Positions 1-64,000 of a stretch of DNA of 64,000 bases are shown here, in pieces. Within the stretch, counting starts at the first letter, position 1. Every line of letters starts with the position of its first letter. This stretch comes from Octopus vulgaris (Eukaryota): NCBI GenBank assembly GCA_951406725.2, contig OX597827.1, forward strand, positions 74,958,001-75,022,000. Direction: 5' to 3'. A program made the translations under genes and the position numbers. The notes under the pieces are model-generated. The model saw nothing but the letters and a program-made list of their open reading frames with translations, did not search any database and was not told where the DNA came from.

Positions 1-950
1 TGGCCTACCGGGACATGTTATTGACAATAAGTAGGCCCTATTGTTCCCTATCTTCTGTTTAGAAGAGAAAGCTTTCTAGTGGCCAACCCCTCAACCTCCA
101 CGTAGGTGGTGCCATGGCCTTCTAACATCAACTGTAAGATGCAGCAATTCTTCTCCAAGAATACCAAGGAGATCTGGGATCTTGTGGATTGTGTCTGGTT
201 TAATGTAGAGTAGTACCTTCACACTAATCCCAGACCAATTTCCATGACGGGTTCGCTTCACCTCCAGGCGGCTGTTATTCCCTCCCAATACGACGCACGC
301 TAAAATCCACCATAAATTTAACTCAGGTGGAATTCTTGAGATCTTCACTCTCACAGTCCTCCTTCCTAATACGATGGATAGAGAAGATGTTTTTCGCTCC
401 GACAGGGAGCTATAGAGTATTTGACGGCCAGAACTTCAATCTTGAAGAGCAATCAAATACCCACAAATTGCTTGGCTCTCGAGATGTGCTGAATGTCGGA
501 TATTATTTCTTTCTCCAATGTACGGACACTGAATTATTGCATGCAAGACGGTTTCGTCGCCCTGCATGCATCTCAAGCAGGCTCGGCTGTTGGATCTTCC
601 ATGCCTGAAGAGTTATTCTCTAACAGGCAATGTCTCACTGTAGTACTGCTATACCAAAGACTTTTAGAAAGTGTCTATGATCTTCGACCCGAAGATCTTC
701 TGTCAAGGCCTAGATTCAATCCTAAACCATCATCGCTCACACCCTCAACTAGCCCAACGCCCCAGAAATCTTGAGGTGTTTTCCCGGTAACGGTTTTGTG
801 CAGCTAATGCAATTCAATGAGTTCCTGGCAATATTCTAGATGCCAAATACTCAACTTTGGTCTTCGTTTGATCCACGACTAGAGTTCTGTCAACAAGAAA
901 TGCTGCAGAAAAGCTCGTTCTTATTTTCCCTGCCATCGTTCACATCATCG
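1..950 (-). mobile_element. Degenerate L1/Tx1-like LINE ORF1 region
   Basis: Peptide [18 protein letters not shown]...GNWSGISV...IPDL...LTVDVRRP resembles the + strand ORF at 17282; the paralog at 19951-21460 leads downstream to an APE fragment. Confidence 0.5.
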
Positions 951-1189
951 CTGTGATTTACATATCTCTGTAGGTGATACAGCTTTAAGACTTGGCACCT
1001 CATCCTCAAAGATGTCATCCCAAGACCACCACAGTGTGAATGCCGGCATCAATTGGTTTTTCTGACCATAACAATCAAAAAAGTAAGCGCTCCAATCTGG
1101 TCTAGGTTGTCTTAGGACAGGTACGACAGTTAGGTGATAGTACACCACCGAGGCAATATATGCATTTGCTATAATGATAATGATTATTT

Positions 1190-1392
1190 CAAATTTAGGC
1201 ACAAGGCCAGCAAGATCGGGGAAGGGAGTAAATAGATTACATCGACCCCAGTGTTCAACTGATACTTAATTTATTGACCACGAAATGATGAAATGGCAAA
1301 TCGACTTCGACGGAATTTGAACTGAGAACATAAGGTCGAACGAAAATGCTGCTTAGTATTTTACTCGGCATACGAATGATTCTACCAACTCA
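1190..1392 (-). mobile_element. tRNA-derived SINE (paralogs ~21695-21892, ~40430-40630)
   Basis: Reverse complement has an A-box-like GAGTTGGTAGAATC and B-box-like GTTCAAATTCC, followed by GTCGATTTGCC...GGGGTCGAT; related to the element at 8290. Confidence 0.8.
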
Positions 1393-1394
1393 CC

Positions 1395-1510
1395 ATAATA
1401 ATAATAATAATAATAATATATAAAATAATAATAATAATAATAATAATGATAATAATAATAATAATGATGATGATGATGATGATGATGATCATGACGACGA
1501 CGACGATGAT
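1395..1510. repeat. Compound (TAA)n(TGA)n(CGA)n microsatellite; much longer at 21893-22208, also at 40631-40767
   Basis: Direct reading. Confidence 0.95.
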
Positions 1511-1511
1511 T

Positions 1512-1640
1512 TTGCAACAAGGGCAGCAAGTTTGGGGTAGGTGATGAGTTGATTTCATCGACCTCAGTACTCAACGACTACTTACTTTATCGACCCTGAA
1601 AGGATAAAAGGCAAAGTCGACTTGGGAGTAATTTGAATGT
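1512..1640 (-). mobile_element. Partial SINE of the same family
   Basis: tttatcgaccctgaaaggataaaaggcaaagtcgac core shared with the other SINEs. Confidence 0.7.
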
Positions 1641-1857
1641 AAAGAAGAAGAAGGAGGAGGAGAGGAGGAGAAGTAGAAGAAGAACCAGAACAACAACAAC
1701 AACAACAACATGATCATCTTTATCATCATTAAGATATTCATGTACTGAGTGCATTAGATACGGAGAGGTAACTTTACCTGTGTGGGTGTTACTTCCACAA
1801 ATTCTAGGATGTTAAACATGTCTGTTGTTCACATTTACTTCCCTCAGTTTTCCTTAA

Positions 1858-3314
1858 TCTCTTATTATAAAAGGCAGATTTTATCTGCCTCCCTTTGTCT
1901 CTTATAGAAATCTACAATATAGGATTTCTTCAATTACAATTTACCTAGCATTTTTAAGAGTAAAATGCATCGGGTCGTGCCAGGTCCAGTTTTTAAAATT
2001 TCAACCCCAATTAAGCAAAATTTAGAGAAAACTCACATTGTGGTGTGTATGTCAAATGCTTTTCTTAGTGTGGGCTACAGCACACGCACACACACACAAA
2101 CGGAGCGAACTGTTTCACTGACGCTATCACCCTAATTACTCCTTTCTCTTTGCAAGTGTGCAACGATTAAAGTGAAAACAGTGAATCCGACAGCGATAAA
2201 GAAAATGGATTGGCACCTGAATGGAGTGAAAATTTAAAAACTGTTTCTTTCGGTGATTTTTCTGAAGAAACTGCACCAAGCCACAGACTTTCCCAGAAGA
2301 GTAAAGCCTTAGACTATTTCCTTTTACTTTTTCGAATGAGCCTATTTGAAATCATTACGGCGGAAACGAACTGTTACGCTAAACGTAAACAAAGCGAAAG
2401 AAAGGATAGTTTGTTATTTCCCATAACCTTAAATGAAATTAAGGCCTATTTTGCCATAAATATTATTATGGGTATCAGAAAGTTACCCAGAATAACAAAT
2501 TCTATCGTAAAATTTTGTTGTATACCCAATTGAATATTAGCTAATAACCCATTTTCTATAGCGATGTTTGAACAAAATTTTAATAATTTTATATATTGTT
2601 GAATTTACCTGTATCTACCTTTGTGACAAAAATTATAGTATAAAATTGGTTGAGAACATTTCATTAAATTATCTTCCAAAATTCATGTTAATATATTGAT
2701 AAATAAAAAAGTTATTGTTGTTTAATGAAACCAGACTAAATTTATGATTACGTTAGAAAATAATTGAAACACATAAGGGGTGTATTTTGGTCAGAAATAT
2801 AGTAACGAAAGGGTTAAGAAAAACCAAAAAATATTTTATTCTTTATAAATGTTGTGTTCAAAATAACATTTTCTTTTAAGAATGTGTATATAACAAAGTA
2901 TGTGTATATAACTACGTGGCTTATATTTTTATTTATATATAAAACTGAAGTTGTGTGTCTGTCTCCTACAATTTAGATTCGTAACTACTCCCACATTTTG
3001 CGGTGCAGTGTAACCAAAAGCGGGTATCTTAAAGTCGTGAGTCATATCGAGCCCTTCTGGGTATTAGCGCGCGTCTACGATGAGTCTACGATTTTAAAAA
3101 ATTTACCATCATATTTTTCCATTTTAATGCATTTTTTTCGCTATTATATAAGGGAAGTAACTCTCTAAAAATATCTACGATGTGTCTACGATTTTTTGTT
3201 AATTTTTTTCCATTTTTAATGCATTTTTTTGCTACTTTTGGGCTATAACTCTCTAAAAATGCATATATAGTTATTTCCTTTACAAACCCGAGCAACACCG
3301 GGCGATACTGCTAG
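1858..3314 (+). mobile_element. Non-autonomous Helitron-like element carrying a piggyBac fragment
   Basis: 5' TC; 3' GC hairpin CCCGAGCAACACCGGG followed by CTAG; sits between A and T with no TSD; empty site in copy 3 (ttaa|taat, ~41114). Confidence 0.8.
2210..2817 (+). pseudogene. piggyBac (PGBD-like) transposase N-terminal fragment plus element end
   Basis: ALDYFLLLF...[14 protein letters not shown]...[21 protein letters not shown] is typical of the piggyBac N-terminus; terminal AAAGGG|TTAA at 2808-2817. Confidence 0.75.
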
Positions 3315-3319
3315 TAAGC

Positions 3320-3682
3320 TCTATATATATAAACGGCAAAATGTCTGCGTGTGTGTCCTTTATACGTATCCACAATTTTTCAGTTAGAGGGCTCGCACTT
3401 TCTATGGTCATTCAAAACCGTCCAAGGGTGGTCGAGCACATCTTTACATTTCCCCAGTCACCCTGTAAAGCCATTAAAAAATCAATAGATGTGACTTTTT
3501 TGTGAATTTTCTTTCCAAAACCCAATCAAAATGCCTGAAACTTGATACGCCAATTGAATGCCAGCTAGCTGTATGTGATTGGTCGGAGATTTGGACAGTA
3601 TTCGCGTGTATGTGTGCACGCACGCAGCTGTATATGCATGCACTAGCACTATGAGACGGCGTTGCCGGCTCATAGTGCTAGT
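3320..3682 (+). mobile_element. Second small Helitron-like element ending in a 19-bp-arm palindrome (paralogs 25506-25750 with the 3' end deleted; 41118-41481)
   Basis: Begins TCTATATATATAAA, ends with hairpin + CTAG|T. Confidence 0.65.
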
Positions 3683-3977
3683 TCAACATAATTCAATACT
3701 TAGCAAAATAAGTATTTCTATACTTATGCTCTTGTAGAGAGTACGAAAACTTGAATTAATTAATACATGTATATACAATACATGTATATAGGTGAGATAG
3801 ACATTGTTAAAGTAAGATTATAACAATCAAAATTTTAAGTAAGACATCTCAATATCAATTAGAAAACAATTTTTAATGAGTTTATGCACTTGTATCCCAC
3901 TTAATTAAAGTTAAGAACAGATCATGTGTGTGAGTTGTGGGGAAATAGTTTGATTATTAGTATAGACGTATACTTAC

Positions 3978-4112
3978 TTTGCTGACAGTCGGAACCCATG
4001 CGTCCCATTGCACAGCCTCTAGGACATGCGCCATGAATCGGGTTGCAGGCGTCATTATTCATACAGTTACATCTTTTGGTGCAACGTAGTCCATATGTGC
4101 CTCCTTGGCAGA
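3978..4112 (-). CDS. EGF-like exon C1: [45 protein letters not shown]
   Basis: Minus strand tttgtttcacag|TCTGCCAAGG...TGTCAGCAAA|gtaagt; 135 nt, 8 Cys. Confidence 0.9.
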
Positions 4113-7100
4113 CTGTGAAACAAACGTATTATATTTTATATTGCGTAAAACAGTAAAGAACTCGTTTCATAATTGAAGAGATGGAAACAAACCAAGCAAT
4201 GACTGATGACCAAGACAACCATAATAGGAAATCGTTTAACCAACTACGGCGCCTCAATATTTTCGATTGATCTGCTAGTAACAGCGACCAAATCTTCCTC
4301 AAACAATACCCTGTTAGACTACAAACAAGAAACATTAAACAATGGAGACCTAAATATCTCTTAAGATGGCCACGGGTGGAATATCTATAACCGTAGATCT
4401 TTCTAATCAGTCAGGATTCATCAGAATATAAACAACAGCAGTAGTAGTGGTTGAATAACATGGGACTGTCTTCTCGATCTAAGTTTACCCAAATGCAAAT
4501 AACATCATCAGCAACAACAAAAGCAATGATATACAAACAAATAAGAAAGCCAAATCTCTCAGCAATCACTCAACTTGCTAGTACATCGTATCAACGAGGG
4601 AACTGACTTGGGCTTCATCTTTACCATAAAGTTTGAGGTCATCCATGAATAACAAGTGGTTGACTATTTGTTGGTGGCTTTTGAATACATACCCAGCTTT
4701 TGCTTTCCTGAGAATCAGTGTTAGTGAAATCAAGCACAGTACAAAGATCAATGGAGACAGGCAGTCCTCTTGGAAGTTGCCTTTCTGATTTCTACTTTCC
4801 CTAAACTTCTTTCGTATGCTGCCAGGTCCGTCCTCCAATTCACCATACTTTTTCCAACATTCGATGCAATACCAAATAGGTTCATACATTCCATAATTCA
4901 AGAATGTAGGATCATATCGTACGCCTTACAATAGTCGATCCATGACATGGCTAAGTTACTTTTCTTCCTCTTACAGTCTCTAAGAATAGTTTTGTCTATC
5001 AGGAGTTGATCCTTGTAACCTCTGCACTTATGCTTGAAACCCTTCTGCTCATGTGGCAGGACTCCAAATTTTTTTCCAGATGTTCGTACATTGACTCTGC
5101 AAGTATTCCAGTTAATAGTTTCCACATAAGTGGCAAACAAGATATTGGCCAGTAGTTGTGTACCATATTGCCTTTTTCGATGTTTTTCAAGCACAGCACT
5201 GTCCTACCCAATGTCAACCACTCTGGTGTTACTTGGTCGGCATTTAACAAGGTGTTGATTTGTGCCACTATTCGTGCATGACATTCACCAAATCATTTGA
5301 TCCAGTAGCCTTGAACTCTATCTGATCCCGGGGCCTTCCAGTTGCTCCTTTTTTTTTTTTTGCTTCTTTCCTTCACTTTCCGAACTGAAATGACTAGTCC
5401 TGTCTGTTTTGGACAGACTACTGTTTGTCTCAGTTCTTGCAACCATAACCATTCAGCATCCTTTTCGTGCTCCTTATCTTTGCTCAAGATGTCACTCGAA
5501 CATCTTTGACTTTCATTGTTATCTGGTATCAACTTTTCATCTGTACATTCTCCATTTATTCCTTTATAGAATCTCTTCTGATCTACTCTGAATAACCCAT
5601 GCTGGTGGTAACCCTTCATTCTTTGGTCGTATCTTACCATCTTTGCTTTCTTTGCAACGAAGTGCTGTTTCAGTTCTTCTATTACCACTTTTAGGCCCTT
5701 TCTTTCAGTATCATACTTCCTGTTCGGTGTCATGTATTTTTATTCGTTTTTAAGTAACCTCTTCTCTTTTCGGTTTCACCAGTAATGACTTTCGGGAGCA
5801 TACTTAACCCCACCTGTATTCTTCTTTTCTACCATGGATTTTTTTCTTTTGTCACTCCCATTATATATCTTTTTCTTGACATCATCATCTACATTTTCTG
5901 CTACAGCAATACTTGCTGCCTTGATCAAATTTTTTGTTTCTGTAATGTTTTTTTGTTCTCGTGTATTTCAGAATTTCATGTCTCTCATCGAGCAAGTTAT
6001 CACTGTTCCTTTCCTGTGGTTTATTAGAGATCTCACCTCTGCTTTCTACTATGAGATTACTTTTATCAGTAAGAACAGCATTTTCATCGTTTCCTCTACT
6101 GCTGTTTCCCAATACCCGTCTTTTGATAGCTTCGAGCTATACTTCCGGGAACCAACGATTTTTTTCTTATTTCTCTATCTTGATCACATAATCTCTGTTC
6201 TGTGTATTGAAACTATCCTCTCTCTCTTCTTTGATCATACATAAGTTGTCGGTATCCCCTAATATATGAACAATATTTTCGTCTACAGGGTTAGGGTTGC
6301 TCAGGTAGTAACATTCCATGACCACAGCATTGATTTGTTAGTTCCATCTAATCTGTGTGGTCGGATCCCTTGCTGGATAACGACAGGCTGGGAGTCAGGC
6401 CTGTAGCTCTGAGCCTGCCAGGTGCAACGCTGTCACAATCATGGATTTCAGTTTCATTACTACCATTATTCACAATATTTTTCATCGTCACTCATATGAG
6501 ATAGCGATTATCAGATTGCACAATTACCAGTGTTTTTATTGTGACCCCATCACTAGATGTACCATCAATCAGGACATGGGAAGTTTCCAATCGCTAAGCA
6601 GCTAATATGAAACCTTCACTCTCTGCTTTTAGCCCTGAACTTCGTAACCATTGGTGCGTGTGTTTCTGGTCGATATCAGCTTGTTTGCTACGGGCCACAT
6701 ACTTGCCATGGAAAGGTTTCGGTTCCCATCTGCTAGCTAAATTTTCATGTGCTTTTGTCTTTGCAATTAATTTTATTTTCTTTGCAGCTGTAGTTGGCGC
6801 ATTTCCTTCAGCCTGCTCAATCTGGTGGGTATCTAAGAGATCAGCAGCAAATTTTTTGCTCTCTTTGAGAATAGAATGAATTTTTTTAGGCCTTTCATGT
6901 TTTTCAACAAGTTTTAGCATCCAATCGTTGGTTGCTTCAAGGTATTTGGACAGTCCAATTGTTGTGGTTTTGTATGTAAGTTCAAGCTGGATCAAACCTC
7001 GACCTCCCTGAGCTCTGGGAAGGTAAAGGCGATCCACGTCTGCCTTTGGATGGTGCATCTTATTACAAGTCAGTAGCTTGCGGATTTTCCTGTCAATTTT

Positions 7101-10100
7101 CATCATTATTAGTATTATTATTATTATTGAGTGAGAGAGCAGTGCATGCCATCAAAGTGACACTGGGGTAAAATATACGAAGCCCAGTATACCCATCATG
7201 ACTACCCGTCTGATAAAGGTACACCAGGCACATACATCACAACTATATGTGCGCAACATGGTGATCTCATATCAAGATAAACAGCGCATTACCTTGCAGG
7301 TGGGGCACAGTTAGAATTTTCTTCTGGTCGAGTAACACATCCCACTCAAAAGGTCTCTGAATAAAGGTTGTTTAAGGATGTTGAACAAAACACCCTTTCT
7401 AGTTTTGTTAGCCACTCTGCGCTTTCTTTATATCTCGCCGGCTTTTTCTACAGTCTTCCTCCAAATTCTTTACTTTCTTCCGCATCTCAAATCAGTTCTT
7501 AGTGTTGGCGTCCCTCTGTTTCCTCATATAGATGCCTTCTATTTTATTGGAACAGTCTATGCTATTCGAAACCTTTGCATTTATCATCATTTTTTTTATT
7601 AATTTGGCTTTTTTTTGTGTCAATTCTTCCATCCGTTTCATATTCTTCCTGTTTTACCCTTTCATTACCGCTCTCTGCTACCGTTGTTTCACTCTCCTTC
7701 TGCTAATTTATTATTATGTTTCTCTGAATTTCTTCAATCTCTACTGCCATAACCCAGTCGTCCCCACATATTACTCTTATTTAGTCTATCAGTCACAGGG
7801 CGGATGCTTCAAAGCCTCCTTTCTTCATCCAAATATTCTCTTTATTTGATTCATGAAGCCTCTTTTATTTGGCTCACTTCTCAGCCAGTATTCGATTACT
7901 ATTTAGTTTACTTCTTTTCCCGCATTTCATTCTTTTTATTTTGCACTTTTGACTGCGACTTTGGTCCTGACCAATAGCTTGATGACAATCTGCCAGAACT
8001 TGACCAGATACTCCCTGCCTGCCGAGCGCGACATCTTTACCTTTTACATTTCCAGTCCTGTTAGTGCAGTTGTGGTTACTATTTAATTTTGACATCACTC
8101 ATTTAGAGGTACCATTTGTAAGATTGTGCAACCACCAGTATTTTTATTGTGACACCATCACTAGGTGAGTTGCTAGTCAAGGCTCCGATAGTCCACATCA
8201 ACCCTCGTGTACAGTGTTTAGTGTCATTCTTGTTCATTCCAATGTTTTATATTTTTATATTTGACATTTTCACTCCTGGGAATTTTTGTTAAGGCGGCTA
8301 GCTGGTAGAGTCGTTAGCACGTTGGACGAAATGCTTAATAGTATTTCACCCATCGTTACATTCTGAGTTCAAATTCCATCGAGATCGACTTTGCCTTTCC
8401 TGCTTTCAGGGTTGATAAATTAAGAACCAGCGGAACACTGGGGTCGATGTATTCGACTAGTCCCCTCCCCAAAACTTCAGGCCTTGTGCCTTTACTAGAA
8501 AAGATAATTGTTGTTGTTGTTTTTGTTATCTCAACTGAATCACAAGTGTCAAATCGTCGGCGACTAAACCAGCAACTCCACAGAACCTGCTCTGTGGAGA
8601 GTGTATTTTTCTTTCTATTTGCTAACCCTTCAGGATGAAATACAAGGCCTGTTGAAGAGTAGATGAACTCAGGGGAGTCAGCGGTCACCTACACAGCAAC
8701 TTTTCATTAGTTGTGCATCCGATTAGATCATTACCGCTCAGAGTACTGGGTTGGTGTACAATGCAAGATAGCTTACTTAAACTTTCAAAGGTAATGGCTG
8801 GAAAATTTCCCAGAATTATACAAAAGAATAGATATGCAAATGGATAAAATGATCAACAACAGGGTATAAATCCCAAAATGCATTGCCACAGGGAAAACAG
8901 CTCTTTACCAAAAAGGACTCCAGTAAATGTAATGCAGTGGAAAATTACCGGCCATTCTCCTACTTACTACTGATTTGGAAGTTGATGTCAGGAATGTAAC
9001 TAACTGTGCGTATGACATGCTGAAAATAACTGACAAGCTGCCAGTGGAACAGCAGAGATGCACATAGGCATTGATATGTAGTACCCAGGAACAAACCCTG
9101 AGAAATAATTACTCCAAGGTCCAAATAGACAAGAACAATGAATCGCTCCTTTGTGGGTTTATGGCATCAAAAAAACGAAATAATCTCACATATTGTGAGT
9201 GAATTTAGCAAACTAATCCAAAAGGAATACAAAAAGAGGCACGATAACAGGGCTAAGTTTGTTCACTAGAGATTGCATGAGAAGTATGGTCTTGAAAGAA
9301 CACAGACAAAGCCTGCTAAAATATAGTAGACTACTATAGAACAACACACAGAAAATACTAAAGGCAGTGAATAGAGAGCAGGTGGTCAAATGTGGAAATA
9401 GGAGGAAAAGACGAAAATGATATTCAAAGAGAGCATTATAAACAGATTGAAAAAAAAATCTGCATGGTCAGTATTTGAAAGCCACTGAAGATGTACGTGA
9501 AACAAAAATCTGGGCTTCATTAAAAACAAAAGGGCATTTAAAAAAAGAAACAGAGTGCCTTGTTAAAACAGCTGAAGATAAAGCAATAAAAACAAATAAT
9601 TTGAAAAAATATGTGTATGGGGAGGTGTCAGCAAAATGTAAAGTGTGAGGTATTTGAGATAAAACAATGGTGCACATTGTTGCAGAATATCCCAGGTTGG
9701 CTCATACAGAATATACGAAATGGAGACATGACCAAGTATTGCAAGTTTTTCACTGGGCGCTTCATCAGAAATGGGGATTTGAAGCTCAAATTACTTGGTA
9801 TCACCATTGGGTTGAGAGGGTGCTTGAGTCGGAGAAAGCATGATTTTATGGGATTTTCCCATTCAAACAGATAAGAAGCTAGGAAACAATAAACCAGATA
9901 TAACAATAATAGACAAGGAAAGGCGAAGTTGCTTACTAATTGATCCATCGTGTCCGTTCGATTCCAGGATTGTTAAGAAAGAAGAAAAACATTTTAAAAT
10001 CCAATCCTTTAAAATTTGCAATTGCGAGAATTTGGAGCATGAAATATGTAAAGGTTGTTCCTGCAATAATTGGTGCATTAGGATCTGGGAGTAAGGATAT

Positions 10101-13100
10101 AGATGAATGGTTGGGAGAGATTGGAATAGAATGTCCTGAAGAGCTTCCACAGAGAGTTTGCCTCTAGGGACAGGAAAAATTATCAGAAGGGTTTTCAGCA
10201 CTTGAAAGATTAACGAAAGCTTGAGGATATATAAAGTTACTGGTAGTAACCCATTACCCACATAAATTCTAGCAAGAATAAGAACGAACCTGAGTCAAAT
10301 AATATCTTTTATTGTTAGAGGAACAACAAAAGAGTCGATTTCGCAAGGACAAATTAGAAAGCGAAACAAAAAATATACTTGAAAAGAAAATCCTCAAGAG
10401 AGTAGGTTGGCGGGGTAATTTTCAGTCAAATGAGGAAAAGAATTACACTAGGCCAATCACAGAAGGCCAGATAAATTCTGGCAGGTGAAGTCCTAACATA
10501 AAATTCGTCCATAAGTGATTTGAACTAAATATATTCACTTTGAAATTACTTCATAATTCCAATGGTATAATCAGTTGTTTCATACTCACATTCTTGACAG
10601 CTTTTACCCCGATATCCAGCAACACATCCATGAGCACAAGTACCATATGCTGGGTTGCAACTGTCGTCAATACAATGACACTGTTTATGACATTTATCTC
10701 CAAATGTGCCTTTAGGGCATACTGAAAAAAATAACAGAAGAAACACGTTTTAACTTACGAATTTATTGTTGCCTTTTAAATATCAGTAACACAATACTAC
10801 TGGCATCATAGTCAACGCCAACTGAAGACAGAACCATATTCTTTTGCAAATTTCACAGAGATTTCCTGAAGCTTCCAGATGGTTTGTTTCATTCACAAGG
10901 CTTGAATCAAACCAGGACTTTCACAGAAGATATTTGCCAAACGTTTTTTGCATCGAAATCGAACCTTAAACAAGCTAAACTAGCTTCTTAATGAATCAAC
11001 CAACCCAAAACTTTGTAAAGTCAAAAACTTTAACCAACAGAAATCTAAGAATGTATAAGACAGACGACTATTTCAAGCAATTAGTTAGATGTCTTCAGGC
11101 ACACAATCTTCTGCCATCTCCCTCCTTAGTACACGCTGTGCGACTCTTGCATACTTTGTTATCTTTCCTGTTAGCACACGTTCTTCGCCCATGTTAGTAT
11201 ACTATGTAGTCAACGTTGACAATACATGTTATTACTTCCCTTGTCATCACAAGTTGTCGTTCCCTCTGATGTACCCCTTGCTGTACCCCTTGTTAGTATA
11301 CTTTGTTATGTTGTTAGCTTAGGCTGTTGTTTCTCTAGTTTGTATATCTTGTTGTCTCCCTTGTTTTTATATTTTGCTGAAAAAGCAAGTACATTGTTAG
11401 TACACTGTTCCATGTCACACACAGTACTGTCACCCTTGTTGGTAATCTTTGCTATATCTTGTATTAGCATCTCAGAATACATAACTAAAAAGAACAACAA
11501 TTGCAATACACAATGACAACAGAAAGCAAACGTTATTAACCTTCTTTACAAGTGCCTGAAGTGAAACCAGGTGGACATCCATGTGGGCATATTCCAGTGA
11601 CTCTGTCGCACACGTCCTTATCTCGACAGTTGCATTCCTCATTACAGCCAGAACCATACTTTCCAGGAGAACACTCTGAAAAGAACAATTTCTTTTAATA
11701 TCCACCAGATTTGATGTTAAACAGACTCTGTTAAAGTTTAAAATATCAGATACACTTTACTGACTACATGAATTAAGAATTAGAAGAGACAAGTTAAAAG
11801 CTACCGAAAGAATTATGTGAAGGATTTCCTTACGATGCCATTTATCAAATGCTGTTTCTGTTTTTGCGGAGTTCAGTTTAAAATCAGATACGATGAGCAT
11901 ATCTATAATAGTTGATCGAAAGAGTAAGTGCAAGTCACAGATCTATTACACTTGATATACGAAGCCTTCACCACTTGGTGGGCCTTCGCACTAATACATC
12001 CTGAATATGAATTATTGTCAGTTGGGACATGTGTTTCTTTTTTTTGCCCAGTCTATTTTTGTATGCTTGTTGGTTCAAGTGATGAACTCCTCGAGGACAA
12101 ATGTGAAATCTAGAGAGCGCTTAAGGTGGTTCTTGGAGTTGTTTGGCCCCAAAACAATGACCACCCAGCTTATTTTCAGAGAGTGTATACAGTATCTGAA
12201 TAGCTAAATTATCTTATGTATTCTTTCTTTGTATACGAGGGTAGTGTGTGATTTGAGGAAGATTTGGCTACTATTTCTTGCAGGTCAGGATTGTGTGTGT
12301 GTGTGTGTGTGTTTCCTTGGACGGATATTCTCTTCAGAATAGTGTTGAAATTGTTGTTGCTTCGACCACTGTTAGCCTTGATCAGATATCTAAGGTATTC
12401 CGTCATTCGCTGTTGGTTTTAAGTGTAAAATATCTTTTTAAGATGGAGAATGCAATTTGAATGGCATTTGGCTGCTATTTTTAACAAATCAATCAATCCT
12501 ACAAAATTTCTTTCGTGGTCCTTTGGTGTTGTAGCAGTGTTGGGCTGTGTAACAGATATGTTTGAAGGAGTATCAGAGGTTGATATTGCAGTAGTTGTGA
12601 AGGCGTTGTATATGCAAATGTTTGCTAACGGAGTTATAGAGATTGTAAGGGTTAGATTTTGCTGTACCAACACAATTTGTTCTTCGCTAGGTTTGGAGTG
12701 ATTTAATTTTTAGGGTTCACTTAGAATGAGGAATGAAAGTAACATATGAAGGTGATGCATATCTGTTATTGGAAGTTATGTGCAGTTTAAGATTAAAAGG
12801 AATGGGTAGAGTTCGGGTCTTTGTGGTAACTATACGGAATTTCTCTTATATTTCATGGCTTAAATATTTTTAAAATCTTTACTCTTATCTAAACATATAT
12901 TTTGAGTAACTACTATACCAATAGTTGCCCCTGTTAAGTACTACTCAACAAAATCGCATATGTCTGCTTATAAACTGTCCGCTCTACAAGTCAGACACTC
13001 AGACTTCAGAAATCCGATCCTTTTCTTCCAAAGACTTGGTGGATTAAACTATCTTCTAATCTCTGTCATTAACTCTTTGTTGATTAATCCATTATCTCCA

Positions 13101-14180
13101 ATTTGACAGCGAAATTAGGAGAGATATTTTATTTCTTCGGAAACTGACCTTCTCTGATGTCCAAATTTACTTTTCTTTACTATATATGAACTTCTCTATT
13201 TTACAAATTTTAATACTCTTGTAATAATACCCACACTGGGCGTTGCAATACCATGATGTACCTCGAGGTGTAATTAGATGTGCCACGACAATAATACAAT
13301 ATTTTAAAGCAGAAAAGACAAGATAATGTACTTAATATAAAGTACTTCCTTTATTTACTAGCATTACATGTAAAAACAAATTGATTGAAGAAGAAATAAG
13401 GTATGTATACATCTCATAAAGATGTGTTAAGTAGCTGTTTTTGTTTCGATTCTGTTTGAAAATTTAATTAAATATGACTAGATTTAATACATGCACATCT
13501 TCATCATTTTAAACTTTGTGTATCCTATCTCCCACTAAGAGCCGATTTTTTCAAGAAGGAAAAAAATATTGGATTAGTTCTATATTCTTGACGCCAAAAG
13601 GATGAAAGGAAAAATTGACATTAGTGGTATTTGAAATCACTGTACAAATATTCTTAAGAAATACTGCAAGGTACCCTATTCGATGTTTTAACACCTCTGC
13701 CTCTTCTGCGTCTATTGGCATTCATTATATTGGGAAAGTCATTTTTTATGTCAGGAATGTAGTGCAATGAAATTACCTGTGAAGTATATTACTGACACAG
13801 AAAAAAGATACTAAATTTAAAGAATTGTTACAGTGTATTGCAAAATCCTTGCAGTATTTAGCTTTGGCCATTTAAGTCTGAAGTTCAAATTCTGTTGACA
13901 TTAACTCCACTTTCCATCCTTCCAGAATTAATAATATTAAAAAAAATTTACCAATACCGGAATTGGTTTAATCGACTGATACTGATATCTCCCAAATTTT
14001 TCGAAGTATGAAACCTACGGCTGAAAATGAATCTTTAATGTCTTCATAGTCGTGTTTGCACTTTAAGATTGAGTGAGAATATAAATTCCAACAGCTATAG
14101 TATTCTTGTAAGAAAACACCCAGGAATTATTAACTTTGAAACATATTCTACAAAATGTTAACGTAGTAGTAGTAGTAGTA

Positions 14181-14215
<35 letters not shown>

Positions 14216-16251
14216 CCAGTAGCAGCAGCAGCAGGAGAAGGAATTCAAAAACTGGTGGAAGATACGGGGTAATTTATCCTCAGAGCAGAGACGATCCGGA
14301 ATGCGACAGAGTGGTTACTTCTAAAGGCAGCCAAGGAGTAGGTCATGATGTTAAAATGTGTAGTAGTAGTAGTAAGTATAATTTTTATGGCCGCCCTACT
14401 AAGGAGACACGGTACCTCGAAGCTCAGTATGTTGTAGTAGTGCTTGAATTTGAACAGTGCATAGCAGCCAATCCTGACAGCAAGGTTTTCTGGATATATG
14501 TGCATTCAAAGCAGAGACCTCACTCTCCAGTGGGCCCTCTTCGCAACCCTCACACAAATCAGATCACTGACGACCCCAAGGAACGCGCAGAACTCATTGC
14601 CGAGTGCTATTCAAACATATTCACTGTTGAAAGTCAAAATGTACCATCTTCACCATCACTAACAGCAAATTCCATAACAACTATGGAATTTACACCTGCA
14701 ATGCTGCGACGTCACCTTCAAAATAAGTGCAACTATGCCTCCCCTGGTCTTGATGGAGTTACATACCTGCTTCTCAAACGTGGCAGGTACTTCCTTTTAT
14801 ACCAGCTTTCTATTTTCTTCCAGTACTCTCTCAACAATGGTGCTACTCCGGAGCAGTGGAAAACTGCCAGTGTCATTCCTCTGTTCAAAAAGGGCGACCG
14901 CACATCACCTGTCAACTATCCCCCAGTCAGTCTCACTAGCTGTATTGCAAAACTGATGGAATCGTGTGTCAGAAGAAACACTCTGGAACTTCTGGAGCTC
15001 TCACAGTCTCATCCGACCCTCACAATATGGATTTGTCCCTGACTCCAGCTGCAGTGATCAGCTTGTCGAGTTCCTTGAGGACATTACTCAGATCACTGAC
15101 AGTGGCTCATGGGTGGATGTTGTCTACCTTGACTTTGCTAAGGCTTTCAACTCTGTGCCACACAAAAGGCTTATGGTGAAACTCTCTGCAATGGGTGTGA
15201 GGGATGACCTTTTTAACTGGTTGAAATCCTTCATTCTTAGCCGAAAGGAGGTAGTCACAGTTCTAGGACAGCATTCTACACCATATGAGATGTCATCGGG
15301 TGTACCACAGGGATCTGTCCTTGGTCCCCTCTTGTTTGTGGCATACATTAATGACATAGATGCCAATTTAAAGAATGCCACAATATTGAAATATGCAGAC
15401 GACATCAAGCTGTACCTTGAAATCAAGAGGACAGATCCTGATGTCTACAACTCTTTCCTGCAATCAGACCTAGACACAATGCAGCAATGGATCACAGACT
15501 GGCAACTGAAACTGGCTGTGGACAAGTGTACCACCATGCATTTTGGGAGAAAAACCCTGCGTCCACATACTCCCTCCACAACACTGATATCAAGAAATCC
15601 TCCTGCGAGCGTGACCTAGGCATCACTGTCAGCAGTGATTTGCGTTGGACAAAGCATATCTCTAAAATTGTCGAGAAGGCCGAGGGTGTCTTGGCATCAT
15701 TCAGCAAGACTTTTCTTAGCCACTCTCCAGCCATCTATTTAAAACTGTATACAGCTATGGTACGACCACACTTGGAATTCGCATCATCAGTTTGGAACCC
15801 CTATCTTGCTCAGAACATTGACCTCCTGGAATCTGTCCAGAGACGTGCAACCAAACGCATACCCTCCATCAGACACCTACCATATTCTGAGCGCCTTGTT
15901 TCCCTGGGCATGAATTCACTGAAGCTCCGGCGTCTGGCGACGGACTTGATAAGCACCCACAGAGTTATCAACCACCTCACCAACAACAACACTGAACGCC
16001 TTCTTGATCTCCATGTGTCTAACACATGTGGACATGCCTACAAAGTCAGAAAACAACACAGCTACCATGACTTTCGGGAACGTTTTCACGCTCAGAGTTG
16101 CTGAAGCATGGAATAAACTGCCTGCGTCAGTTGTTGACTGCCATGACACTACATCCTTTAAGGCCCTCATGCTTTCCGAAATCCGCCGAAACTACACCTG
16201 ATTGTATATACACTTTAGATGAGTTGTAGTGCACCTGAGCACTGTACACAA

Positions 16252-16298
<47 letters not shown>

Positions 16299-16299
16299 A

Positions 16300-16378
<79 letters not shown>

Positions 16379-19067
16379 TTTTTCGGAATTCTAAGGCACC
16401 GTTCTTTCGTTTCTTTTATCACCACCTTGTTTCTGACATTGCCTGGACTGCGCGAATAGTTTTTTTGCTTAGTAATGCATTCTGTTTTGCGGGAGATGCG
16501 CATCAATTTTTTTTTTCCCGCCAACTAATGGAGAAGACAAATATTTTCTTATTTTACATATATATTGAAACATAGCTGATAAAGAATTCATTATAATGTT
16601 CAACGACGGGATGCGTTCCTTGTCGGAGAAAAAAGAGAATACTGGCGTACCATTGACTACAGTATTTGACCACCGTGCCAGCGAAAAAGAAAACCGAGTT
16701 GAATATATTTTCGTCTCTAAACAATGCTGAAACAGTGAAGTAGCAATTAAAGAAAACATACGAAGACGACGGCGACGATGACGACAACAACAACGTCGAC
16801 AGCAATACCGATAATAACGAAGTGAAAGTTAAAGAAGGAAAGATAAACAAAGAAAATTTTAAAGGAAACGTGAACATCACTACCGCCATAGACGCCACAA
16901 CAGTCTCCGCTGCAGCCGCTAAAGCAGCAAGGGATCCTGGAATTGGGATTTTTTTTATTTTATTTATTTTTTTTTTGTAAATGCTACGAGAAATCTTGAA
17001 GATTTCCCCATCGACGAAGAAGAATTGAAATTGGCCCAAAAAATCGTTCAAAGAAATAGAAGAGAAGTTGCCCAAAACTCTCCACTCGACGTGATCGGAA
17101 ACATCTTAAGATACTCGGTTACATACTGCTGCATTGGAGTAAAATCGCTCCGAATGAAAAATGTTTCTGACAGCTAAATCCAGAAATGCTTTGAATGTGC
17201 ATGACAACAGAAGACCCACATCATCCGAGGAAAGAAATTTTGGACGATTGAAGCTATTGCAGCTAACACCTTGCTAAAGTTGTGGTGATGAACGTGAAAT
17301 ATCGCCAGAAATATCCATCGCCAGAGGGATATGTCGCCAGATGGTTAGTGACCGCTGTCTTGGCAAGTATAGAGGAAGACAACGTGACTATCTTGGTGGT
17401 AAAGAAAATACCTCAACAAAACTGGTCCTGTATAGGTATGAAACTAACATTACAATGTATGCAAACCTATATCGACGAGCTACCTAACCTAATAGGCCTC
17501 CCGGATGGTACTCACCTGTCAGTGTTAATGGAGGGTAGAAAACCAAGATGCTATATTTATGACTCATTGAAAGTTTTCGGCCCTCAAGCAAGGAAAACAA
17601 AACTCCCACTGCTACCAACACCACAAACACAAAATCATGGAGACGGGCTCAAGATTGCTTCGCCCACACCAATACAAAGAAGTCTACTCCCGGCTACCAC
17701 GGAAATCAAGCTTCACCTGGACGTCCTGCCTCCCAAACCAACATCAACAGCAATGATATGGAGAGAGAAGAGCAGACCGAATAATGTATCACTGTGACAA
17801 ACAGGAAGAGACGAAAGGAGGAAAGTACATACACCTGCTCAAGAACACAGCAAGACGAAAGTCAAACACCACTACTGCAACCCAATTCGCAACCACTCCA
17901 ACAAAAATAACAACGACAACTTTTACAAAAACAGGAGCATCTTCAACAATAACTTGAAAACATAGAAACAGCCAATAATGAAACTGCAAAAACAAGAAAA
18001 TACTTTCAATTTTAGGTGAAATGTATCCATCAATTTCACTTTGTGAACAAATGCAACAGTGAATTGATGGATTTTGTAAATGAAAATAAAATCAAAACTA
18101 CGACACAGGGAAAGGAATTTAAGGATTTCATCTTCAAACCGAAGGACAGATTATTAGTTAAAATGTCCTCAGACATTTAAAAACACTCAGCGAAAAATTC
18201 CTAATTAGTGTGGGATTTTTAAAAATCAATTGACAAAAGGCTTTTGGGAGGGCCTTTTAAAAACATTTGCCAATAGAGAGGCCCGAAACTCTCGGGATTC
18301 TCAAAAATCAAGGTGAGCGACCTCTTTTTCTTTCTGCAACTAGCACGACTATGATGAGAGTTGGGGCGTGAATGTGCGTGGCTTGGGATCAGCTTGGAAG
18401 CAAGGACACTTACTCAACGATCTCAGGTTTCTTGATTTAGATGTGGTTACCATTAGTGAAACAGTTGGGATGTACAGAGCGACTAATCTAAAAACACTAC
18501 CTTCGCTATTGCTTACATCTAGGGCCATCAACTTACCATCCGGGCCCAGGAGGATCTGCTGTACCTCGAAATGCAGGCCTTTGCTAAACAGCACTGCCGC
18601 TCCTTTTCCCATTCCAAGCCAAAAGATGCGTAAATCTTAAAATTGTTGAAAATAGGTGTTAGATCGCTGCGTCAGAAGTCCTGGTTTCGCTGACGGCCTT
18701 CACATCCGTAGTTAGTAACCTGAGGTCGTTGAGCAGATAACCTTGCTTCCAGGGCGACCACAAGTCATGAACATTTGTACAACTCACTCTTAAGCCCACC
18801 ATGATGATCGGAAAGAGCTTGAAGAAAAACTTAGGCCTACATACTCACCAAGTACCACTGAAGGTCAGGTGGTTCAAGTTCCATATCTTAGGGTTCCTTT
18901 GGGAACCCCGTTAAAGGCCTACTCATGGCTTTTACATTAGGAGTTACCAATCCGTAGATTTTACATTAGGAGTTCCCTAATGCTTTTAAATGTTTCCACA
19001 GTCATACGCACTATCATTAATGTTTCTGTCACTAGAACGGTGGTGGCGCCTATGAACTTACCCTCTC

Positions 19068-19135
<68 letters not shown>

Positions 19136-19136
19136 C

Positions 19137-19172
<36 letters not shown>

Positions 19173-19298
19173 AGAGTTTACGAAATAAACAAAATACGAA
19201 GACAGGTGGTGTACAAAACAAGCAGATGCATTAGCATAACGCTCAGGAATAGAAATAATCTACAGAAAAAACAAGGAGAGAAAAAGAATGTATATATG

Positions 19299-19340
<42 letters not shown>

Positions 19341-21892
19341 TGTATATATATATATATTTCTTTTCTTCATGCTGTGAGAGCCCTCCTCACTAGCACTAAG
19401 TTTTGTATTTGTGATTGGTTGTGTAAAGGGAACTGGTTGCTTCTTTACACTTTTGGGGTGCAACTTGGGTGCAACACAATTTCCTTTCTTTTGTTTCTAG
19501 AAACTATCAGTCAGGAACGAATCGCAAGTTTAAAAATAGATATAATTCTTTATTTTCTTGGTTCAACAATGAAACACGATGGTATGCTGGTATCCACCTA
19601 GTTCAACACAGCAAAGCCGAATTCAAACGTTTGTAAGCTTTACAACAATTCAGCAGCAATAGAACAGGTTAAATCCTAAGCGTCTGGGACAGGAGAATAG
19701 GCTGATCACAGGTTTCAAAATATACCTTTCTCTTCTATCGCCGTGTCTCAAGTCCCCGACGCTATTAAGGAACGCTATAGAATTTATTCTTCAGTCTCTA
19801 GCGCATGTGAATGAGGGAACTTCCTTATGCCTTTCCAGAAGGTTCCAGAAGGCTCCAACCACGCACACGCACACTGAAGAATGACGTTCCGCACACGCAC
19901 ACTGAAGAATGATGTTGCGTGTGCGCGCACTGGAATATGACGTCACTACAGTTGTTATTGCTTGGGGTGTTTTCTTTTGTGAATTGATGTAGTGGTGCTA
20001 GTATTGGTGGAGATGGTTGTAATAGCAGTGGATGTGTTGGTAATCGTAGTACAAGAGAGGTTGGCGTTGCTGTAGGTGTGTTTGTGGATGTTGTGAGCAT
20101 ATTTTCGAGGATTTTGCCATGCGTTGGTGAAGGGAATGATACTTTATGCTTTTTATGTTTCTTTTTCAGGTGGGGTTTCTCCCTCGTTTTCACTTTGTGT
20201 TGCAGAGGTATCAGTATCTGTAGAATCAGGGTGCAAGTCTGTATGTATTTGACCTTAAAGGAGATGGAGTGGGGACAGGAGAGGCCAGGCTTCGTTGAAA
20301 GGGACACCCTGAGTGTCGGGTGTACGTTATAATTATTCTTTCTGCTGAGGGTGGTGGTGGTGGTGCATCTGTTACTCACGTTATTGGTATTGTTGATGTT
20401 GTTGTTTTCCTTGGTTTCTTCCAGCATTTGCTGATTTTGTTGTTCTTGTTGATGATGCTGTTGTTTCCAGAGTTGTTGCAGCCTTTATTGTTGTTCACTG
20501 ATAGCTGACTTGTGGCTTGTGGGGACCTGGTATTGACAATAAGTAGGCCCTATTGTTCCCTATCTTCTGTTTAGAAGAGAAAGCTTTCAAGTGGCCAACC
20601 TCCACGTAGATGGTGCCATGGCCTTCTAACATCAACTGTAAGATGCAGCACTTCTTATTCCAAGAATACCAAAGAGATCTGGGATCTTGTGGATTGTGTC
20701 TGGTTTAATGTAGAGTTGTACCTTCACACTGATCCCAGACCAATTTCCACGACGGGTTCGCTTCACCTCCAGCCGGCTGTTATTCCCTCCCACTACGATG
20801 CACGCTAAAATCCACCATAAATTTAACTCAGGTGGAATTCTTGCGATCTTCACTCTCACAGTCCTCCTTCCTAATACGATGGATAGAGAAGATGTCTTTC
20901 GCTCCAACAAGGAGCCACAGAGTATTTGACAGCCAGAACTTCAATCTTGAAGAGCAATCAAATACCCACAAATTACTTGGCTCTCGAGATGTGCTGAATG
21001 TCGGATATTATTTCTTTCTCCAATGTACGGACACTGAATTATTGCATGCAAGACGGTTTCGTCGCCCTGCATGCATCTCAAGCAGGCTCGGCTGTTGGAT
21101 CTTCCATGCCTGAAGAGTTATTCTCTAACAGGCAATGTCTCACTGTAGTACTGCTATACCAAAGACTTTTAGAAATTGTCCATGATCTTCGACCCGAAGA
21201 TCTTCTGTCAAGGCCTAGATTCAATCCTAAACCATCATCGCTCACACCCTCAACTAGCCCAACGCCCGAGAAATCTTGATGTGTTTTCCCGTTAACAGTT
21301 TTGTGCAGCTAATGCAATTCAATGAGTTCCTGGCAATATTCTAGATGCCAAATACTCAACTTTGGTCTTTGTTTGATCCACAACTAGAGTTCTGTCAACA
21401 AGAAATGCTGCAGAAAAGCTCGTTCTTATTTTCTCTGCTGTTGTTCACATCATCACTGTGATTTACATATCTCTATAGGTGATACAGCTTTAAGACTTGG
21501 CACCTCATCCTCAAAGATGTCATCCCAAGACCACCACAGTGGGAATGCCGGCATCAATTGGTTTTTCTGACCATAACAATCAAAAAAGTAAGCGCTCCAA
21601 TCTGGTCTAGGTTGTCTTAGGACAGGTACGACAGTTAGGTGATAGTACACCACCGAGGCGATATATGCATTTGCTATAATGATAATGATTATTTCAAATT
21701 TAGGCACAAGGCCAGCAAGATCGGGGAAGGGAGTAAATATCAACCCCAGTGTTCAACTGATACTTAATTTATTGACCACGAAATGATGAAATGGCAAATC
21801 GACTTCGACGGAATTTGAACTCAGAACATAAGGTCAAACGAAAATGCTGCTTAGTATTTTACTCGGCATACGAATGATTCTACCAGCTCACC

Positions 21893-21937
<45 letters not shown>

Positions 21938-21942
21938 TTAAT

Positions 21943-21980
<38 letters not shown>

Positions 21981-22005
21981 TAATAATAATAATAATAATA
22001 ATAAT

Positions 22006-22039
<34 letters not shown>

Positions 22040-22044
22040 TTAAT

Positions 22045-22133
<89 letters not shown>

Positions 22134-25100
22134 TAATGATAATAATGATAATAATGATAATAATGATGATGATGATGATGATGATGATCATGACGACGAC
22201 GACGATGATTTTGCAACAAGGGCAGCAAGTTTGGGGTAGGTGATGAGTTGATTTCATCGACCTCAGTACTCAACGACTACTTACTTTATCGACCCTGAAA
22301 GGATAAAAGGCAAAGTCGACTTGGGAGTAATTTGAACGTAAAGAAGAAGAAGGAGGAGGAGAGGAGGAGAAGTAGAAGAAGAACCAGAACAACAACAACA
22401 ACAACAACATGATCATCTTTATCATCATTAAGATATTCATGTACTGAGTGCATTAGATACGGAGAGGTAACTTTACCTGTGTGGGTGTTACTTCCACAAA
22501 TTCTAGGATGTTAAACATGTCTGTTGTTCACATTTACTTCCTCAGTTTTCCTTAATCTCTTATTATAAAAGGCAGATTTTATCTGCCTCCCTTTGTCTCT
22601 TATAGAAATCTACAATATAGGATTTCTTCAATTACAATTTACCTAGCATCTTTAAGAGTAAAATGCATCGGGTCGTGCCAGGTCCAGTTTTTAAAATTTC
22701 AACCCCAATTAAGCAAAATTTAGAGAAAACTCACATTGTGGTGTGTATGTCGAATGTTTTTCTTAGTGTGGCTTACACCACACGCAAACGCACACACACA
22801 CAAACGGAGCGAACTGTTTCACTGACGCTATCACCCTTCTCCTCCTTTGTCTTTGCAAGTTGGCAGCTATTAAAGTGAAAACAGTGAATCCGACAGCGAT
22901 TAAGAAAATGAATTAGTACCTGAATGGAGTGAAAATTTAAAAACTGTTTCTTTCGGTGATTTTTCTGAAGAAACTGCACCAAGCCACAGACTTTCCCAGA
23001 AGAGTAAAGCCTTAAACTATTTCTATTTACTTTTTCGAATGAGCCCATTTGAAATCATTACGGTGGAAACGAAACGTTACGCTAAACGTAAACAAAACGA
23101 AAGAAAGGATAGTTTGTTATTTCCCACAACCTTAAATGAAATTACGGCCTATTTTGCCATAAATATTATTATGGGTATCAGAAAGTTACCCAGAATAACA
23201 AATTCTATCGTAAAATTTTGTTGTATACCCAATTGAATATTAGCTAATAACCCATTTTCTATAGCGATGTTTGAACAAAATTTTAATAATTTTATATATT
23301 GTTGAATTTACCTGTATCTACCTGCAATTAGAGTCACTTTGTGACAAAAATTATAGTATAGAATTAGTCGAGAACATTTCACTAAATTATCTTCCAAAAA
23401 TCAGATTAATATATTCATAAATAAAAAAGTTATAGTTGTTTAATGAAACCAGACTAAATTTATGATTACGTTAGAAATTAATTGAAACACATAAGGGGTG
23501 TAATTTGGTCAGAAATATAGTAACGAAAGGGTTAAGAAAAACCAAAAAATATTTTATTCTTTATAAATGTTGTATTCAAAATAACATTTTCTTTTAAGAA
23601 TGTGTATATAACAAAGTATGTGTATATAACTACGTGACTTATATCTTTATATATAAAAGTGAAGTTGTGTGTCTGTCTCCTACAATTTAGATTCGTAACT
23701 ACTCCCACATTTTGCGGTGCAGTGTAACCAAAAGCGGGTATCTTATAGTCATGAGTCATATCAAGCCCTTCTGGGTATTAGCGATGAGTCTACGATTTTA
23801 AAAAAATTTACCATCATATTTTTCCATTTTAATGCATTTTTTTCGCTATTATATAAGGGAAGTAACTCTCTAAAAATATCTACGATGTGTCAACGATTTA
23901 AAAAGGAATTTACCTTAATTTTTTTTCCATTTTTAATGCATTTTTTTCCTATTTTTTGGCTATAACTCTCTAAAATGCATATATAGTTATTTCCTTACAA
24001 ACCCGAGCAACGCCGGGCGATACTGCTAGTCTCTTATTATAAAAGGCAGATTTTATCTGCCTCCCTTTGTCTCTTATAGAAATCTACAATATAGGATTTC
24101 TTCAATTACAATTTACCTAGCATTTTTAAGAGTAAAATGCATCGGGTCGTGCCAGGTCCAGTTTTTAAAATTTCAACCCCAATTAAGCAAAATTTAGAGA
24201 AAACTCACATTGTGGTGTGTATGTCAAATGCTTTTCTTAGTGTGGGCTACAGCACACGCACACGCACACACACACAAACGGAGCGAACTGTTTCACTGAC
24301 TCTATCACCCTAATTACTCCTTTCTCTTTGCAAGTGTGCAACGATTAAAGTGAAAACAGTGAATCCGACAGCGATAAAGAAAATGAATTGGCACCTGAAT
24401 GGAATGAAAATTTAAAAACTGTTTCTTTCGGTGATTTTTCTGAAGAAACTGGACCAAGCCACAGACTTTCCCTGAAGAGTAAAGCCTTAGACTATTTTCT
24501 TTTACTTTTTCGAATGAGCCTATTTGAAATCATTACGGCGGAAACGAACTGTTACGCTAAACGTAAACAAAGCGAAAGAAAGGATAGTTTGTTATTTCCC
24601 ACAACCTTAAATGAAATTAAGGCCTATTTTGCCATAAATATTATTATGGGTATCAGAAAGTTACCCAGAATAACAAATTCTATTGTAAAATTTTGTTGTA
24701 TACCCAATTGAATATTAGCTAATAACCCATTTTCTATAACGATGTTTGAACAAAATTTTAATAATTTTATATATTGTTGAATTTACCTGTATCTACCTTT
24801 GTGACAAAAATTATAGGATAGAATTGGTTGAGAACATTTCATTAAATTATCTTCCAAAATTCATGTTAATATATTGATAAATAAAAAGTTATTGTTGTTT
24901 AATGAAACCAGACTAAATTTATGATTACGTTAGAAAATAATTGAAACACATAAGGGGTGTATTTTGGTCAGAAATATAGTAACGAAAGGGTTAAGAAAAA
25001 CCAAAAAATATTTTATTCTTTATAAATGTTGTGTTCAAAATAACATTTTCTTTTAAGAATGTGTATATAACAAAGTATGTGTATATAACTACGTGGCTTA

Positions 25101-28100
25101 TATCTTTATATATAAAACTGAAGTTGTGTGTCTGTCTCTTACAATTTAGATTCGTAACTACTCCCACATTTTGCGGTGCAGTTTCACCAAAAGCGGGTAT
25201 CTTAAAGTCGTGAGTCATATCGAGCCCTTCTGGGTATTAGCACACGTCTACGATGAGTCTACGATTTAAAAAAATTTACCATCATATTTTTCCATTTTAA
25301 TGCATTTTTTTCACTATTATATAAGGGAAGTAACTCTCTAAAAATATCTACGATGTGTCAACGATTTAAAAAGGAATTTACCTTAATTTTATTTTCCATT
25401 TTTAATGCATTTTTTTGCTATTTTTCGGCTATAACTCTCTAAAAATGCTTATATAGTTATTTCCCTTACAAACCCGAGCAACGCCGGGCGATACTGCTAG
25501 TAAGCTCTATATATATAAACGGCAAAATGTCTGCATGCGTGTCCTTTATACAAATCCACAATTTTTCAGTTAGAGGGCTCGCACTTTCTATGGTCATTCA
25601 AAACCGTCCAAGGGTAGTCGAGCACATCTTTACATTTCCCCAGTCACCCAAAAAGCCATTAAAAATCAATGGAAGTGACTTTTTTGTGAATTTTCTTTCC
25701 AAAACCCAATCAAAATGCCTGAAACTTGATACGCCAATTGAATGCCAGCTACTTCAACATAACTCAATACTTAGCAAAATAAGTATTTATATACTTGCTC
25801 TTGTAGAGAGTATGACAACTTGAATTAATCAATACATGTATATACAATACATGTATATATACAATACCTATATACAATACATGTATATAGGTGAGATAGA
25901 CATTGTTAAAGTAAGATTATAACAATCAAAATTTTAAGTAAGACATTTCAATATCAAATAGAAAAAAATTTTTAATGAGTTTATGCACTTGTATCCCACT
26001 TAATTAAAGTTAAGAACAATCATGTGTGTGAGTTGTGGGGAAATAGTTTGATTATTAGTATAGACATATACTTACGTTCCTGACAGTCGGAACCCGTGTA
26101 TCCAGTTGCACAGCCTCTAGGACATGCACCATGAATCGGGTTGCAGTTGTCATCATCAATACAATTACATGTTTTGTTGCAATGTAGTCCATAAGTGCCT
26201 TCTTCGCAGACTGTAAAACAAACGTATTATACCTTATATTGCATAAAACGGTAAAGAACTCCTTTCATAAATGAAAAGATGGCAAAAAATCAATGAATGA
26301 CTGATGACCAAGACAACCATAATAGGAAATGATTTAACCAACTACGGCGCCTCAATATTTTCGATTGATCTGCTAGTAACAGCGACCAAATCTTCCTCAA
26401 ACAATACCCTGTTAGACTACAAACAAGAAACATTAAACAATGGAGACCTAAATATCTCTTAAGATGGCCACGGGTGGAATATCTATAACCGTAGATCTTT
26501 CTAATCAGTCAGGATTCATCAGAATATAAACAACAGCAGTAGTAGTGGTTGAATAACATGGGACTGCCTTCTCGATCTGAGTTTACCCAAATGCAAATAA
26601 CATCATCAGCAACAACAAAAGCAATGATATACAAATAAATAAGAAAGCCAAATCTCTCAGCAATCGCTCAACTTGCTAGTACATCGTATCAACGAGGGAA
26701 CTGACTTGGGCTTCATCTTTACCATAAAGTTTGAGGTCATCCATGAATAACAAGTGGTTGACTATTTGTTGCTGGCTTTTGAATACATACCCAGCTTTTG
26801 CTTTCCTGAGAATCAGCGTTAGTGGTATCAAGCACAGTACAAAGATCAATGGAGACAGGCAGTCCTCTTGGAAGATGCTTTTCTGATTTCTACTTTCCCT
26901 AAACTTCTTTCGTATGCTGCCAGGTCCGTCCTCCAATTCACCATACTTTTTCCAAGCAATCGCTCAACATTCGATGCAATACCAAATAGGTTCATACATT
27001 CCATAATCCAAGAATGTAGGATCATATCGTACGCCTTACGATAGTCGATCCATGACATGGCTAAGTTACTTTTCCTCTTACAGTCTCTAAAAACAGTTTT
27101 GTCTATCAGGAGTTGATCCTTGTAACCTCTGCACTTATGCTTGCAACCCTTCTGCTCATGTGGCAGAACTCCAAATTTTTTTCCAGATGTTCGTACATTG
27201 ACTCTGCGAGTATTCCAGTTAATAGTTTCCACGTAAGTGGCAAACAGGATATCGGCCAGTAGCTGTGTACCGTATTGTCTTTTTCGTTGTTTTTCTAGCA
27301 CAGCACTATCCTCCCCAATGTCAACCACTCTGGTGTTACTTGGTCGGCATTTAACAAGGTGTTGATTTGTGCAGCTATTCGTGCATAACATTCACCAAAT
27401 CATTTGATCCAGTAGCCTTGAACTCCATCTGATCCCGGGGCCTTCCAGTTGCTCTTTGTTTTTTTTTTTTGCTTATTTCCTTCAATTTCCGTACTGAAAT
27501 GACTAGTCCTGTCTGTTTTGGACAGACTACTGTTTGTTTCAGTTCTTGCAACCATAACCATTCAGCATCCTTTTCGTGCTCCTTATCTTTGCTCCAGATG
27601 TCACTCGAACATCTTTGACTTTCATTGTTATCTGGTATCAACTTTTCATCTGTACATTCTCCATTTATTCCTTTATAGAATCTCTTCTGATCTACTCTGA
27701 ATAACCCATGCTGGTGGTAACCCTTCATTCTTTGGTCATATCTTACCATCTTTGCTTTCTTTGCAACGAAGTGCTGTTTCAGTTCTTCTATTACCACTTT
27801 TAGGCCCTTTCTTTCAGTATCATACTTCCTGTTCGGTGTCATGTATTTTTATTTGTTTTTAAGTAACCTCTTCTCTTTTTGGTTTCACCAGTAATGTCTT
27901 TCGGGAGCATATTTAACCCCACCTGTATTCTTCTTTTCTACCATGGATTTTTTTCTTTTGTCACTCCCATTATATATCTTTTTCTTGACATCATCATCTA
28001 CATTTTCTGCTACAGCAATACTTGCTGCCTTGATCAAATTTTTTGTTTCTGTAATGTTTTTTTGTTCTCGTGTATTTCAGAATTTCATGTCTCTCATCGA

Positions 28101-30037
28101 GCAAGTTATCAATGTTCCTTTCCTGTGGTTTATTAGATATCTCACCTCTGCTTTCTACTATGAGATTTCTTTTATCAGTAAGAACTGCATTTTCATCGTT
28201 TCCTCTACTGCTGTTTCCCAATACCCGTCTTTTGATAGCTTCGAGCTATACTTCCGTGAACCAACGATTTTTTTCTTATTTCTCTATCTTGATCACATAA
28301 TCTCTGTTCCGTGTATTGAAACTATCCTCTCTCTCTTCCTTGATCATAGATAAGTTGTCGGGGTCCCCTAATTTATGAACACCATTTTCGTCTACAGGGT
28401 TGCTCAGGTAGTAACATTCCATAACCACAGCATTGATTTGTTAGTTCCATCTAATCTGTGTGGTCGGATCCCTTGCTGGATAACGACAGGCTGGAGTCGG
28501 ACATGTAGCTCTGAGCCTGACAGGTGCAACGCTGTCACAATCATAGATTTCAGTTTCATTACTACTGTTATTCACAATATTTTTCATCGTCACTCATATG
28601 AGATAGCAATTATCAGATTGCACAATTACCAGTGTTTTCATTGTGACCCCATCACTAGATGTACCATCAATCAGGACATGGGAAGTTTCCAATCGCTTCC
28701 TATTATTATTATTATTATTATTATTATTATGTTTTTTTCCTTCTTTCTTCAAATTTTCTATCGTTTCTCGCCGAGTATTTTCCATACACCTAGAGCAGAG
28801 AAGGGCATTGTATGCATTCCCAGATTACATGCGCAAATTCACAGATAAAATATGTATTTAAAAATTAATAAATAAATAAATTCATGGATGGATGTTATTT
28901 TCACAACGATAGTGCTCTTCTCAGTAGATAAGCCGTTCCAGTTAATACAATTTTTTGCACTTCCTGTAGGGATGGTAAACCTGGAATCATTTTCAAATAG
29001 GTTTCAGTACCTTTTTTTATCATTCCTAGAGATCCTACAATCACTGGTACTGTAGTCGTCTTGAGATGCCACATTTTTTCAAGTTCCTTTAGCAGGTCTT
29101 TATATTTACTAATCTTCTCAGATTCTTTCGCCGCTGTATTGTGATCACAGGGAATACTCATATCTATTAATAAACACACATCCTTTTTGTCTGATCTTTT
29201 ATAATGATATCCGGTTTATTAGCTTTTATAGTCCTGTCGGTCTGCACGGGAAAGTCCCATAGAATCGACACATTTTCTCCCTCAGTCACAGCTTCAGGAT
29301 GATGTTTATACCATTTGTCAGCGGTTTTGATTTTGTAATGCTGACATATTGTCCAGTGTAAATACTGGCCGACTCTGTCATGTCTTGCTTTATATTCTGC
29401 AGGTGCTAAGACTCTACACCCTGAGATTAGGTGGTCTATTGTTTCAATCACATCATTACAGAATCGGCATTTTATCTCAGCTCCATTTTTCATCACTTTG
29501 GCTTGGTAGTTCCGGGTAAAAAGCTTTGGTCTTCAGCAGCTAATATGAAACCTTCATTCTCTGCTTTTAGCCCTGAACTTCATAACCATTGGTGCGTGTG
29601 TTTCTGGCGGACATCAGCTTGTTTGCTACGGGCCACATACTTGCCATGGAAAGGTTTCTGGTCCCATCTGCTAGCTAAATTTTCATGTGCTTTTGTCTTT
29701 GCAATTAATTTCATTTTCTTTGCTGCTGCAGTTGGCGCATTTCCTTCAGCCTGCTCAATCTGGTGGGTATCTAAGGGATCAGCAGCGAATTTTTTGCTCT
29801 CTTTGAGAATAGAGTGAAGTTTTTTAGGCCTTTCATGTTTTTCAACAAGTTTTAGCATCCAATCGTTGGTTGCTTCAAGGTATTTGGCCAATCCGATTGT
29901 GGTGGTTTTGTATGTAAGTTCAAGCTGGATCAAACCTCGACATCCCTGAGCTCTGGGAAGGTAAAGGCGATCCACGTCTGCCTTTGGATGGTGCATCTTA
30001 TTACAAGTCAGAAGCTTGTGGATTTTCCTGCCAATTT

Positions 30038-30072
<35 letters not shown>

Positions 30073-33000
30073 GAGTGAGAGAGCAGTGCATGCCATCAAA
30101 GTGACACTGGGGTAAAATATACGAAGCCCAGTATACACATCATGACTACCCGTCTGATAAGGGTACACATGCATCACAACTATATGTGCGCAACATGGTG
30201 ATCTCATATCAAGATAAATAGCGCAGACGACTATTTCAAGCAATTAGTTAGATGTCTTCAGGCACACAATCTTCTGCCATCTGCCTCCTAAGTACACGCT
30301 GTGCCACCCTTGCATACTTTGTTATCTTCCCTGTTAGCACACGTTCTTTGCCCATGTTAGTATACTATGTAGTCAACGTTGACAATACATGTTATTACTT
30401 CCCTTGTCATCACAAGTTGTCGTTCCCTGTGATGTACCCCTAGCTGTACCCCTTGTTAGTATACTTTGTTATGTTGTTAGCTTAGGCTGTTGTTTCTCTA
30501 GTTTGTATATCTTGTTGTCTCCCTTGTTTTTATATTTTGTTGAAAAAGCAAGTACATTGTTAGTACACTGTTCCATGTCACACACAGTACTGTCACCCTT
30601 GTTGGTAATCTTTGCTATATCTTGTATTAGCATCTCAGAATACATAACTAAAAAGAACAACAATTGCAATACACAATGACAACAGAAAGCAAACGTTATT
30701 AACCTTCTTTACAAGTGCCTGAAGTGAAACCAGGTGGACATCCATGTGGGCATATTCCAGTGACTCTGTCGCACACGTCCTTATCTCGACAGTTGCATTC
30801 CTCATTACAGCCAGAACCATACTTTCCAGGAGAACACTCTGAAAAGAACAATTTCTTTTAATATCCACCAGATTTGATGTTAAACAGACTCTGTTAAAGT
30901 TTAAAATATCAGATACACTTTACTGACTACATGAATTAAGAATTAGAAGAGACAAGTTAAAAGCTACCGAAAGAATTATGTGAAGGATTTCCTTACGATG
31001 CCATTTATCAAATGCTGTTTCTGTTATTGCGGAGTTCAGTTTAAAATCAGATACGATGAGCATATCTATAATAGTTGATCGAAAGAGTAAGTGCAAGTCA
31101 CAGATCTATTACACTTGATATACGAAGCCTTCACCACTTGGTGGGCCTTCGCACTAATACATCCTGAATATGAATTATTGTCAGTTGGGACATGTGTTTC
31201 TTTTTTTGCCCAGTCTATTTTTGTATGCTTGTCGGTTCAAGTGATGAACTCCTCGAGGACAAATGTGAAATCTAGAGAGCGCTTAAGGTGGTTCTTGGAG
31301 TTGTTTGGCCCCAAAACAATGACCACCCAGCTTATTTTCAGAGAGTGTATACAGTATCTGAATAGCTAAATTATCTTATGTATTCTTTCTTTGTATACGA
31401 GGGTAGTGTGTGATTTGAGGAAGATTTGGCTACTATTTCTTGCAGGTCAGGATTGTGTGTGTGTGTGTGTGTGTGTTTTCCTTGGACGGATATTCTCTTC
31501 AGAATAGTGTTGAAATTGTTGTTGCTTCGATCACTGTTAGCCTTGATCAGATATCTAAGGTATTCCGTCATTCGCTGTTGGTTTTAAGTGTAAAATATCT
31601 TTTTAAGATGGAGAATGCAATTTGAATGGCATTTGGCTGCTATTTTTAACAAATCAATCAATCCTACAAAATTTCTTTCATGGTCCTTTGGTGTTGTAGC
31701 AGTGTTGGGCTGTGTAACAGATATATTTGAAGGAGTATGAGAGATTGATATTGCAGTAGTTGTGAAGGCGTTGTATATGGAAATGTTTGCTAACGGAGTT
31801 ATAGAGATTGTAAGGGTTAGATTTTGCTGTACCAACACAATTTGTTCTTCGCTAGCTTTGGAGTGATTACATTTTTAGGGTTCACTTAGAATGAGGAATG
31901 AAAGTAACATATGAAGGTGATGCATATCTGTTATTGGAAGTTATGTGCAGTTTAAGATTAAAAGGAATGGGTAGAGTTCGGGTCTTTGTGGTAACTATAC
32001 GGAATTTCTCTTATATTTCATGGCTTAAATATTTTTAAAATCTTTACTCTTATCTAAACATATATTTTGAGTAACTACTATACCAATAGTTGCCCCTGTT
32101 AAGTACTACTCAACAAAATCGCATATGTCTGCTTATAAACTGTCCGCTCTACAAGTCAGACACTCAGACTTCAGAAATCCGATCCTTTTCTTCCAAAGAC
32201 TTGGTGGATTAAACTATCTTCTAATCTCTGTCATTAACTCTTTGTTGATTAATCCATTATCTCCAATTTGACAGAGAAATTAGGAGAGGTATTTTATTTC
32301 TTCCGAAACTGACCTTCTCTGATGTCTAAATTTACTTTTCTTTACTATATATGAACTTCTCTATTTTACGAATTTTAATAATCTTGTAATAATACCCAAA
32401 CTGGGCGTTGCAATACAATGATTTACCTCGAGGTGTAATTAGATGTGCCACGACAATAATACAATATTTTAAAGCAGAAAAGACAAAATAATGTACTTAA
32501 TATAAAGTACTTCCTTTATTTACTAGCATTACATGTAAAAAAATAGATTGAAGAAGAAATAAGGTATGTATAAATCTCATAAAGATGTGTTAAGTAGCTG
32601 TTTTTGTTTCGATTCTGTTTGAAAATTTAATTAAATATGACTAGATTTAATACATGCACATCTTCATCATTTTAAACTTTGTGTATCGTATCTCCCACTA
32701 AAAGCCGATTTTTTCAAGAAGGAAAAAAATATTGGATTAGTTCTATATTCTTGACGCCAAAAGGATGAAAGGAAAAATTGGTTTAATCGACTGATACTGA
32801 TATCTCCCAAATTTTTCGAAGTATGAAATCTACAGCTGAAAATGAATCTTTAATGTCTTCATAGTCGTATTTGCACTTTAAGATTGAGTGAGAATATAAA
32901 TTCCAACAGCTATAGTATTCTTGTAAGAAAATAGGTACGTTTATCTTTAATAAATTCAAACATTGAAATATATTGATAAAAATATCAATATCCGTTTCTC

Positions 33001-33725
33001 ATTCATAACTAAATCTATTTACTTAATAAGGAAGTCAGTACCAAACAGATCCCTCTGGTTTAATTTGTTTATATTTCCTAGTTGTACAAGAAAGTAACTT
33101 GAATCTACTACCTCGTCGAACAGCCATTTAATCAATAGCACACAAAACCGTTAAATCTCATAAAATTTGATGTGATGTTAAACATATTGACACACAACTG
33201 CGAATTGGTCACTAACTCAGCATTGCAGTGGATCTATGTCAAGAACCATTTTACAGCTGCGTGACGAAAATTTTGATACCTCATGAAATAAATTTAGATT
33301 TATAATGAATTTGTTGATTTCTTTTTGTTTCCTTTTGATGAGACGTAGAAAAAAGATACTAAATTGAAAGAATTGTTGCAGTGTATTGCAAAATCCTTGC
33401 AGTATTTAGCTCTGGCCATTTACGTCTGAAGTTAACTCTTCATTAGGATCTGAAGTTAACTGACATTAACTCCACTTTTCATCCTTCCAGAATTAATAAT
33501 ATTAAAAAAAATTTACCAATACCGGAATTGGTTTAATCGACTGATACTGATATCTCCCAAATTTTTCGAAGTATGAAACCTACGGCTGAAAATGAATCTT
33601 TAATGTCTTCATAGTCGTGTTTGCACTTTAAGATTGAGTGTGAATATAAATTCCAACAGCTATAGTATTCTTGTAAGAAAACACCCAGGAATTATTAACT
33701 TTGAAACATATTCTACAAAATGTTA

Positions 33726-33770
<45 letters not shown>

Positions 33771-35800
33771 CAGCAGCAGCAGTAGCAGGAGGAATTCAAA
33801 AACTGGTGGAAGATACGGGGTAATTTATCCTCAGAGCAGAGACGATCCGGAATGCGACAGAGTGGTTACTTCTAAAGGCAGCCAAGGAGTAGGTCATGAT
33901 GTTAAAATGTGTAGTAGTAGTAGTAGTAAGTATAATTTTTATGGCCGCCCTACTAAGGAGACACGGTACCTCGAAGCTCTGTAAGTTGTAGTAGTGCTTG
34001 AATTTGAACAGTGCATAGCAGCCAATCCTGACAGCAAGGTTTTCTGGATATATGTGCATTCAAAGCAGAGACCTCACTCTCCAGTGGGCCCTCTTCGCAA
34101 CCCTCACACAAACCAGATCACTGACGACCCCAAGGAACGCGCAGAACTCATTGCCGAGTGCTATTCAAACATATTCACTGTTGAAAGTCAAAATGTACCA
34201 TCTTCACCATCACTAACAGCAAATTCCATAACAACTATGGAATTTACACCTGCAATGCTGCGATGTCACCTTCAAAATAAGTGCAACTATGCCTCTCCTA
34301 GTCTTGATGGAGTTACATACCTGCTTCTCAAACATGGCAGGTACTTCCTTTTATACCAGCTTTCTATTTTCTTCCAGTAATGTCTCAACAATGGTGCTAC
34401 TCCGGAGCAGTGGAAAACTGCCAGTGTCATTCCTCTGTTCAAAAAGGGCGACCGCACATCACCTGTCAACTATTGCCCAGTCAGTCTCACTAGCTGTATT
34501 GCAAAACTGATGGAATCGTGTGTCAGAGAAACACTCTGGAACTTCTGAGCTCTCACAGTCTCATCCGAGCCTCACAATATGGATTTGTCCCTAACTCCAG
34601 CTGCAGTGATCAGCTTGTCGAGTTCCTTGAGGACATTACTCAGATCACTGACAGTGGCTCATGGGTGGATGTTGTCTACCTTGACTTTGCTAAGGCTTTC
34701 AACTCTGTGCCACACAAAAGGCTTATGGTGAAACTCTCTGCAATGGGTGTGAGGGATGACCTTTTTAACCGGTTGAAATCCTTCATTCTCAGCCGAAAGG
34801 AGGTAGTCACAGTTCTAGGACAGCATTCTACACCATATGAGATGTCGTCGGGTGTACCACAGGGATCTGTCCTTGTTTCTTGTTTGTGGCATACATTAAT
34901 GACATAGATGCCAATTTAAAGAATGCCACAGTATTGAAATATGCAGACGACATCAAGCTGTACCTTGAAATCAAGAGGAGAGATCCTGATGTCTACGAAT
35001 CTTTCCTGCAATCAGACCTAGACACAATGCAGCAATGGATCACAGACTGGCAACTGAAACTGGCTGTGGACAAGTGTACCACCATGCATTTTGGGAGAAA
35101 AAACCCTGCGTCCACATACTCCCTCCACAACACTGATATCAAGAAATCCTCCTGCGAGCATGACCTAGGCATCACTGTCAGCAGTGATTTGCGTTGGACA
35201 AAGCATATCTCTAAAATAGTCAAGAAGGCCGAGGGTGTCTTGGCATCACTCAGCAAGACTTTTCTTAGCCGCTCTCCAGCCATCTATTTAAAACTGTATA
35301 CAGCTATGGTATGACCACACTTGGAATTCGCATCATCAGTTTGGAACCCCTATCTTGCTCAGAACATTGACCTCCTGGAATCTGTCCAGAGACGTGCAAC
35401 CAAACGCATACCCTCCATCAGACACCTACCATATTCTGAGCGCCTTGTTTCCCTGGGCATGGATTCACTGAAGCTCCAGCGTCGGCGACGGACTTGGTAA
35501 ACACCCCACAAAGTTATCAACCACCTCACCAACAACAACACTGAACACCTTTTTGATCTCCATGTGTCTAACACACGTGGACATGCCTACAAAGTCAGAA
35601 AACAACACAGCTCCTATGACTTTCGGAAACATTTTTTCACGCTCAGAGTTGCTGAAGCATGGAATAAACTGCCTGCGTCAGTTGTTGACTGCCATGACAC
35701 TGCATCATTTAAGGCCGTCATGCTTTCCAAAATCCACCGAAACTACACCTGATTATATATACACTTTAGATGAGTTGTAATGCCCTGATCACTGTACACA

Positions 35801-35871
<71 letters not shown>

Positions 35872-38341
35872 TTTTTCGGAATTCTAAGGCACCGTTCTTT
35901 CGTTTCTTTTATCACCACCTTGTTTCTGACATTGCCTGGACTGCGCGAATAGTATTTTTGCTTAGTAATGCATTCTGTTTTGCGGGAGATGCGCATTAAT
36001 TTTTTTTTTTTTTTGCCAACTAATGGAGAAGACAAATATTTTCTTATTTTCCATATATATTGAAACATGGCTGATAAAGAAGTCATTATAATGTTCGAAG
36101 ACGGGATGCGTTCCTTGTCGGAGAAAAAAGAGAATACTGGCATACCATTGACTACAGTATGTGACCACCAAGCCAGTGAAAAAGAAAACCGAGTTAAATA
36201 CATTTTCGTCTCTAAACAATGCTGAAACAGTGAAGTAGCAATTAAAGAAAACATACGAAGACGACGGCGACGATGACGACAACAACAACGTCAACAGCAA
36301 TACTAATGATAACGAAGTGAAAGTTAAAGAAGGAAAGATAAAAAAAGAAAATTTGAAAGGAAACGTGAACATCACTACCGCCATAGACGCCACAACAGTC
36401 TCCGCTGCAGCCGCTAAAGCAGCAAGGAATCCTGGAATTAGGATTTTTAAATTTTTTTTTTTTTTTTTGTAAATGCTACGAGAAATCTTGAAGATTTCCC
36501 CATCGACGAAGAAGAATTGAAATTGGCCCAAAAAATCGTTCAAAGAAATGGAAGAAAAGTTGCCCAAAACTCTCCACTAGACGTGATCGGAAACATCTTA
36601 AGATACTCGGTTACATACTGCTGCATTGGAGTAAAATCGCTCCGAATGAAAAATGCTTCTGAAAGCTAAATCCAGAAATGCTTTGAATGCGCATGACAAC
36701 AGAAGACCCACATCATCCGAGGAAAGAAATTTGGGACGATTGAAGGTATTGCAGCTAACACCTTGCTAAAGTTGTGGTGATGAACGTGAAATATCGCCAG
36801 AAATATCCATCGCCAGATGGTTAGTGGCCGCCGTCTTGGCAAGAATAGAGGAAGACAACGTGACTATCTTGGAGGTAAAGAAAATACCTCAACAAAACTG
36901 GTCATGTATAGGTATGAAACTAACATTACAATGTATGCAATCCTATATCGAAGAGCTACCTAACCTAATGGGCCTCCCGGATGGTACTCACCTGTCAGTG
37001 TTAATGGAGGGTAGAAAACCAAGATGCCATATATATGACTCATTTAAAAGCTTTCTGCCCTCAAGCAAGGAAAACAAAATTCCCACCTCTACCAACACCA
37101 CAAACACAAAATCATGGAGACATGCTCAAGATTGCTTCGCCCACACCAATACAAAGAAGTCTACTCCCGGCTACCACGAAATCAAGCTTCACCTGGACGT
37201 CCTGCCTCCCAAACCAACATCAACAGCAATGATATGGAGAGAGAAGAGCAGACCGAATAATGTATCACTGTGACAAACAGGAAGAGACGAAAGGGGAGGA
37301 AAGTACTTACACTTGCTCAAGAACACAGCAAGACGAAAGTCAAACACCACTACTGCAACCCAATTCGCAACCACTCCAACAAAAATAACAACGACAACTT
37401 TTACAAAAACAGGAGCATCTTCAACAATAACTTGAAAACATAGAAACAGCCAATAATGAAACTGCAAAAACAAGAAAATACTTTCAATTTTAGGTGAAAT
37501 GTATCCATCAATTTCACTTTGTGAACAAATGCAACAGTGAATTGATGGATTTTGTAAATGAAAATAAAATCAAAACTACGACACAGGGAAAGGAATTTAA
37601 GGATTTCATCTTCAAACTCCGAAGGACAGATTATTAGTTAAAATGTCCTCAGACTTTTAAAAACACTCAGCGAAAAATTCTTGATTTAGATGTGGTTACC
37701 ATTAGTGAAACAGTTGGAATGTACAGAGCGACAAATCTAAAAACACTACCTTCGCTATTGCTTACATCTAGGGCCATCAACTTACCATCCGGGCCCAGGA
37801 GGATCTGCCGTACCTCGAAATGCAGGCCTTTGCTAAACAGCACTGCCGCTCTTTTTCCCATTCCAAGCCAAAAGATGCGTTAATCTTAAAATTGTCGAAA
37901 ATAGGTTTTAGATCGCTGCGTCAGAAGTCCTGGTTTCGCTGACGGCCTTCACATCCGTCGTTAGTAACCTGAGGTCGTTGAGCAGATGACCTTGGTTCCA
38001 GGGCGACCACAAGTCTTGAACATTTGTACAACTCACTCTTAAGCCCACCATGATGATCGGAAAGAGCTTGAAGAAAAACTTAGGCCTACATACACACCAA
38101 GTACTACTGAAGGTCAGGTGGTTCAACTTCCATATATATTTGGGTTCCTTTGGGAACCCCTTTAAAAGCCTACTCATGGCTTTTACATTAGGAGTTGCCA
38201 ATCCGTAGATTTTACATTAGGAGTTCCCTAATGCTTTTAAATATTTCCACAGTCATACGCACTATCATTAATATTTCTGTCACTAGAACGGTGGTGGCGC
38301 CGATGAACTTACCCTCTCACACCCTCTCTCTCTCTCTCTCA

Positions 38342-38437
<96 letters not shown>

Positions 38438-40646
38438 AGAGTTTACGAAATAAACAAAAGACGAAGACAGGTGGTGTACAAAACAAGCAGATGTATTAGT
38501 ATAACACACAGGAATAGAAAAAATCGTTTACGTTTCGAGCCAATGCTCTTCTACAGAAAAAACAGGGAGAGAAAAAAAATGTATACATATATATGTATAT
38601 AAATGGATATATATATATATTTCTTTTCTTCGTGCTGTGAGAGCCATCCTAACTAGCACTAAGTTTTGTGTTTGTGATTGGTTGTTATTACTTGGGGTGT
38701 TTTCTTTTTGTGAAGTGTTGCAGTGCTGCTAGTATTGGTGGAGATGGTTGTAATAGCAGTGGATGTATTGGTAATTGTAGTACAAGAGAGGTTGGCATTG
38801 CTGTAGGTGTGTTTGTGGATATTGTGAGCATATTTTCGAGGATTTTGGCGTGCGTTGGCAAGGGGAATGATACTTTATGCTTTTTATATTTCTTTTTCAG
38901 GTGGGGTTTCTCCCTCGTTTTCACTTTGTGTTGCAGAGGTATCAGTATCTGTAGAATCAGAGTGCAAGTCTGTATGTATTTGACCTTAAAGGAGATGGAG
39001 TGGGGACAGGAGAGGCCGGGCTTCGTTGAAAGGGACACCTTGAGTGTCGGGTGTACGTTATAATTATTCTTTCTGCTGAGGGTGGTGGTGATGGTGCGTC
39101 TGTTACTCGCGTTATTGGTATTGTTGATGTTGTTGTATTCCTCGGTTTCTTCCAGCATTTGCTGATTTTGTTGTTCTTGTTGATGATGCTGTTGTTTCCA
39201 GAGTTGTTGCAGCCTTTATTGTTGTTCGCTGATAGCTGACTTGTGGCCTATGGGGACCTGGTATTGACAATAAGTAGGCCCTATTGTTCCCTATCTTCTG
39301 TTTCGAAGAGAAAGCTTTCAAGTGGCCAAGCCCCCAACCTCCACGTAGGTGGTGCCATGGCCTTCTAACATCAACTGTAAGATGCAGTAATTCTTCTCCA
39401 AGAATACCAAAGAGATCTGGGATCTTGTGGATTGTGTCTGGTTTAATGTAGAGTAGTACCTTCACACTAATCCCAGACCAATTTCCACGACGGTTTCCCT
39501 TCACCTCCAGGCGGTTGTTATGCCCTCATAATACGACGCACGCTAAAATCCACCATAAATTTAACTCAGGTGGAATTCTTGAGATCTTCACTCTCACAGT
39601 CCACCTTCCTAATACGATGGATAGAGAAGATGTTTTTCGCTCCGACAGGGAGCCACAGAGTATTTGACGGCCAGAACTTCAATCTTGAAGAGCAATCAAA
39701 TACCCACAAATTGCTTGGCTCTCGAGATGTGCTGAATGTCGGATATTATTTCTTTCTCCAATGTACGGACACTGAATTATTCCATGCAAGACGGTTTCGG
39801 CCCCCTGCATGCACCTCAAGCAGGCTCGGCTGTTGGATCTTCCATGCCTGAAGAGTTATTCTCTAACAGGCAATGTCTCACTGTAGTACTGCTATACCAA
39901 AGACTTTTAGAAAGTGTCCATGATCTTCGACCCGAAGATCTTCTGTCCAGGCTTAGATTCAATCCTAAACCATCATCGCTCACACCCTCAACTAGCCCAA
40001 CGCCCGAGAAATCTTGATGTGTTTTCCCGTTAACAGTTTTGTGCAGCTAATGCAATTCGATGAGTTCCTGGCAATATTCTAGATGCCAAATACTCAACTT
40101 TGGTCTTTGTTTGATCCACGACTAGAGTTCTGTCAACAAGAAATGCTGCAGAAAAGCTCGTTCTTATTTTCTCTGCTGTTGTTCACATCATCGCTGTGAT
40201 TTATATATCTCTATAGGTGATACAGCTTTAAGACTTGGCACCTCATCCTCAAAGATGTCATCCCAAGACCACCACAGTGTGAATGCCGGCATCAATTGGT
40301 TTTTCTGACCATAACAATCAAAAAAGTAAGCGTTCCAATCTGGTCTAGGTTGTCTTAGGACAGGTACGACAGTTGGGTGATAGTATACCACCGAGGCGAT
40401 ATATGCATTTGCTATAATGATAATGATTATTTCAAATTTAGGCACAAGGCCAGCAAGATCGGGGAAGGGAGTAAATATCGACCCCAGTGTTCAACTGATA
40501 CTTAATTTATTGACCACGAAATGATGAAATGGCAAATCGCCTTCGACGGAATTTGAAATCAGAACATAAGGTCGAACGAAAATACTACTTAGTATTTTAC
40601 TCGGCATACTAATGATTCTACCAGCTCGCCATAATAATAATAATAG

Positions 40647-40698
<52 letters not shown>

Positions 40699-43600
40699 GA
40701 TAATAATAATAATAATAATGATAATGATGATGATGACAATGACGACGACGACGACGATAATGATGATTTTGCAACAAGGGCAGCAAGTTCGGGGTAGGTG
40801 ATGAGTTGATTTCATCGACCTCAGTACTCAACGACTACTTACTTTATCGACCCTGAAAGGATAAAAGGCAAAGTCGACTTGGGAGTAATTTGAACGTAAA
40901 GAAGAAGAAGGAGGAGGAGAGGAGGAGAAGTAGAAGAAGAAGAAGACGAACAACAACAACAACAACATGATCATCTTTATCATCATTAAGATATTTATGT
41001 ACTGAGTGCATTAGATACGGAGAGGTAACTTTACCTGTGTGGGTGTTACTTCCACAAATTTTAGGATGTTAAACATGTTTGTTGTTCACATTTACTTCCC
41101 TCAGTTTTCATTAATAATCTCTATATATATAAACGGCAAAATGTCTGCGTGCGTGTCCTTTATACAAATCCACAATTTTTCAGTTAGAGGGCTCGCACTT
41201 TCTATGGTCATTCAAAACCGTCCAAGGCTAGTCGAGCACATCTTTACATTTCCCCAGTCACCCTGTAAAGCCATTAAAAAATCAATAGAAGTGACTTTTT
41301 TGTGAATTTTCTTTCCAAAACCAATCAAAATGCCCAAAACTTGATATGCCAATTGAATGCCAGCTAGCTGTATGTGATTGGTCGGAGATTTGGACAGTAC
41401 TCGCGTGTATGTGTGCACGCACGCAGCTGTATATGCATGCACTAGCACTATGACCCGGCGTTGCCGGGTCATAGTGCTAGTTCAACATAACTCAATACTT
41501 AGCAAAATAAGTATTTATATACTTATGCCCTTGTAGAGAGTACGACAACTTGAATTAATCAATACATGTATATATACAATACCTATATACAATACATGTA
41601 TATAGGTGAGATAGACATTGTTAAAGTAAGATTATAACAATCAAAATTTTAAGTAAGACATCTCAATATCAAATAGAAAAAAATTTTTAATGAGTTTATG
41701 CACTTGTATCCCACTTAATTAAAGTTAAGAACAATCATGTGTGTGAGTTGTGGGGTTTTAGTTTGATTATTAGTATAGACATATACTTACGTTCCTGACA
41801 GTCGGAACCCCTGTATCCAGTTGCACAGCCTCTAGGACATGCACCATGAATCGGGTTGCAGTTGTCATCATCAATACAATTACATGTTTTGTTGCAATGT
41901 AGTCCATATGTGCCTTCATCGCAGACTGTAAAACAAACGTATTATACCTTATGTTGCATAAAACGGTAAAGAACTCCTTTCATAAATGAAAAGATGGAAA
42001 AAAATCAATGAATGACTGATGACCAAGACAACCATAATAGGAAATGATTTAACCAACTACGGCGCCTCAATATTTTCGATTGATCTGCTAGTAACAGCGA
42101 CCAAATCTTCCTCAAACAATACCCTGTTAGACTACAAACAAGAAACATTAAACAATGGAGACCTAAATATCTCTTAAGATGGCCACGGGTGGAATATCTA
42201 TAACCGTAGATCTTTCTAATCAGTCAGGATTCATCAGAATATAAACAACAGCAGTAATAGTGGTTGAATAACATAGGACTGCCTTCTCGATCTGAGTTTA
42301 CCTAAATGCAAATAACATCATCAGCAACAACAAAAGCAATGATATACAAATAAATAAGAAAGCCAATCTCTCAGCAATCGCTCAACTTCCTAGTACATCG
42401 TATCAACGAGGGAACTGACTTGGGCTTCATCTTTACCATAAAGTTTGAGGTCATCCATGAATAACAAGTGGTTGACTATTTGTTGCTGGCTTTTGAATAC
42501 ATACCCAGCTTTTGCTTTCCTGAGAATCAGCGTTAGTGGTATCAAGCACAGTACAAAGATCAATGGAGACAGGCAGTCCTCTTGGAAGATGCCTTTCTGA
42601 TTTCTACTTTCCCTAAACTTCTTTCGTATGCTGCCAGGTCCATCCTCCAATTCACCATACTTTTTCCAAGCAATCGCTCAACATTCGATGCAATACCAAA
42701 TAGGTTCATACATTCCATAATCCAAGAATGTAGGATCATATTGTACGCCTTACGATAGTCGATCCATGACATGGCTAAGTTACTTTTCCTCCTCTTACAG
42801 TCTCTAAAAACAGTTTTGTCTATCAGGAGTTGATCCTTGGTACCTCTGCACTTACGCTTGCAACCCTTCTGCTCATGTGGCAGGACTCCAAATTTTTTTC
42901 GAGATGTTCGTACATTGACTCTGCGAGTATTCCAGTTAATAATTTCCACGTAAGTGGCAAACAAGATATTGGCCAGTAGTTGTGTACCATATTGCCTTTT
43001 TCGATGTTTTTCAAGCACGGCACTGTCCTACCCAATGTCAACCACTCTGGTGTTACTTGGTCGGCATTTAACAAGGTGTTGATTTGTGCAGCTATTCATG
43101 CATAACATTCACCAAATCATTTGATCCAGTAGCCTTGAACTCCATCTGATCCCGGGGCCTTCCAGTTGCTCTTTGTTTTTTTTTTTGCTTATTTCCTTCA
43201 CTTTCCGTACTGAAATGACTAGTCCTGTCTGTTTTGGACAGACTACTGTTTGTTTCAGTTCTTGCAACCATAACCATTCAGCATCCTTTTCGTGCTCCTT
43301 ATCTTTGCTCCAGATGTCACTCGAACATCTTTGACTTTCATTGTTATCTGGTATCAACTTTTCATCTGTACATTCTCCATTTATTCCTTTATGGAATCTC
43401 TTCTGATCTACTCTGAATAACCCATGCTGGTGGTAACCCTTCATTCTTTGGTCATATCTTACCATCTTTGCTTTCTTTGCAATGAAGTGCTGTTTCAGTT
43501 CTTCTATTACCACTTTCAGGCCCTTTCTTTCAGTATCATACTTCCTGTTCGGTGTCATGTATTTTTATTCGTTTTTAAGTAACCTCTTCTCTTTTCGGTT

Positions 43601-44417
43601 TCACCAGTAATGTCTTTCGGGAGCATATTTAACCCCACCTGTATTCTTCTTTTCTACCATGGATTTTTTTTCTTTTGTCACTCCCATTATATATCTTTTT
43701 CTTGACATCATCATCTACATTTTCTGCTACAGCAATACTTGCTGCCTTGATCAAATTTTTTGTTTCTGTAATGTTTTTTTGTTCTCGTGTATTTCAGAAT
43801 TTCATGTCTCTCATCGAGCAAGTTATCACTGTTCCTTTCCTGTGGTTTATTAGATATCTCACCTCTGCTTTCTACTACGAGATTACTTTTATCAGTATGA
43901 ACAGCATTTTCATCGTTTCCTCTACTGCTGTTTCCCAATACCCGTCTTTTGATAGCTTTGAGCAATACTTCCGAGAACCAACGATTTTTTCTTATTTCCC
44001 TATCTTGATCACATAATCTCTGTTCCGTGTATTGAAACTATCCTCTCTCTCTTCCTTGATCATACGTAAGTTGTCGGTATTCCCTAATATATGAAAACCA
44101 TTTTCATCTACACGGTTGCTCAGGTAGTAACATTCCATGACCACAGCATTGATTTGTTAGTTCCATCTACTCTGTGTGGTCGGATCCCTTGCTGGATAAC
44201 GACAGGCTGGAGTCGGACCAGTAGCTCTGAGCCTGCCAGGTGCAACGCTGTCACAATCATGGATTTCAGTTTCATTACTACCGTTATTCACAATATTTTT
44301 CATCGTCACTCATATGAGATAGCGATTATCAGATTGCACATTTACCAGTGTTTTTATTGTGACCCCCATCACTAGATGTACCATCAATCAGGACATGGGA
44401 AGTTTCCAATCGCTTCC

Positions 44418-44468
<51 letters not shown>

Positions 44469-45773
44469 GTTTTTTTCCTTCTTTCTTCAAATTTTCTATC
44501 GTTTCTCGCCGAGTGTTTTCCATACACCTAGAGCAGAGAAGGGCATTGTATGCATTCCCAGATTACACGCGCAAATTCACAGATAAAATATGTATTTAAA
44601 AATTAATAAATAAATAAATTCATGGATGGATGTTATATTCACAACGATAGTGCTCTTCTCAGTAGATAAGCCGTTCCAGTTAATACAATTTTTTGCACTT
44701 CCTGTAGGGATGGTAAACCTGGAATCATTTTCAAATAGGTTTCAGTACCTTTTTTTATCATTCCTAGAGATCCTACAATCACTGGTACTGTAGTCGTCTT
44801 GAGATGCCACATTTTTTCAATTTCCATTAGCAGGTCTTTATATTTACTAATCTTCTCAGATTCTTTCGCCGCTATATTGTGATCACAGGGAATACTCATA
44901 TCAATTAATAAACACATCCTTTGTGTCTGATCTTTTATAATGATATCCGGTTTATTAGCTTTTATAGTCCTGTCGGTCTGCATGGGAAAGACCCATAGAA
45001 TCGACACGTTTTCTCCCTCAGTCACAGCTTCAGGATGATGTTTATACCATTTGTCAGCGGTTTTGATTTTGTAATGCCGACATATTGTCCAGTGTAAATA
45101 CTGGCCTACTCTTTCATGTCTTGCTTTATATTCTGCAGATGCTAAGACTCTACACCCTGAGATTAGGTGGTCTATTGTTTCAATCACATCATTACAGAAT
45201 CGGCATTTTGTGTCAGCTCCATTTTTCATCACATTGGCTTGGTAGTTCCGGGTAAAAAGGCTTTGGTCTTCAGCAGCTAATATGAAACCTTCACTCTCTG
45301 CTTTTAGCCCTGAACTTCGTAACCATTGGTGCATGTGTTTCTGGTCGACATCAGCTTGTTTGCTACGGGCCACATACTTGCCATGGAAAGGTTTCTGTTC
45401 CCATCTGCTAGCTAAATTTTCATGTGCTTTTGTCTTTGCAATTAATTTTATTTAATTACAGCTGCAGTTGGCGCATTTCCTTCAGCCTGCTCAATCTGGT
45501 GGGTATCTAAGGGATCAGCAGTGAATTTTTTGCTCTCTTTGAGAATAGAGTGAAGTTTTTTAGGCCTTTCATGTTTTTCAACAAGTTTTAGCATCCAATC
45601 GTTGGTTGCTTCAAGGTATTTGGCCAATCCGATTGTGGTGGTTTTGTATGTAAGTTCAAGCTGGATCAAACATCGACCTCCCTGAGCTCTGGGAAGGTAA
45701 AGGCGATCCACGTCTGCCTTTGGATGGTGCATCTTATTACAAGTTAGTAGCTTGTGGATTTTCCTGCCAATTT

Positions 45774-45817
<44 letters not shown>

Positions 45818-48800
45818 GAGTGAGAGAGCAGTGCATGCCATCAAAGTGACACTGGGGTAAAATATACGAAGCCCAGTATACCCATCATGACTACCCGTCT
45901 GATAAGGGTACACCAGGCACATGCATTCCAACTATATGTGCGCAAGATGGTGATCTCATATCAAGATAAACAGCGCATTACCTTGCAGGTGGGGCACAGT
46001 TAGAATTTTCTACTGGTCGAGTAACCCATCCCGCTCAAAAGGTCTCTGAATAAAGGTTGTTTAAGGATGTTGAACAAAACACCCTTTCTACTTTTCTTAG
46101 CCACTCTGCGCTTTCTTTATATCTCGCCGGATTCTTCTACAGTCTTCCTCCAAATTCTTTACTTTCTTCCGCATGTCAAATCAGTTCTTAATGTTGGCAT
46201 CCCTCTGTTTCCTCATATAGATGTCTTCTATTTTATTGGATCAGTCTATGCTATTCGAAACCTTTGCATTTATCATCATTTTTTTTTATTAATTTGGCTT
46301 TTTTTTGTGTCAATTCTTCCATCCGTTTCATATTCTTCCTGTTTTACCCTTTCATTACCGCTCTCTGCTACCGTTGTTTCACTCTCCTTCTGCTAATTTA
46401 TTATTATGTTTATCTGAATTTCTTCAATCTCTACTGCCATAACCCAGTCGTCCCCACACATTACTCTTGTTTAGTCTATCAGTCACAGGGCGGATACTTC
46501 AAAGCCTCCTTTCTTCATCCAAATATTCTCTTTATTTGATTCATGAAGCCTCTTTTATTTGGCTCACTTCTCAGCCAGTATTCGATTACTATTTAGTTTA
46601 CTTCTTTTCCCCCATTTCATTCTTTTTATTTTGCACTTTTGACTGCGACTTTGGTCCTGACCAATAGCTTGATGACAATCTGCCAGAACTTGACCAGATA
46701 CTCCCTGCCTGCCGAGCGCGACATCTTTACCGTTTACAGTTCCAATCCTGTTAGTGCAGTTGTGGTTATTATTTAATTTTGACATCACTCATTTAGAGGT
46801 ACCATTTGTAAGATTGTGCAACCACCAGTATTTTTATTGTGACACCATCACTAGGTGAGTTGCTAGTCAAGGCTCTGAGAGTCCACATCTACCCTCGTGT
46901 ACAGTTTTTAGTGTCATTCTTGTTCATTCCAACGTTTTATATTTTTATATTTGACATTTTCACTTTAGCAGCAATGAGAAACTGGACGCTGAAGAAAGTA
47001 GGAGTTTTTAGAGTAACATCTGAGATAATGGAAGAAATCACCAGAAAGATGCTTGAAAGAATTAAGATCCGAGAAAATTTAAATGGAACAGAGCAGTATA
47101 CGAATATCAACTGAAATGGTGACCGAGAAGACAACAATGATCTCAAACTGGAAGTGTCCTGGCTCGGATGGGGTACAAAGGTAATGGCTGGATAATTTCC
47201 CAGAATTATACAAAAGAATAGATATGCAAATGGATAAAATGATCAACAACAGGGTATAAATCCCAAAATGCATTGCCACAGGGAAAACAGCTCTTTACCA
47301 AAAAGGACTCCAGTAAATGTAATGCAGTGGAAAATTACCGGCCATTCTCCTGCTTACTACTGATTTGGAAGTTGATGTCAGGAATGTAACTAACTGTGCG
47401 TATGACATGCTGAAAATAACTGACAAGCTGCCAGTGGAACAGCAGAGATGCACATAGGCATTGATATGTAGTACCCAGGAACAAACCCTGAGAAATAATT
47501 ACTCCAAGGTCCAAATAGACAAGAACAATGAATCGCTCCTTTGTGGGTTTATGGCATCAAAAAAACGAAATAATCTCACATATTGTGAGTGAATTTAGCA
47601 AACTAATCCAAAAAGAATACAAAAAGAGGCACGATAACAGGGCTAAGTTTGTTCACTAGAGATTGCATGAGAAGTATGGTCTTGAAAGAACACAGACAAA
47701 GCCTGTTAAAATATAGTAGGCTACTATAGAACAACACACAGAAAATACTAAAGGCAGTGAATAGAGAGCAGGTGGTCAAATGTGGAAATAGGAGGAAAAG
47801 ACGAAAATGATATTCAAAGAGAGCATTATAAACAGATTGAAAAGAAACCTCTGCATGGTCAGTATTTGAAAGCCACTGAAGATGTACGTGAAACAAAAAT
47901 CTGGGCTTCATTAAAAACAAAAGGGCATTTAAAAAAAGAAACAGAGTTCCTTTTAAAGCAGCTGAAGATAAAGCTATAAAAACAAATAATTTGAAAAAAA
48001 ATATGTGTATGGGGAGGTGTCAGCAAAATGTAAAGTGTGAGGTATTTGAGATAAAACAATGGTGCACATTGTTGCAGAATATCCCAGGTTGGCTCATACA
48101 GAATATACGAAATGGAGACATGACCAAGTATTGCAAGTTTTTCACTGGGCGCTTCATCAGAAATGGGGATTTGAAGCTCAAAGTACTTGGTATCACCATT
48201 GGGTTGAGAGGGTGCTTGAGTCGGAGAAAGCAAGATTTTATGGGATTTTCCCATTCAAACAGATAAGAAGCTAGGAAATAATAAACCAGATATAACAATA
48301 ATAGACAAGGAAAGGCAAAGTTGCTTACTAATTGATCCATCGTGTCCGTTCGATTCCAGGATTGTTAAGAAAGAAGAAAAACATTTTAATATCCAATCCT
48401 TTAAAATTTGAAATTGCAAGAATTTGGAGCATGAAATATGTACAGGTTGTGTCTGCAATAATTGGTGCATTAGGATCTGGGAGTAAGGATATAGATGAAT
48501 GGTTGGAAGAGATTGGAATAGAATGTCCTGAAGAGCTTCCACAGAGAGTTTGCCTCTTAGGGACAGGAAAGATTATCAGAAGGGTTTTCAGCACTTGAAA
48601 GATTAACGAAAGCTTGAGGATATATAAAGTTACTGGTAGTAACCCATTACCCACATAAATTCTAGCAAGAATAAGAACGAACCTGAGTCAAATAATATCT
48701 TTTATTATTACAGGAACAACAAAAGAGTCGATTTCGCAAGGACAAATTAGAAAGCGAAACAAAAAATATACTTGAAAAGAAAATCCTCAAGAGAGTAGGT

Positions 48801-51800
48801 TGACGGGGTAATTTTCAGTCAAATGAGGAAAAGAATTACACTAGGCCAATCACAGAAGGCCAGATAAATTCTGTCAGGTGAAGTCCTAACATAAAATTCG
48901 TCCATAAGTGATTTGAACTAAATATATTCACTTTGAAATTACTTCATAATTCCAATGGTATAATCAGTTGTTTCATACTCACATGCTTGACAGTTTATAC
49001 CCTGATATCCAGCAACACATCCATGAGCACACTGACCATATATTGGGTTGCAACTGTCGTCATTACAATGACAGGTTTTACTACAGTTATCTCCATATGT
49101 GCCTTTAGGGCATGCTGAAAAAAACCCAGAAGAAACACATTTTAACTTACGAATTTATTGTTGCCTTTTAAATATCAGTAACAGAATATTACTGGCATCA
49201 TAGTCGACGCCAGCTGAAGGCAGAAACATATTCTCTTGCAAATTTCACAGAGATTTCCTGAAGCTTCCAGATGGTTTGTTTCATTCACAAGGCTTGAATC
49301 AAACCAGGACTTTCACAGAAGATATTTGCCAAACTTTTTTTGCATCGAAATCGAACCTTAAACAAGCTAAACTAGCTTCTTAATAAATCAACCAACCCAA
49401 AACTTTGTAAAGTCAAAAACTTTAACCAACAGAAATCTAAAAATGTATAAGACAGACGACTATTTCAAACAATTAGTTAGATGTCTTCAGGCACACAATC
49501 TTCTGCCATCTCCCTCCTTAGTACACGCTGTGCGACTCTTGCATACTTTGTTATCTTCCCTGTTAGCACACGTTCTTCGCCCATGTTAGTATACTATGTA
49601 GTCAACGTTGATAATACATGTTATTACTTCCCTTGTCATCACAAGTTGCCGTTCCCCTGTGATGTACCCCTTGCTGTACCCCTTGTTAGTATACTTTGTT
49701 ATGTTGTTAGCTTAGGCTGTTGTTTCTCTAGTTTGTATATCTTGTTGTCTCCCTTGTTTTTATATTTTGTTGAAAAAGCAAGTACATTGTTAGTACACTG
49801 TTCCATGTCACACACAGTACTGTCACCCTTGTTGGTAATCTTTGCTATATCTTGTATTAGCATCTCAGAATACATAACTAAAAAGAGCAACAATTGCAAT
49901 ACACAATGACAACAGAAAGCAAACGTTATTAACCTTCTTTACAAGTGCCTGACGTGAAACCAGGTGGACATCCATGTGGGCATTTTCCAGTGACTCTGTC
50001 GCACACGTCATTATTTCGACAGCTGCATTCCGAATTACAGCCAGTACCATACTTTCCACCAGGACACTCTGAAAAGAACAACTTCTTTTAATATTCACCA
50101 GATTTGACGTTACACAGACTCTGTTAAAGTTTAAATATCAGATTCACTTTACCGACTACATGAATTAAGAATTAGAAGAGACAAGTTAAAAGCTACCGAA
50201 AGAATTATGTGAAGGATTTTCTTACGATGCCATTTATCAAATGCTGTTTCTGTTATTGCAGAGTTCAGTTTAAAATCAGATACGATGAGCATATCTATAA
50301 TAGTTGATCGAAAGAGTAATTGCAAGTCACAGATCTATTACACTTGATATACGAAGCCTTCACCACTTGGTGGGCCTTTGCACTAATACATGCTGAATAT
50401 GAATTATTGTCAGTTGGGACATGTGTTTTTTTTTTTGCCCAGTCAATTTTTTGTATGCTTGTCGATCCAAGTGATGAACTCCTCGAGGACAAATGTGAAA
50501 TCTAGAGAGCGCTTAAGGTGGTTCTTGGAGTTGTTTGGCCCCAAAACAATGACCACCCAGCTTATTTTCAGAGTGTATACAGTATTTGAATAGCTAAATT
50601 ATCTTATGTATTCTTTCTTTGTATAAGAGGGTAGTGTGTTGTTTGAGGAAGATTTGGCTACTATTTCTTGCAGGTCAGGATTGTGTGTGTGTGTGTTTCC
50701 CTGGATGGATATTCTCTTCAGAATAGTGTTGAAATTATTGTTGCTTCGACCACTGTTAGCCTTGATCAGATATCTAAGGTATTCCGTCATTCGCTGTTGG
50801 TTTTAAGTGTAAAATATCTTTTTAAGATGGAGAATGCAATTTGAATGGCATTTGGCTGCTATTTTTAACAAATCAATCAATCCTACAAAATTTCTTTCGT
50901 GGTCCTTTGGTGTTGTAGCAGTGTTGGATTGTGTAACAGATATGTTTGAAGGAGTATGAGAGATTGATATTGCAGTAGTTGTGAAGGCGTTGTATATGCA
51001 AATGTTTGCTAATGGAGTTATAGAGATTGTAAGGGTTAGATTTTGCTGTACCAACACAATTTGTTCTTCGCTAGCTTTGGAGTGATTTAATTTTTAGGGT
51101 TCACTTAGAATGAGGAATGAAAGTAACATATGATAGTGATGCATATCTGTTATTGGAAGTTATGTGCAGTTTAAGATTAAAAGGAATGGGTAGAGTTCGG
51201 ACCTTTGTGGTAACTATACTGAATTTCTCTTATATTTCATGGCTTGAATATTTTAAAAATCTTTACTCTTATCTAAACATATATTTTGAGTAACTACTAT
51301 ACCAATAGTTGCCCCTGTTAAGTACTACTCAACAAAATCGCATATGTCTGCTTATAAACTGTCCGCTCTACAAGTCAGACACTCAGACTTCAGAAATCTG
51401 ATCCTTTTCTTCCAAACACTTGGCGGATTAAACTATCTTCTAATCTCTGTCATTAACTCTTTGTTGATTGATCCATTATCTCCAATTTGACAACGAAATT
51501 AGGAGAGGTGTTTTATTTCTTCGGAAACTGACCTTCTCTGATGTCTAAATTTACTTTTCTTTACTATATATGAACTTCTCTATTTTACGAATTTTAATAA
51601 TCTTGTAATAATACCCAAACTGGGCGTTGCAATACAATGATTTACCTTGAGGTGTAATTAGATGTGCCACGATAATAATACAATATTTTAAAGCAGAAAA
51701 GACAAAATGATGTACTTAATATAAAGTACTTCCTTTATTTACTAGCATTACATGTAAAAAAAAATTGATTGAAGAAGAAATAAGGTACATTTATCTTTAA

Positions 51801-54800
51801 TAAATTCAAACATTGAAATATATTGATAAAAATATNNNNNNNNNNNNNNNNNNNNNNNNNNNNNNNNNNNNNNNNNNNNNNNNNNNNNNNNNNNNNNNNN
51901 NNNNNNNNNNNNNNNNNNNNNNNNNNNNNNNNNNNTCCTGTTCGGTGTCATGTATTTTTATTCGTTTTTAAGTAACCCCACCTGTATTCTTCTACATTTT
52001 TTGCTACCATGGATTTTTTTTCTTTTTGTCACTGCCCATTGATATATCTTGTTTCTGTAATGTAATGACTTTCGGGAGCATACTTAACCCCACCTGTATT
52101 CTTCTTTTCTACCATGGATTTTTTTTCTTTTGTCACTCCCATTATATATCTTTTTCTTGACATCATCATCTACATTTTCTGCTACAGCAATACTTGCTGC
52201 CTTGATCAAATTTTTGTTTCTGTAATGTTTTTTTGTTCTCGTGTATTTCAGAATTTCATGTCTCTCATCGAGCAAGTTATCACTGTTCCTTTCCTGTGGT
52301 TTATTAGAGATCTCACCTCTGCTTTCTACTATGAGATTACTTTTATCAGTAAGAACAGCATTTTCATCGTTTCCTCTACTGCTGTTTCCCAATACCCGTC
52401 TTTTGATAGCTTCGAGCTATACTTCCGGGAACCAACGATTTTTTTTCTTATTTCTCTATCTTGATCACATAATCTCTGTTCTGTGTATTGAAACTATCCT
52501 CTCTCTTTCTTTGATCATACATAAGTTGTCGGTATCCCCTAATATATGAACAATATTTTCGTCTACAGGGTTAGGGTTGCTCAGGTAGTAACATTCCATG
52601 ACCACAGCATTGATTTGTTAGTTCCATCTAATCTGTGTGGTCGGATCCCTTGCTGGATAACGACAGGCTGGAGTCAGGCCTGTAGCTCTGAGCCTGCCAA
52701 GTGCAACGCTGTCACAATCATGGATTTCAGTTTCATTACTACCATTATTCACAATATTTTTCATCGTCACTCATATGAGATAGCGATTATCAGATTGCAC
52801 AATTACCAGTGTTTTTATTGTGACCCCATCACTAGATGTACCATCAATCAGGACATGGGAAGTTTCCAATCGCTAAGCAGCTAATATGAAACCTTCACTC
52901 TCTGCTTTTAGCCCTGAACTTCGTAACCATTGGTGCGTGTGTTTCTGGTCGATATCAGCTTGTTTGCTACAGGCCACATACTTGCCATGGAAAGGTTTCG
53001 GTTCCCATCTGCTAGCTAAATTTTCATGTGCTTTTGTCTTTGCAATTAATTTTATTTTCTTTGCAGCTGTAGTTGGCGCATTTCCTTCAGCCTGCTCAAT
53101 CTGGTGGGTATCTAAGAGATCAGCAGCAAATTTTTTGCTCTCTTTGAGAATAGAATGAATTTTTTTAGGCCTTTCATGTTTTTCAACAAGTTTTAGCATC
53201 CAATCGTTGGTTGCTTCAAGGTATTTGGACAGTCCAATTGTTGTGGTTTTGTATGTAAGTTCAAGCTGGATCAAACCTCGACCTCCCTGAGCTCTGGGAA
53301 GGTAAAGGCGATCCACGTCTGCCTTTGGATGGTGCATCTTATTACAAGTCAGTAGCTTGCGGATTTTCCTGTCAATTTTCATCATTATTAGTATTATTAT
53401 TATTATTGAGTGAGAGAGCAGTGCATGCCATCAAAGTGACACTGGGGTAAAATATACGAAGCCCAGTATACCCATCATGACTACCCGTCTGATAAAGGTA
53501 CACCAGGCACATACATCACAACTATATGTGCGCAACATGGTGATCTCATATCAAGATAAACAGCGCATTACCTTGCAGGTGGGGCACAGTTAGAATTTTC
53601 TTCTGGTCGAGTAACACATCCCACTCAAAAGGTCTCTGAATAAAGGTTGTTTAAGGATGTTGAACAAAACACCCTTTCTAGTTTTGTTAGCCACTCTGCG
53701 CTTTCTTTATATCTCGCCGGCTTTTTCTACAGTCTTCCTCCAAATTCTTTACTTTCTTCCGCATCTCAAATCAGTTCTTAGTGTTGGCGTCCCTCTGTTT
53801 CCTCATATAGATGCCTTCTATTTTATTGGAACAGTCTATGCTATTCGAAACCTTTGCATTTATCATCATTTTTTTTATTAATTTGGCTTTTTTTTGTGTC
53901 AATTCTTCCATCCGTTTCATATTCTTCCTGTTTTACCCTTTCATTACCGCTCTCTGCTACCGTTGTTTCACTCTCCTTCTGCTAATTTATTATTATGTTT
54001 CTCTGAATTTCTTCAATCTCTACTGCCATAACCCAGTCGTCCCCACATATTACTCTTATTAGTCTATCAGTCACAGGGCGGATGCTTCAAAGCCTCCTTT
54101 CTTCATCCAAATATTCTCTTTATTTGATTCATGAAGCCTCTTTTATTTGGCTCACTTCTCAGCCAGTATTCGATTACTATTTAGTTTACTTCTTTTCGCA
54201 TTTCATTCTTTTTATTTTGCACTTTTGACTGCGACTTTGGTCCTGACCAATAGCTTGATGACAATCTGCCAGAACTTGACCAGATACTCCCTGCCTGCCG
54301 AGCGCGACATCTTTACCTTTTACATTTCCAGTCCTGTTAGTGCAGTTGTGGTTACTATTTAATTTTGACATCACTCATTTAGAGGTACCATTTGTAAGAT
54401 TGTGCAACCACCAGTATTTTTATTGTGACACCATCACTAGGTGAGTTGCTAGTCAAGGCTCCGATAGTCCACATCAACCCTCGTGTACAGTGTTTAGTGT
54501 CATTCTTGTTCATTCCAATGTTTTATATTTTTATATTTGACATTTTCACTCCTGGGAATTTTTGTTAAGGCGGCTAGCTGGTAGAGTCGTTAGCACGTTG
54601 GACGAAATGCTTAATAGTATTTCACCCATCGTTACATTCTGAGTTCAAATTCCATCGAGATCGACTTTGCCTTTCCTGCTTTCAGGGTTGATAAATTAAG
54701 AACCAGCGGAGACACTGGGGTCGATGTATTCGACTGGTCCCCTCCCCAAAACTTCAGGCCTTGTGCCTTTACTAGAAAAAGATAATTGTTGTTGTTGTTT

Positions 54801-57800
54801 TTGTTATCTCAACTGAATCACAAGTGTCGAATCGTCGTGAGACTAAACCAGCAACTCCCACAGAACCTGCTCTGTGGAGAGTGTATTTTTCTTGCTATTT
54901 GCTAACCCTTCAGGATGAAATACAAGCCTGTTGAAGAGTAGATGAACTCAGGGGAGTCAGCGGTCACCTACACAGCAACTTTTCATTAGTTGTGCATCCG
55001 ATTAGATCATTACCGCTCAGAGTACTGGGTTGGTGTACAATGCAAATAGCTTACTTAAACTTTCAAAGGTAATGGCTGGAAAATTTCCCAGAATTATACA
55101 AAAGAATAGATATGCAAATGGATAAAATGATCAACAACAGGGTATAAATCCCAAAATGCATTACCACAGGGAAAATAGCTCTTTACCAAAGACGACTCCA
55201 GTAAATGTAATGCAGTGGAAAATTACCGGCCATTCTCCTACTTACTACTGATTTGGAATTTGATGTCAGGAATGTAACTAACTGTGCGTATGACATGCTG
55301 AAAATAACTGACAAGCTGCCAGTGGAACAGCAGAGATGCACATAGGCATTGATATGTAGTACCCAGGAACAAACGCTGAGAAATAATTACTCCAAGGTCC
55401 AAATAGACAAGAACAATGAATCGCTCCTTTGTGGGTTTATGGCATCAAAAAAACGAAATAATCTCACATATTGTGAGTGAATTTAGCAAACTAATCCAAA
55501 AGGAATACAAAAAGAGGCACGATAACAGGGCTAAGTTTGTTCACTAGATATTGCATGAGAAGTATGGTCTTGAAAGAACACAGACAAAGCCTGCTAAAAT
55601 ATAGTAGACTACTATAGAACAACACACAGAAAATACTAAAGGCAGTGAATAGAGAGCAGGTGGTCAAATGTGGAAATAGGAGGAAAAGACGAAAATGATA
55701 TTCAAAGAGAGCATTATAAACAGATTGAAAAAAAAATCTGCATGGTCAGTATTTGAAAGCCACTGAAGATGTACGTGAAACAAAAATCTGGGCTTCATTA
55801 AAAACAAAAGGGCATTTAAAAAAGAAACAGAGTGCCTTGTTAAAACAGCTGAAGATAAAGCAATAAAAACAAATAATTTGAAAAAATATGTGTATGGGGA
55901 GGTGTCAGCAAAATGTAAAGTGTGAGGTATTTGAGATAAAACAATGGTGCACATTGTTGCAGAATATCCCAGGTTGGCTCATACAGAATATACGAAATGG
56001 AGACATGACCAAGTATTGCAAGTTTTTCACTGGGCGCTTCATCAGAAATGGGGATTTGAAGCTCAAAGTACTTGGTATCACCATTGGGTTGAGAGGGTGC
56101 TTGAGTCGGAGAAAGCAAGATTTTATGGGATTTTCCCATTCAAACAGATAAGAAGCTAGGAAACAGTAAACCAGATATAACAATAATAGACAAGGAAAGG
56201 CGAAGTTGCTTACTAATTGATCCATCGTGTCCGTTCGATTCCAGGATTGTTAAGAAAGAAGAAAAACATTTTAAAATCCAATCCTTTAAAATTTGCAATT
56301 GCGAGAATTTGGAGCATGAAATATGTAAAGGTTGTTCCTGCAATAATTGGTGCATTAGGATCTGGGAGTAAGGATATAGATGAATGGTTGGGAGAGATTG
56401 GAATAGAATGTCCTGAAGAGCTTCCACAGAGAGTTTGCCTCTTATGGACAGGAAAAATTATCAGAAGGGTTTTCAGCACTTGAAAGATTAACGAAAGCTT
56501 GAGGATATATAAAGTTACTGGTAGTAACCCATTACCCACATAAATTCTAGCAAGAATAAGAACGAACCTGAGTCAAATAATATCTTTTATTGTTAGAGGA
56601 ACAACAAAAGAGTCGATTTCGCAAGGACAAATTAGAAAGCGAAACAAAAAATATACTTGAAAAGAAAATCCTCAAGAGAGTAGGTTGGCGGGGTAATTTT
56701 CAGTCAAATGAGGAAAAGAATTACACTAGGCCAATCACAGAAGGCCAGATAAATTCTGGCAGGTGAAGTCCTAACATAAAATTCGTCCATAAGTGATTTG
56801 AACTAAATATATTCACTTTGAAATTACTTCATAATTCCAATGGTATAATCAGTTGTTTCATACTCACATTCTTGACAGCTTTTACCCCGATATCCAGCAA
56901 CACATCCATGAGCACAAGTACCATATGCTGGGTTGCAACTGTCGTCAATACAATGACACTGTTTATGACATTTATCTCCAAATGTGCCTTTAGGGCATAC
57001 TGAAAAAAATAACAGAAGAAACACGTTTTAACTTACGAATTTATTGTTGCCTTTTAAATATCAGTAACACAATACTACTGGCATCATAGTCAACGCCAAC
57101 TCAAGACAGAACCATATTCTTTTGCAAATTTCACAGAGATTTCCTGAAGCTTCCAGATGGTTTGTTTCATTCACAAGGCTTGAATCAAACCAGGACTTTC
57201 ACAGAAGATATTTGCCAAACGTTTTTTGCATCGAAATCGAACCTTAAACAAGCTAAACTAGCTTCTTAATGAATCAACCAACCCAAAACTTTGTAAAGTC
57301 AAAAACTTTAACCAACAGAAATCTAAGAATGTATAAGACAGACGACTATTTCAAGCAATTAGTTAGATGTCTTCAGGCACACAATCTTCTGCCATCTCCC
57401 TCCTTAGTACACGCTGTGCGACTCTTGCATACTTTGTTATCTTTCCTGTTAGCACACGTTCTTCGCCCATGTTAGTATACTATGTAGTCAACGTTGACAA
57501 TACATGTTATTACTTCCCTTGTCATCACAAGTTGTCGTTCCCTCTGATGTACCCCTTGCTGTACCCCTTGTTAGTATACTTTGTTATGTTGTTAGCTTAG
57601 GCTGTTGTTTCTCTAGTTTGTATATCTTCTTGTCTCCCTTGTTTTTATATTTTGCTGAAAAAGCAAGTACATTGTTAGTACACTGTTCCATGTCACACAC
57701 AGTACTGTCACCCTTGTTGGTAATCTTTGCTATATCTTGTATTAGCATCTCAGAATACATAACTAAAAAGAACAACAATTGCAATACACAATGACAACAG

Positions 57801-57953
57801 AAAGCAAACGTTATTAACCTTCTTTACAAGTGCCTGAAGTGAAACCAGGTGGACATCCATGTGGGCATATTCCAGTGACTCTGTCGCACACGTCCTTATC
57901 TCGACAGTTGCATTCCTCATTACAGCCAGAACCATACTTTCCAGGAGAACACT
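3978..57953 (-). CDS. Partial multi-exon gene: multiple EGF-like (laminin-EGF type) repeat protein, MEGF10/CED-1/SCARF-like ectodomain; 10 exons visible, both ends outside the window or not found
   Basis: Ten 132/135-nt exons with a polypyrimidine-AG acceptor and GT donor, all phase 1-1, no internal stops, each with 8 Cys in the pattern C-x2-G-x-[YF]-G-x2-C-x3-C-x-C-x4/5-C-x4-G-x-C-x2-G-C-x2-G-x5-C. Junction codons from A3 to C1 are all sense (GCA, TTC, CAG, GTC, CAG, GTA, TTC). That they form one transcript is inference. Confidence 0.8.
4578..6593 (-). mobile_element. Degenerate R4/Dong-like non-LTR retrotransposon, 5' part to RT core (paralogs 26676-28697, 42390-44414, 51936-52873)
   Basis: Frameshifted RT motifs [31 protein letters not shown], WIDYx[25 protein letters not shown]. 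Confidence 0.9.
6594..7103 (-). mobile_element. Remnant of a second R4/Dong-like element (3' end deleted in copies 1 and 4; paralog 52873-53382)
   Basis: [21 protein letters not shown]...HGKY...[18 protein letters not shown]. Confidence 0.9.
7128..8160 (-). mobile_element. Internally deleted R4/Dong-like element next to (TAA)n (paralogs 45818-46860, 53408-54440; truncated at 30072-30225)
   Basis: N-terminal-like peptide on the minus strand; 5' sequence (gtgacaccatcactag) similar to that of the 4578-6593 element; abuts a TAA repeat. Confidence 0.55.
8290..8505 (+). mobile_element. tRNA-derived SINE, present in copies 1 and 4 (54567-54785), absent in copy 3
   Basis: GGCGGCTAGCTGGTAGAGTCGTTAG A-box region, GAGTTCAAATTCC B-box, GATCGACTTTGCCTTTC core. 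Confidence 0.85.
8790..10300 (+). mobile_element. Degenerate, internally deleted R4/Dong-like LINE with restriction-like endonuclease (paralogs 46965-48690, 55068-56580)
   Basis: [47 protein letters not shown]...[20 protein letters not shown]. Confidence 0.85.
10590..10721 (-). CDS. EGF-like exon B1: [44 protein letters not shown]
   Basis: ttatttttttcag|TATGCCCT...CAAGAAT|gtgagt; 132 nt; lies within ORF-track entry 10546..10746. Confidence 0.9.
11541..11675 (-). CDS. EGF-like exon A1: [45 protein letters not shown]
   Basis: ttgttcttttcag|AGTGTTCT...AAAGAAG|gttaat; 135 nt; the ORF track reports a different frame here. Confidence 0.88.
13590..14030. mobile_element. Two old degenerate SINE remnants in opposite orientations
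   Basis: aaaaggatgaaaggaaaaattgac (minus) and gaagttcaaattctgttgac...tttccatccttcc (plus) resemble the SINE core. Confidence 0.45.
14163..14232. repeat. (GTA)n/(GCA)n microsatellite (also 33728-33787, 60441-60519)
   Basis: Direct reading. Confidence 0.95.
14445..16250 (+). mobile_element. 5'-truncated CR1-group LINE (RT), three single-site frameshifts, (ATT)n tail
   Basis: [77 protein letters not shown]. Confidence 0.95.
16253..16378. repeat. (ATT)n followed by (AAT)n, a self-complementary microsatellite pair (also 35801-35866, 62543-62654)
   Basis: Direct reading. Confidence 0.95.
16530..18460 (+). mobile_element. Degenerate L1/Tx1-like LINE 5' part: ORF1 and start of APE endonuclease (paralogs ~36030-37710, ~62810-64000)
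   Basis: ORF1-like ...[18 protein letters not shown]; [31 protein letters not shown] matches the APE N-terminal motifs (NVRGL, xET). Confidence 0.65.
18460..18960 (-). mobile_element. L1/Tx1-like APE endonuclease fragment, opposite orientation (paralog 37710-38200)
   Basis: [12 protein letters not shown]...[10 protein letters not shown]...FRLVALYIP; the copy-2 paralog reads [31 protein letters not shown]. Confidence 0.7.
19072..19168. repeat. (CT)n(AT)n microsatellite (paralog 38324-38433 has different lengths)
   Basis: Direct reading. Confidence 0.95.
19422..19950 (-). mobile_element. Solo LTR (529 bp) with 4-bp TSD
   Basis: TGTA...TACA ends; GTTG duplicated at 19418-19421 and 19951-19954; single GTTG at the empty site 38681-38684; AATAAA on the minus strand near 19550. 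Confidence 0.85.
19951..21460 (-). mobile_element. Degenerate L1/Tx1-like ORF1 region (paralog 38685-40190)
   Basis: Same peptide as 1-950 plus a low-complexity N/T/K-rich tail; oriented toward the minus-strand APE fragment. Confidence 0.5.
22556..25500 (+). mobile_element. Two head-to-tail Helitron-like copies (22556-24029 and 24030-25500)
   Basis: Exact junction ...GATACTGCTAG|TCTCTTATTATAAAAGG; each carries the piggyBac fragment. Confidence 0.85.
26076..26210 (-). CDS. EGF-like exon C2: [45 protein letters not shown]
   Basis: tttgttttacag|TCTGCGAA...CAGGAAC|gtaagt; 135 nt, 8 Cys. Confidence 0.9.
28730..30040 (-). mobile_element. 5'-truncated R4/Dong-like element with Zn knuckle and RLE, inserted in (TAA)n (paralog 44470-45775)
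   Basis: [54 protein letters not shown]; TAA repeats on both sides. Confidence 0.92.
30704..30838 (-). CDS. EGF-like exon A2 (identical to A1 by eye)
   Basis: Same splice sites and sequence as 11541-11675. Confidence 0.88.
33994..35800 (+). mobile_element. CR1-group LINE, copy 2 (stops and frameshifts)
   Basis: Same RT motifs, with in-frame TAA/TGA and small deletions. Confidence 0.95.
41791..41925 (-). CDS. EGF-like exon C3: [45 protein letters not shown]
   Basis: tttgttttacag|TCTGCGAT...CAGGAAC|gtaagt; 135 nt; 3 nt different from C2. Confidence 0.9.
48983..49114 (-). CDS. EGF-like exon B3: [44 protein letters not shown]
   Basis: gggtttttttcag|CATGCCCT...CAAGCAT|gtgagt; 132 nt, 8 Cys. 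Confidence 0.9.
49934..50068 (-). CDS. EGF-like exon A3: [45 protein letters not shown]
   Basis: ttgttcttttcag|AGTGTCCT...AAAGAAG|gttaat; 135 nt, 8 Cys. Confidence 0.88.
51836..51935. other. Assembly gap (100 N)
   Basis: Run of N; exactly 100 N usually marks a gap of unknown size. Confidence 1.
56868..56999 (-). CDS. EGF-like exon B4 (identical to B1)
   Basis: Same sequence and splice sites as 10590-10721. Confidence 0.8.
57819..57953 (-). CDS. EGF-like exon A4 (identical to A1)
   Basis: Same sequence and splice sites as 11541-11675. Confidence 0.8.
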
Positions 57954-60458
57954 CTGAAAAGAACAATTTCTTTTAATATCCACCAGATTTGATGTTAAAC
58001 AGACTCTGTTAAAGTTTAAAATATCAGATACACTTTACCGACTACATGAATTAAGAATTAGAAGAGACAAGTTAAAAGCTACCGAAAGAATTATGTGAAG
58101 GATTTCCTTACGATGCCATTTATCAAATGCTGTTTCTGTTTTTGCGGAGTTCAGTTTAAAATCAGATACGATGAGCATATCTATAATAGTTGATCGAAAG
58201 AGTAAGTGCAAGTCACAGATCTATTACACTTGATATACGAAGCCTTCACCACTTGGTGGGCCTTCGCACTAATACATCCTGAATATGAATTATTGTCAGT
58301 TGGGACATGTGTTTCTTTTTTTGCCCAGTCTATTTTTGTATGCTTGTTGGTTCAAGTGATGAACTCCTCGAGGACAAATGTGAAATCTAGAGAGCGCTTA
58401 AGGTGGTTCTTGGAGTTGTTTGGCCCCAAAACAATGACCACCCAGCTTATTTTCAGAGAGTGTATACAGTATCTGAATAGCTAAATTATCTTATGTATTC
58501 TTTCTTTGTATACGAGGGTAGTGTGTGATTTGAGGAAGATTTGGCTACTATTTCTTGCAGGTCAGGATTGTGTGTGTGTGTGTGTGTGTTTCCTTGGACG
58601 GATATTCTCTTCAGAATAGTGTTGAAATTGTTGTTGCTTCGACCACTGTTAGCCTTGATCAGATATCTAAGGTATTCCGTCATTCGCTGTTGGTTTTAAG
58701 TGTAAAATATCTTTTTAAGATGGAGAATGCAATTTGAATGGCATTTGGCTGCTATTTTTAACAAATCAATCAATCCTACAAAATTTCTTTCGTGGTCCTT
58801 TGGTGTTGTAGCAGTGTTGGGCTGTGTAACAGATATGTTTGAAGGAGTATCAGAGGTTGATATTGCAGTAGTTGTGAAGGCGTTGTATATGCAAATGTTT
58901 GCTAACGGAGTTATAGAGATTGTAAGGGTTAGATTTTGCTGTACCAACACAATTTGTTCTTCGCTAGGTTTGGAGTGATTTAATTTTTAGGGTTCACTTA
59001 GAATGAGGAATGAAAGTAACATATGAAGGTGATGCATATCTGTTATTGGAAGTTATGTGCAGTTTAAGATTAAAAGGAATGGGTAGAGTTCGGGTCTTTG
59101 TGGTAACTATACGGAATTTCTCTTATATTTCATGGCTTAAATATTTTTAAAATCTTTACTCTTATCTAAACATATATTTTGAGTAACTACTATACCAATA
59201 GTTGCCCCTGTTAAGTACTACTCAACAAAATCGCATATGTCTGCTTATAAACTGTCCGCTCTACAAGTCAGACACTCAGACTTCAGAAATCCGATCCTTT
59301 TCTTCCAAAGACTTGGTGGATTAAACTATCTTCTAATCTCTGTGCATTAACTCTTTGTTGATTAATCCATTATCTCCAATTTGACAGCGAAATTAGGAGA
59401 GATATTTTATTTCTTCGGAAACTGACCTTCTCTGATGTCCAAATTTACTTTTCTTTACTATATATGAACTTCTCTATTTTACAAATTTTAATACTCTTGT
59501 AATAATACCCACACTGGGCGTTGCAATACCATGATGTACCTCGAGGTGTAATTAGATGTGCCACGACAATAATACAATATTTTAAAGCAGAAAAGACAAG
59601 ATAATGTACTTAATATAAAGTACTTCCTTTATTTACTAGCATTACATGTAAAAACAAATTGATTGAAGAAGAAATAAGGTATGTATACATCTCATAAAGA
59701 TGTGTTAAGTAGCTGTTTTTGTTTCGATTCTGTTTGAAAATTTAATTAAATATGACTAGATTTAATACATGCACATCTTCATCATTTTAAACTTTGTGTA
59801 TCCTATCTCCCACTAAGAGCCGATTTTTTCAAGAAGGAAAAAAATATTGGATTAGTTCTATATTCTTGACGCCAAAAGGATGAAAGGAAAAATTGACATT
59901 AGTGGTATTTGAAATCACTGTACAAATATTCTTAAGAAATACTGCAAGGTACCCTATTCGATGTTTTAACACCTCTGCCTCTTCTGCGTCTATTGGCATT
60001 CATTATATTGGGAAAGTCATTTTTTATGTCAGGAATGTAGTGCAATGAAATTACCTGTGAAGTATATTACTGACACAGAAAAAAGATACTAAATTTAAAG
60101 AATTGTTACAGTGTATTGCAAAATCCTTGCAGTATTTAGCTTTGGCCATTTAAGTCTAAAGTTCAAATTCTGTTGACATTAACTCCACTTTCCATCCTTC
60201 CAGAATTAATAATATTAAAAAAAATTTACCAATACCGGAATTGGTTTAATCGACTGATACTGATATCTCCCAAATTTTTTGAAGTATGAAACCTACGACT
60301 GAAAATGAATCTTTAATGTCTTCATAGTCGTGTTTGCACTTTAAGATTGAGTGAGAATATAAATTCCAACAGCTATAGTATTCTTGTAAGAAAACACCCA
60401 GGAATTATTAACTTTGAAACATATTCTACAAAATGTTAACGTAGTAGTAGTAGTAGTA

Positions 60459-60502
<44 letters not shown>

Positions 60503-60729
60503 CCAGTAGCAGCAGCAGCAGGAGAAGGAATTCAAAAACTGGTGGAAGATACGGGGTAATTTATACTCAGAGCAGAGACGATCCGGAATGCGACAGAGTG
60601 GTTACTTCTAAAGGCAGCCAAGGAGTAGGTCATGATGTTAAAATGTGTAGTAGTAGTAGTAAGTATAATTTTTATGGCCGCCCTACTAAGGAGACACGGT
60701 ACCTCGAAGCTCAGTATGTTGTAGTAGTG

Positions 60730-62540
60730 CTTGAATTTGAACAGTGCATAGCAGCCAATCCTGACAGCAAGGTTTTCTGGATATATGTGCATTCAAAGCA
60801 GAGACCTCACTCTCCAGTGGGCCCTCTTCGCAACCCTCACACAAATCAGATCACTGACGACCCCAAGGAACGCGCAGAACTCATTGCCGAGTGCTATTCA
60901 AACATATTCACTGTTGAAAGTCAAAATGTACCATCTTCACCATCACTAACAGCAAATTCCATAACAACTATGGAATTTACACCTGCAATGCTGCGACGTC
61001 ACCTTCAAAATAAGTGCAACTATGCCTCCCCTGGTCTTGATGGAGTTACATACCTGCTTCTCAAACGTGGCAGGTACTTCCTTTTATACCAGCTTTCTAT
61101 TTTCTTCCAGTACTCTCTCAACAATGGTGCTACTCCGGAGCAGTGGAAAACTGCCAGTGTCATTCCTCTGTTCAAAAAGGGCGACCGCACATCACCTGTC
61201 AACTATCCCCCAGTCAGTCTCACTAGCTGTATTGCAAAACTGATGGAATCGTGTGTCAGAGAAACACTCTGGAACTTCTGGAGCTCTCACAGTCTCATCC
61301 GACCCTCACAATATGGATTTGTCCCTGACTCCAGCTGCAGTGATCAGCTTGTCGAGTTCCTTGAGGACATTACTCAGATCACTGACAGTGGCTCATGGGT
61401 GGATGTTGTCTACCTTGACTTTGCTAAGGCTTTCAACTCTGTGCCACACAAAAGGCTTATGGTGAAACTCTCTGCAATGGGTGTGAGGGATGACCTTTTT
61501 AACTGGTTGAAATCCTTCATTCTTAGCCGAAAGGAGGTAGTCACAGTTCTAGGACAGCATTCTACACCATATGAGATGTCATCGGGTGTACCACAGGGAT
61601 CTGTCCTTGGTCCCCTCTTGTTTGTGGCATACATTAATGACATAGATGCCAATTTAAAGAATGCCACAATATTGAAATATGCAGACGACATCAAGCTGTA
61701 CCTTGAAATCAAGAGGACAGATCCTGATGTCTACAACTCTTTCCTGCAATCAGACCTAGACACAATGCAGCAATGGATCACAGACTGGCAACTGAAACTG
61801 GCTGTGGACAAGTGTACCACCATGCATTTTGGGAGAAAAAACCCTGCGTCCACATACTCCCTCCACAACACTGATATCAAGAAATCCTCCTGCGAGCGTG
61901 ACCTAGGCATCACTGTCAGCAGTGATTTGCGTTGGACAAAGCATATCTCTAAAATTGTCGAGAAGGCCGAGGGTGTCTTGGCATCATTCAGCAAGACTTT
62001 TCTTTGCCACTCTCCAGCCATCTATTTAAAACTGTATACAGCTATGGTACGACCACACTTGGAATTCGCATCATCAGTTTGGAACCCCTATCTTGCTCAG
62101 AACATTGACCTCCTGGAATCTGTCCAGAGACGTGCAACCAAACGCATACCCTCCATCAGACACCTACCATATTCTGAGCGCCTTGTTTCCCTGGGCATGG
62201 ATTCACTGAAGCTCCGGCGTCTGGCGACGGACTTGATAAGCACCCACAGAGTTATCAACCACCTCACCAACAACAACACTGAACGCCTTCTTGATCTCCA
62301 TGTGTCTAACACATGTGGACATGCCTACAAAGTCAGAAAACAACACAGCTACCATGACTTTCGGGAACGTTTTTTCACGCTCAGAGTTGCTGAAGCATGG
62401 AATAAACTGCCTGCGTCAGTTGTTGACTGCCATGACACTACATCCTTTAAGGCCCTCATGCTTTCCGAAATCCGCCGAAACTACACCTGATTGTATATAC
62501 ACTTTAGATGAGTTGTAGTGCACCTGAGCACTGTACACAA
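60730..62540 (+). mobile_element. CR1-group LINE, copy 4: 5'-truncated but uninterrupted RT frame (630-aa ORF 60598-62490)
   Basis: ORF track; full RT motif set; no endonuclease domain. Confidence 0.95.
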
Positions 62541-62571
<31 letters not shown>

Positions 62572-62573
62572 AA

Positions 62574-62655
<82 letters not shown>

Positions 62656-64000
62656 TTTTTCGGAATTCTAAGGCACCGTTCTTTCGTTTCTTTTATCACC
62701 ACCTTGTTTCTGACATTGCCTGGACTGCGCGAATAGTTTTTTTGCTTAGTAATGCATTCTGTTTTGCGGGAGATGCGCATCAATTTTTTTTTTTTCCCGC
62801 CAACTAATGGAGAAGACAAATATTTTCTTATTTTACATATATATTGAAACATAGCTGATAAAGAATTCATTATAATGTTCAACGACGGGATGCGTTCCTT
62901 GTCGGAGAAAAAAGAGAATACTGGCATACCATTGACTACAGTATGTGACCACCGTGCCAGCGAAAAAGAAAACCGAGTTGAATATATTTTCGTCTCTAAA
63001 CAATGCTGAAACAGTGAAGTAGCAATTAAAGAAAACATACGAAGACGACGGCGACGATGACGACAACAACAACGTCGACAGCAATACCGATAATAACGAA
63101 GTGAAAGTTAAAGAAGGAAAGATAAACAAAGAAAATTTTAAAGGAAACGTGAACATCACTACCGCCATAGACGCCACAACAGTCTCCGCTGCAGCCGCTA
63201 AAGCAGCAAGGGATCCTGGAATTGGGATTTTTTTTATTTTATTTATTTTTTTTTTTGTAAATGCTACGAGAAATCTTGAAGATTTCCCCATCGACGAAGA
63301 AGAATTGAAATTGGCCCAAAAAATCGTTCAAAGAAATAGAAGAGAAGTTGCCCAAAACTCTCCACTCGACGTGATCGGAAACATCTTAAGATACTCGGTT
63401 ACATACTGCTGCATTGGAGTAAAATCGCTCCGAATGAAAAATGTTTCTGACAGCTAAATCCAGAAATGCTTTGAATGCGTGTGACAATAGAAGACCCACA
63501 TCATCCGAGGAAAGAAATTTTGGACGATTGAAGCTATTGCAGCTAACACCTTGCTAAAGTTGTGGTGATGAACGTGAAATATCGCCAGAAATATCCATCG
63601 CCAGAGGGATATGTCGCCAGATGGTTAGTGACCGCTGTCTTGGCAAGTATAGAGGAAGACAACGTGACTATCTTGGTGGTAAAGAAAATACCTCAACAAA
63701 ACTGGTCCTGTATAGGTATGAAACTAACATTACAATGTATGCAAACCTATATCGACGAGCTACCTAACCTAATAGGCCTCCCGGATGGTACTCACCTGTC
63801 AGTGTTAATGGAGGGTAGAAAACCAAGATGCTATATTTATGACTCATTGAAAGTTTTTCGGCCCTCAAGCAAGGAAAACAAAACTCCCACTGCTACCAAC
63901 ACCACAAACACAAAATCATGGAGACGAGCTCAAGATTGCTTCGCCCACACCAATACAAAGAAGTCTACTCCCGGCTACCACGGAAATCAAGCTTCACCTG

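Follow-up and report, generated by a model that had tools for sequence, protein, structure and literature searches.

Near-identical introns and divergent EGF exons in the repeat array of a predicted octopus membrane protein

Under interlocus gene conversion, duplicated genes can show a divergence peak, as described for exon 5 of the red/green opsins in humans and for RHD/RHCE, and as treated in the model of Teshima and Innan (PMC3924837; PMC2588116). Intragenic concerted evolution of exon–intron repeats is known from Argiope MaSp2 and the flagelliform spidroins, with tenascin-X given as a reference in the same account (PMC9779670). A molluscan example is Pacific oyster bindin, in which each exon repeat encodes one F-type lectin domain and both positive selection and recombination act among the repeats (PMC5712786). 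Tetrahymena leucine-rich-repeat exon arrays (PMC6564038) and the system of 10.1101/2025.10.29.685298 are analogies only.

The array of EGF exons described here, from Octopus vulgaris, resembles the opsin case in that introns appear homogenised, differences between exons are kept, and exons are nearer to the ortholog of another species than to their own paralogs (here at the protein level). The opsin and RHD cases, as described, involve a pair of genes with selection at one or two sites, whereas the octopus array has 23 domain exons in one gene with about half of the codons under positive selection; moreover, the octopus exons alone keep a four-unit order, and the halo of divergence beside them is weak and one-sided. 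As in the spidroin genes, iterated introns inside one gene are ~97% identical and the repeat units are hierarchical, but the coding repeats of MaSp2 are homogenised along with the introns (PMC9779670) and the octopus exons diverge fivefold more than theirs. In bindin it is the lectin domain that is repeated and diversified (PMC5712786); the octopus protein has only one lectin-type domain, a stalk of repeated EGF modules and a predicted transmembrane segment.

A repeat array within one predicted receptor gene

The window analysed is a stretch of 64,000 nucleotides (assembly GCA_951406725.2, OX597827.1:74958001-75022000; genome size 2.8 Gb), to which 200 kb were added on either side. Self-comparison of the window revealed array units of ~18–21 kb that are 93–97% alike and carry, on the minus strand, three classes of EGF exon, namely A (135 nt), B (132 nt) and C (135 nt), all of phase 1-1 with AG/GT ends (Table 1). 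Statistics were computed on eight independent units, U1–U8, with 23 exons, because U4 has no B exon. Unit 0 is represented by a partial flank only, and one B copy is absent from the data set; three exon copies to the right of the assembly gap that have twins to its left, and two frameshifted copies, were left out. The sample is one haplotype from one assembly, with a gap close by.

The segment 5782–51835 recurs across that gap at 52062–98154 (coordinates of the extended window); the two copies are separated by 69 mismatches and by 86 gaps, of which 56 are differences in homopolymer length, and two exons are frameshifted. This 46-kb repeat is probably a false assembly duplication, which raises the array from 8 to ~11 units; the second copy was excluded from all statistics, save the intron stretch at its end, since this forms the tail of unit 2. 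The introns (4560–9900, 14100–17800 and their equivalents) consist mostly of decayed non-LTR retroelement pieces that were copied along with the units, and the presence or absence of insertions in them is itself mosaic across units.

Table 1. Features of the octopus array in window coordinates
Feature	Position	Strand	Remarks
EGF exon C5 (called C1 in the sequence-only reading)	3978..4112	-	135 nt, phase 1-1, AG/GT ends
C5 acceptor flank, flagship halo	4113..4202	-	13 differences from C4 flank, 5 private to the C5 copy
Intron stretch adjoining C5 halo	4203..4560	-	5/358 against C4 unit; more homogeneous than array average
EGF exon B5	10590..10721	-	132 nt; same sequence as B1, four units upstream
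B5 acceptor flank	10722..10860	-	has variants in common with B1 flank (same exon type)
EGF exon A5	11541..11675	-	135 nt
A5 acceptor flank	11676..11770	-	6/94 against A3 flank
EGF exon C4	26076..26210	-	unit 4 lacks a B exon
EGF exon A4	30704..30838	-	identical to adjacent A5
EGF exon C3	41791..41925	-	
EGF exon B3	48983..49114	-	
EGF exon A3	49934..50068	-	
Assembly gap, 100 N	51836..51935	.	
Start of 46-kb second copy of 5782-51835	52062..64000	.	99.5% identical; holds B 56868-56999 and A 57819-57953

All array exons belong to one predicted membrane protein with a lectin-type domain and an EGF stalk, as judged from an Octopus bimaculoides model (P0004) that maps exon by exon across 305 kb of the O. 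vulgaris locus. P0004 runs from a signal peptide through an EGF, an unnamed domain, an EGF, an F5/8-type lectin domain, an EGF, a single A-B-C unit and a further EGF to a transmembrane segment. The O. vulgaris gene has the same anatomy, but with eight A-B-C units, less one B, before the last EGF and the transmembrane segment; the expansion is absent from the O. bimaculoides model, which carries one A-B-C unit only; that species may have a single unit, or its assembly may be collapsed here. The signal peptide is identical to that of P0004 at 20 of 20 residues; the single-copy mature exons differ at 11–21 of 44–48 residues and the lectin exons at 17/86 and 14/63 (20–47% in single-copy domains), so the whole ectodomain is fast-evolving. 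The U2/U6 exon types are accelerated (23 residues from P0004, against 11–12 for A and B of U1) and swap acidic for basic and aromatic residues.

Pfam families PF22633 and PF00754 score above the cut-off in three database models (P0002, P0003 and P0004), a match to the F5/8 type C/FTLD fold. The cation motif h2DGx of F-type lectins (PMC5712786) is present as AVDGT in the exon at 168397. The canonical fucose motif HX24RXDX4(R/K) was not found in this domain, where H-X24-R is followed by N-T instead of X-D; the histidine is leucine in P0004. Tandem 8-cysteine EGF-like repeats precede the predicted transmembrane segment, as in MEGF10/Draper/CED-1, although Pfam EGF matches of single exons fall below the cut-off. 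MEGF10/Draper/CED-1 receptors have an N-terminal EMI domain and cytoplasmic NPxY/ITAM signalling motifs. The Pfam scan of P0004 reports no EMI family, which sets the octopus protein apart from MEGF10/Draper; in its 8-cysteine EGF repeats, lectin-type head and transmembrane segment it resembles molluscan receptors that databases name ‘MEGF10/Draper-like’ with an F5/8-type domain. The protein is a putative receptor for immune or gamete recognition, borne on a long stalk.

Annotated models are available for three Octopus species, each a fragment with 2–7 array exons, and no full-length model is among the database matches; P0001, P0002 and P0003 break the gene into pieces and include false exons derived from introns. 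A contig from one presumed-RNA run passes from exon into intron. A minus-strand open frame of 1020 amino acids with lysine/glutamate-rich repeats lies 13 kb past the transmembrane exon (L011:1685-4744), without a Pfam match; it may be a cytoplasmic tail or a separate gene. In the literature on octopus F-type lectin/EGF proteins, coverage of which is incomplete, we found no paper that treats this gene. Another EGF family, larger and made of two-exon units, lies at 73.4–74.5 Mb of OX597827.1, with 49 exons in the 200 kb sampled, in both orientations and some with stops. In one class of this family (18 of 27 copies kept), measured with an exon length set 3 nt too low, introns are as diverged as exons (π of 0.03–0.11 against 0.07–0.10) and no acceptor rise was seen; the filter applied to the second class kept just 2 copies.

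Exons and introns that follow different orders

Introns of the array form a fine mosaic that follows neighbouring units, and exon types recur every four units. Exon π is 0.14–0.17 against an intron background of 0.030 (14,411 columns, eight units), a contrast of about five- to sixfold, with divergence concentrated in the exons. Units four apart have the closest exons (C 20, 5, 8 and 0 nt; B 8, 1 and 0; A 2, 11, 2 and 3), and most other pairs differ by 10–39 nt. By unit pair, U1/U5 differ by 3, 0 and 0 nt, U2/U6 by 2, 1 and 8, and U3/U7 by 11, 8 and 5, with neighbours differing by up to 39. Between B1 and B2, 33 sites differ in the exon, against 4 of 652 in the introns nearby. Two Octopus sinensis models contain 11 array exons of the same types in the same order, each 0–3 (at most 4) amino acids from the O. 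vulgaris types at the protein level, whereas the mean distance within the O. vulgaris array is 11–14 amino acids. The O. sinensis split is dated to ~2.5 million years ago and that of O. bimaculoides to ~34 (10.1101/2023.05.16.540928).

Most of the exon change alters amino acids, with pN of 0.16–0.21 and pS of 0.04–0.09. Single-ratio estimates of ω are 2.8, 14.4 and 2.1 (P = 0.03, 3e-5 and 0.04), and a site model places 46% of codons at ω = 8.6 (2dl = 57.9), with 31 of 131 codons at a posterior >0.95; the tests held topologies and relative branch lengths fixed, and both recombination and multi-base changes inflate them. The sequence-only reading had proposed that part of the exon/intron contrast reflects older exon ancestry, and a small part of it may, given that mean pairwise exon dS is ~0.06 (with wide limits) against 0.03 in introns; the synonymous tree length of 0.154 (about 0.08–0.26) is indistinguishable from the 0.135 of the intron tree, and codons with an invariant amino acid hold 3 synonymous variants in ~44 sites, not above introns. 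Older ancestry explains at most about twofold of the contrast, and not significantly; amino-acid change accounts for the rest. Within exons, incompatible site pairs make up 3%, 10% and 13% for A, B and C, a mosaic for which convergence is an alternative source. The A6 exon (L020:2883-3017) and its twin A2 hold a 14-nt block in which 13 positions are unlike those of most other A exons, so that PFRWN replaces RDKDV; no donor of the block was found, and a microinversion, considered as the source and inspected by eye, does not fit.

Every pair of units differs by 2.5–4.0% in its introns. Among 12,869 intron columns, 323 are informative and 206 are doubletons, where naive recurrent mutation would give ~10. 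Doubletons fall in adjacent units at 13.9 per 10 kb against 7.4 when permuted (P = 0.0003; P = 0.0007 for non-CpG sites), and units four apart show no excess (7.5 per 10 kb, P = 0.38). Four-gamete incompatibility is 0.23 at <25 bp and 0.40–0.47 at >50 bp, which is about the value for unlinked sites (permutation P = 0.0005); linkage is significant at 5–50 bp, not at >50 bp, and is lost within ~100 bp. A GENECONV-type test for long identical tracts, which the sequence-only reading had suggested, gave a weak signal, with 3 of 28 pairs at an uncorrected P < 0.01; together with the short-range decay of linkage, this rarity of long tracts points to short ones.

The intron tree is star-like and groups neighbours (U3+U4, 99%; U7+U8, 90%). 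In AU tests the exon pairing is rejected by the intron alignment (P = 0.0009), as is the intron tree by the exons (P = 2e-6); because such tests assume one tree per data set and the introns do not have one, these values establish discordance and not a true intron tree. The proposal that conversion keeps the units alike except at exons is thus supported by neighbour-tracking variants, by loss of linkage within ~100 bp and by rejection of the exon tree, evidence that is stronger than the halo from which the proposal began.

Divergence beside the exons

The sequence-only reading had noted about a dozen differences upstream of C5, followed by near-identity. The counts bear this out, with 13 of 90 positions differing between 4113–4202 and 26211–26300; the stretches beyond the C, B and A flanks have 5/358 (4203–4560), 5/340 and 10/329 differences. 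None of 1,055 far-intron windows of 90 bp from the C pair reaches 13/90 (maximum 0.114; background of this pair 374/11562). The similar rise claimed for B and A is there in the counts (10/138 and 6/94) but is not exceptional, as 7–8% of 1,282 windows reach a similar density. The stretch past the C halo is itself more alike than usual (1.4% against 3.2%), so that the halo stands out more sharply. Five of the 13 differences are private to the C5 copy, 2 are common with its neighbour, 2 are common to the partner and the partner’s neighbour, and 4 are of intermediate frequency; private clusters of 3–8 per 90 bp also occur far from exons. Among the pieces listed from contigs of eight other runs, one of 61 bp is identical to 4105–4165 and none has the four private changes at 4178–4196; as contigs drop rare variants, this speaks neither for a sequence error nor for real absence.

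Across all eight units, π in the 90 bp on the acceptor side is 0.040, 0.026 and 0.063 for A, B and C (mean 0.043 against 0.029, P = 0.061; P = 0.15 without U5, the unit in which the halo was noticed), and the contrast between near and adjoining sequence (P = 0.02) is present for A and C and absent for B. Shared (informative) sites are about doubled on this side, at 0.051–0.055 per bp against 0.026 (P = 0.027, 0.008, 0.0045 and 0.0026 at 60, 90, 120 and 150 bp), with singletons unchanged, which is the pattern of older shared ancestry and not of a mutation hotspot. All of these halo P values are one-sided, for a side picked by the sequence-only reading from the same data, and are among several statistics tried. 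In flanks out to 120 bp, shared sites show a slight correlation with exon distance (acceptor 19 sites, far 80 sites; P = 0.013).

Donor flanks are not raised (π of 0.007, 0.004 and 0.039 for A, B and C; mean 0.016). The 150 bp on the donor side of A and B (10500–10590, 11390–11540) have two variable sites each across 7–8 units (π 0.006); possible causes of this near-invariance are constraint on splicing elements, recent conversion or chance with three exon classes. Flat divergence up to the exon edges, which would speak against a halo, is not seen at the acceptor edge, but the donor side is not raised and the mean π of the six flanks together is 0.030, equal to the background. The halo is real but small, ~1.5–2 fold, one-sided and confined to the acceptor, with borderline statistics, and is the weakest part of the finding.

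Competing histories and their implications

Neighbour-tracking introns, the four-unit order of the exons and the mutual rejection of their trees together support exchange among introns from which exons escape. We therefore consider it likely (a probability of roughly 0.7) that introns are kept ~97% alike by short copying between nearby units, and that exons are driven apart by positive selection and shielded from copying, which would erase their amino-acid differences. A single A-B-C unit might have expanded to about four, after which the exon types would have diverged under selection and the four-unit block would have been duplicated; gene conversion in tracts of ~100 bp or less may then have scrambled the introns, with tracts that crossed differing exon sites being purged. 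Tracts of this length should leave no more than a narrow, weak halo, as observed. A barrier model with tracts of 50–100 bp and exon dS of 0.06 predicts a 90-bp flank π of 0.040–0.046, against 0.043 observed on the acceptor side; in 12 simulations per setting, halos were symmetric, hardly visible at 50 bp and 1.6-fold at 150 bp, and single flanks scattered widely. Against this model stand the symmetry it predicts, given that the A and B donor flanks are nearly invariant, and an excess of singletons (0.061 per bp observed, 0.033 in the equilibrium simulation; Tajima’s D −0.9), which suggests a history less steady than modelled. The donor-side deficit and the singleton excess are unexplained by the barrier model.

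If the units were instead young tandem duplicates that diverged independently under extreme positive selection, without conversion, the halo would be noise. The star-like intron tree with 2.5–4.0% between all unit pairs, the high ω, pooled flanks at background level and a synonymous tree length that fits the intron tree all agree with such a history, but one history cannot yield both neighbour-tracking introns and exon twins four units apart. Twin exons are also too alike, with 2 synonymous differences in 9–10 pairs (U1/5, U2/6 and U3/7; ~270 sites) where 2.8% divergence predicts ~7, and linkage is gone within 100 bp; the two topology tests strongly disfavour this account, which we regard as improbable. 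An equally doubtful alternative reverses the roles: introns would keep the true duplication order, and whole exons would be copied between units by exon-limited conversion, possibly through spliced RNA, to produce the twins. It would explain why the C exons of units 1 and 5 are the same over 135 nt although their flanks differ at 8/90 positions and by 3.8% further out, and it fits some of the mosaic within exons. However, three unit pairs have all three exons matching at the one offset of four, a regularity that patches copied independently would not produce, some flank variants near B track the exon type, and the intron itself is not tree-like.

Import of exon-sized cassettes from distant donor paralogs, raised by the sequence-only reading, fared poorly in DNA and protein searches and is very unlikely. 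Donor-cassette diversification, as with avian immunoglobulin pseudogenes, VSG and vls, involves a closer donor outside the expressed locus and programmed or somatic exchange. The 14-nt block of A2/A6 and the presence of a large EGF-exon family within 1.6 Mb would suit it, yet DNA searches with C5 found 10 array copies and one 49-bp intron-side match, and those with A6 (11/11) and B6 (9/9) found the array only; the best outside proteins are at most 45% (C5) and 56% (A6) identical, and synonymous distance between types is at most ~0.12. These searches covered 3 of the 23 exons as DNA and 2 as protein, with best-scoring candidates only, in an assembly that may lack a donor. Just as remote is an artefact in which units 1–4 and 5–8 are two haplotypes assembled in tandem, creating the four-unit period. 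A probable false duplication of 46 kb and a gap do lie inside the array, but units 3, 4, 5 and 6 are contiguous to the left of the gap, the neighbouring units 4 and 5 have common intron variants and an identical A exon, and an O. sinensis model too has an A4/5-type and a B1/5-type exon after the unit-3 types.

Returning to intron exchange with selected exons, the array combines, as the opsin-type peak does, exchange among introns, divergence concentrated in exons and exons nearer to the types of another species, here O. sinensis at the protein level. A more speculative and rather unlikely extension is that recognition modules along the stalk make up an ordered code, whose acidic and basic/aromatic EGF types keep their four-unit register despite the wholesale scrambling of introns; the one-sided halo would then mark 3′ splice regions under joint selection with the exon type beside them, as combinatorial splicing into many receptor forms would entail.

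The array provides 23 replicate exons in one gene on which to test the model of selection against conversion, for which the cases so far are mostly of two genes. In arrays of this kind the clocks of exons and introns record separate histories, so that repeats dated by intron identity are misdated and rates taken from exon/intron ratios are too high. For octopuses, the locus points to a fast-evolving, lineage-expanded surface receptor, so far predicted and fragmented in current gene models, that is a candidate for immune or gamete recognition.

Follow-up and report, generated by a model that had tools for sequence, protein, structure and literature searches.

Closest described systems

Among described genes, those closest to the octopus locus analysed here are molluscan receptor PTPs with multiple EGF-like repeats and a galactose-binding domain (MEGF/GBD RPTPs). 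This architecture occurs in a hyperdiverse schistosome-resistance region of Biomphalaria sudanica (SudRes1; PMC12297450), and in B. glabrata the scavenger class F-like receptors of LG5R known as 'subgroup 1C' are of the same kind (PMC13712769). In the available parts of these two papers, the snail receptors possess a GBD/fucolectin-like domain, EGF repeats, one transmembrane (TM) domain and tandem PTP domains, and occur as clustered paralogues with extracellular diversity and variation in EGF number; the octopus gene appears to be like them in each of these respects, its PTP exons being assigned to it by colinearity. It differs from SudRes1 and the 1C receptors in that its diversity is found among the repeats of one chain, with a formal omega>1. 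It also differs from MEGF/GBD RPTPs in that its first PTP domain lacks the catalytic Cys and in that C14, on which it lies, holds no detected antistasin neighbour: a search for such a neighbour as at the snail locus gave 2 matches of 82 candidates, on C6 and C10 and none on C14, and short exons may escape this search.

The 8-Cys repeat is like those of SCARF1/SREC-I, MEGF10/Draper and Tie2, and public models carry names such as 'MEGF10/MEGF6/draper-like'. SCARF1, MEGF10 and Draper are characterised by an EMI domain and an NPxY/ITAM tail with no PTP, and neither these proteins nor Tie2 are known to have a lectin-like head or a PTP tail. Orthology to MEGF10 or MEGF6 on the basis of the name was rejected, as the names reflect repeat similarity and the architecture differs.

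Tandem copies whose coding sequences are far more divergent than their introns are found in snake venom PLA2 and conotoxin genes. In the Hessian fly SSSGP genes, coding divergence likewise greatly exceeds intron divergence, and the available part of the report attributes this to positive selection together with non-coding homogenisation (PMC2955719). All three groups are separate genes for secreted proteins, unlike the octopus case, which is an array of exons within one membrane receptor. Tandem modules with a fixed scaffold and selected variable positions are also known from the PRDM9 zinc-finger array and from Drosophila Eater/Nimrod; the octopus units are intron-containing triplets of about 20 kb, unlike those coding minisatellites.

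The receptor family and the exon-over-intron signature are thus each already known. A literature search with partial coverage of subscription journals yielded nothing on the present octopus gene, on pseudophosphatases among molluscan receptors or on an EGF array of this kind inside one gene; nor did it yield a published case of intragenic EGF amplification with diversification in a pseudophosphatase member. Little is known of immune and recognition receptors in cephalopods, and annotations fragment the present gene into 'MEGF-like' or 'hypothetical' pieces. The locus offers testable adaptive diversification among the repeats of one chain, in a family tied to parasite resistance in snails.

Structure of the gene

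The window is a stretch of 64,000 nucleotides of Octopus vulgaris DNA (C14:74958001-75022000 of the 2.8-Gb genome G000) and was analysed together with 200 kb on either side. The predicted O. vulgaris protein P0009 is an exact letter match to exons in the window. These exons appear to be part of one minus-strand gene of about 390 kb (C14:75181103 to 74793823), a single transcript being proposed because of colinearity and splice phase; public models split the gene. The layout was obtained by tblastn with O. bimaculoides XP_014769031.1 and the PTP protein P0159 of that species; on one strand, the matches run from the signal peptide through the lectin-like, EGF and TM exons to those of the PTP domains. 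Upstream of the array, on the same strand, are a signal-peptide exon, EGF exons and an F5/8C / F-type-lectin-like domain, the exons of this galactose-binding / fucolectin-like domain being located at C14:75126397 and 75106394; PF22633 and PF00754 score above cut-off in P0002, P0009 and P0007. Multiple extracellular EGF-like repeats are present, namely 23 array exons and the flanking EGF exons. The array is followed downstream by EGF exon D, the TM exon, a long exon of charged, low-complexity sequence and two PTP domains, whose tandem exons lie on the same strand and are linked to the array by colinearity only. The signal-peptide exon (C14:75181103) and the TM exon (C14:74876159) were called by sequence, match O. 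bimaculoides and are in phase with exon D. A separate gene for each unit was considered and rejected, as none of the homologue matches to a signal peptide or TM segment falls within the array. Contigs from X16 and X19, two of the six presumed-RNA runs associated with the stretch, contain repeat-derived intron pieces only and leave exons A3 and B3 uncovered, which has no bearing either way on expression.

The array extends over about 200 kb (C14:75093755 to 74891311) in units of about 20 kb, each built on exons A (135 nt), B (132 nt) and C (135 nt). All 23 array exons are in phase 1-1 with canonical splice sites. Eight independent units are found in a period-four order, alpha, beta, gamma, delta, twice over, of which the delta pair is the least clean. 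The features in the window are as follows, in window positions.

3978..4112, minus strand: alpha-type exon C of unit 5, with the same sequence as its counterpart in unit 1
10590..10721, minus strand: B1, the alpha-type exon B of unit 5, with the same sequence as its counterpart in unit 1, which lies outside the window
11541..11675, minus strand: exon A of unit 5 (alpha), array exon
26076..26210, minus strand: exon C of unit 4, array exon
30704..30838, minus strand: exon A of unit 4, a unit without exon B
41791..41925, minus strand: exon C of unit 3, 135 nt, phase 1-1
48654..48982, minus strand: donor-side intron of B3, the most homogeneous stretch of the array, one collapsed contig in two DNA runs
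48983..49114, minus strand: B3, the gamma-type exon B of unit 3, an EGF-like module of SCARF1/Tie2 type with 8 Cys, in phase 1-1 and differing by 1 residue from an O. sinensis module
49934..50068, minus strand: exon A of unit 3 (A3, gamma), 135 nt, phase 1-1
51836..51935, no strand: 100-N scaffold gap between two 99.5% identical 46-kb copies
52062..64000, no strand: start of the second 46-kb copy (twin of 5782-51835), with twins of B1 (56868-56999) and A (57819-57953)

Unit 4 (26076-30838) has lost its exon B through a deletion of about 3.8 kb, and its exons A and C are still in frame. When a profile of the array exons was compared with PDB, SCARF1 (8HNA) was the best match (E 3e-9), followed by Tie2 (E 2e-4). 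Pfam searches with individual array exons gave EGF matches that were all sub-threshold, and a single-sequence AlphaFold model of P0002 was unusable (pLDDT 38).

Over 46,154 aligned columns, the two 46-kb copies on either side of the gap are separated by 69 substitutions and 86 indel events, as against 131 and 10 in a true paralogue stretch. Forty of the 60 one-base indels between them fall in runs of at least 3, and one-base frameshifts disrupt two exons of the upper copy outside the window. The second copy is quite probably a false duplication, that is, an uncollapsed assembly overlap, and its 7 exons were excluded throughout, so that every count is based on 23 exons (8 A, 7 B, 8 C). The copies also carry a reverse-transcriptase-like open reading frame of 677 amino acids with a YADD motif, probably of the LINE class. 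It is open at 60457-62490 (plus strand) in the upper copy and split at 14179-16104 (plus strand) in the lower, so that one-base differences break frames in both copies.

Divergence of exons and introns

Exons B1 and B3 each have 132 nt with AG/GT ends, 43 whole codons and 8 Cys. The earlier note on this DNA had described them as paralogs with 18 nucleotide differences, 12 amino-acid changes, no silent-only codon and two codons altered at every base, beside a donor-side intron with about 4 differences in 329 nt, and recounting returns the same values. The 18 mismatches in 132 nt change 11 internal codons, all non-synonymously (F/Y, K/N, H/S, Q/T, I/N, A/I, T/Q, R/Q, K/I, S/N, E/A), with V/A in the split junction codon as the twelfth replacement; silent-only codons number 0, and all three bases are changed in CAG/ACC and ACT/CAG. 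The donor-side intron (48654..48982 against the B1 unit) has 4 differences in 329 (exon versus this intron, Fisher p 1.7e-7), and the acceptor-side intron has 20 in 819. The tenfold ratio of exon to intron divergence then proposed is right in its direction and too high in its figure, which comes from the part of the array where the units differ least (mean p 0.015); with the acceptor-side intron the ratio is about 6x, and over the whole array 5-8x (pN/intron), and the introns look homogenised. The exons are related copies, as the word paralogs implied, though they are repeats within one gene and not paralogous genes.

Because the pair contains only about 26 silent sites, dN/dS>1 is not demonstrable from B1 and B3 alone; the whole array does demonstrate it. 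Of 131 codons over the 23 exons, 69 vary in amino acid, 3 are silent-only and 59 are invariant. None of the 24 Cys columns varies as against 69 of 107 other columns (p 9e-10), which extends to the whole array the constancy of Cys reported for the pair, and no stop or Cys loss is found in any of the 23 exons. Mean pN/pS is 1.97 in A, 4.45 in B and 1.71 in C. Codon models were fitted with our own GY-type code on IQ-TREE trees, with junction codons excluded and recombination ignored, the input after collapsing identical copies being 7 A, 6 B and 7 C distinct sequences. Under M0, omega is 2.9 in A (p 0.03), 14 in B (p 4e-5) and 2.1 in C (p 0.05). M2a is preferred over M1a in all three (A p 3e-4, B p 3e-9, C p 3e-5), the omega>1 class taking up about 40% of sites, and remains so when double and triple mutations are allowed (A 0.024, B 4e-7, C 0.003). 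In B the sites picked out as selected are 3, 9, 11-13, 17, 18, 20, 23, 24, 27, 29, 37 and 40. With multi-base mutations the gene-wide omega loses significance in A (2.2, p 0.19) and C (1.7, p 0.26) and holds for B (p 1e-4).

Silent third positions vary at 3 of 62 sites, comparable to introns (101 of 1155, p 0.36), whereas first and second positions vary at 99 of 262, far above introns (p 4e-28). Along the units, diversity forms sharp peaks at the exons (0.15-0.17) over intron bins of 0.003-0.06. Diversifying selection, proposed earlier for the B exons from a single pair, is therefore upheld once more copies are added, by site models with an omega>1 class in A, B and C and by the positional profile. 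Together these sequence comparisons support positive selection on the copies, with replacements favoured and the strongest effect in B.

Two other EGF arrays served for comparison. The neighbouring array at C14:74.01-74.08 Mb (sets of 10 and 14 exons) has pN 0.07, pS 0.11 and 0.06, and intron divergence 0.09. The second, at C25:21082000-21235000 (L053-L069), contains about 40 EGF exons under purifying selection with unalignable introns; 23 of its exons, picked by motif, have pN 0.17 and pS 0.59. The exon-diversification signal is specific to this gene among the three EGF arrays compared, so that two sister arrays without the signal provide an internal control. Related receptors also form a cluster at C14 73.3-74.8 Mb, where 8 matches to PTP exons and numerous EGF exons, several of them near-identical, are spread over both strands.

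Comparison with other species was made at the protein level and with Logan contigs. Two O. sinensis proteins have 11 array-type modules, each of which differs by 0-3 residues from an O. vulgaris module. The modules of these proteins, P0001 and P0002, look like mosaics of O. vulgaris types; at B position 17, for example, alpha and gamma have exchanged Ile and Asn, as short conversions or a collapsed assembly might produce. When two independent DNA runs were compared, introns fall into single contigs (0-9 other letters) and exons into variant contigs (up to 21) among the matches listed; exon A3 has 0 other letters in X2 and 1 in X1, the records spanning 49954-50125 and most of the exon. O. bimaculoides XP_014769031.1 has the same domain order with one A-B-C triplet, which makes a natural comparison of a one-unit with an eight-unit species, and in the Argonauta relative P0080 the triplet is absent. 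Identity to O. bimaculoides is mostly 79-100% for PTP exons and 53-80% for extracellular exons.

Lectin-like head and phosphatase tail

Active classical PTPs possess the catalytic Cys in HCxxGxGR, a WPD loop and a KNRY loop. PTP domain 1 of the octopus gene (C14:74825783-74825940 and 74816614-74816760; L019, L018) has QS for HC, WPE and KNRD, with identical motifs in O. bimaculoides P0159, and domain 2 is also without the catalytic Cys, as in O. bimaculoides. A sequence check found the active motif set in neither domain; HC is kept in 38 of 39 homologues that bear the PTP signature. Catalytic activity has presumably been lost, and the protein would be a conserved receptor pseudophosphatase annotated as an active PTP, a point to which this locus draws attention.

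F-type lectins bind fucose through the motif His...Arg-x-Asp...Arg. Aligned with 3CQO, the octopus lectin-like domain has Ser for the His, which we take to be a fucose-binding residue, and Thr for the Asp, and keeps both Arg; this alignment does not recover the fucose-binding motif.

Possible function and alternative explanations

Our preferred reading, which we hold to be reasonably probable, is that the repeat modules form the stalk of a MEGF/galactose-binding-domain RPTP, in which one exon triplet was amplified and diversified, most likely for microbial or parasite ligands. The A-B-C triplet would have been multiplied from one to about eight, likely by unequal crossing-over. Specificity may thereby have moved from the lectin head to the lengthened and diversified EGF stalk; the EGF modules, rather than the lectin head, would bind ligands, each module likely presenting a different binding surface as selection diversified the non-Cys residues. 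Net charge differs by module type, the extremes being +4 in beta B and -5 in exon C of units 4 and 7. In SCARF1, as the available part of the report describes it, the EGF region is a long curved rod that binds ligands via positively charged residues (PMC11563577). The conserved tail could signal without catalysis, via scaffolding or phosphoprotein binding. As a driver, recognition of foreign ligands is judged the likeliest, at slightly better than an even chance, and is favoured because the same architecture marks hyperdiverse schistosome-resistance regions in Biomphalaria. The near fixation of module types in two species is unlike a fast-cycling host-parasite race and counts against an immune role, as does the failure to detect an antistasin neighbour on C14.

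A bolder version of this proposal seems unlikely. It holds that an octopus-lineage receptor dropped both the lectin His and the phosphatase Cys, and that its approximately 23 selected, in-frame EGF modules are spliced combinatorially as a counterpart of Dscam. If true, one gene would hold a germline repertoire for pathogens or for self/non-self, made from scavenger-receptor repeats.

Mutually exclusive or cassette splicing is the hallmark of Dscam-type arrays, and extreme allelic polymorphism among individuals that of allorecognition loci. A self/non-self or neural identity code, in which cassette splicing of module subsets yields homophilic or allorecognition labels, draws support from the symmetric phase 1-1 and canonical sites of all 23 exons, by which any module subset stays in frame, and from public models for the locus, predictions that use different exon subsets. 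Such phase symmetry is, however, usual for EGF exons of this kind and is found also in the C14 and C25 arrays. Allelic hypervariability left no sign: the twin copies share their exons bar two one-base indels, and run X2, over most of A3, has 0 other letters, in a comparison of few individuals by contigs only, with module types nearly fixed across two species. We regard this code as rather unlikely.

Sexual conflict acting on a gamete or reproductive-tract recognition protein would account for the strong omega>1, and repeated modules have precedents there, oyster sperm bindin having F-type lectin repeats and abalone VERL an array of repeats. VERL repeats are homogenised within species and divergent between species. 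The octopus modules, which differ within the chain and by 0-3 residues between species, follow the reverse of this pattern, and the relatives of the same architecture are tied to parasite resistance; a reproductive role is thus improbable. Allorecognition and gamete recognition both fit less well than foreign-ligand recognition because module types are nearly fixed across the two species.

History of the array

Exon p is 0.02-0.06 within and 0.16-0.19 between types, whereas intron p is 0.013-0.05 both ways. The types were named from the exons, and the period-four spacing supports them independently. Since introns hold no trace of the exon types, intron identity is likely to be partly homogenisation, apparently by conversion. 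The units may have come from a quick burst or from ongoing intron conversion with selection shielding the exon types; because both fit, intron identity is not a clean clock. The ancestor seems to have had a single A-B-C unit, as judged from one annotated outgroup model that could be a collapsed assembly. The 5'-most exon A has a Thr-His pair common to O. bimaculoides, a retention that would be expected at the edge of an array.

This history bears on the proposal that no acceleration took place, the exon types being old, conversion having erased intron and silent differences, and selection having kept the replacements. It would explain why introns are without type structure while exons are typed, and why the later doubling of four units left exon pairs whose divergence is close to that of introns. 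Against it, silent sites a few bases from replacements are still at intron level (3/62), which would need conversion tracts under about 10 bases, and the keeping of differences against conversion is itself selection for module diversity; we give it little credence.

Consensus errors or neutral drift in a decaying array are very improbable: the region does have a scaffold gap, one-base indel errors and what is probably a false duplication, but local errors are mostly indels and not codon replacements, the exon differences are not consensus errors because O. sinensis carries the same module types, which recur in independent DNA runs as well, and relaxed constraint, which would give omega near 1 and exon divergence near intron level, is at odds with both values and with 23 exons free of stops and Cys losses.

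Cytoplasmic exon

The cytoplasmic exon at C14:74859950-74863650 (L023) contains a tandem repeat of about 3 kb with a 72-nt period and Lys/Glu/Pro-rich units, with an open stretch of 948 residues. An apparent one-base frameshift is located near 74862750 in a run of A, and the O. bimaculoides model begins where the repeat ends.

What the first reader, a model, noticed from the sequence alone, without database searches (positions are those of the whole stretch)
49934..50068. Exon A shows the same replacement excess independently
A1 vs A3: 11 nt differences give 8 amino-acid changes (S/P, P/G, S/T, E/S, N/S, D/N, K/N, I/K) and one synonymous change (ACT/ACG). Changes cluster in the N-terminal two-thirds, while [16 protein letters not shown] is invariant. 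A1, A2 and A4 are identical, so this exon type has both homogenised and diversified copies.
Basis: seen in the sequence. Interest (0 to 1): 0.7.

Follow-up and report, generated by a model that had tools for sequence, protein, structure and literature searches.

The report
Fast-diversifying EGF repeats in octopus receptor
In an octopus gene for a predicted cell-surface receptor, eight copies of a three-exon EGF unit differ at up to 43% of their amino acids while their introns and silent sites differ by only a few percent, which likely means natural selection gave the copies different binding surfaces, probably against parasites or microbes.

Summary
The count is right: A1 versus A3 differs at 11 bases, 10 replacement and 1 silent, changing 8 residues. 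Alone it is not significant (P 0.15-0.26). A4 is probably A1 assembled twice across a gap, so it is no evidence of homogenisation.

The wider claim holds strongly. The exon belongs to an array of eight A-B-C units of 8-cysteine EGF exons in an Octopus lectin-EGF receptor tyrosine-phosphatase gene; both phosphatase domains lack the catalytic cysteine. Across 23 exons there are 133 replacement and 19 silent changes (P 6e-6), and a site model gives omega about 8.6 at 44% of codons. Units U1 and U2 differ at 56 of 131 residues but at 1 of 75 unchanged codons, with introns 1.5-2.8% apart. All cysteines are kept, and RNA-like contigs show splicing. Introns are scrambled by exchange between units; exon types persist in O. 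sinensis. A neighbouring EGF array shows no such excess.

Best reading: diversifying selection on the modules of one recognition receptor, likely immune. The family is known from snail schistosome-resistance loci; this within-gene diversification and the dead phosphatase were not found in the papers searched.

The parts
49934..50068 (-). Exon A3 (unit U3): 135-nt phase 1-1 exon, one 8-Cys MEGF/SCARF-type EGF module; the finding
   Evidence: spliced to B in run X6 (joint 49934/49114, CT..AC on +); O. sinensis P0005 differs at 1 of 44 residues
48983..49114 (-). Exon B of unit U3 (132 nt, 8 Cys)
41791..41925 (-). Exon C of unit U3 (135 nt, 8 Cys)
   Evidence: C-to-A joints in X6 and X17
30704..30838 (-). 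Exon A2 (unit U4); this unit has no B exon and joins a U5-type A to a U3-type C, as expected from unequal crossover
26076..26210 (-). Exon C of unit U4
11541..11675 (-). Exon A1 (unit U5)
10590..10721 (-). Exon B of unit U5
3978..4112 (-). Exon C of unit U5
51836..51935 (.). 100-N assembly gap flanked on both sides by the two copies of a 46.1-kb duplicate
51936..64000 (.). Start of the probable false duplicate of window 5719-51835 (99.3-99.5% identical); holds A4 (57819-57953) and a second B of U5 (56868-56999)

Best explanation
The exon is one module of an eight-unit EGF array in a predicted octopus lectin-EGF receptor with a likely inactive phosphatase tail, and selection likely drove its modules apart to give different binding surfaces, probably for parasites or microbes. 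Shown: the unit count after removing the duplicate, the replacement excess, kept cysteines and splice sites, splicing in RNA-like contigs, mosaic introns, exon types shared with O. sinensis, and loss of the catalytic cysteine. Inferred: a three-exon unit was amplified by unequal crossover. Replacement changes were then fixed fast in the loops between cysteines. Exchange between units keeps mixing the introns, while tracts that would overwrite an exon with another type are mostly removed; short exchanges still move residues between modules of one class. Inferred with less support: the gene is one transcript from lectin to phosphatase, it signals by binding or trapping phosphoproteins rather than by catalysis, and the selective agent is a parasite or microbe. 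Odds: selection on the exons about 0.9; intron exchange about 0.85; immune role about 0.5.
For: Minimum changes over 23 exons, counted in favour of silent paths: 133 replacement, 19 silent, P=6e-6. Single-base steps only: 80 to 9, P=5e-5. Without U2/U6: 75 to 10, P=4e-4. Own codon model: M1a versus M2a 2dL=56.9, omega 8.6 at 44% of codons; exon A alone P=0.0017. U1 versus U2: 56 of 131 residues, 98 nt, 1 silent change in 75 unchanged codons (0.016, upper 95% 0.09); introns 1.5-2.8%. Silent-variant density 0.083 matches introns 0.076; replacement density in A is 0.43. 8 of 8 Cys kept in 23 of 23 exons. Variable positions correlate across A, B and C (mean rho 0.23, P=0.02). Intron sites are 45-52% four-gamete incompatible against 3% (A) and 15% (C) in exons. 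Long-intron distances (2.0-4.6%) ignore exon type. O. sinensis exons differ at 12 of 480 residues, 9 of them states found in another unit here. Runs X1, X2, X3 and X19 all hold the U2/U6-type A exon with 3-6 differences in 199 nt. Control array 0.9 Mb away: 25 to 7, P=0.34. Architecture. Same architecture in snail resistance loci (PMC12297450, PMC13712769, passages).
Against: Exon A alone is only modestly significant by counts (P=0.024) and not without U2/U6 (P=0.07); C alone without U2/U6 gives P=0.16. Site models are inflated by recombination, which is present; mine is a home-made GY94 fit on FastTree trees with naive posteriors. Silent sites are few (about 108). Multi-base codon changes are common, and introns show more adjacent variable sites than chance (24 versus 14). 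No single contig or model links the array to the transmembrane and phosphatase exons; database models split the gene (P0016, P0002, P0005, P0038). No signal-peptide exon was found. Tissue of expression is unknown, and nothing here tests a ligand or an immune role.
Confidence: 0.65

Rival explanations
1. The exon types are old and diverged at ordinary rates; conversion erased intron differences, so the exon-intron contrast is an illusion of homogenised introns.
For: Introns are clearly recombined and star-like. Types predate the vulgaris-sinensis split and have barely changed since. Model-based tree dS for A and C (0.19, 0.28) is 2-3 times the intron variant density. One intron variant is carried by the collapsed contig of X2 and X19 but by 0 of 7 units here, a weak hint of concerted change.
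Against: Silent sites inside the exons, a few bases from the changed codons, are as similar as the introns: 1 of 32 fourfold sites and 1 of 75 unchanged codons for U1 versus U2. Old types would carry many more. Homogenisation can enlarge the contrast with introns but cannot make dN exceed dS.
Confidence: 0.12
2. Same selection, but the agent is reproductive or self-recognition: the receptor works in gamete binding or in tissue or neuronal self-discrimination.
For: Rapidly evolving repeat proteins with EGF or F-lectin modules occur in marine gamete recognition (recalled, not tested). The tail is catalytically dead and has a long K/E repeat. Splice joints were strong in 1 of 4 runs laid and faint in one more.
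Against: Species-specific recognition predicts divergence between species; here only 3 of 480 residues are new between vulgaris and sinensis while paralogous modules differ by up to 43%. The closest described family members are tied to parasite resistance.
Confidence: 0.15
3. A mutational process confined to these exons (templated micro-conversion from other donors, RNA-editing imprint, or a targeted mutator) makes the changes, with selection only filtering them.
For: The divergence stops within a few bases of the exon edges. 29 of 57 differing codons in U1 versus U2 differ at 2-3 bases. Changes are rich in transversions (65 of 106).
Against: A mutator would also hit silent sites, which stay at intron level. 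No A/G bias (27 of 106). The longest exact run shared between exon classes is 14 nt. No close A-like donor was found elsewhere in the genome. A diverged donor would bring silent changes with it.
Confidence: 0.05
4. Relaxed constraint or assembly error: the array is a dispensable spacer or pseudo-exon set and the differences are noise.
For: The region has a false duplication with 86 indels and two frameshifted exon copies. Unit U4 lacks B.
Against: Relaxation gives omega up to 1, not above it. All 184 cysteines are kept. The variants recur in O. sinensis proteins and in four independent runs.
Confidence: 0.03

Closest known systems
Biomphalaria MEGF/galactose-binding-domain receptor PTPs: B. 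sudanica SudRes1 (PMC12297450, passages) and B. glabrata LG5R subgroup 1C (PMC13712769, passages)
   Same: Extracellular multiple EGF plus galactose-binding/fucolectin domain, one transmembrane helix, tandem PTP domains, clustered paralogues, variable EGF number.
   Different: Here one gene carries 23 recently amplified EGF exons with measured omega well above 1, and both PTP domains lack the catalytic Cys. The passages read report extracellular diversity and EGF loss, not within-gene selection or dead domains. No orthology was tested; no phenotype is known in octopus.
Bivalve and abalone lectin-EGF RPTPs (P0003, P0008, P0009, P0011, P0030) and the O. sinensis paralogue P0035
   Same: Same domain order. 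P0035 shares the N-terminal EGF-lectin layout and also lacks the D1 cysteine.
   Different: The bivalve and abalone proteins keep VHCSAG in D1. P0035 has a short stalk with no amplified array.
SCARF1/SREC-I, MEGF10/CED-1/Draper, Tie2 EGF repeats
   Same: 8-Cys EGF repeat type; best solved-structure match is SCARF1 (8hna, E 1.2e-7); atlas neighbours are mollusc MEGF10-like clusters.
   Different: No EMI domain seen in the models scanned; the tail is a tandem PTP, not a short signalling tail.
Accelerated exon evolution in snake venom-related gene arrays (PMC6609765, passages; conotoxins and PLA2 recalled)
   Same: KA above KS, introns far more alike than exons, cysteine scaffold kept.
   Different: Those are separate secreted paralogues; here the diversified copies are modules of one predicted membrane protein.
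Homogenised repeated introns in spidroins (PMC9779670, passages)
   Same: Repeated introns about 96-98% alike within one gene; higher-order repeat units.
   Different: Spidroin coding repeats are homogenised too; here the coding repeats are driven apart.

Membership tests
Mollusc MEGF/GBD receptor-like PTP (SudRes1, LG5R subgroup 1C) | Multiple extracellular EGF repeats | tested here: met
   23 array exons plus 4 single EGF-like exons
Mollusc MEGF/GBD receptor-like PTP (SudRes1, LG5R subgroup 1C) | Galactose-binding/fucolectin domain | tested here: met
   PF22633 45 bits and PF00754 34 bits, above cut-off, in P0016; exons at C14:75126397 and 75106400
Mollusc MEGF/GBD receptor-like PTP (SudRes1, LG5R subgroup 1C) | Single transmembrane helix | tested here: met
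   76-nt AG/GT exon at C14:74876155-74876080 with a hydrophobic 19-residue window of 2.7; predicted only
Mollusc MEGF/GBD receptor-like PTP (SudRes1, LG5R subgroup 1C) | Tandem intracellular PTP domains | tested here: met
   PF00102, 2 stretches, in orthologue P0038; its exons map in order downstream on the same strand
Mollusc MEGF/GBD receptor-like PTP (SudRes1, LG5R subgroup 1C) | All parts in one transcript with a signal peptide | tested here: inconclusive
Mollusc MEGF/GBD receptor-like PTP (SudRes1, LG5R subgroup 1C) | Clustered paralogues; neighbouring antistasin gene | tested here: inconclusive
   7 further PTP exons within 1.6 Mb on C14; antistasin not searched
Catalytically active classical PTP | P-loop cysteine in D1 | tested here: not met
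   Exon junction reads VVQS-SNGVGRSG, the same in O. bimaculoides P0038, against VHCSAGVGRTG in PTPRS
Catalytically active classical PTP | WPD-loop aspartate and pTyr-loop tyrosine | tested here: not met
   WPE and KNRD
Catalytically active classical PTP | Measured phosphatase activity | not testable with these tools
   needs an assay
MEGF10/CED-1/Draper | N-terminal EMI domain and short non-enzymatic tail (features recalled) | tested here: not met
   No EMI hit in P0016 or P0002; PTP tail downstream
F-type lectin | Fucose-binding His/Arg/Arg motif (recalled) | tested here: inconclusive
   By eye two Arg are present, while the His and Asp positions look replaced; no reliable model
Accelerated-evolution (venom-type) exon pattern | KA above KS, with KS about equal to intron divergence and cysteines kept | tested here: met
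Concerted evolution of repeats (spidroin type) | Coding repeats homogenised along with introns | tested here: not met
   Introns 2.0-4.6% apart, coding types up to 44% of residues apart

The most novel reading that the evidence does not exclude
A single octopus receptor carries a built-in repertoire: 23 selection-diversified EGF modules on symmetrical exons, reshuffled between copies in the germline and possibly skipped by splicing, read out through a dead phosphatase that traps or tunes its active neighbours. This would be a cephalopod route to variable immune or self recognition distinct from Dscam, FREPs and protocadherins.
Probability: 0.12. Interest if true: 0.8.

Novelty: new variant of a known kind. 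Interest (0 to 1): 0.52.

Why it matters
Cephalopods have few identified variable recognition receptors. This gene shows venom-like diversification (56 of 131 residues changed with 1 silent change) among modules of one predicted membrane protein, in a family tied to schistosome resistance in snails. It points to the EGF loops, not the lectin domain, as the surface under selection, and marks the codons to test. It also separates two processes in one locus: exchange that mixes introns and selection that keeps exon types apart. As a practical point, 46 kb of this assembly is probably present twice.

Tried and rejected
Single-sequence AlphaFold of P0002 was unusable (pLDDT 38), so no fold search was run. 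The representative-protein search never ran (queue full at 7 tries), so no outgroup EGF array was obtained; the only O. bimaculoides protein found (P0038) covers the cytoplasmic part. A Pro/Thr-rich stretch repeated in each unit looked like a fourth exon but has stops and frameshifts in all frames. Contig depth as a copy-number test of the duplicate was rejected: ratios differ between runs and not all types were laid. No RNA holder was listed on record; X6, X14, X17 and X20 are RNA only by guess or by their splice joints. RNA-editing imprint and cross-class donors were not supported. Pfam gives the single exons no hit above cut-off. Counting each multi-base codon change as one event (109 to 9) favours replacement and is not relied on. 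Paper searches for this gene or pattern gave 0 papers and nothing relevant in the listings; the library lacks most subscription journals. Earlier-finding look-ups by place, words and sequence were blank.

Full report
Observation. The coordinates hold a 135-nt exon on the minus strand, with an AG acceptor and GT donor, phase 1 at both ends. With about 103 replacement and 29 silent sites, 10 to 1 is not significant: Fisher P=0.26, or 0.15 with the intron transition bias. The exon does exceed its flanking introns, 8.1% against 2.7%, P=0.002.

Setting. The window is G000:C14:74958001-75022000 in a 2.8-Gb genome. P0016, labelled Octopus vulgaris, matches the neighbouring exons letter for letter, so I take that as the species. 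In 460 kb around the window there are 30 array exons: 11 A, 9 B and 10 C. A 46.1-kb stretch ending exactly at the gap is repeated from the first base after it, at 99.5% identity, with 69 mismatches and 86 indels, 56 of them in homopolymers. Two exons in the right-hand copy carry 1-nt frameshifts. I read this as one locus assembled twice (inference, about 0.8). I dropped those 7 exons, including A4, and kept 23 exons in 8 units, U1-U8 in gene order: A3 is U3, A2 is U4, A1 is U5. U4 lacks B. Keeping the dropped copies would not change the variant counts, apart from the frameshifts.

The gene. Upstream lie an EGF-like exon, two unassigned exons, an EGF exon, two exons of an F5/8-type C or fucolectin-like domain and one more EGF exon. 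Downstream lie a terminal EGF exon, a predicted transmembrane exon, a long charged-repeat exon and two PTP domains. All are on one strand in the order seen in mollusc homologues and in the O. sinensis paralogue P0035. D1 has Ser at the catalytic Cys, WPE and KNRD; D2 has Gly there. O. bimaculoides P0038 has the same changes, so the dead state is old. Seven neighbouring D1 exons on C14 keep VHC and WPD. Run X6 shows an A-to-B joint with canonical ends, a C-to-A joint and loose ends matching B-to-C; X17 shows one faint C-to-A joint; X14 and X20 show none in the rows listed. The loose-end consensus at the end of exon C is, letter by letter, a mix of an A exon and the terminal EGF exon, with agreement 0.82 against 0.817 predicted (compared by eye).

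Selection. Minimum changes per codon column, resolved in favour of silent paths: A 41 replacement to 7 silent (P=0.024), B 48 to 3 (P=1e-4), C 44 to 9 (P=0.047), together 133 to 19 (P=6e-6). Using only single-base steps, which removes multi-base mutation as an explanation, gives 80 to 9 (P=5e-5). Without the most divergent type it is 75 to 10 (P=4e-4), though A alone then falls to P=0.07 and C to 0.16; the copies inside the window give 42 to 7 (P=0.02). My codon model gives M0 omega 2.8, 13.7 and 2.1, and M2a over M1a at 2dL=56.9 with omega 8.6 at 44% of codons; recombination can inflate this test. The extreme pair, U1 versus U2, differs at 56 of 131 residues and 98 bases but at 1 of 75 unchanged codons, with introns 1.5-2.8% apart. 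Silent-variant density (0.083) equals intron density (0.076), while replacement density in A is 0.43. All 8 cysteines persist in all 23 exons, and net charge per module ranges from -5 to +4. The same positions tend to vary in A, B and C, notably the loop at codons 17-21 (P=0.02). A control array 0.9 Mb away, 14 same-length exons of 25 with splice ends, shows 25 to 7 (P=0.34) and no exon excess over flanks (its downstream flank alignment is noisy). The pattern is therefore not generic to EGF arrays here.

Exchange between units. Exons fall into types, U1/U5, U2/U6 and U3/U7, suggesting an earlier three-unit duplication. Intron distances are star-like and ignore type. Intron sites are 45-52% incompatible with any single tree, more so when far apart, against 3% and 15% in exons A and C. 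O. sinensis models hold the same types: 12 differences in 480 residues over 11 exons matched to their nearest unit, 9 of them states present in another unit here; the lectin domain differs at 1 of 152. Four runs labelled as four organisms all hold the U2/U6-type A exon with 3-6 differences. The types thus predate the vulgaris-sinensis split, given as 2.5 million years (PMC10700109, passages), and since then have mostly been shuffled rather than changed.

Mechanism. Amplification by unequal crossover gave redundant modules; selection fixed replacements in the inter-cysteine loops; continuing exchange mixes introns, while exon-overwriting tracts are mostly purged. That silent sites within exons match the introns argues that the burst was real and fast, not only revealed by homogenised introns. 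Some extra age for the types is not excluded (upper 95% dS 0.09). Stasis between species with divergence among modules fits a repertoire of binding surfaces better than a species-specific gamete lock. The immune role is borrowed from snail family members and is untested here.

What is known. The architecture is that of Biomphalaria MEGF/GBD receptor PTPs in resistance regions (PMC12297450 and PMC13712769, passages; supplements not opened, and they may report dead domains or selection tests). Exons outrunning introns is known from snake gene arrays (PMC6609765, passages); homogenised repeated introns from spidroins (PMC9779670, passages). Conotoxins, MHC and oyster bindin are recalled, not read. 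Searches found no description of this gene, of within-gene diversifying selection in this family, or of its dead phosphatase; the library is incomplete.

Verdict. The underlying signal is strong and well controlled. It is a new variant of known kinds; interest 0.52.

Noticed in passing
window 5719-51835 versus 51936 onward (G000:C14:74963719-75009835 and 75009936-75056154): 46-kb probable false duplication across the scaffold gap; the right copy has 1-nt frameshifts in one A and one C exon.
   Followed up: yes
L022 (G000:C14 about 74863800-74859950, minus strand): A roughly 3.8-kb cytoplasmic exon of Lys/Glu-rich tandem repeats (45-nt unit x20, 36-nt unit x52) between the membrane helix and the PTP domains, with frameshifts in A runs as assembled; the O. 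bimaculoides model starts after the repeats.
   Followed up: partly
L018, L017, L015 (G000:C14:74825961-74796885): Both PTP domains lack the catalytic cysteine, as in O. bimaculoides P0038; paralogue P0035 and a C9 exon (L060) also read VVQS, suggesting an octopus clade of receptor pseudophosphatases.
   Followed up: partly
L052-L058 (G000:C14:73.28-74.73 Mb): Cluster of at least seven further PTP D1 exons with intact VHC and WPD, several identical in protein, and many EGF exons; the array near 74.01-74.08 Mb has a mirror copy near 74.28-74.33 Mb on the other strand.
   Followed up: partly
L061-L068 (G000:C14:74013764-74080231): Two-exon EGF repeat array of a neighbouring gene; no significant replacement excess; one 129-nt-type copy at 74054502 has lost its acceptor AG.
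   Followed up: partly
window 30224-30703: Unit U4 lost exon B by a deletion starting about 480 nt after exon A2, giving an A-to-C chimera of U5 and U3 types.
   Followed up: partly
L029 (G000:C14:74931698-74931832): Exon A of U7 is a three-part mosaic: U3-like start, U1-like middle, and a U2-like lysine codon near the end.
   Followed up: partly
window 47000-48600, 52500-53400 and their copies: Decayed retroelement (LINE-like) fragments in the introns were amplified along with the units; intron lengths vary from 4.5 to 15 kb through insertions.
   Followed up: no
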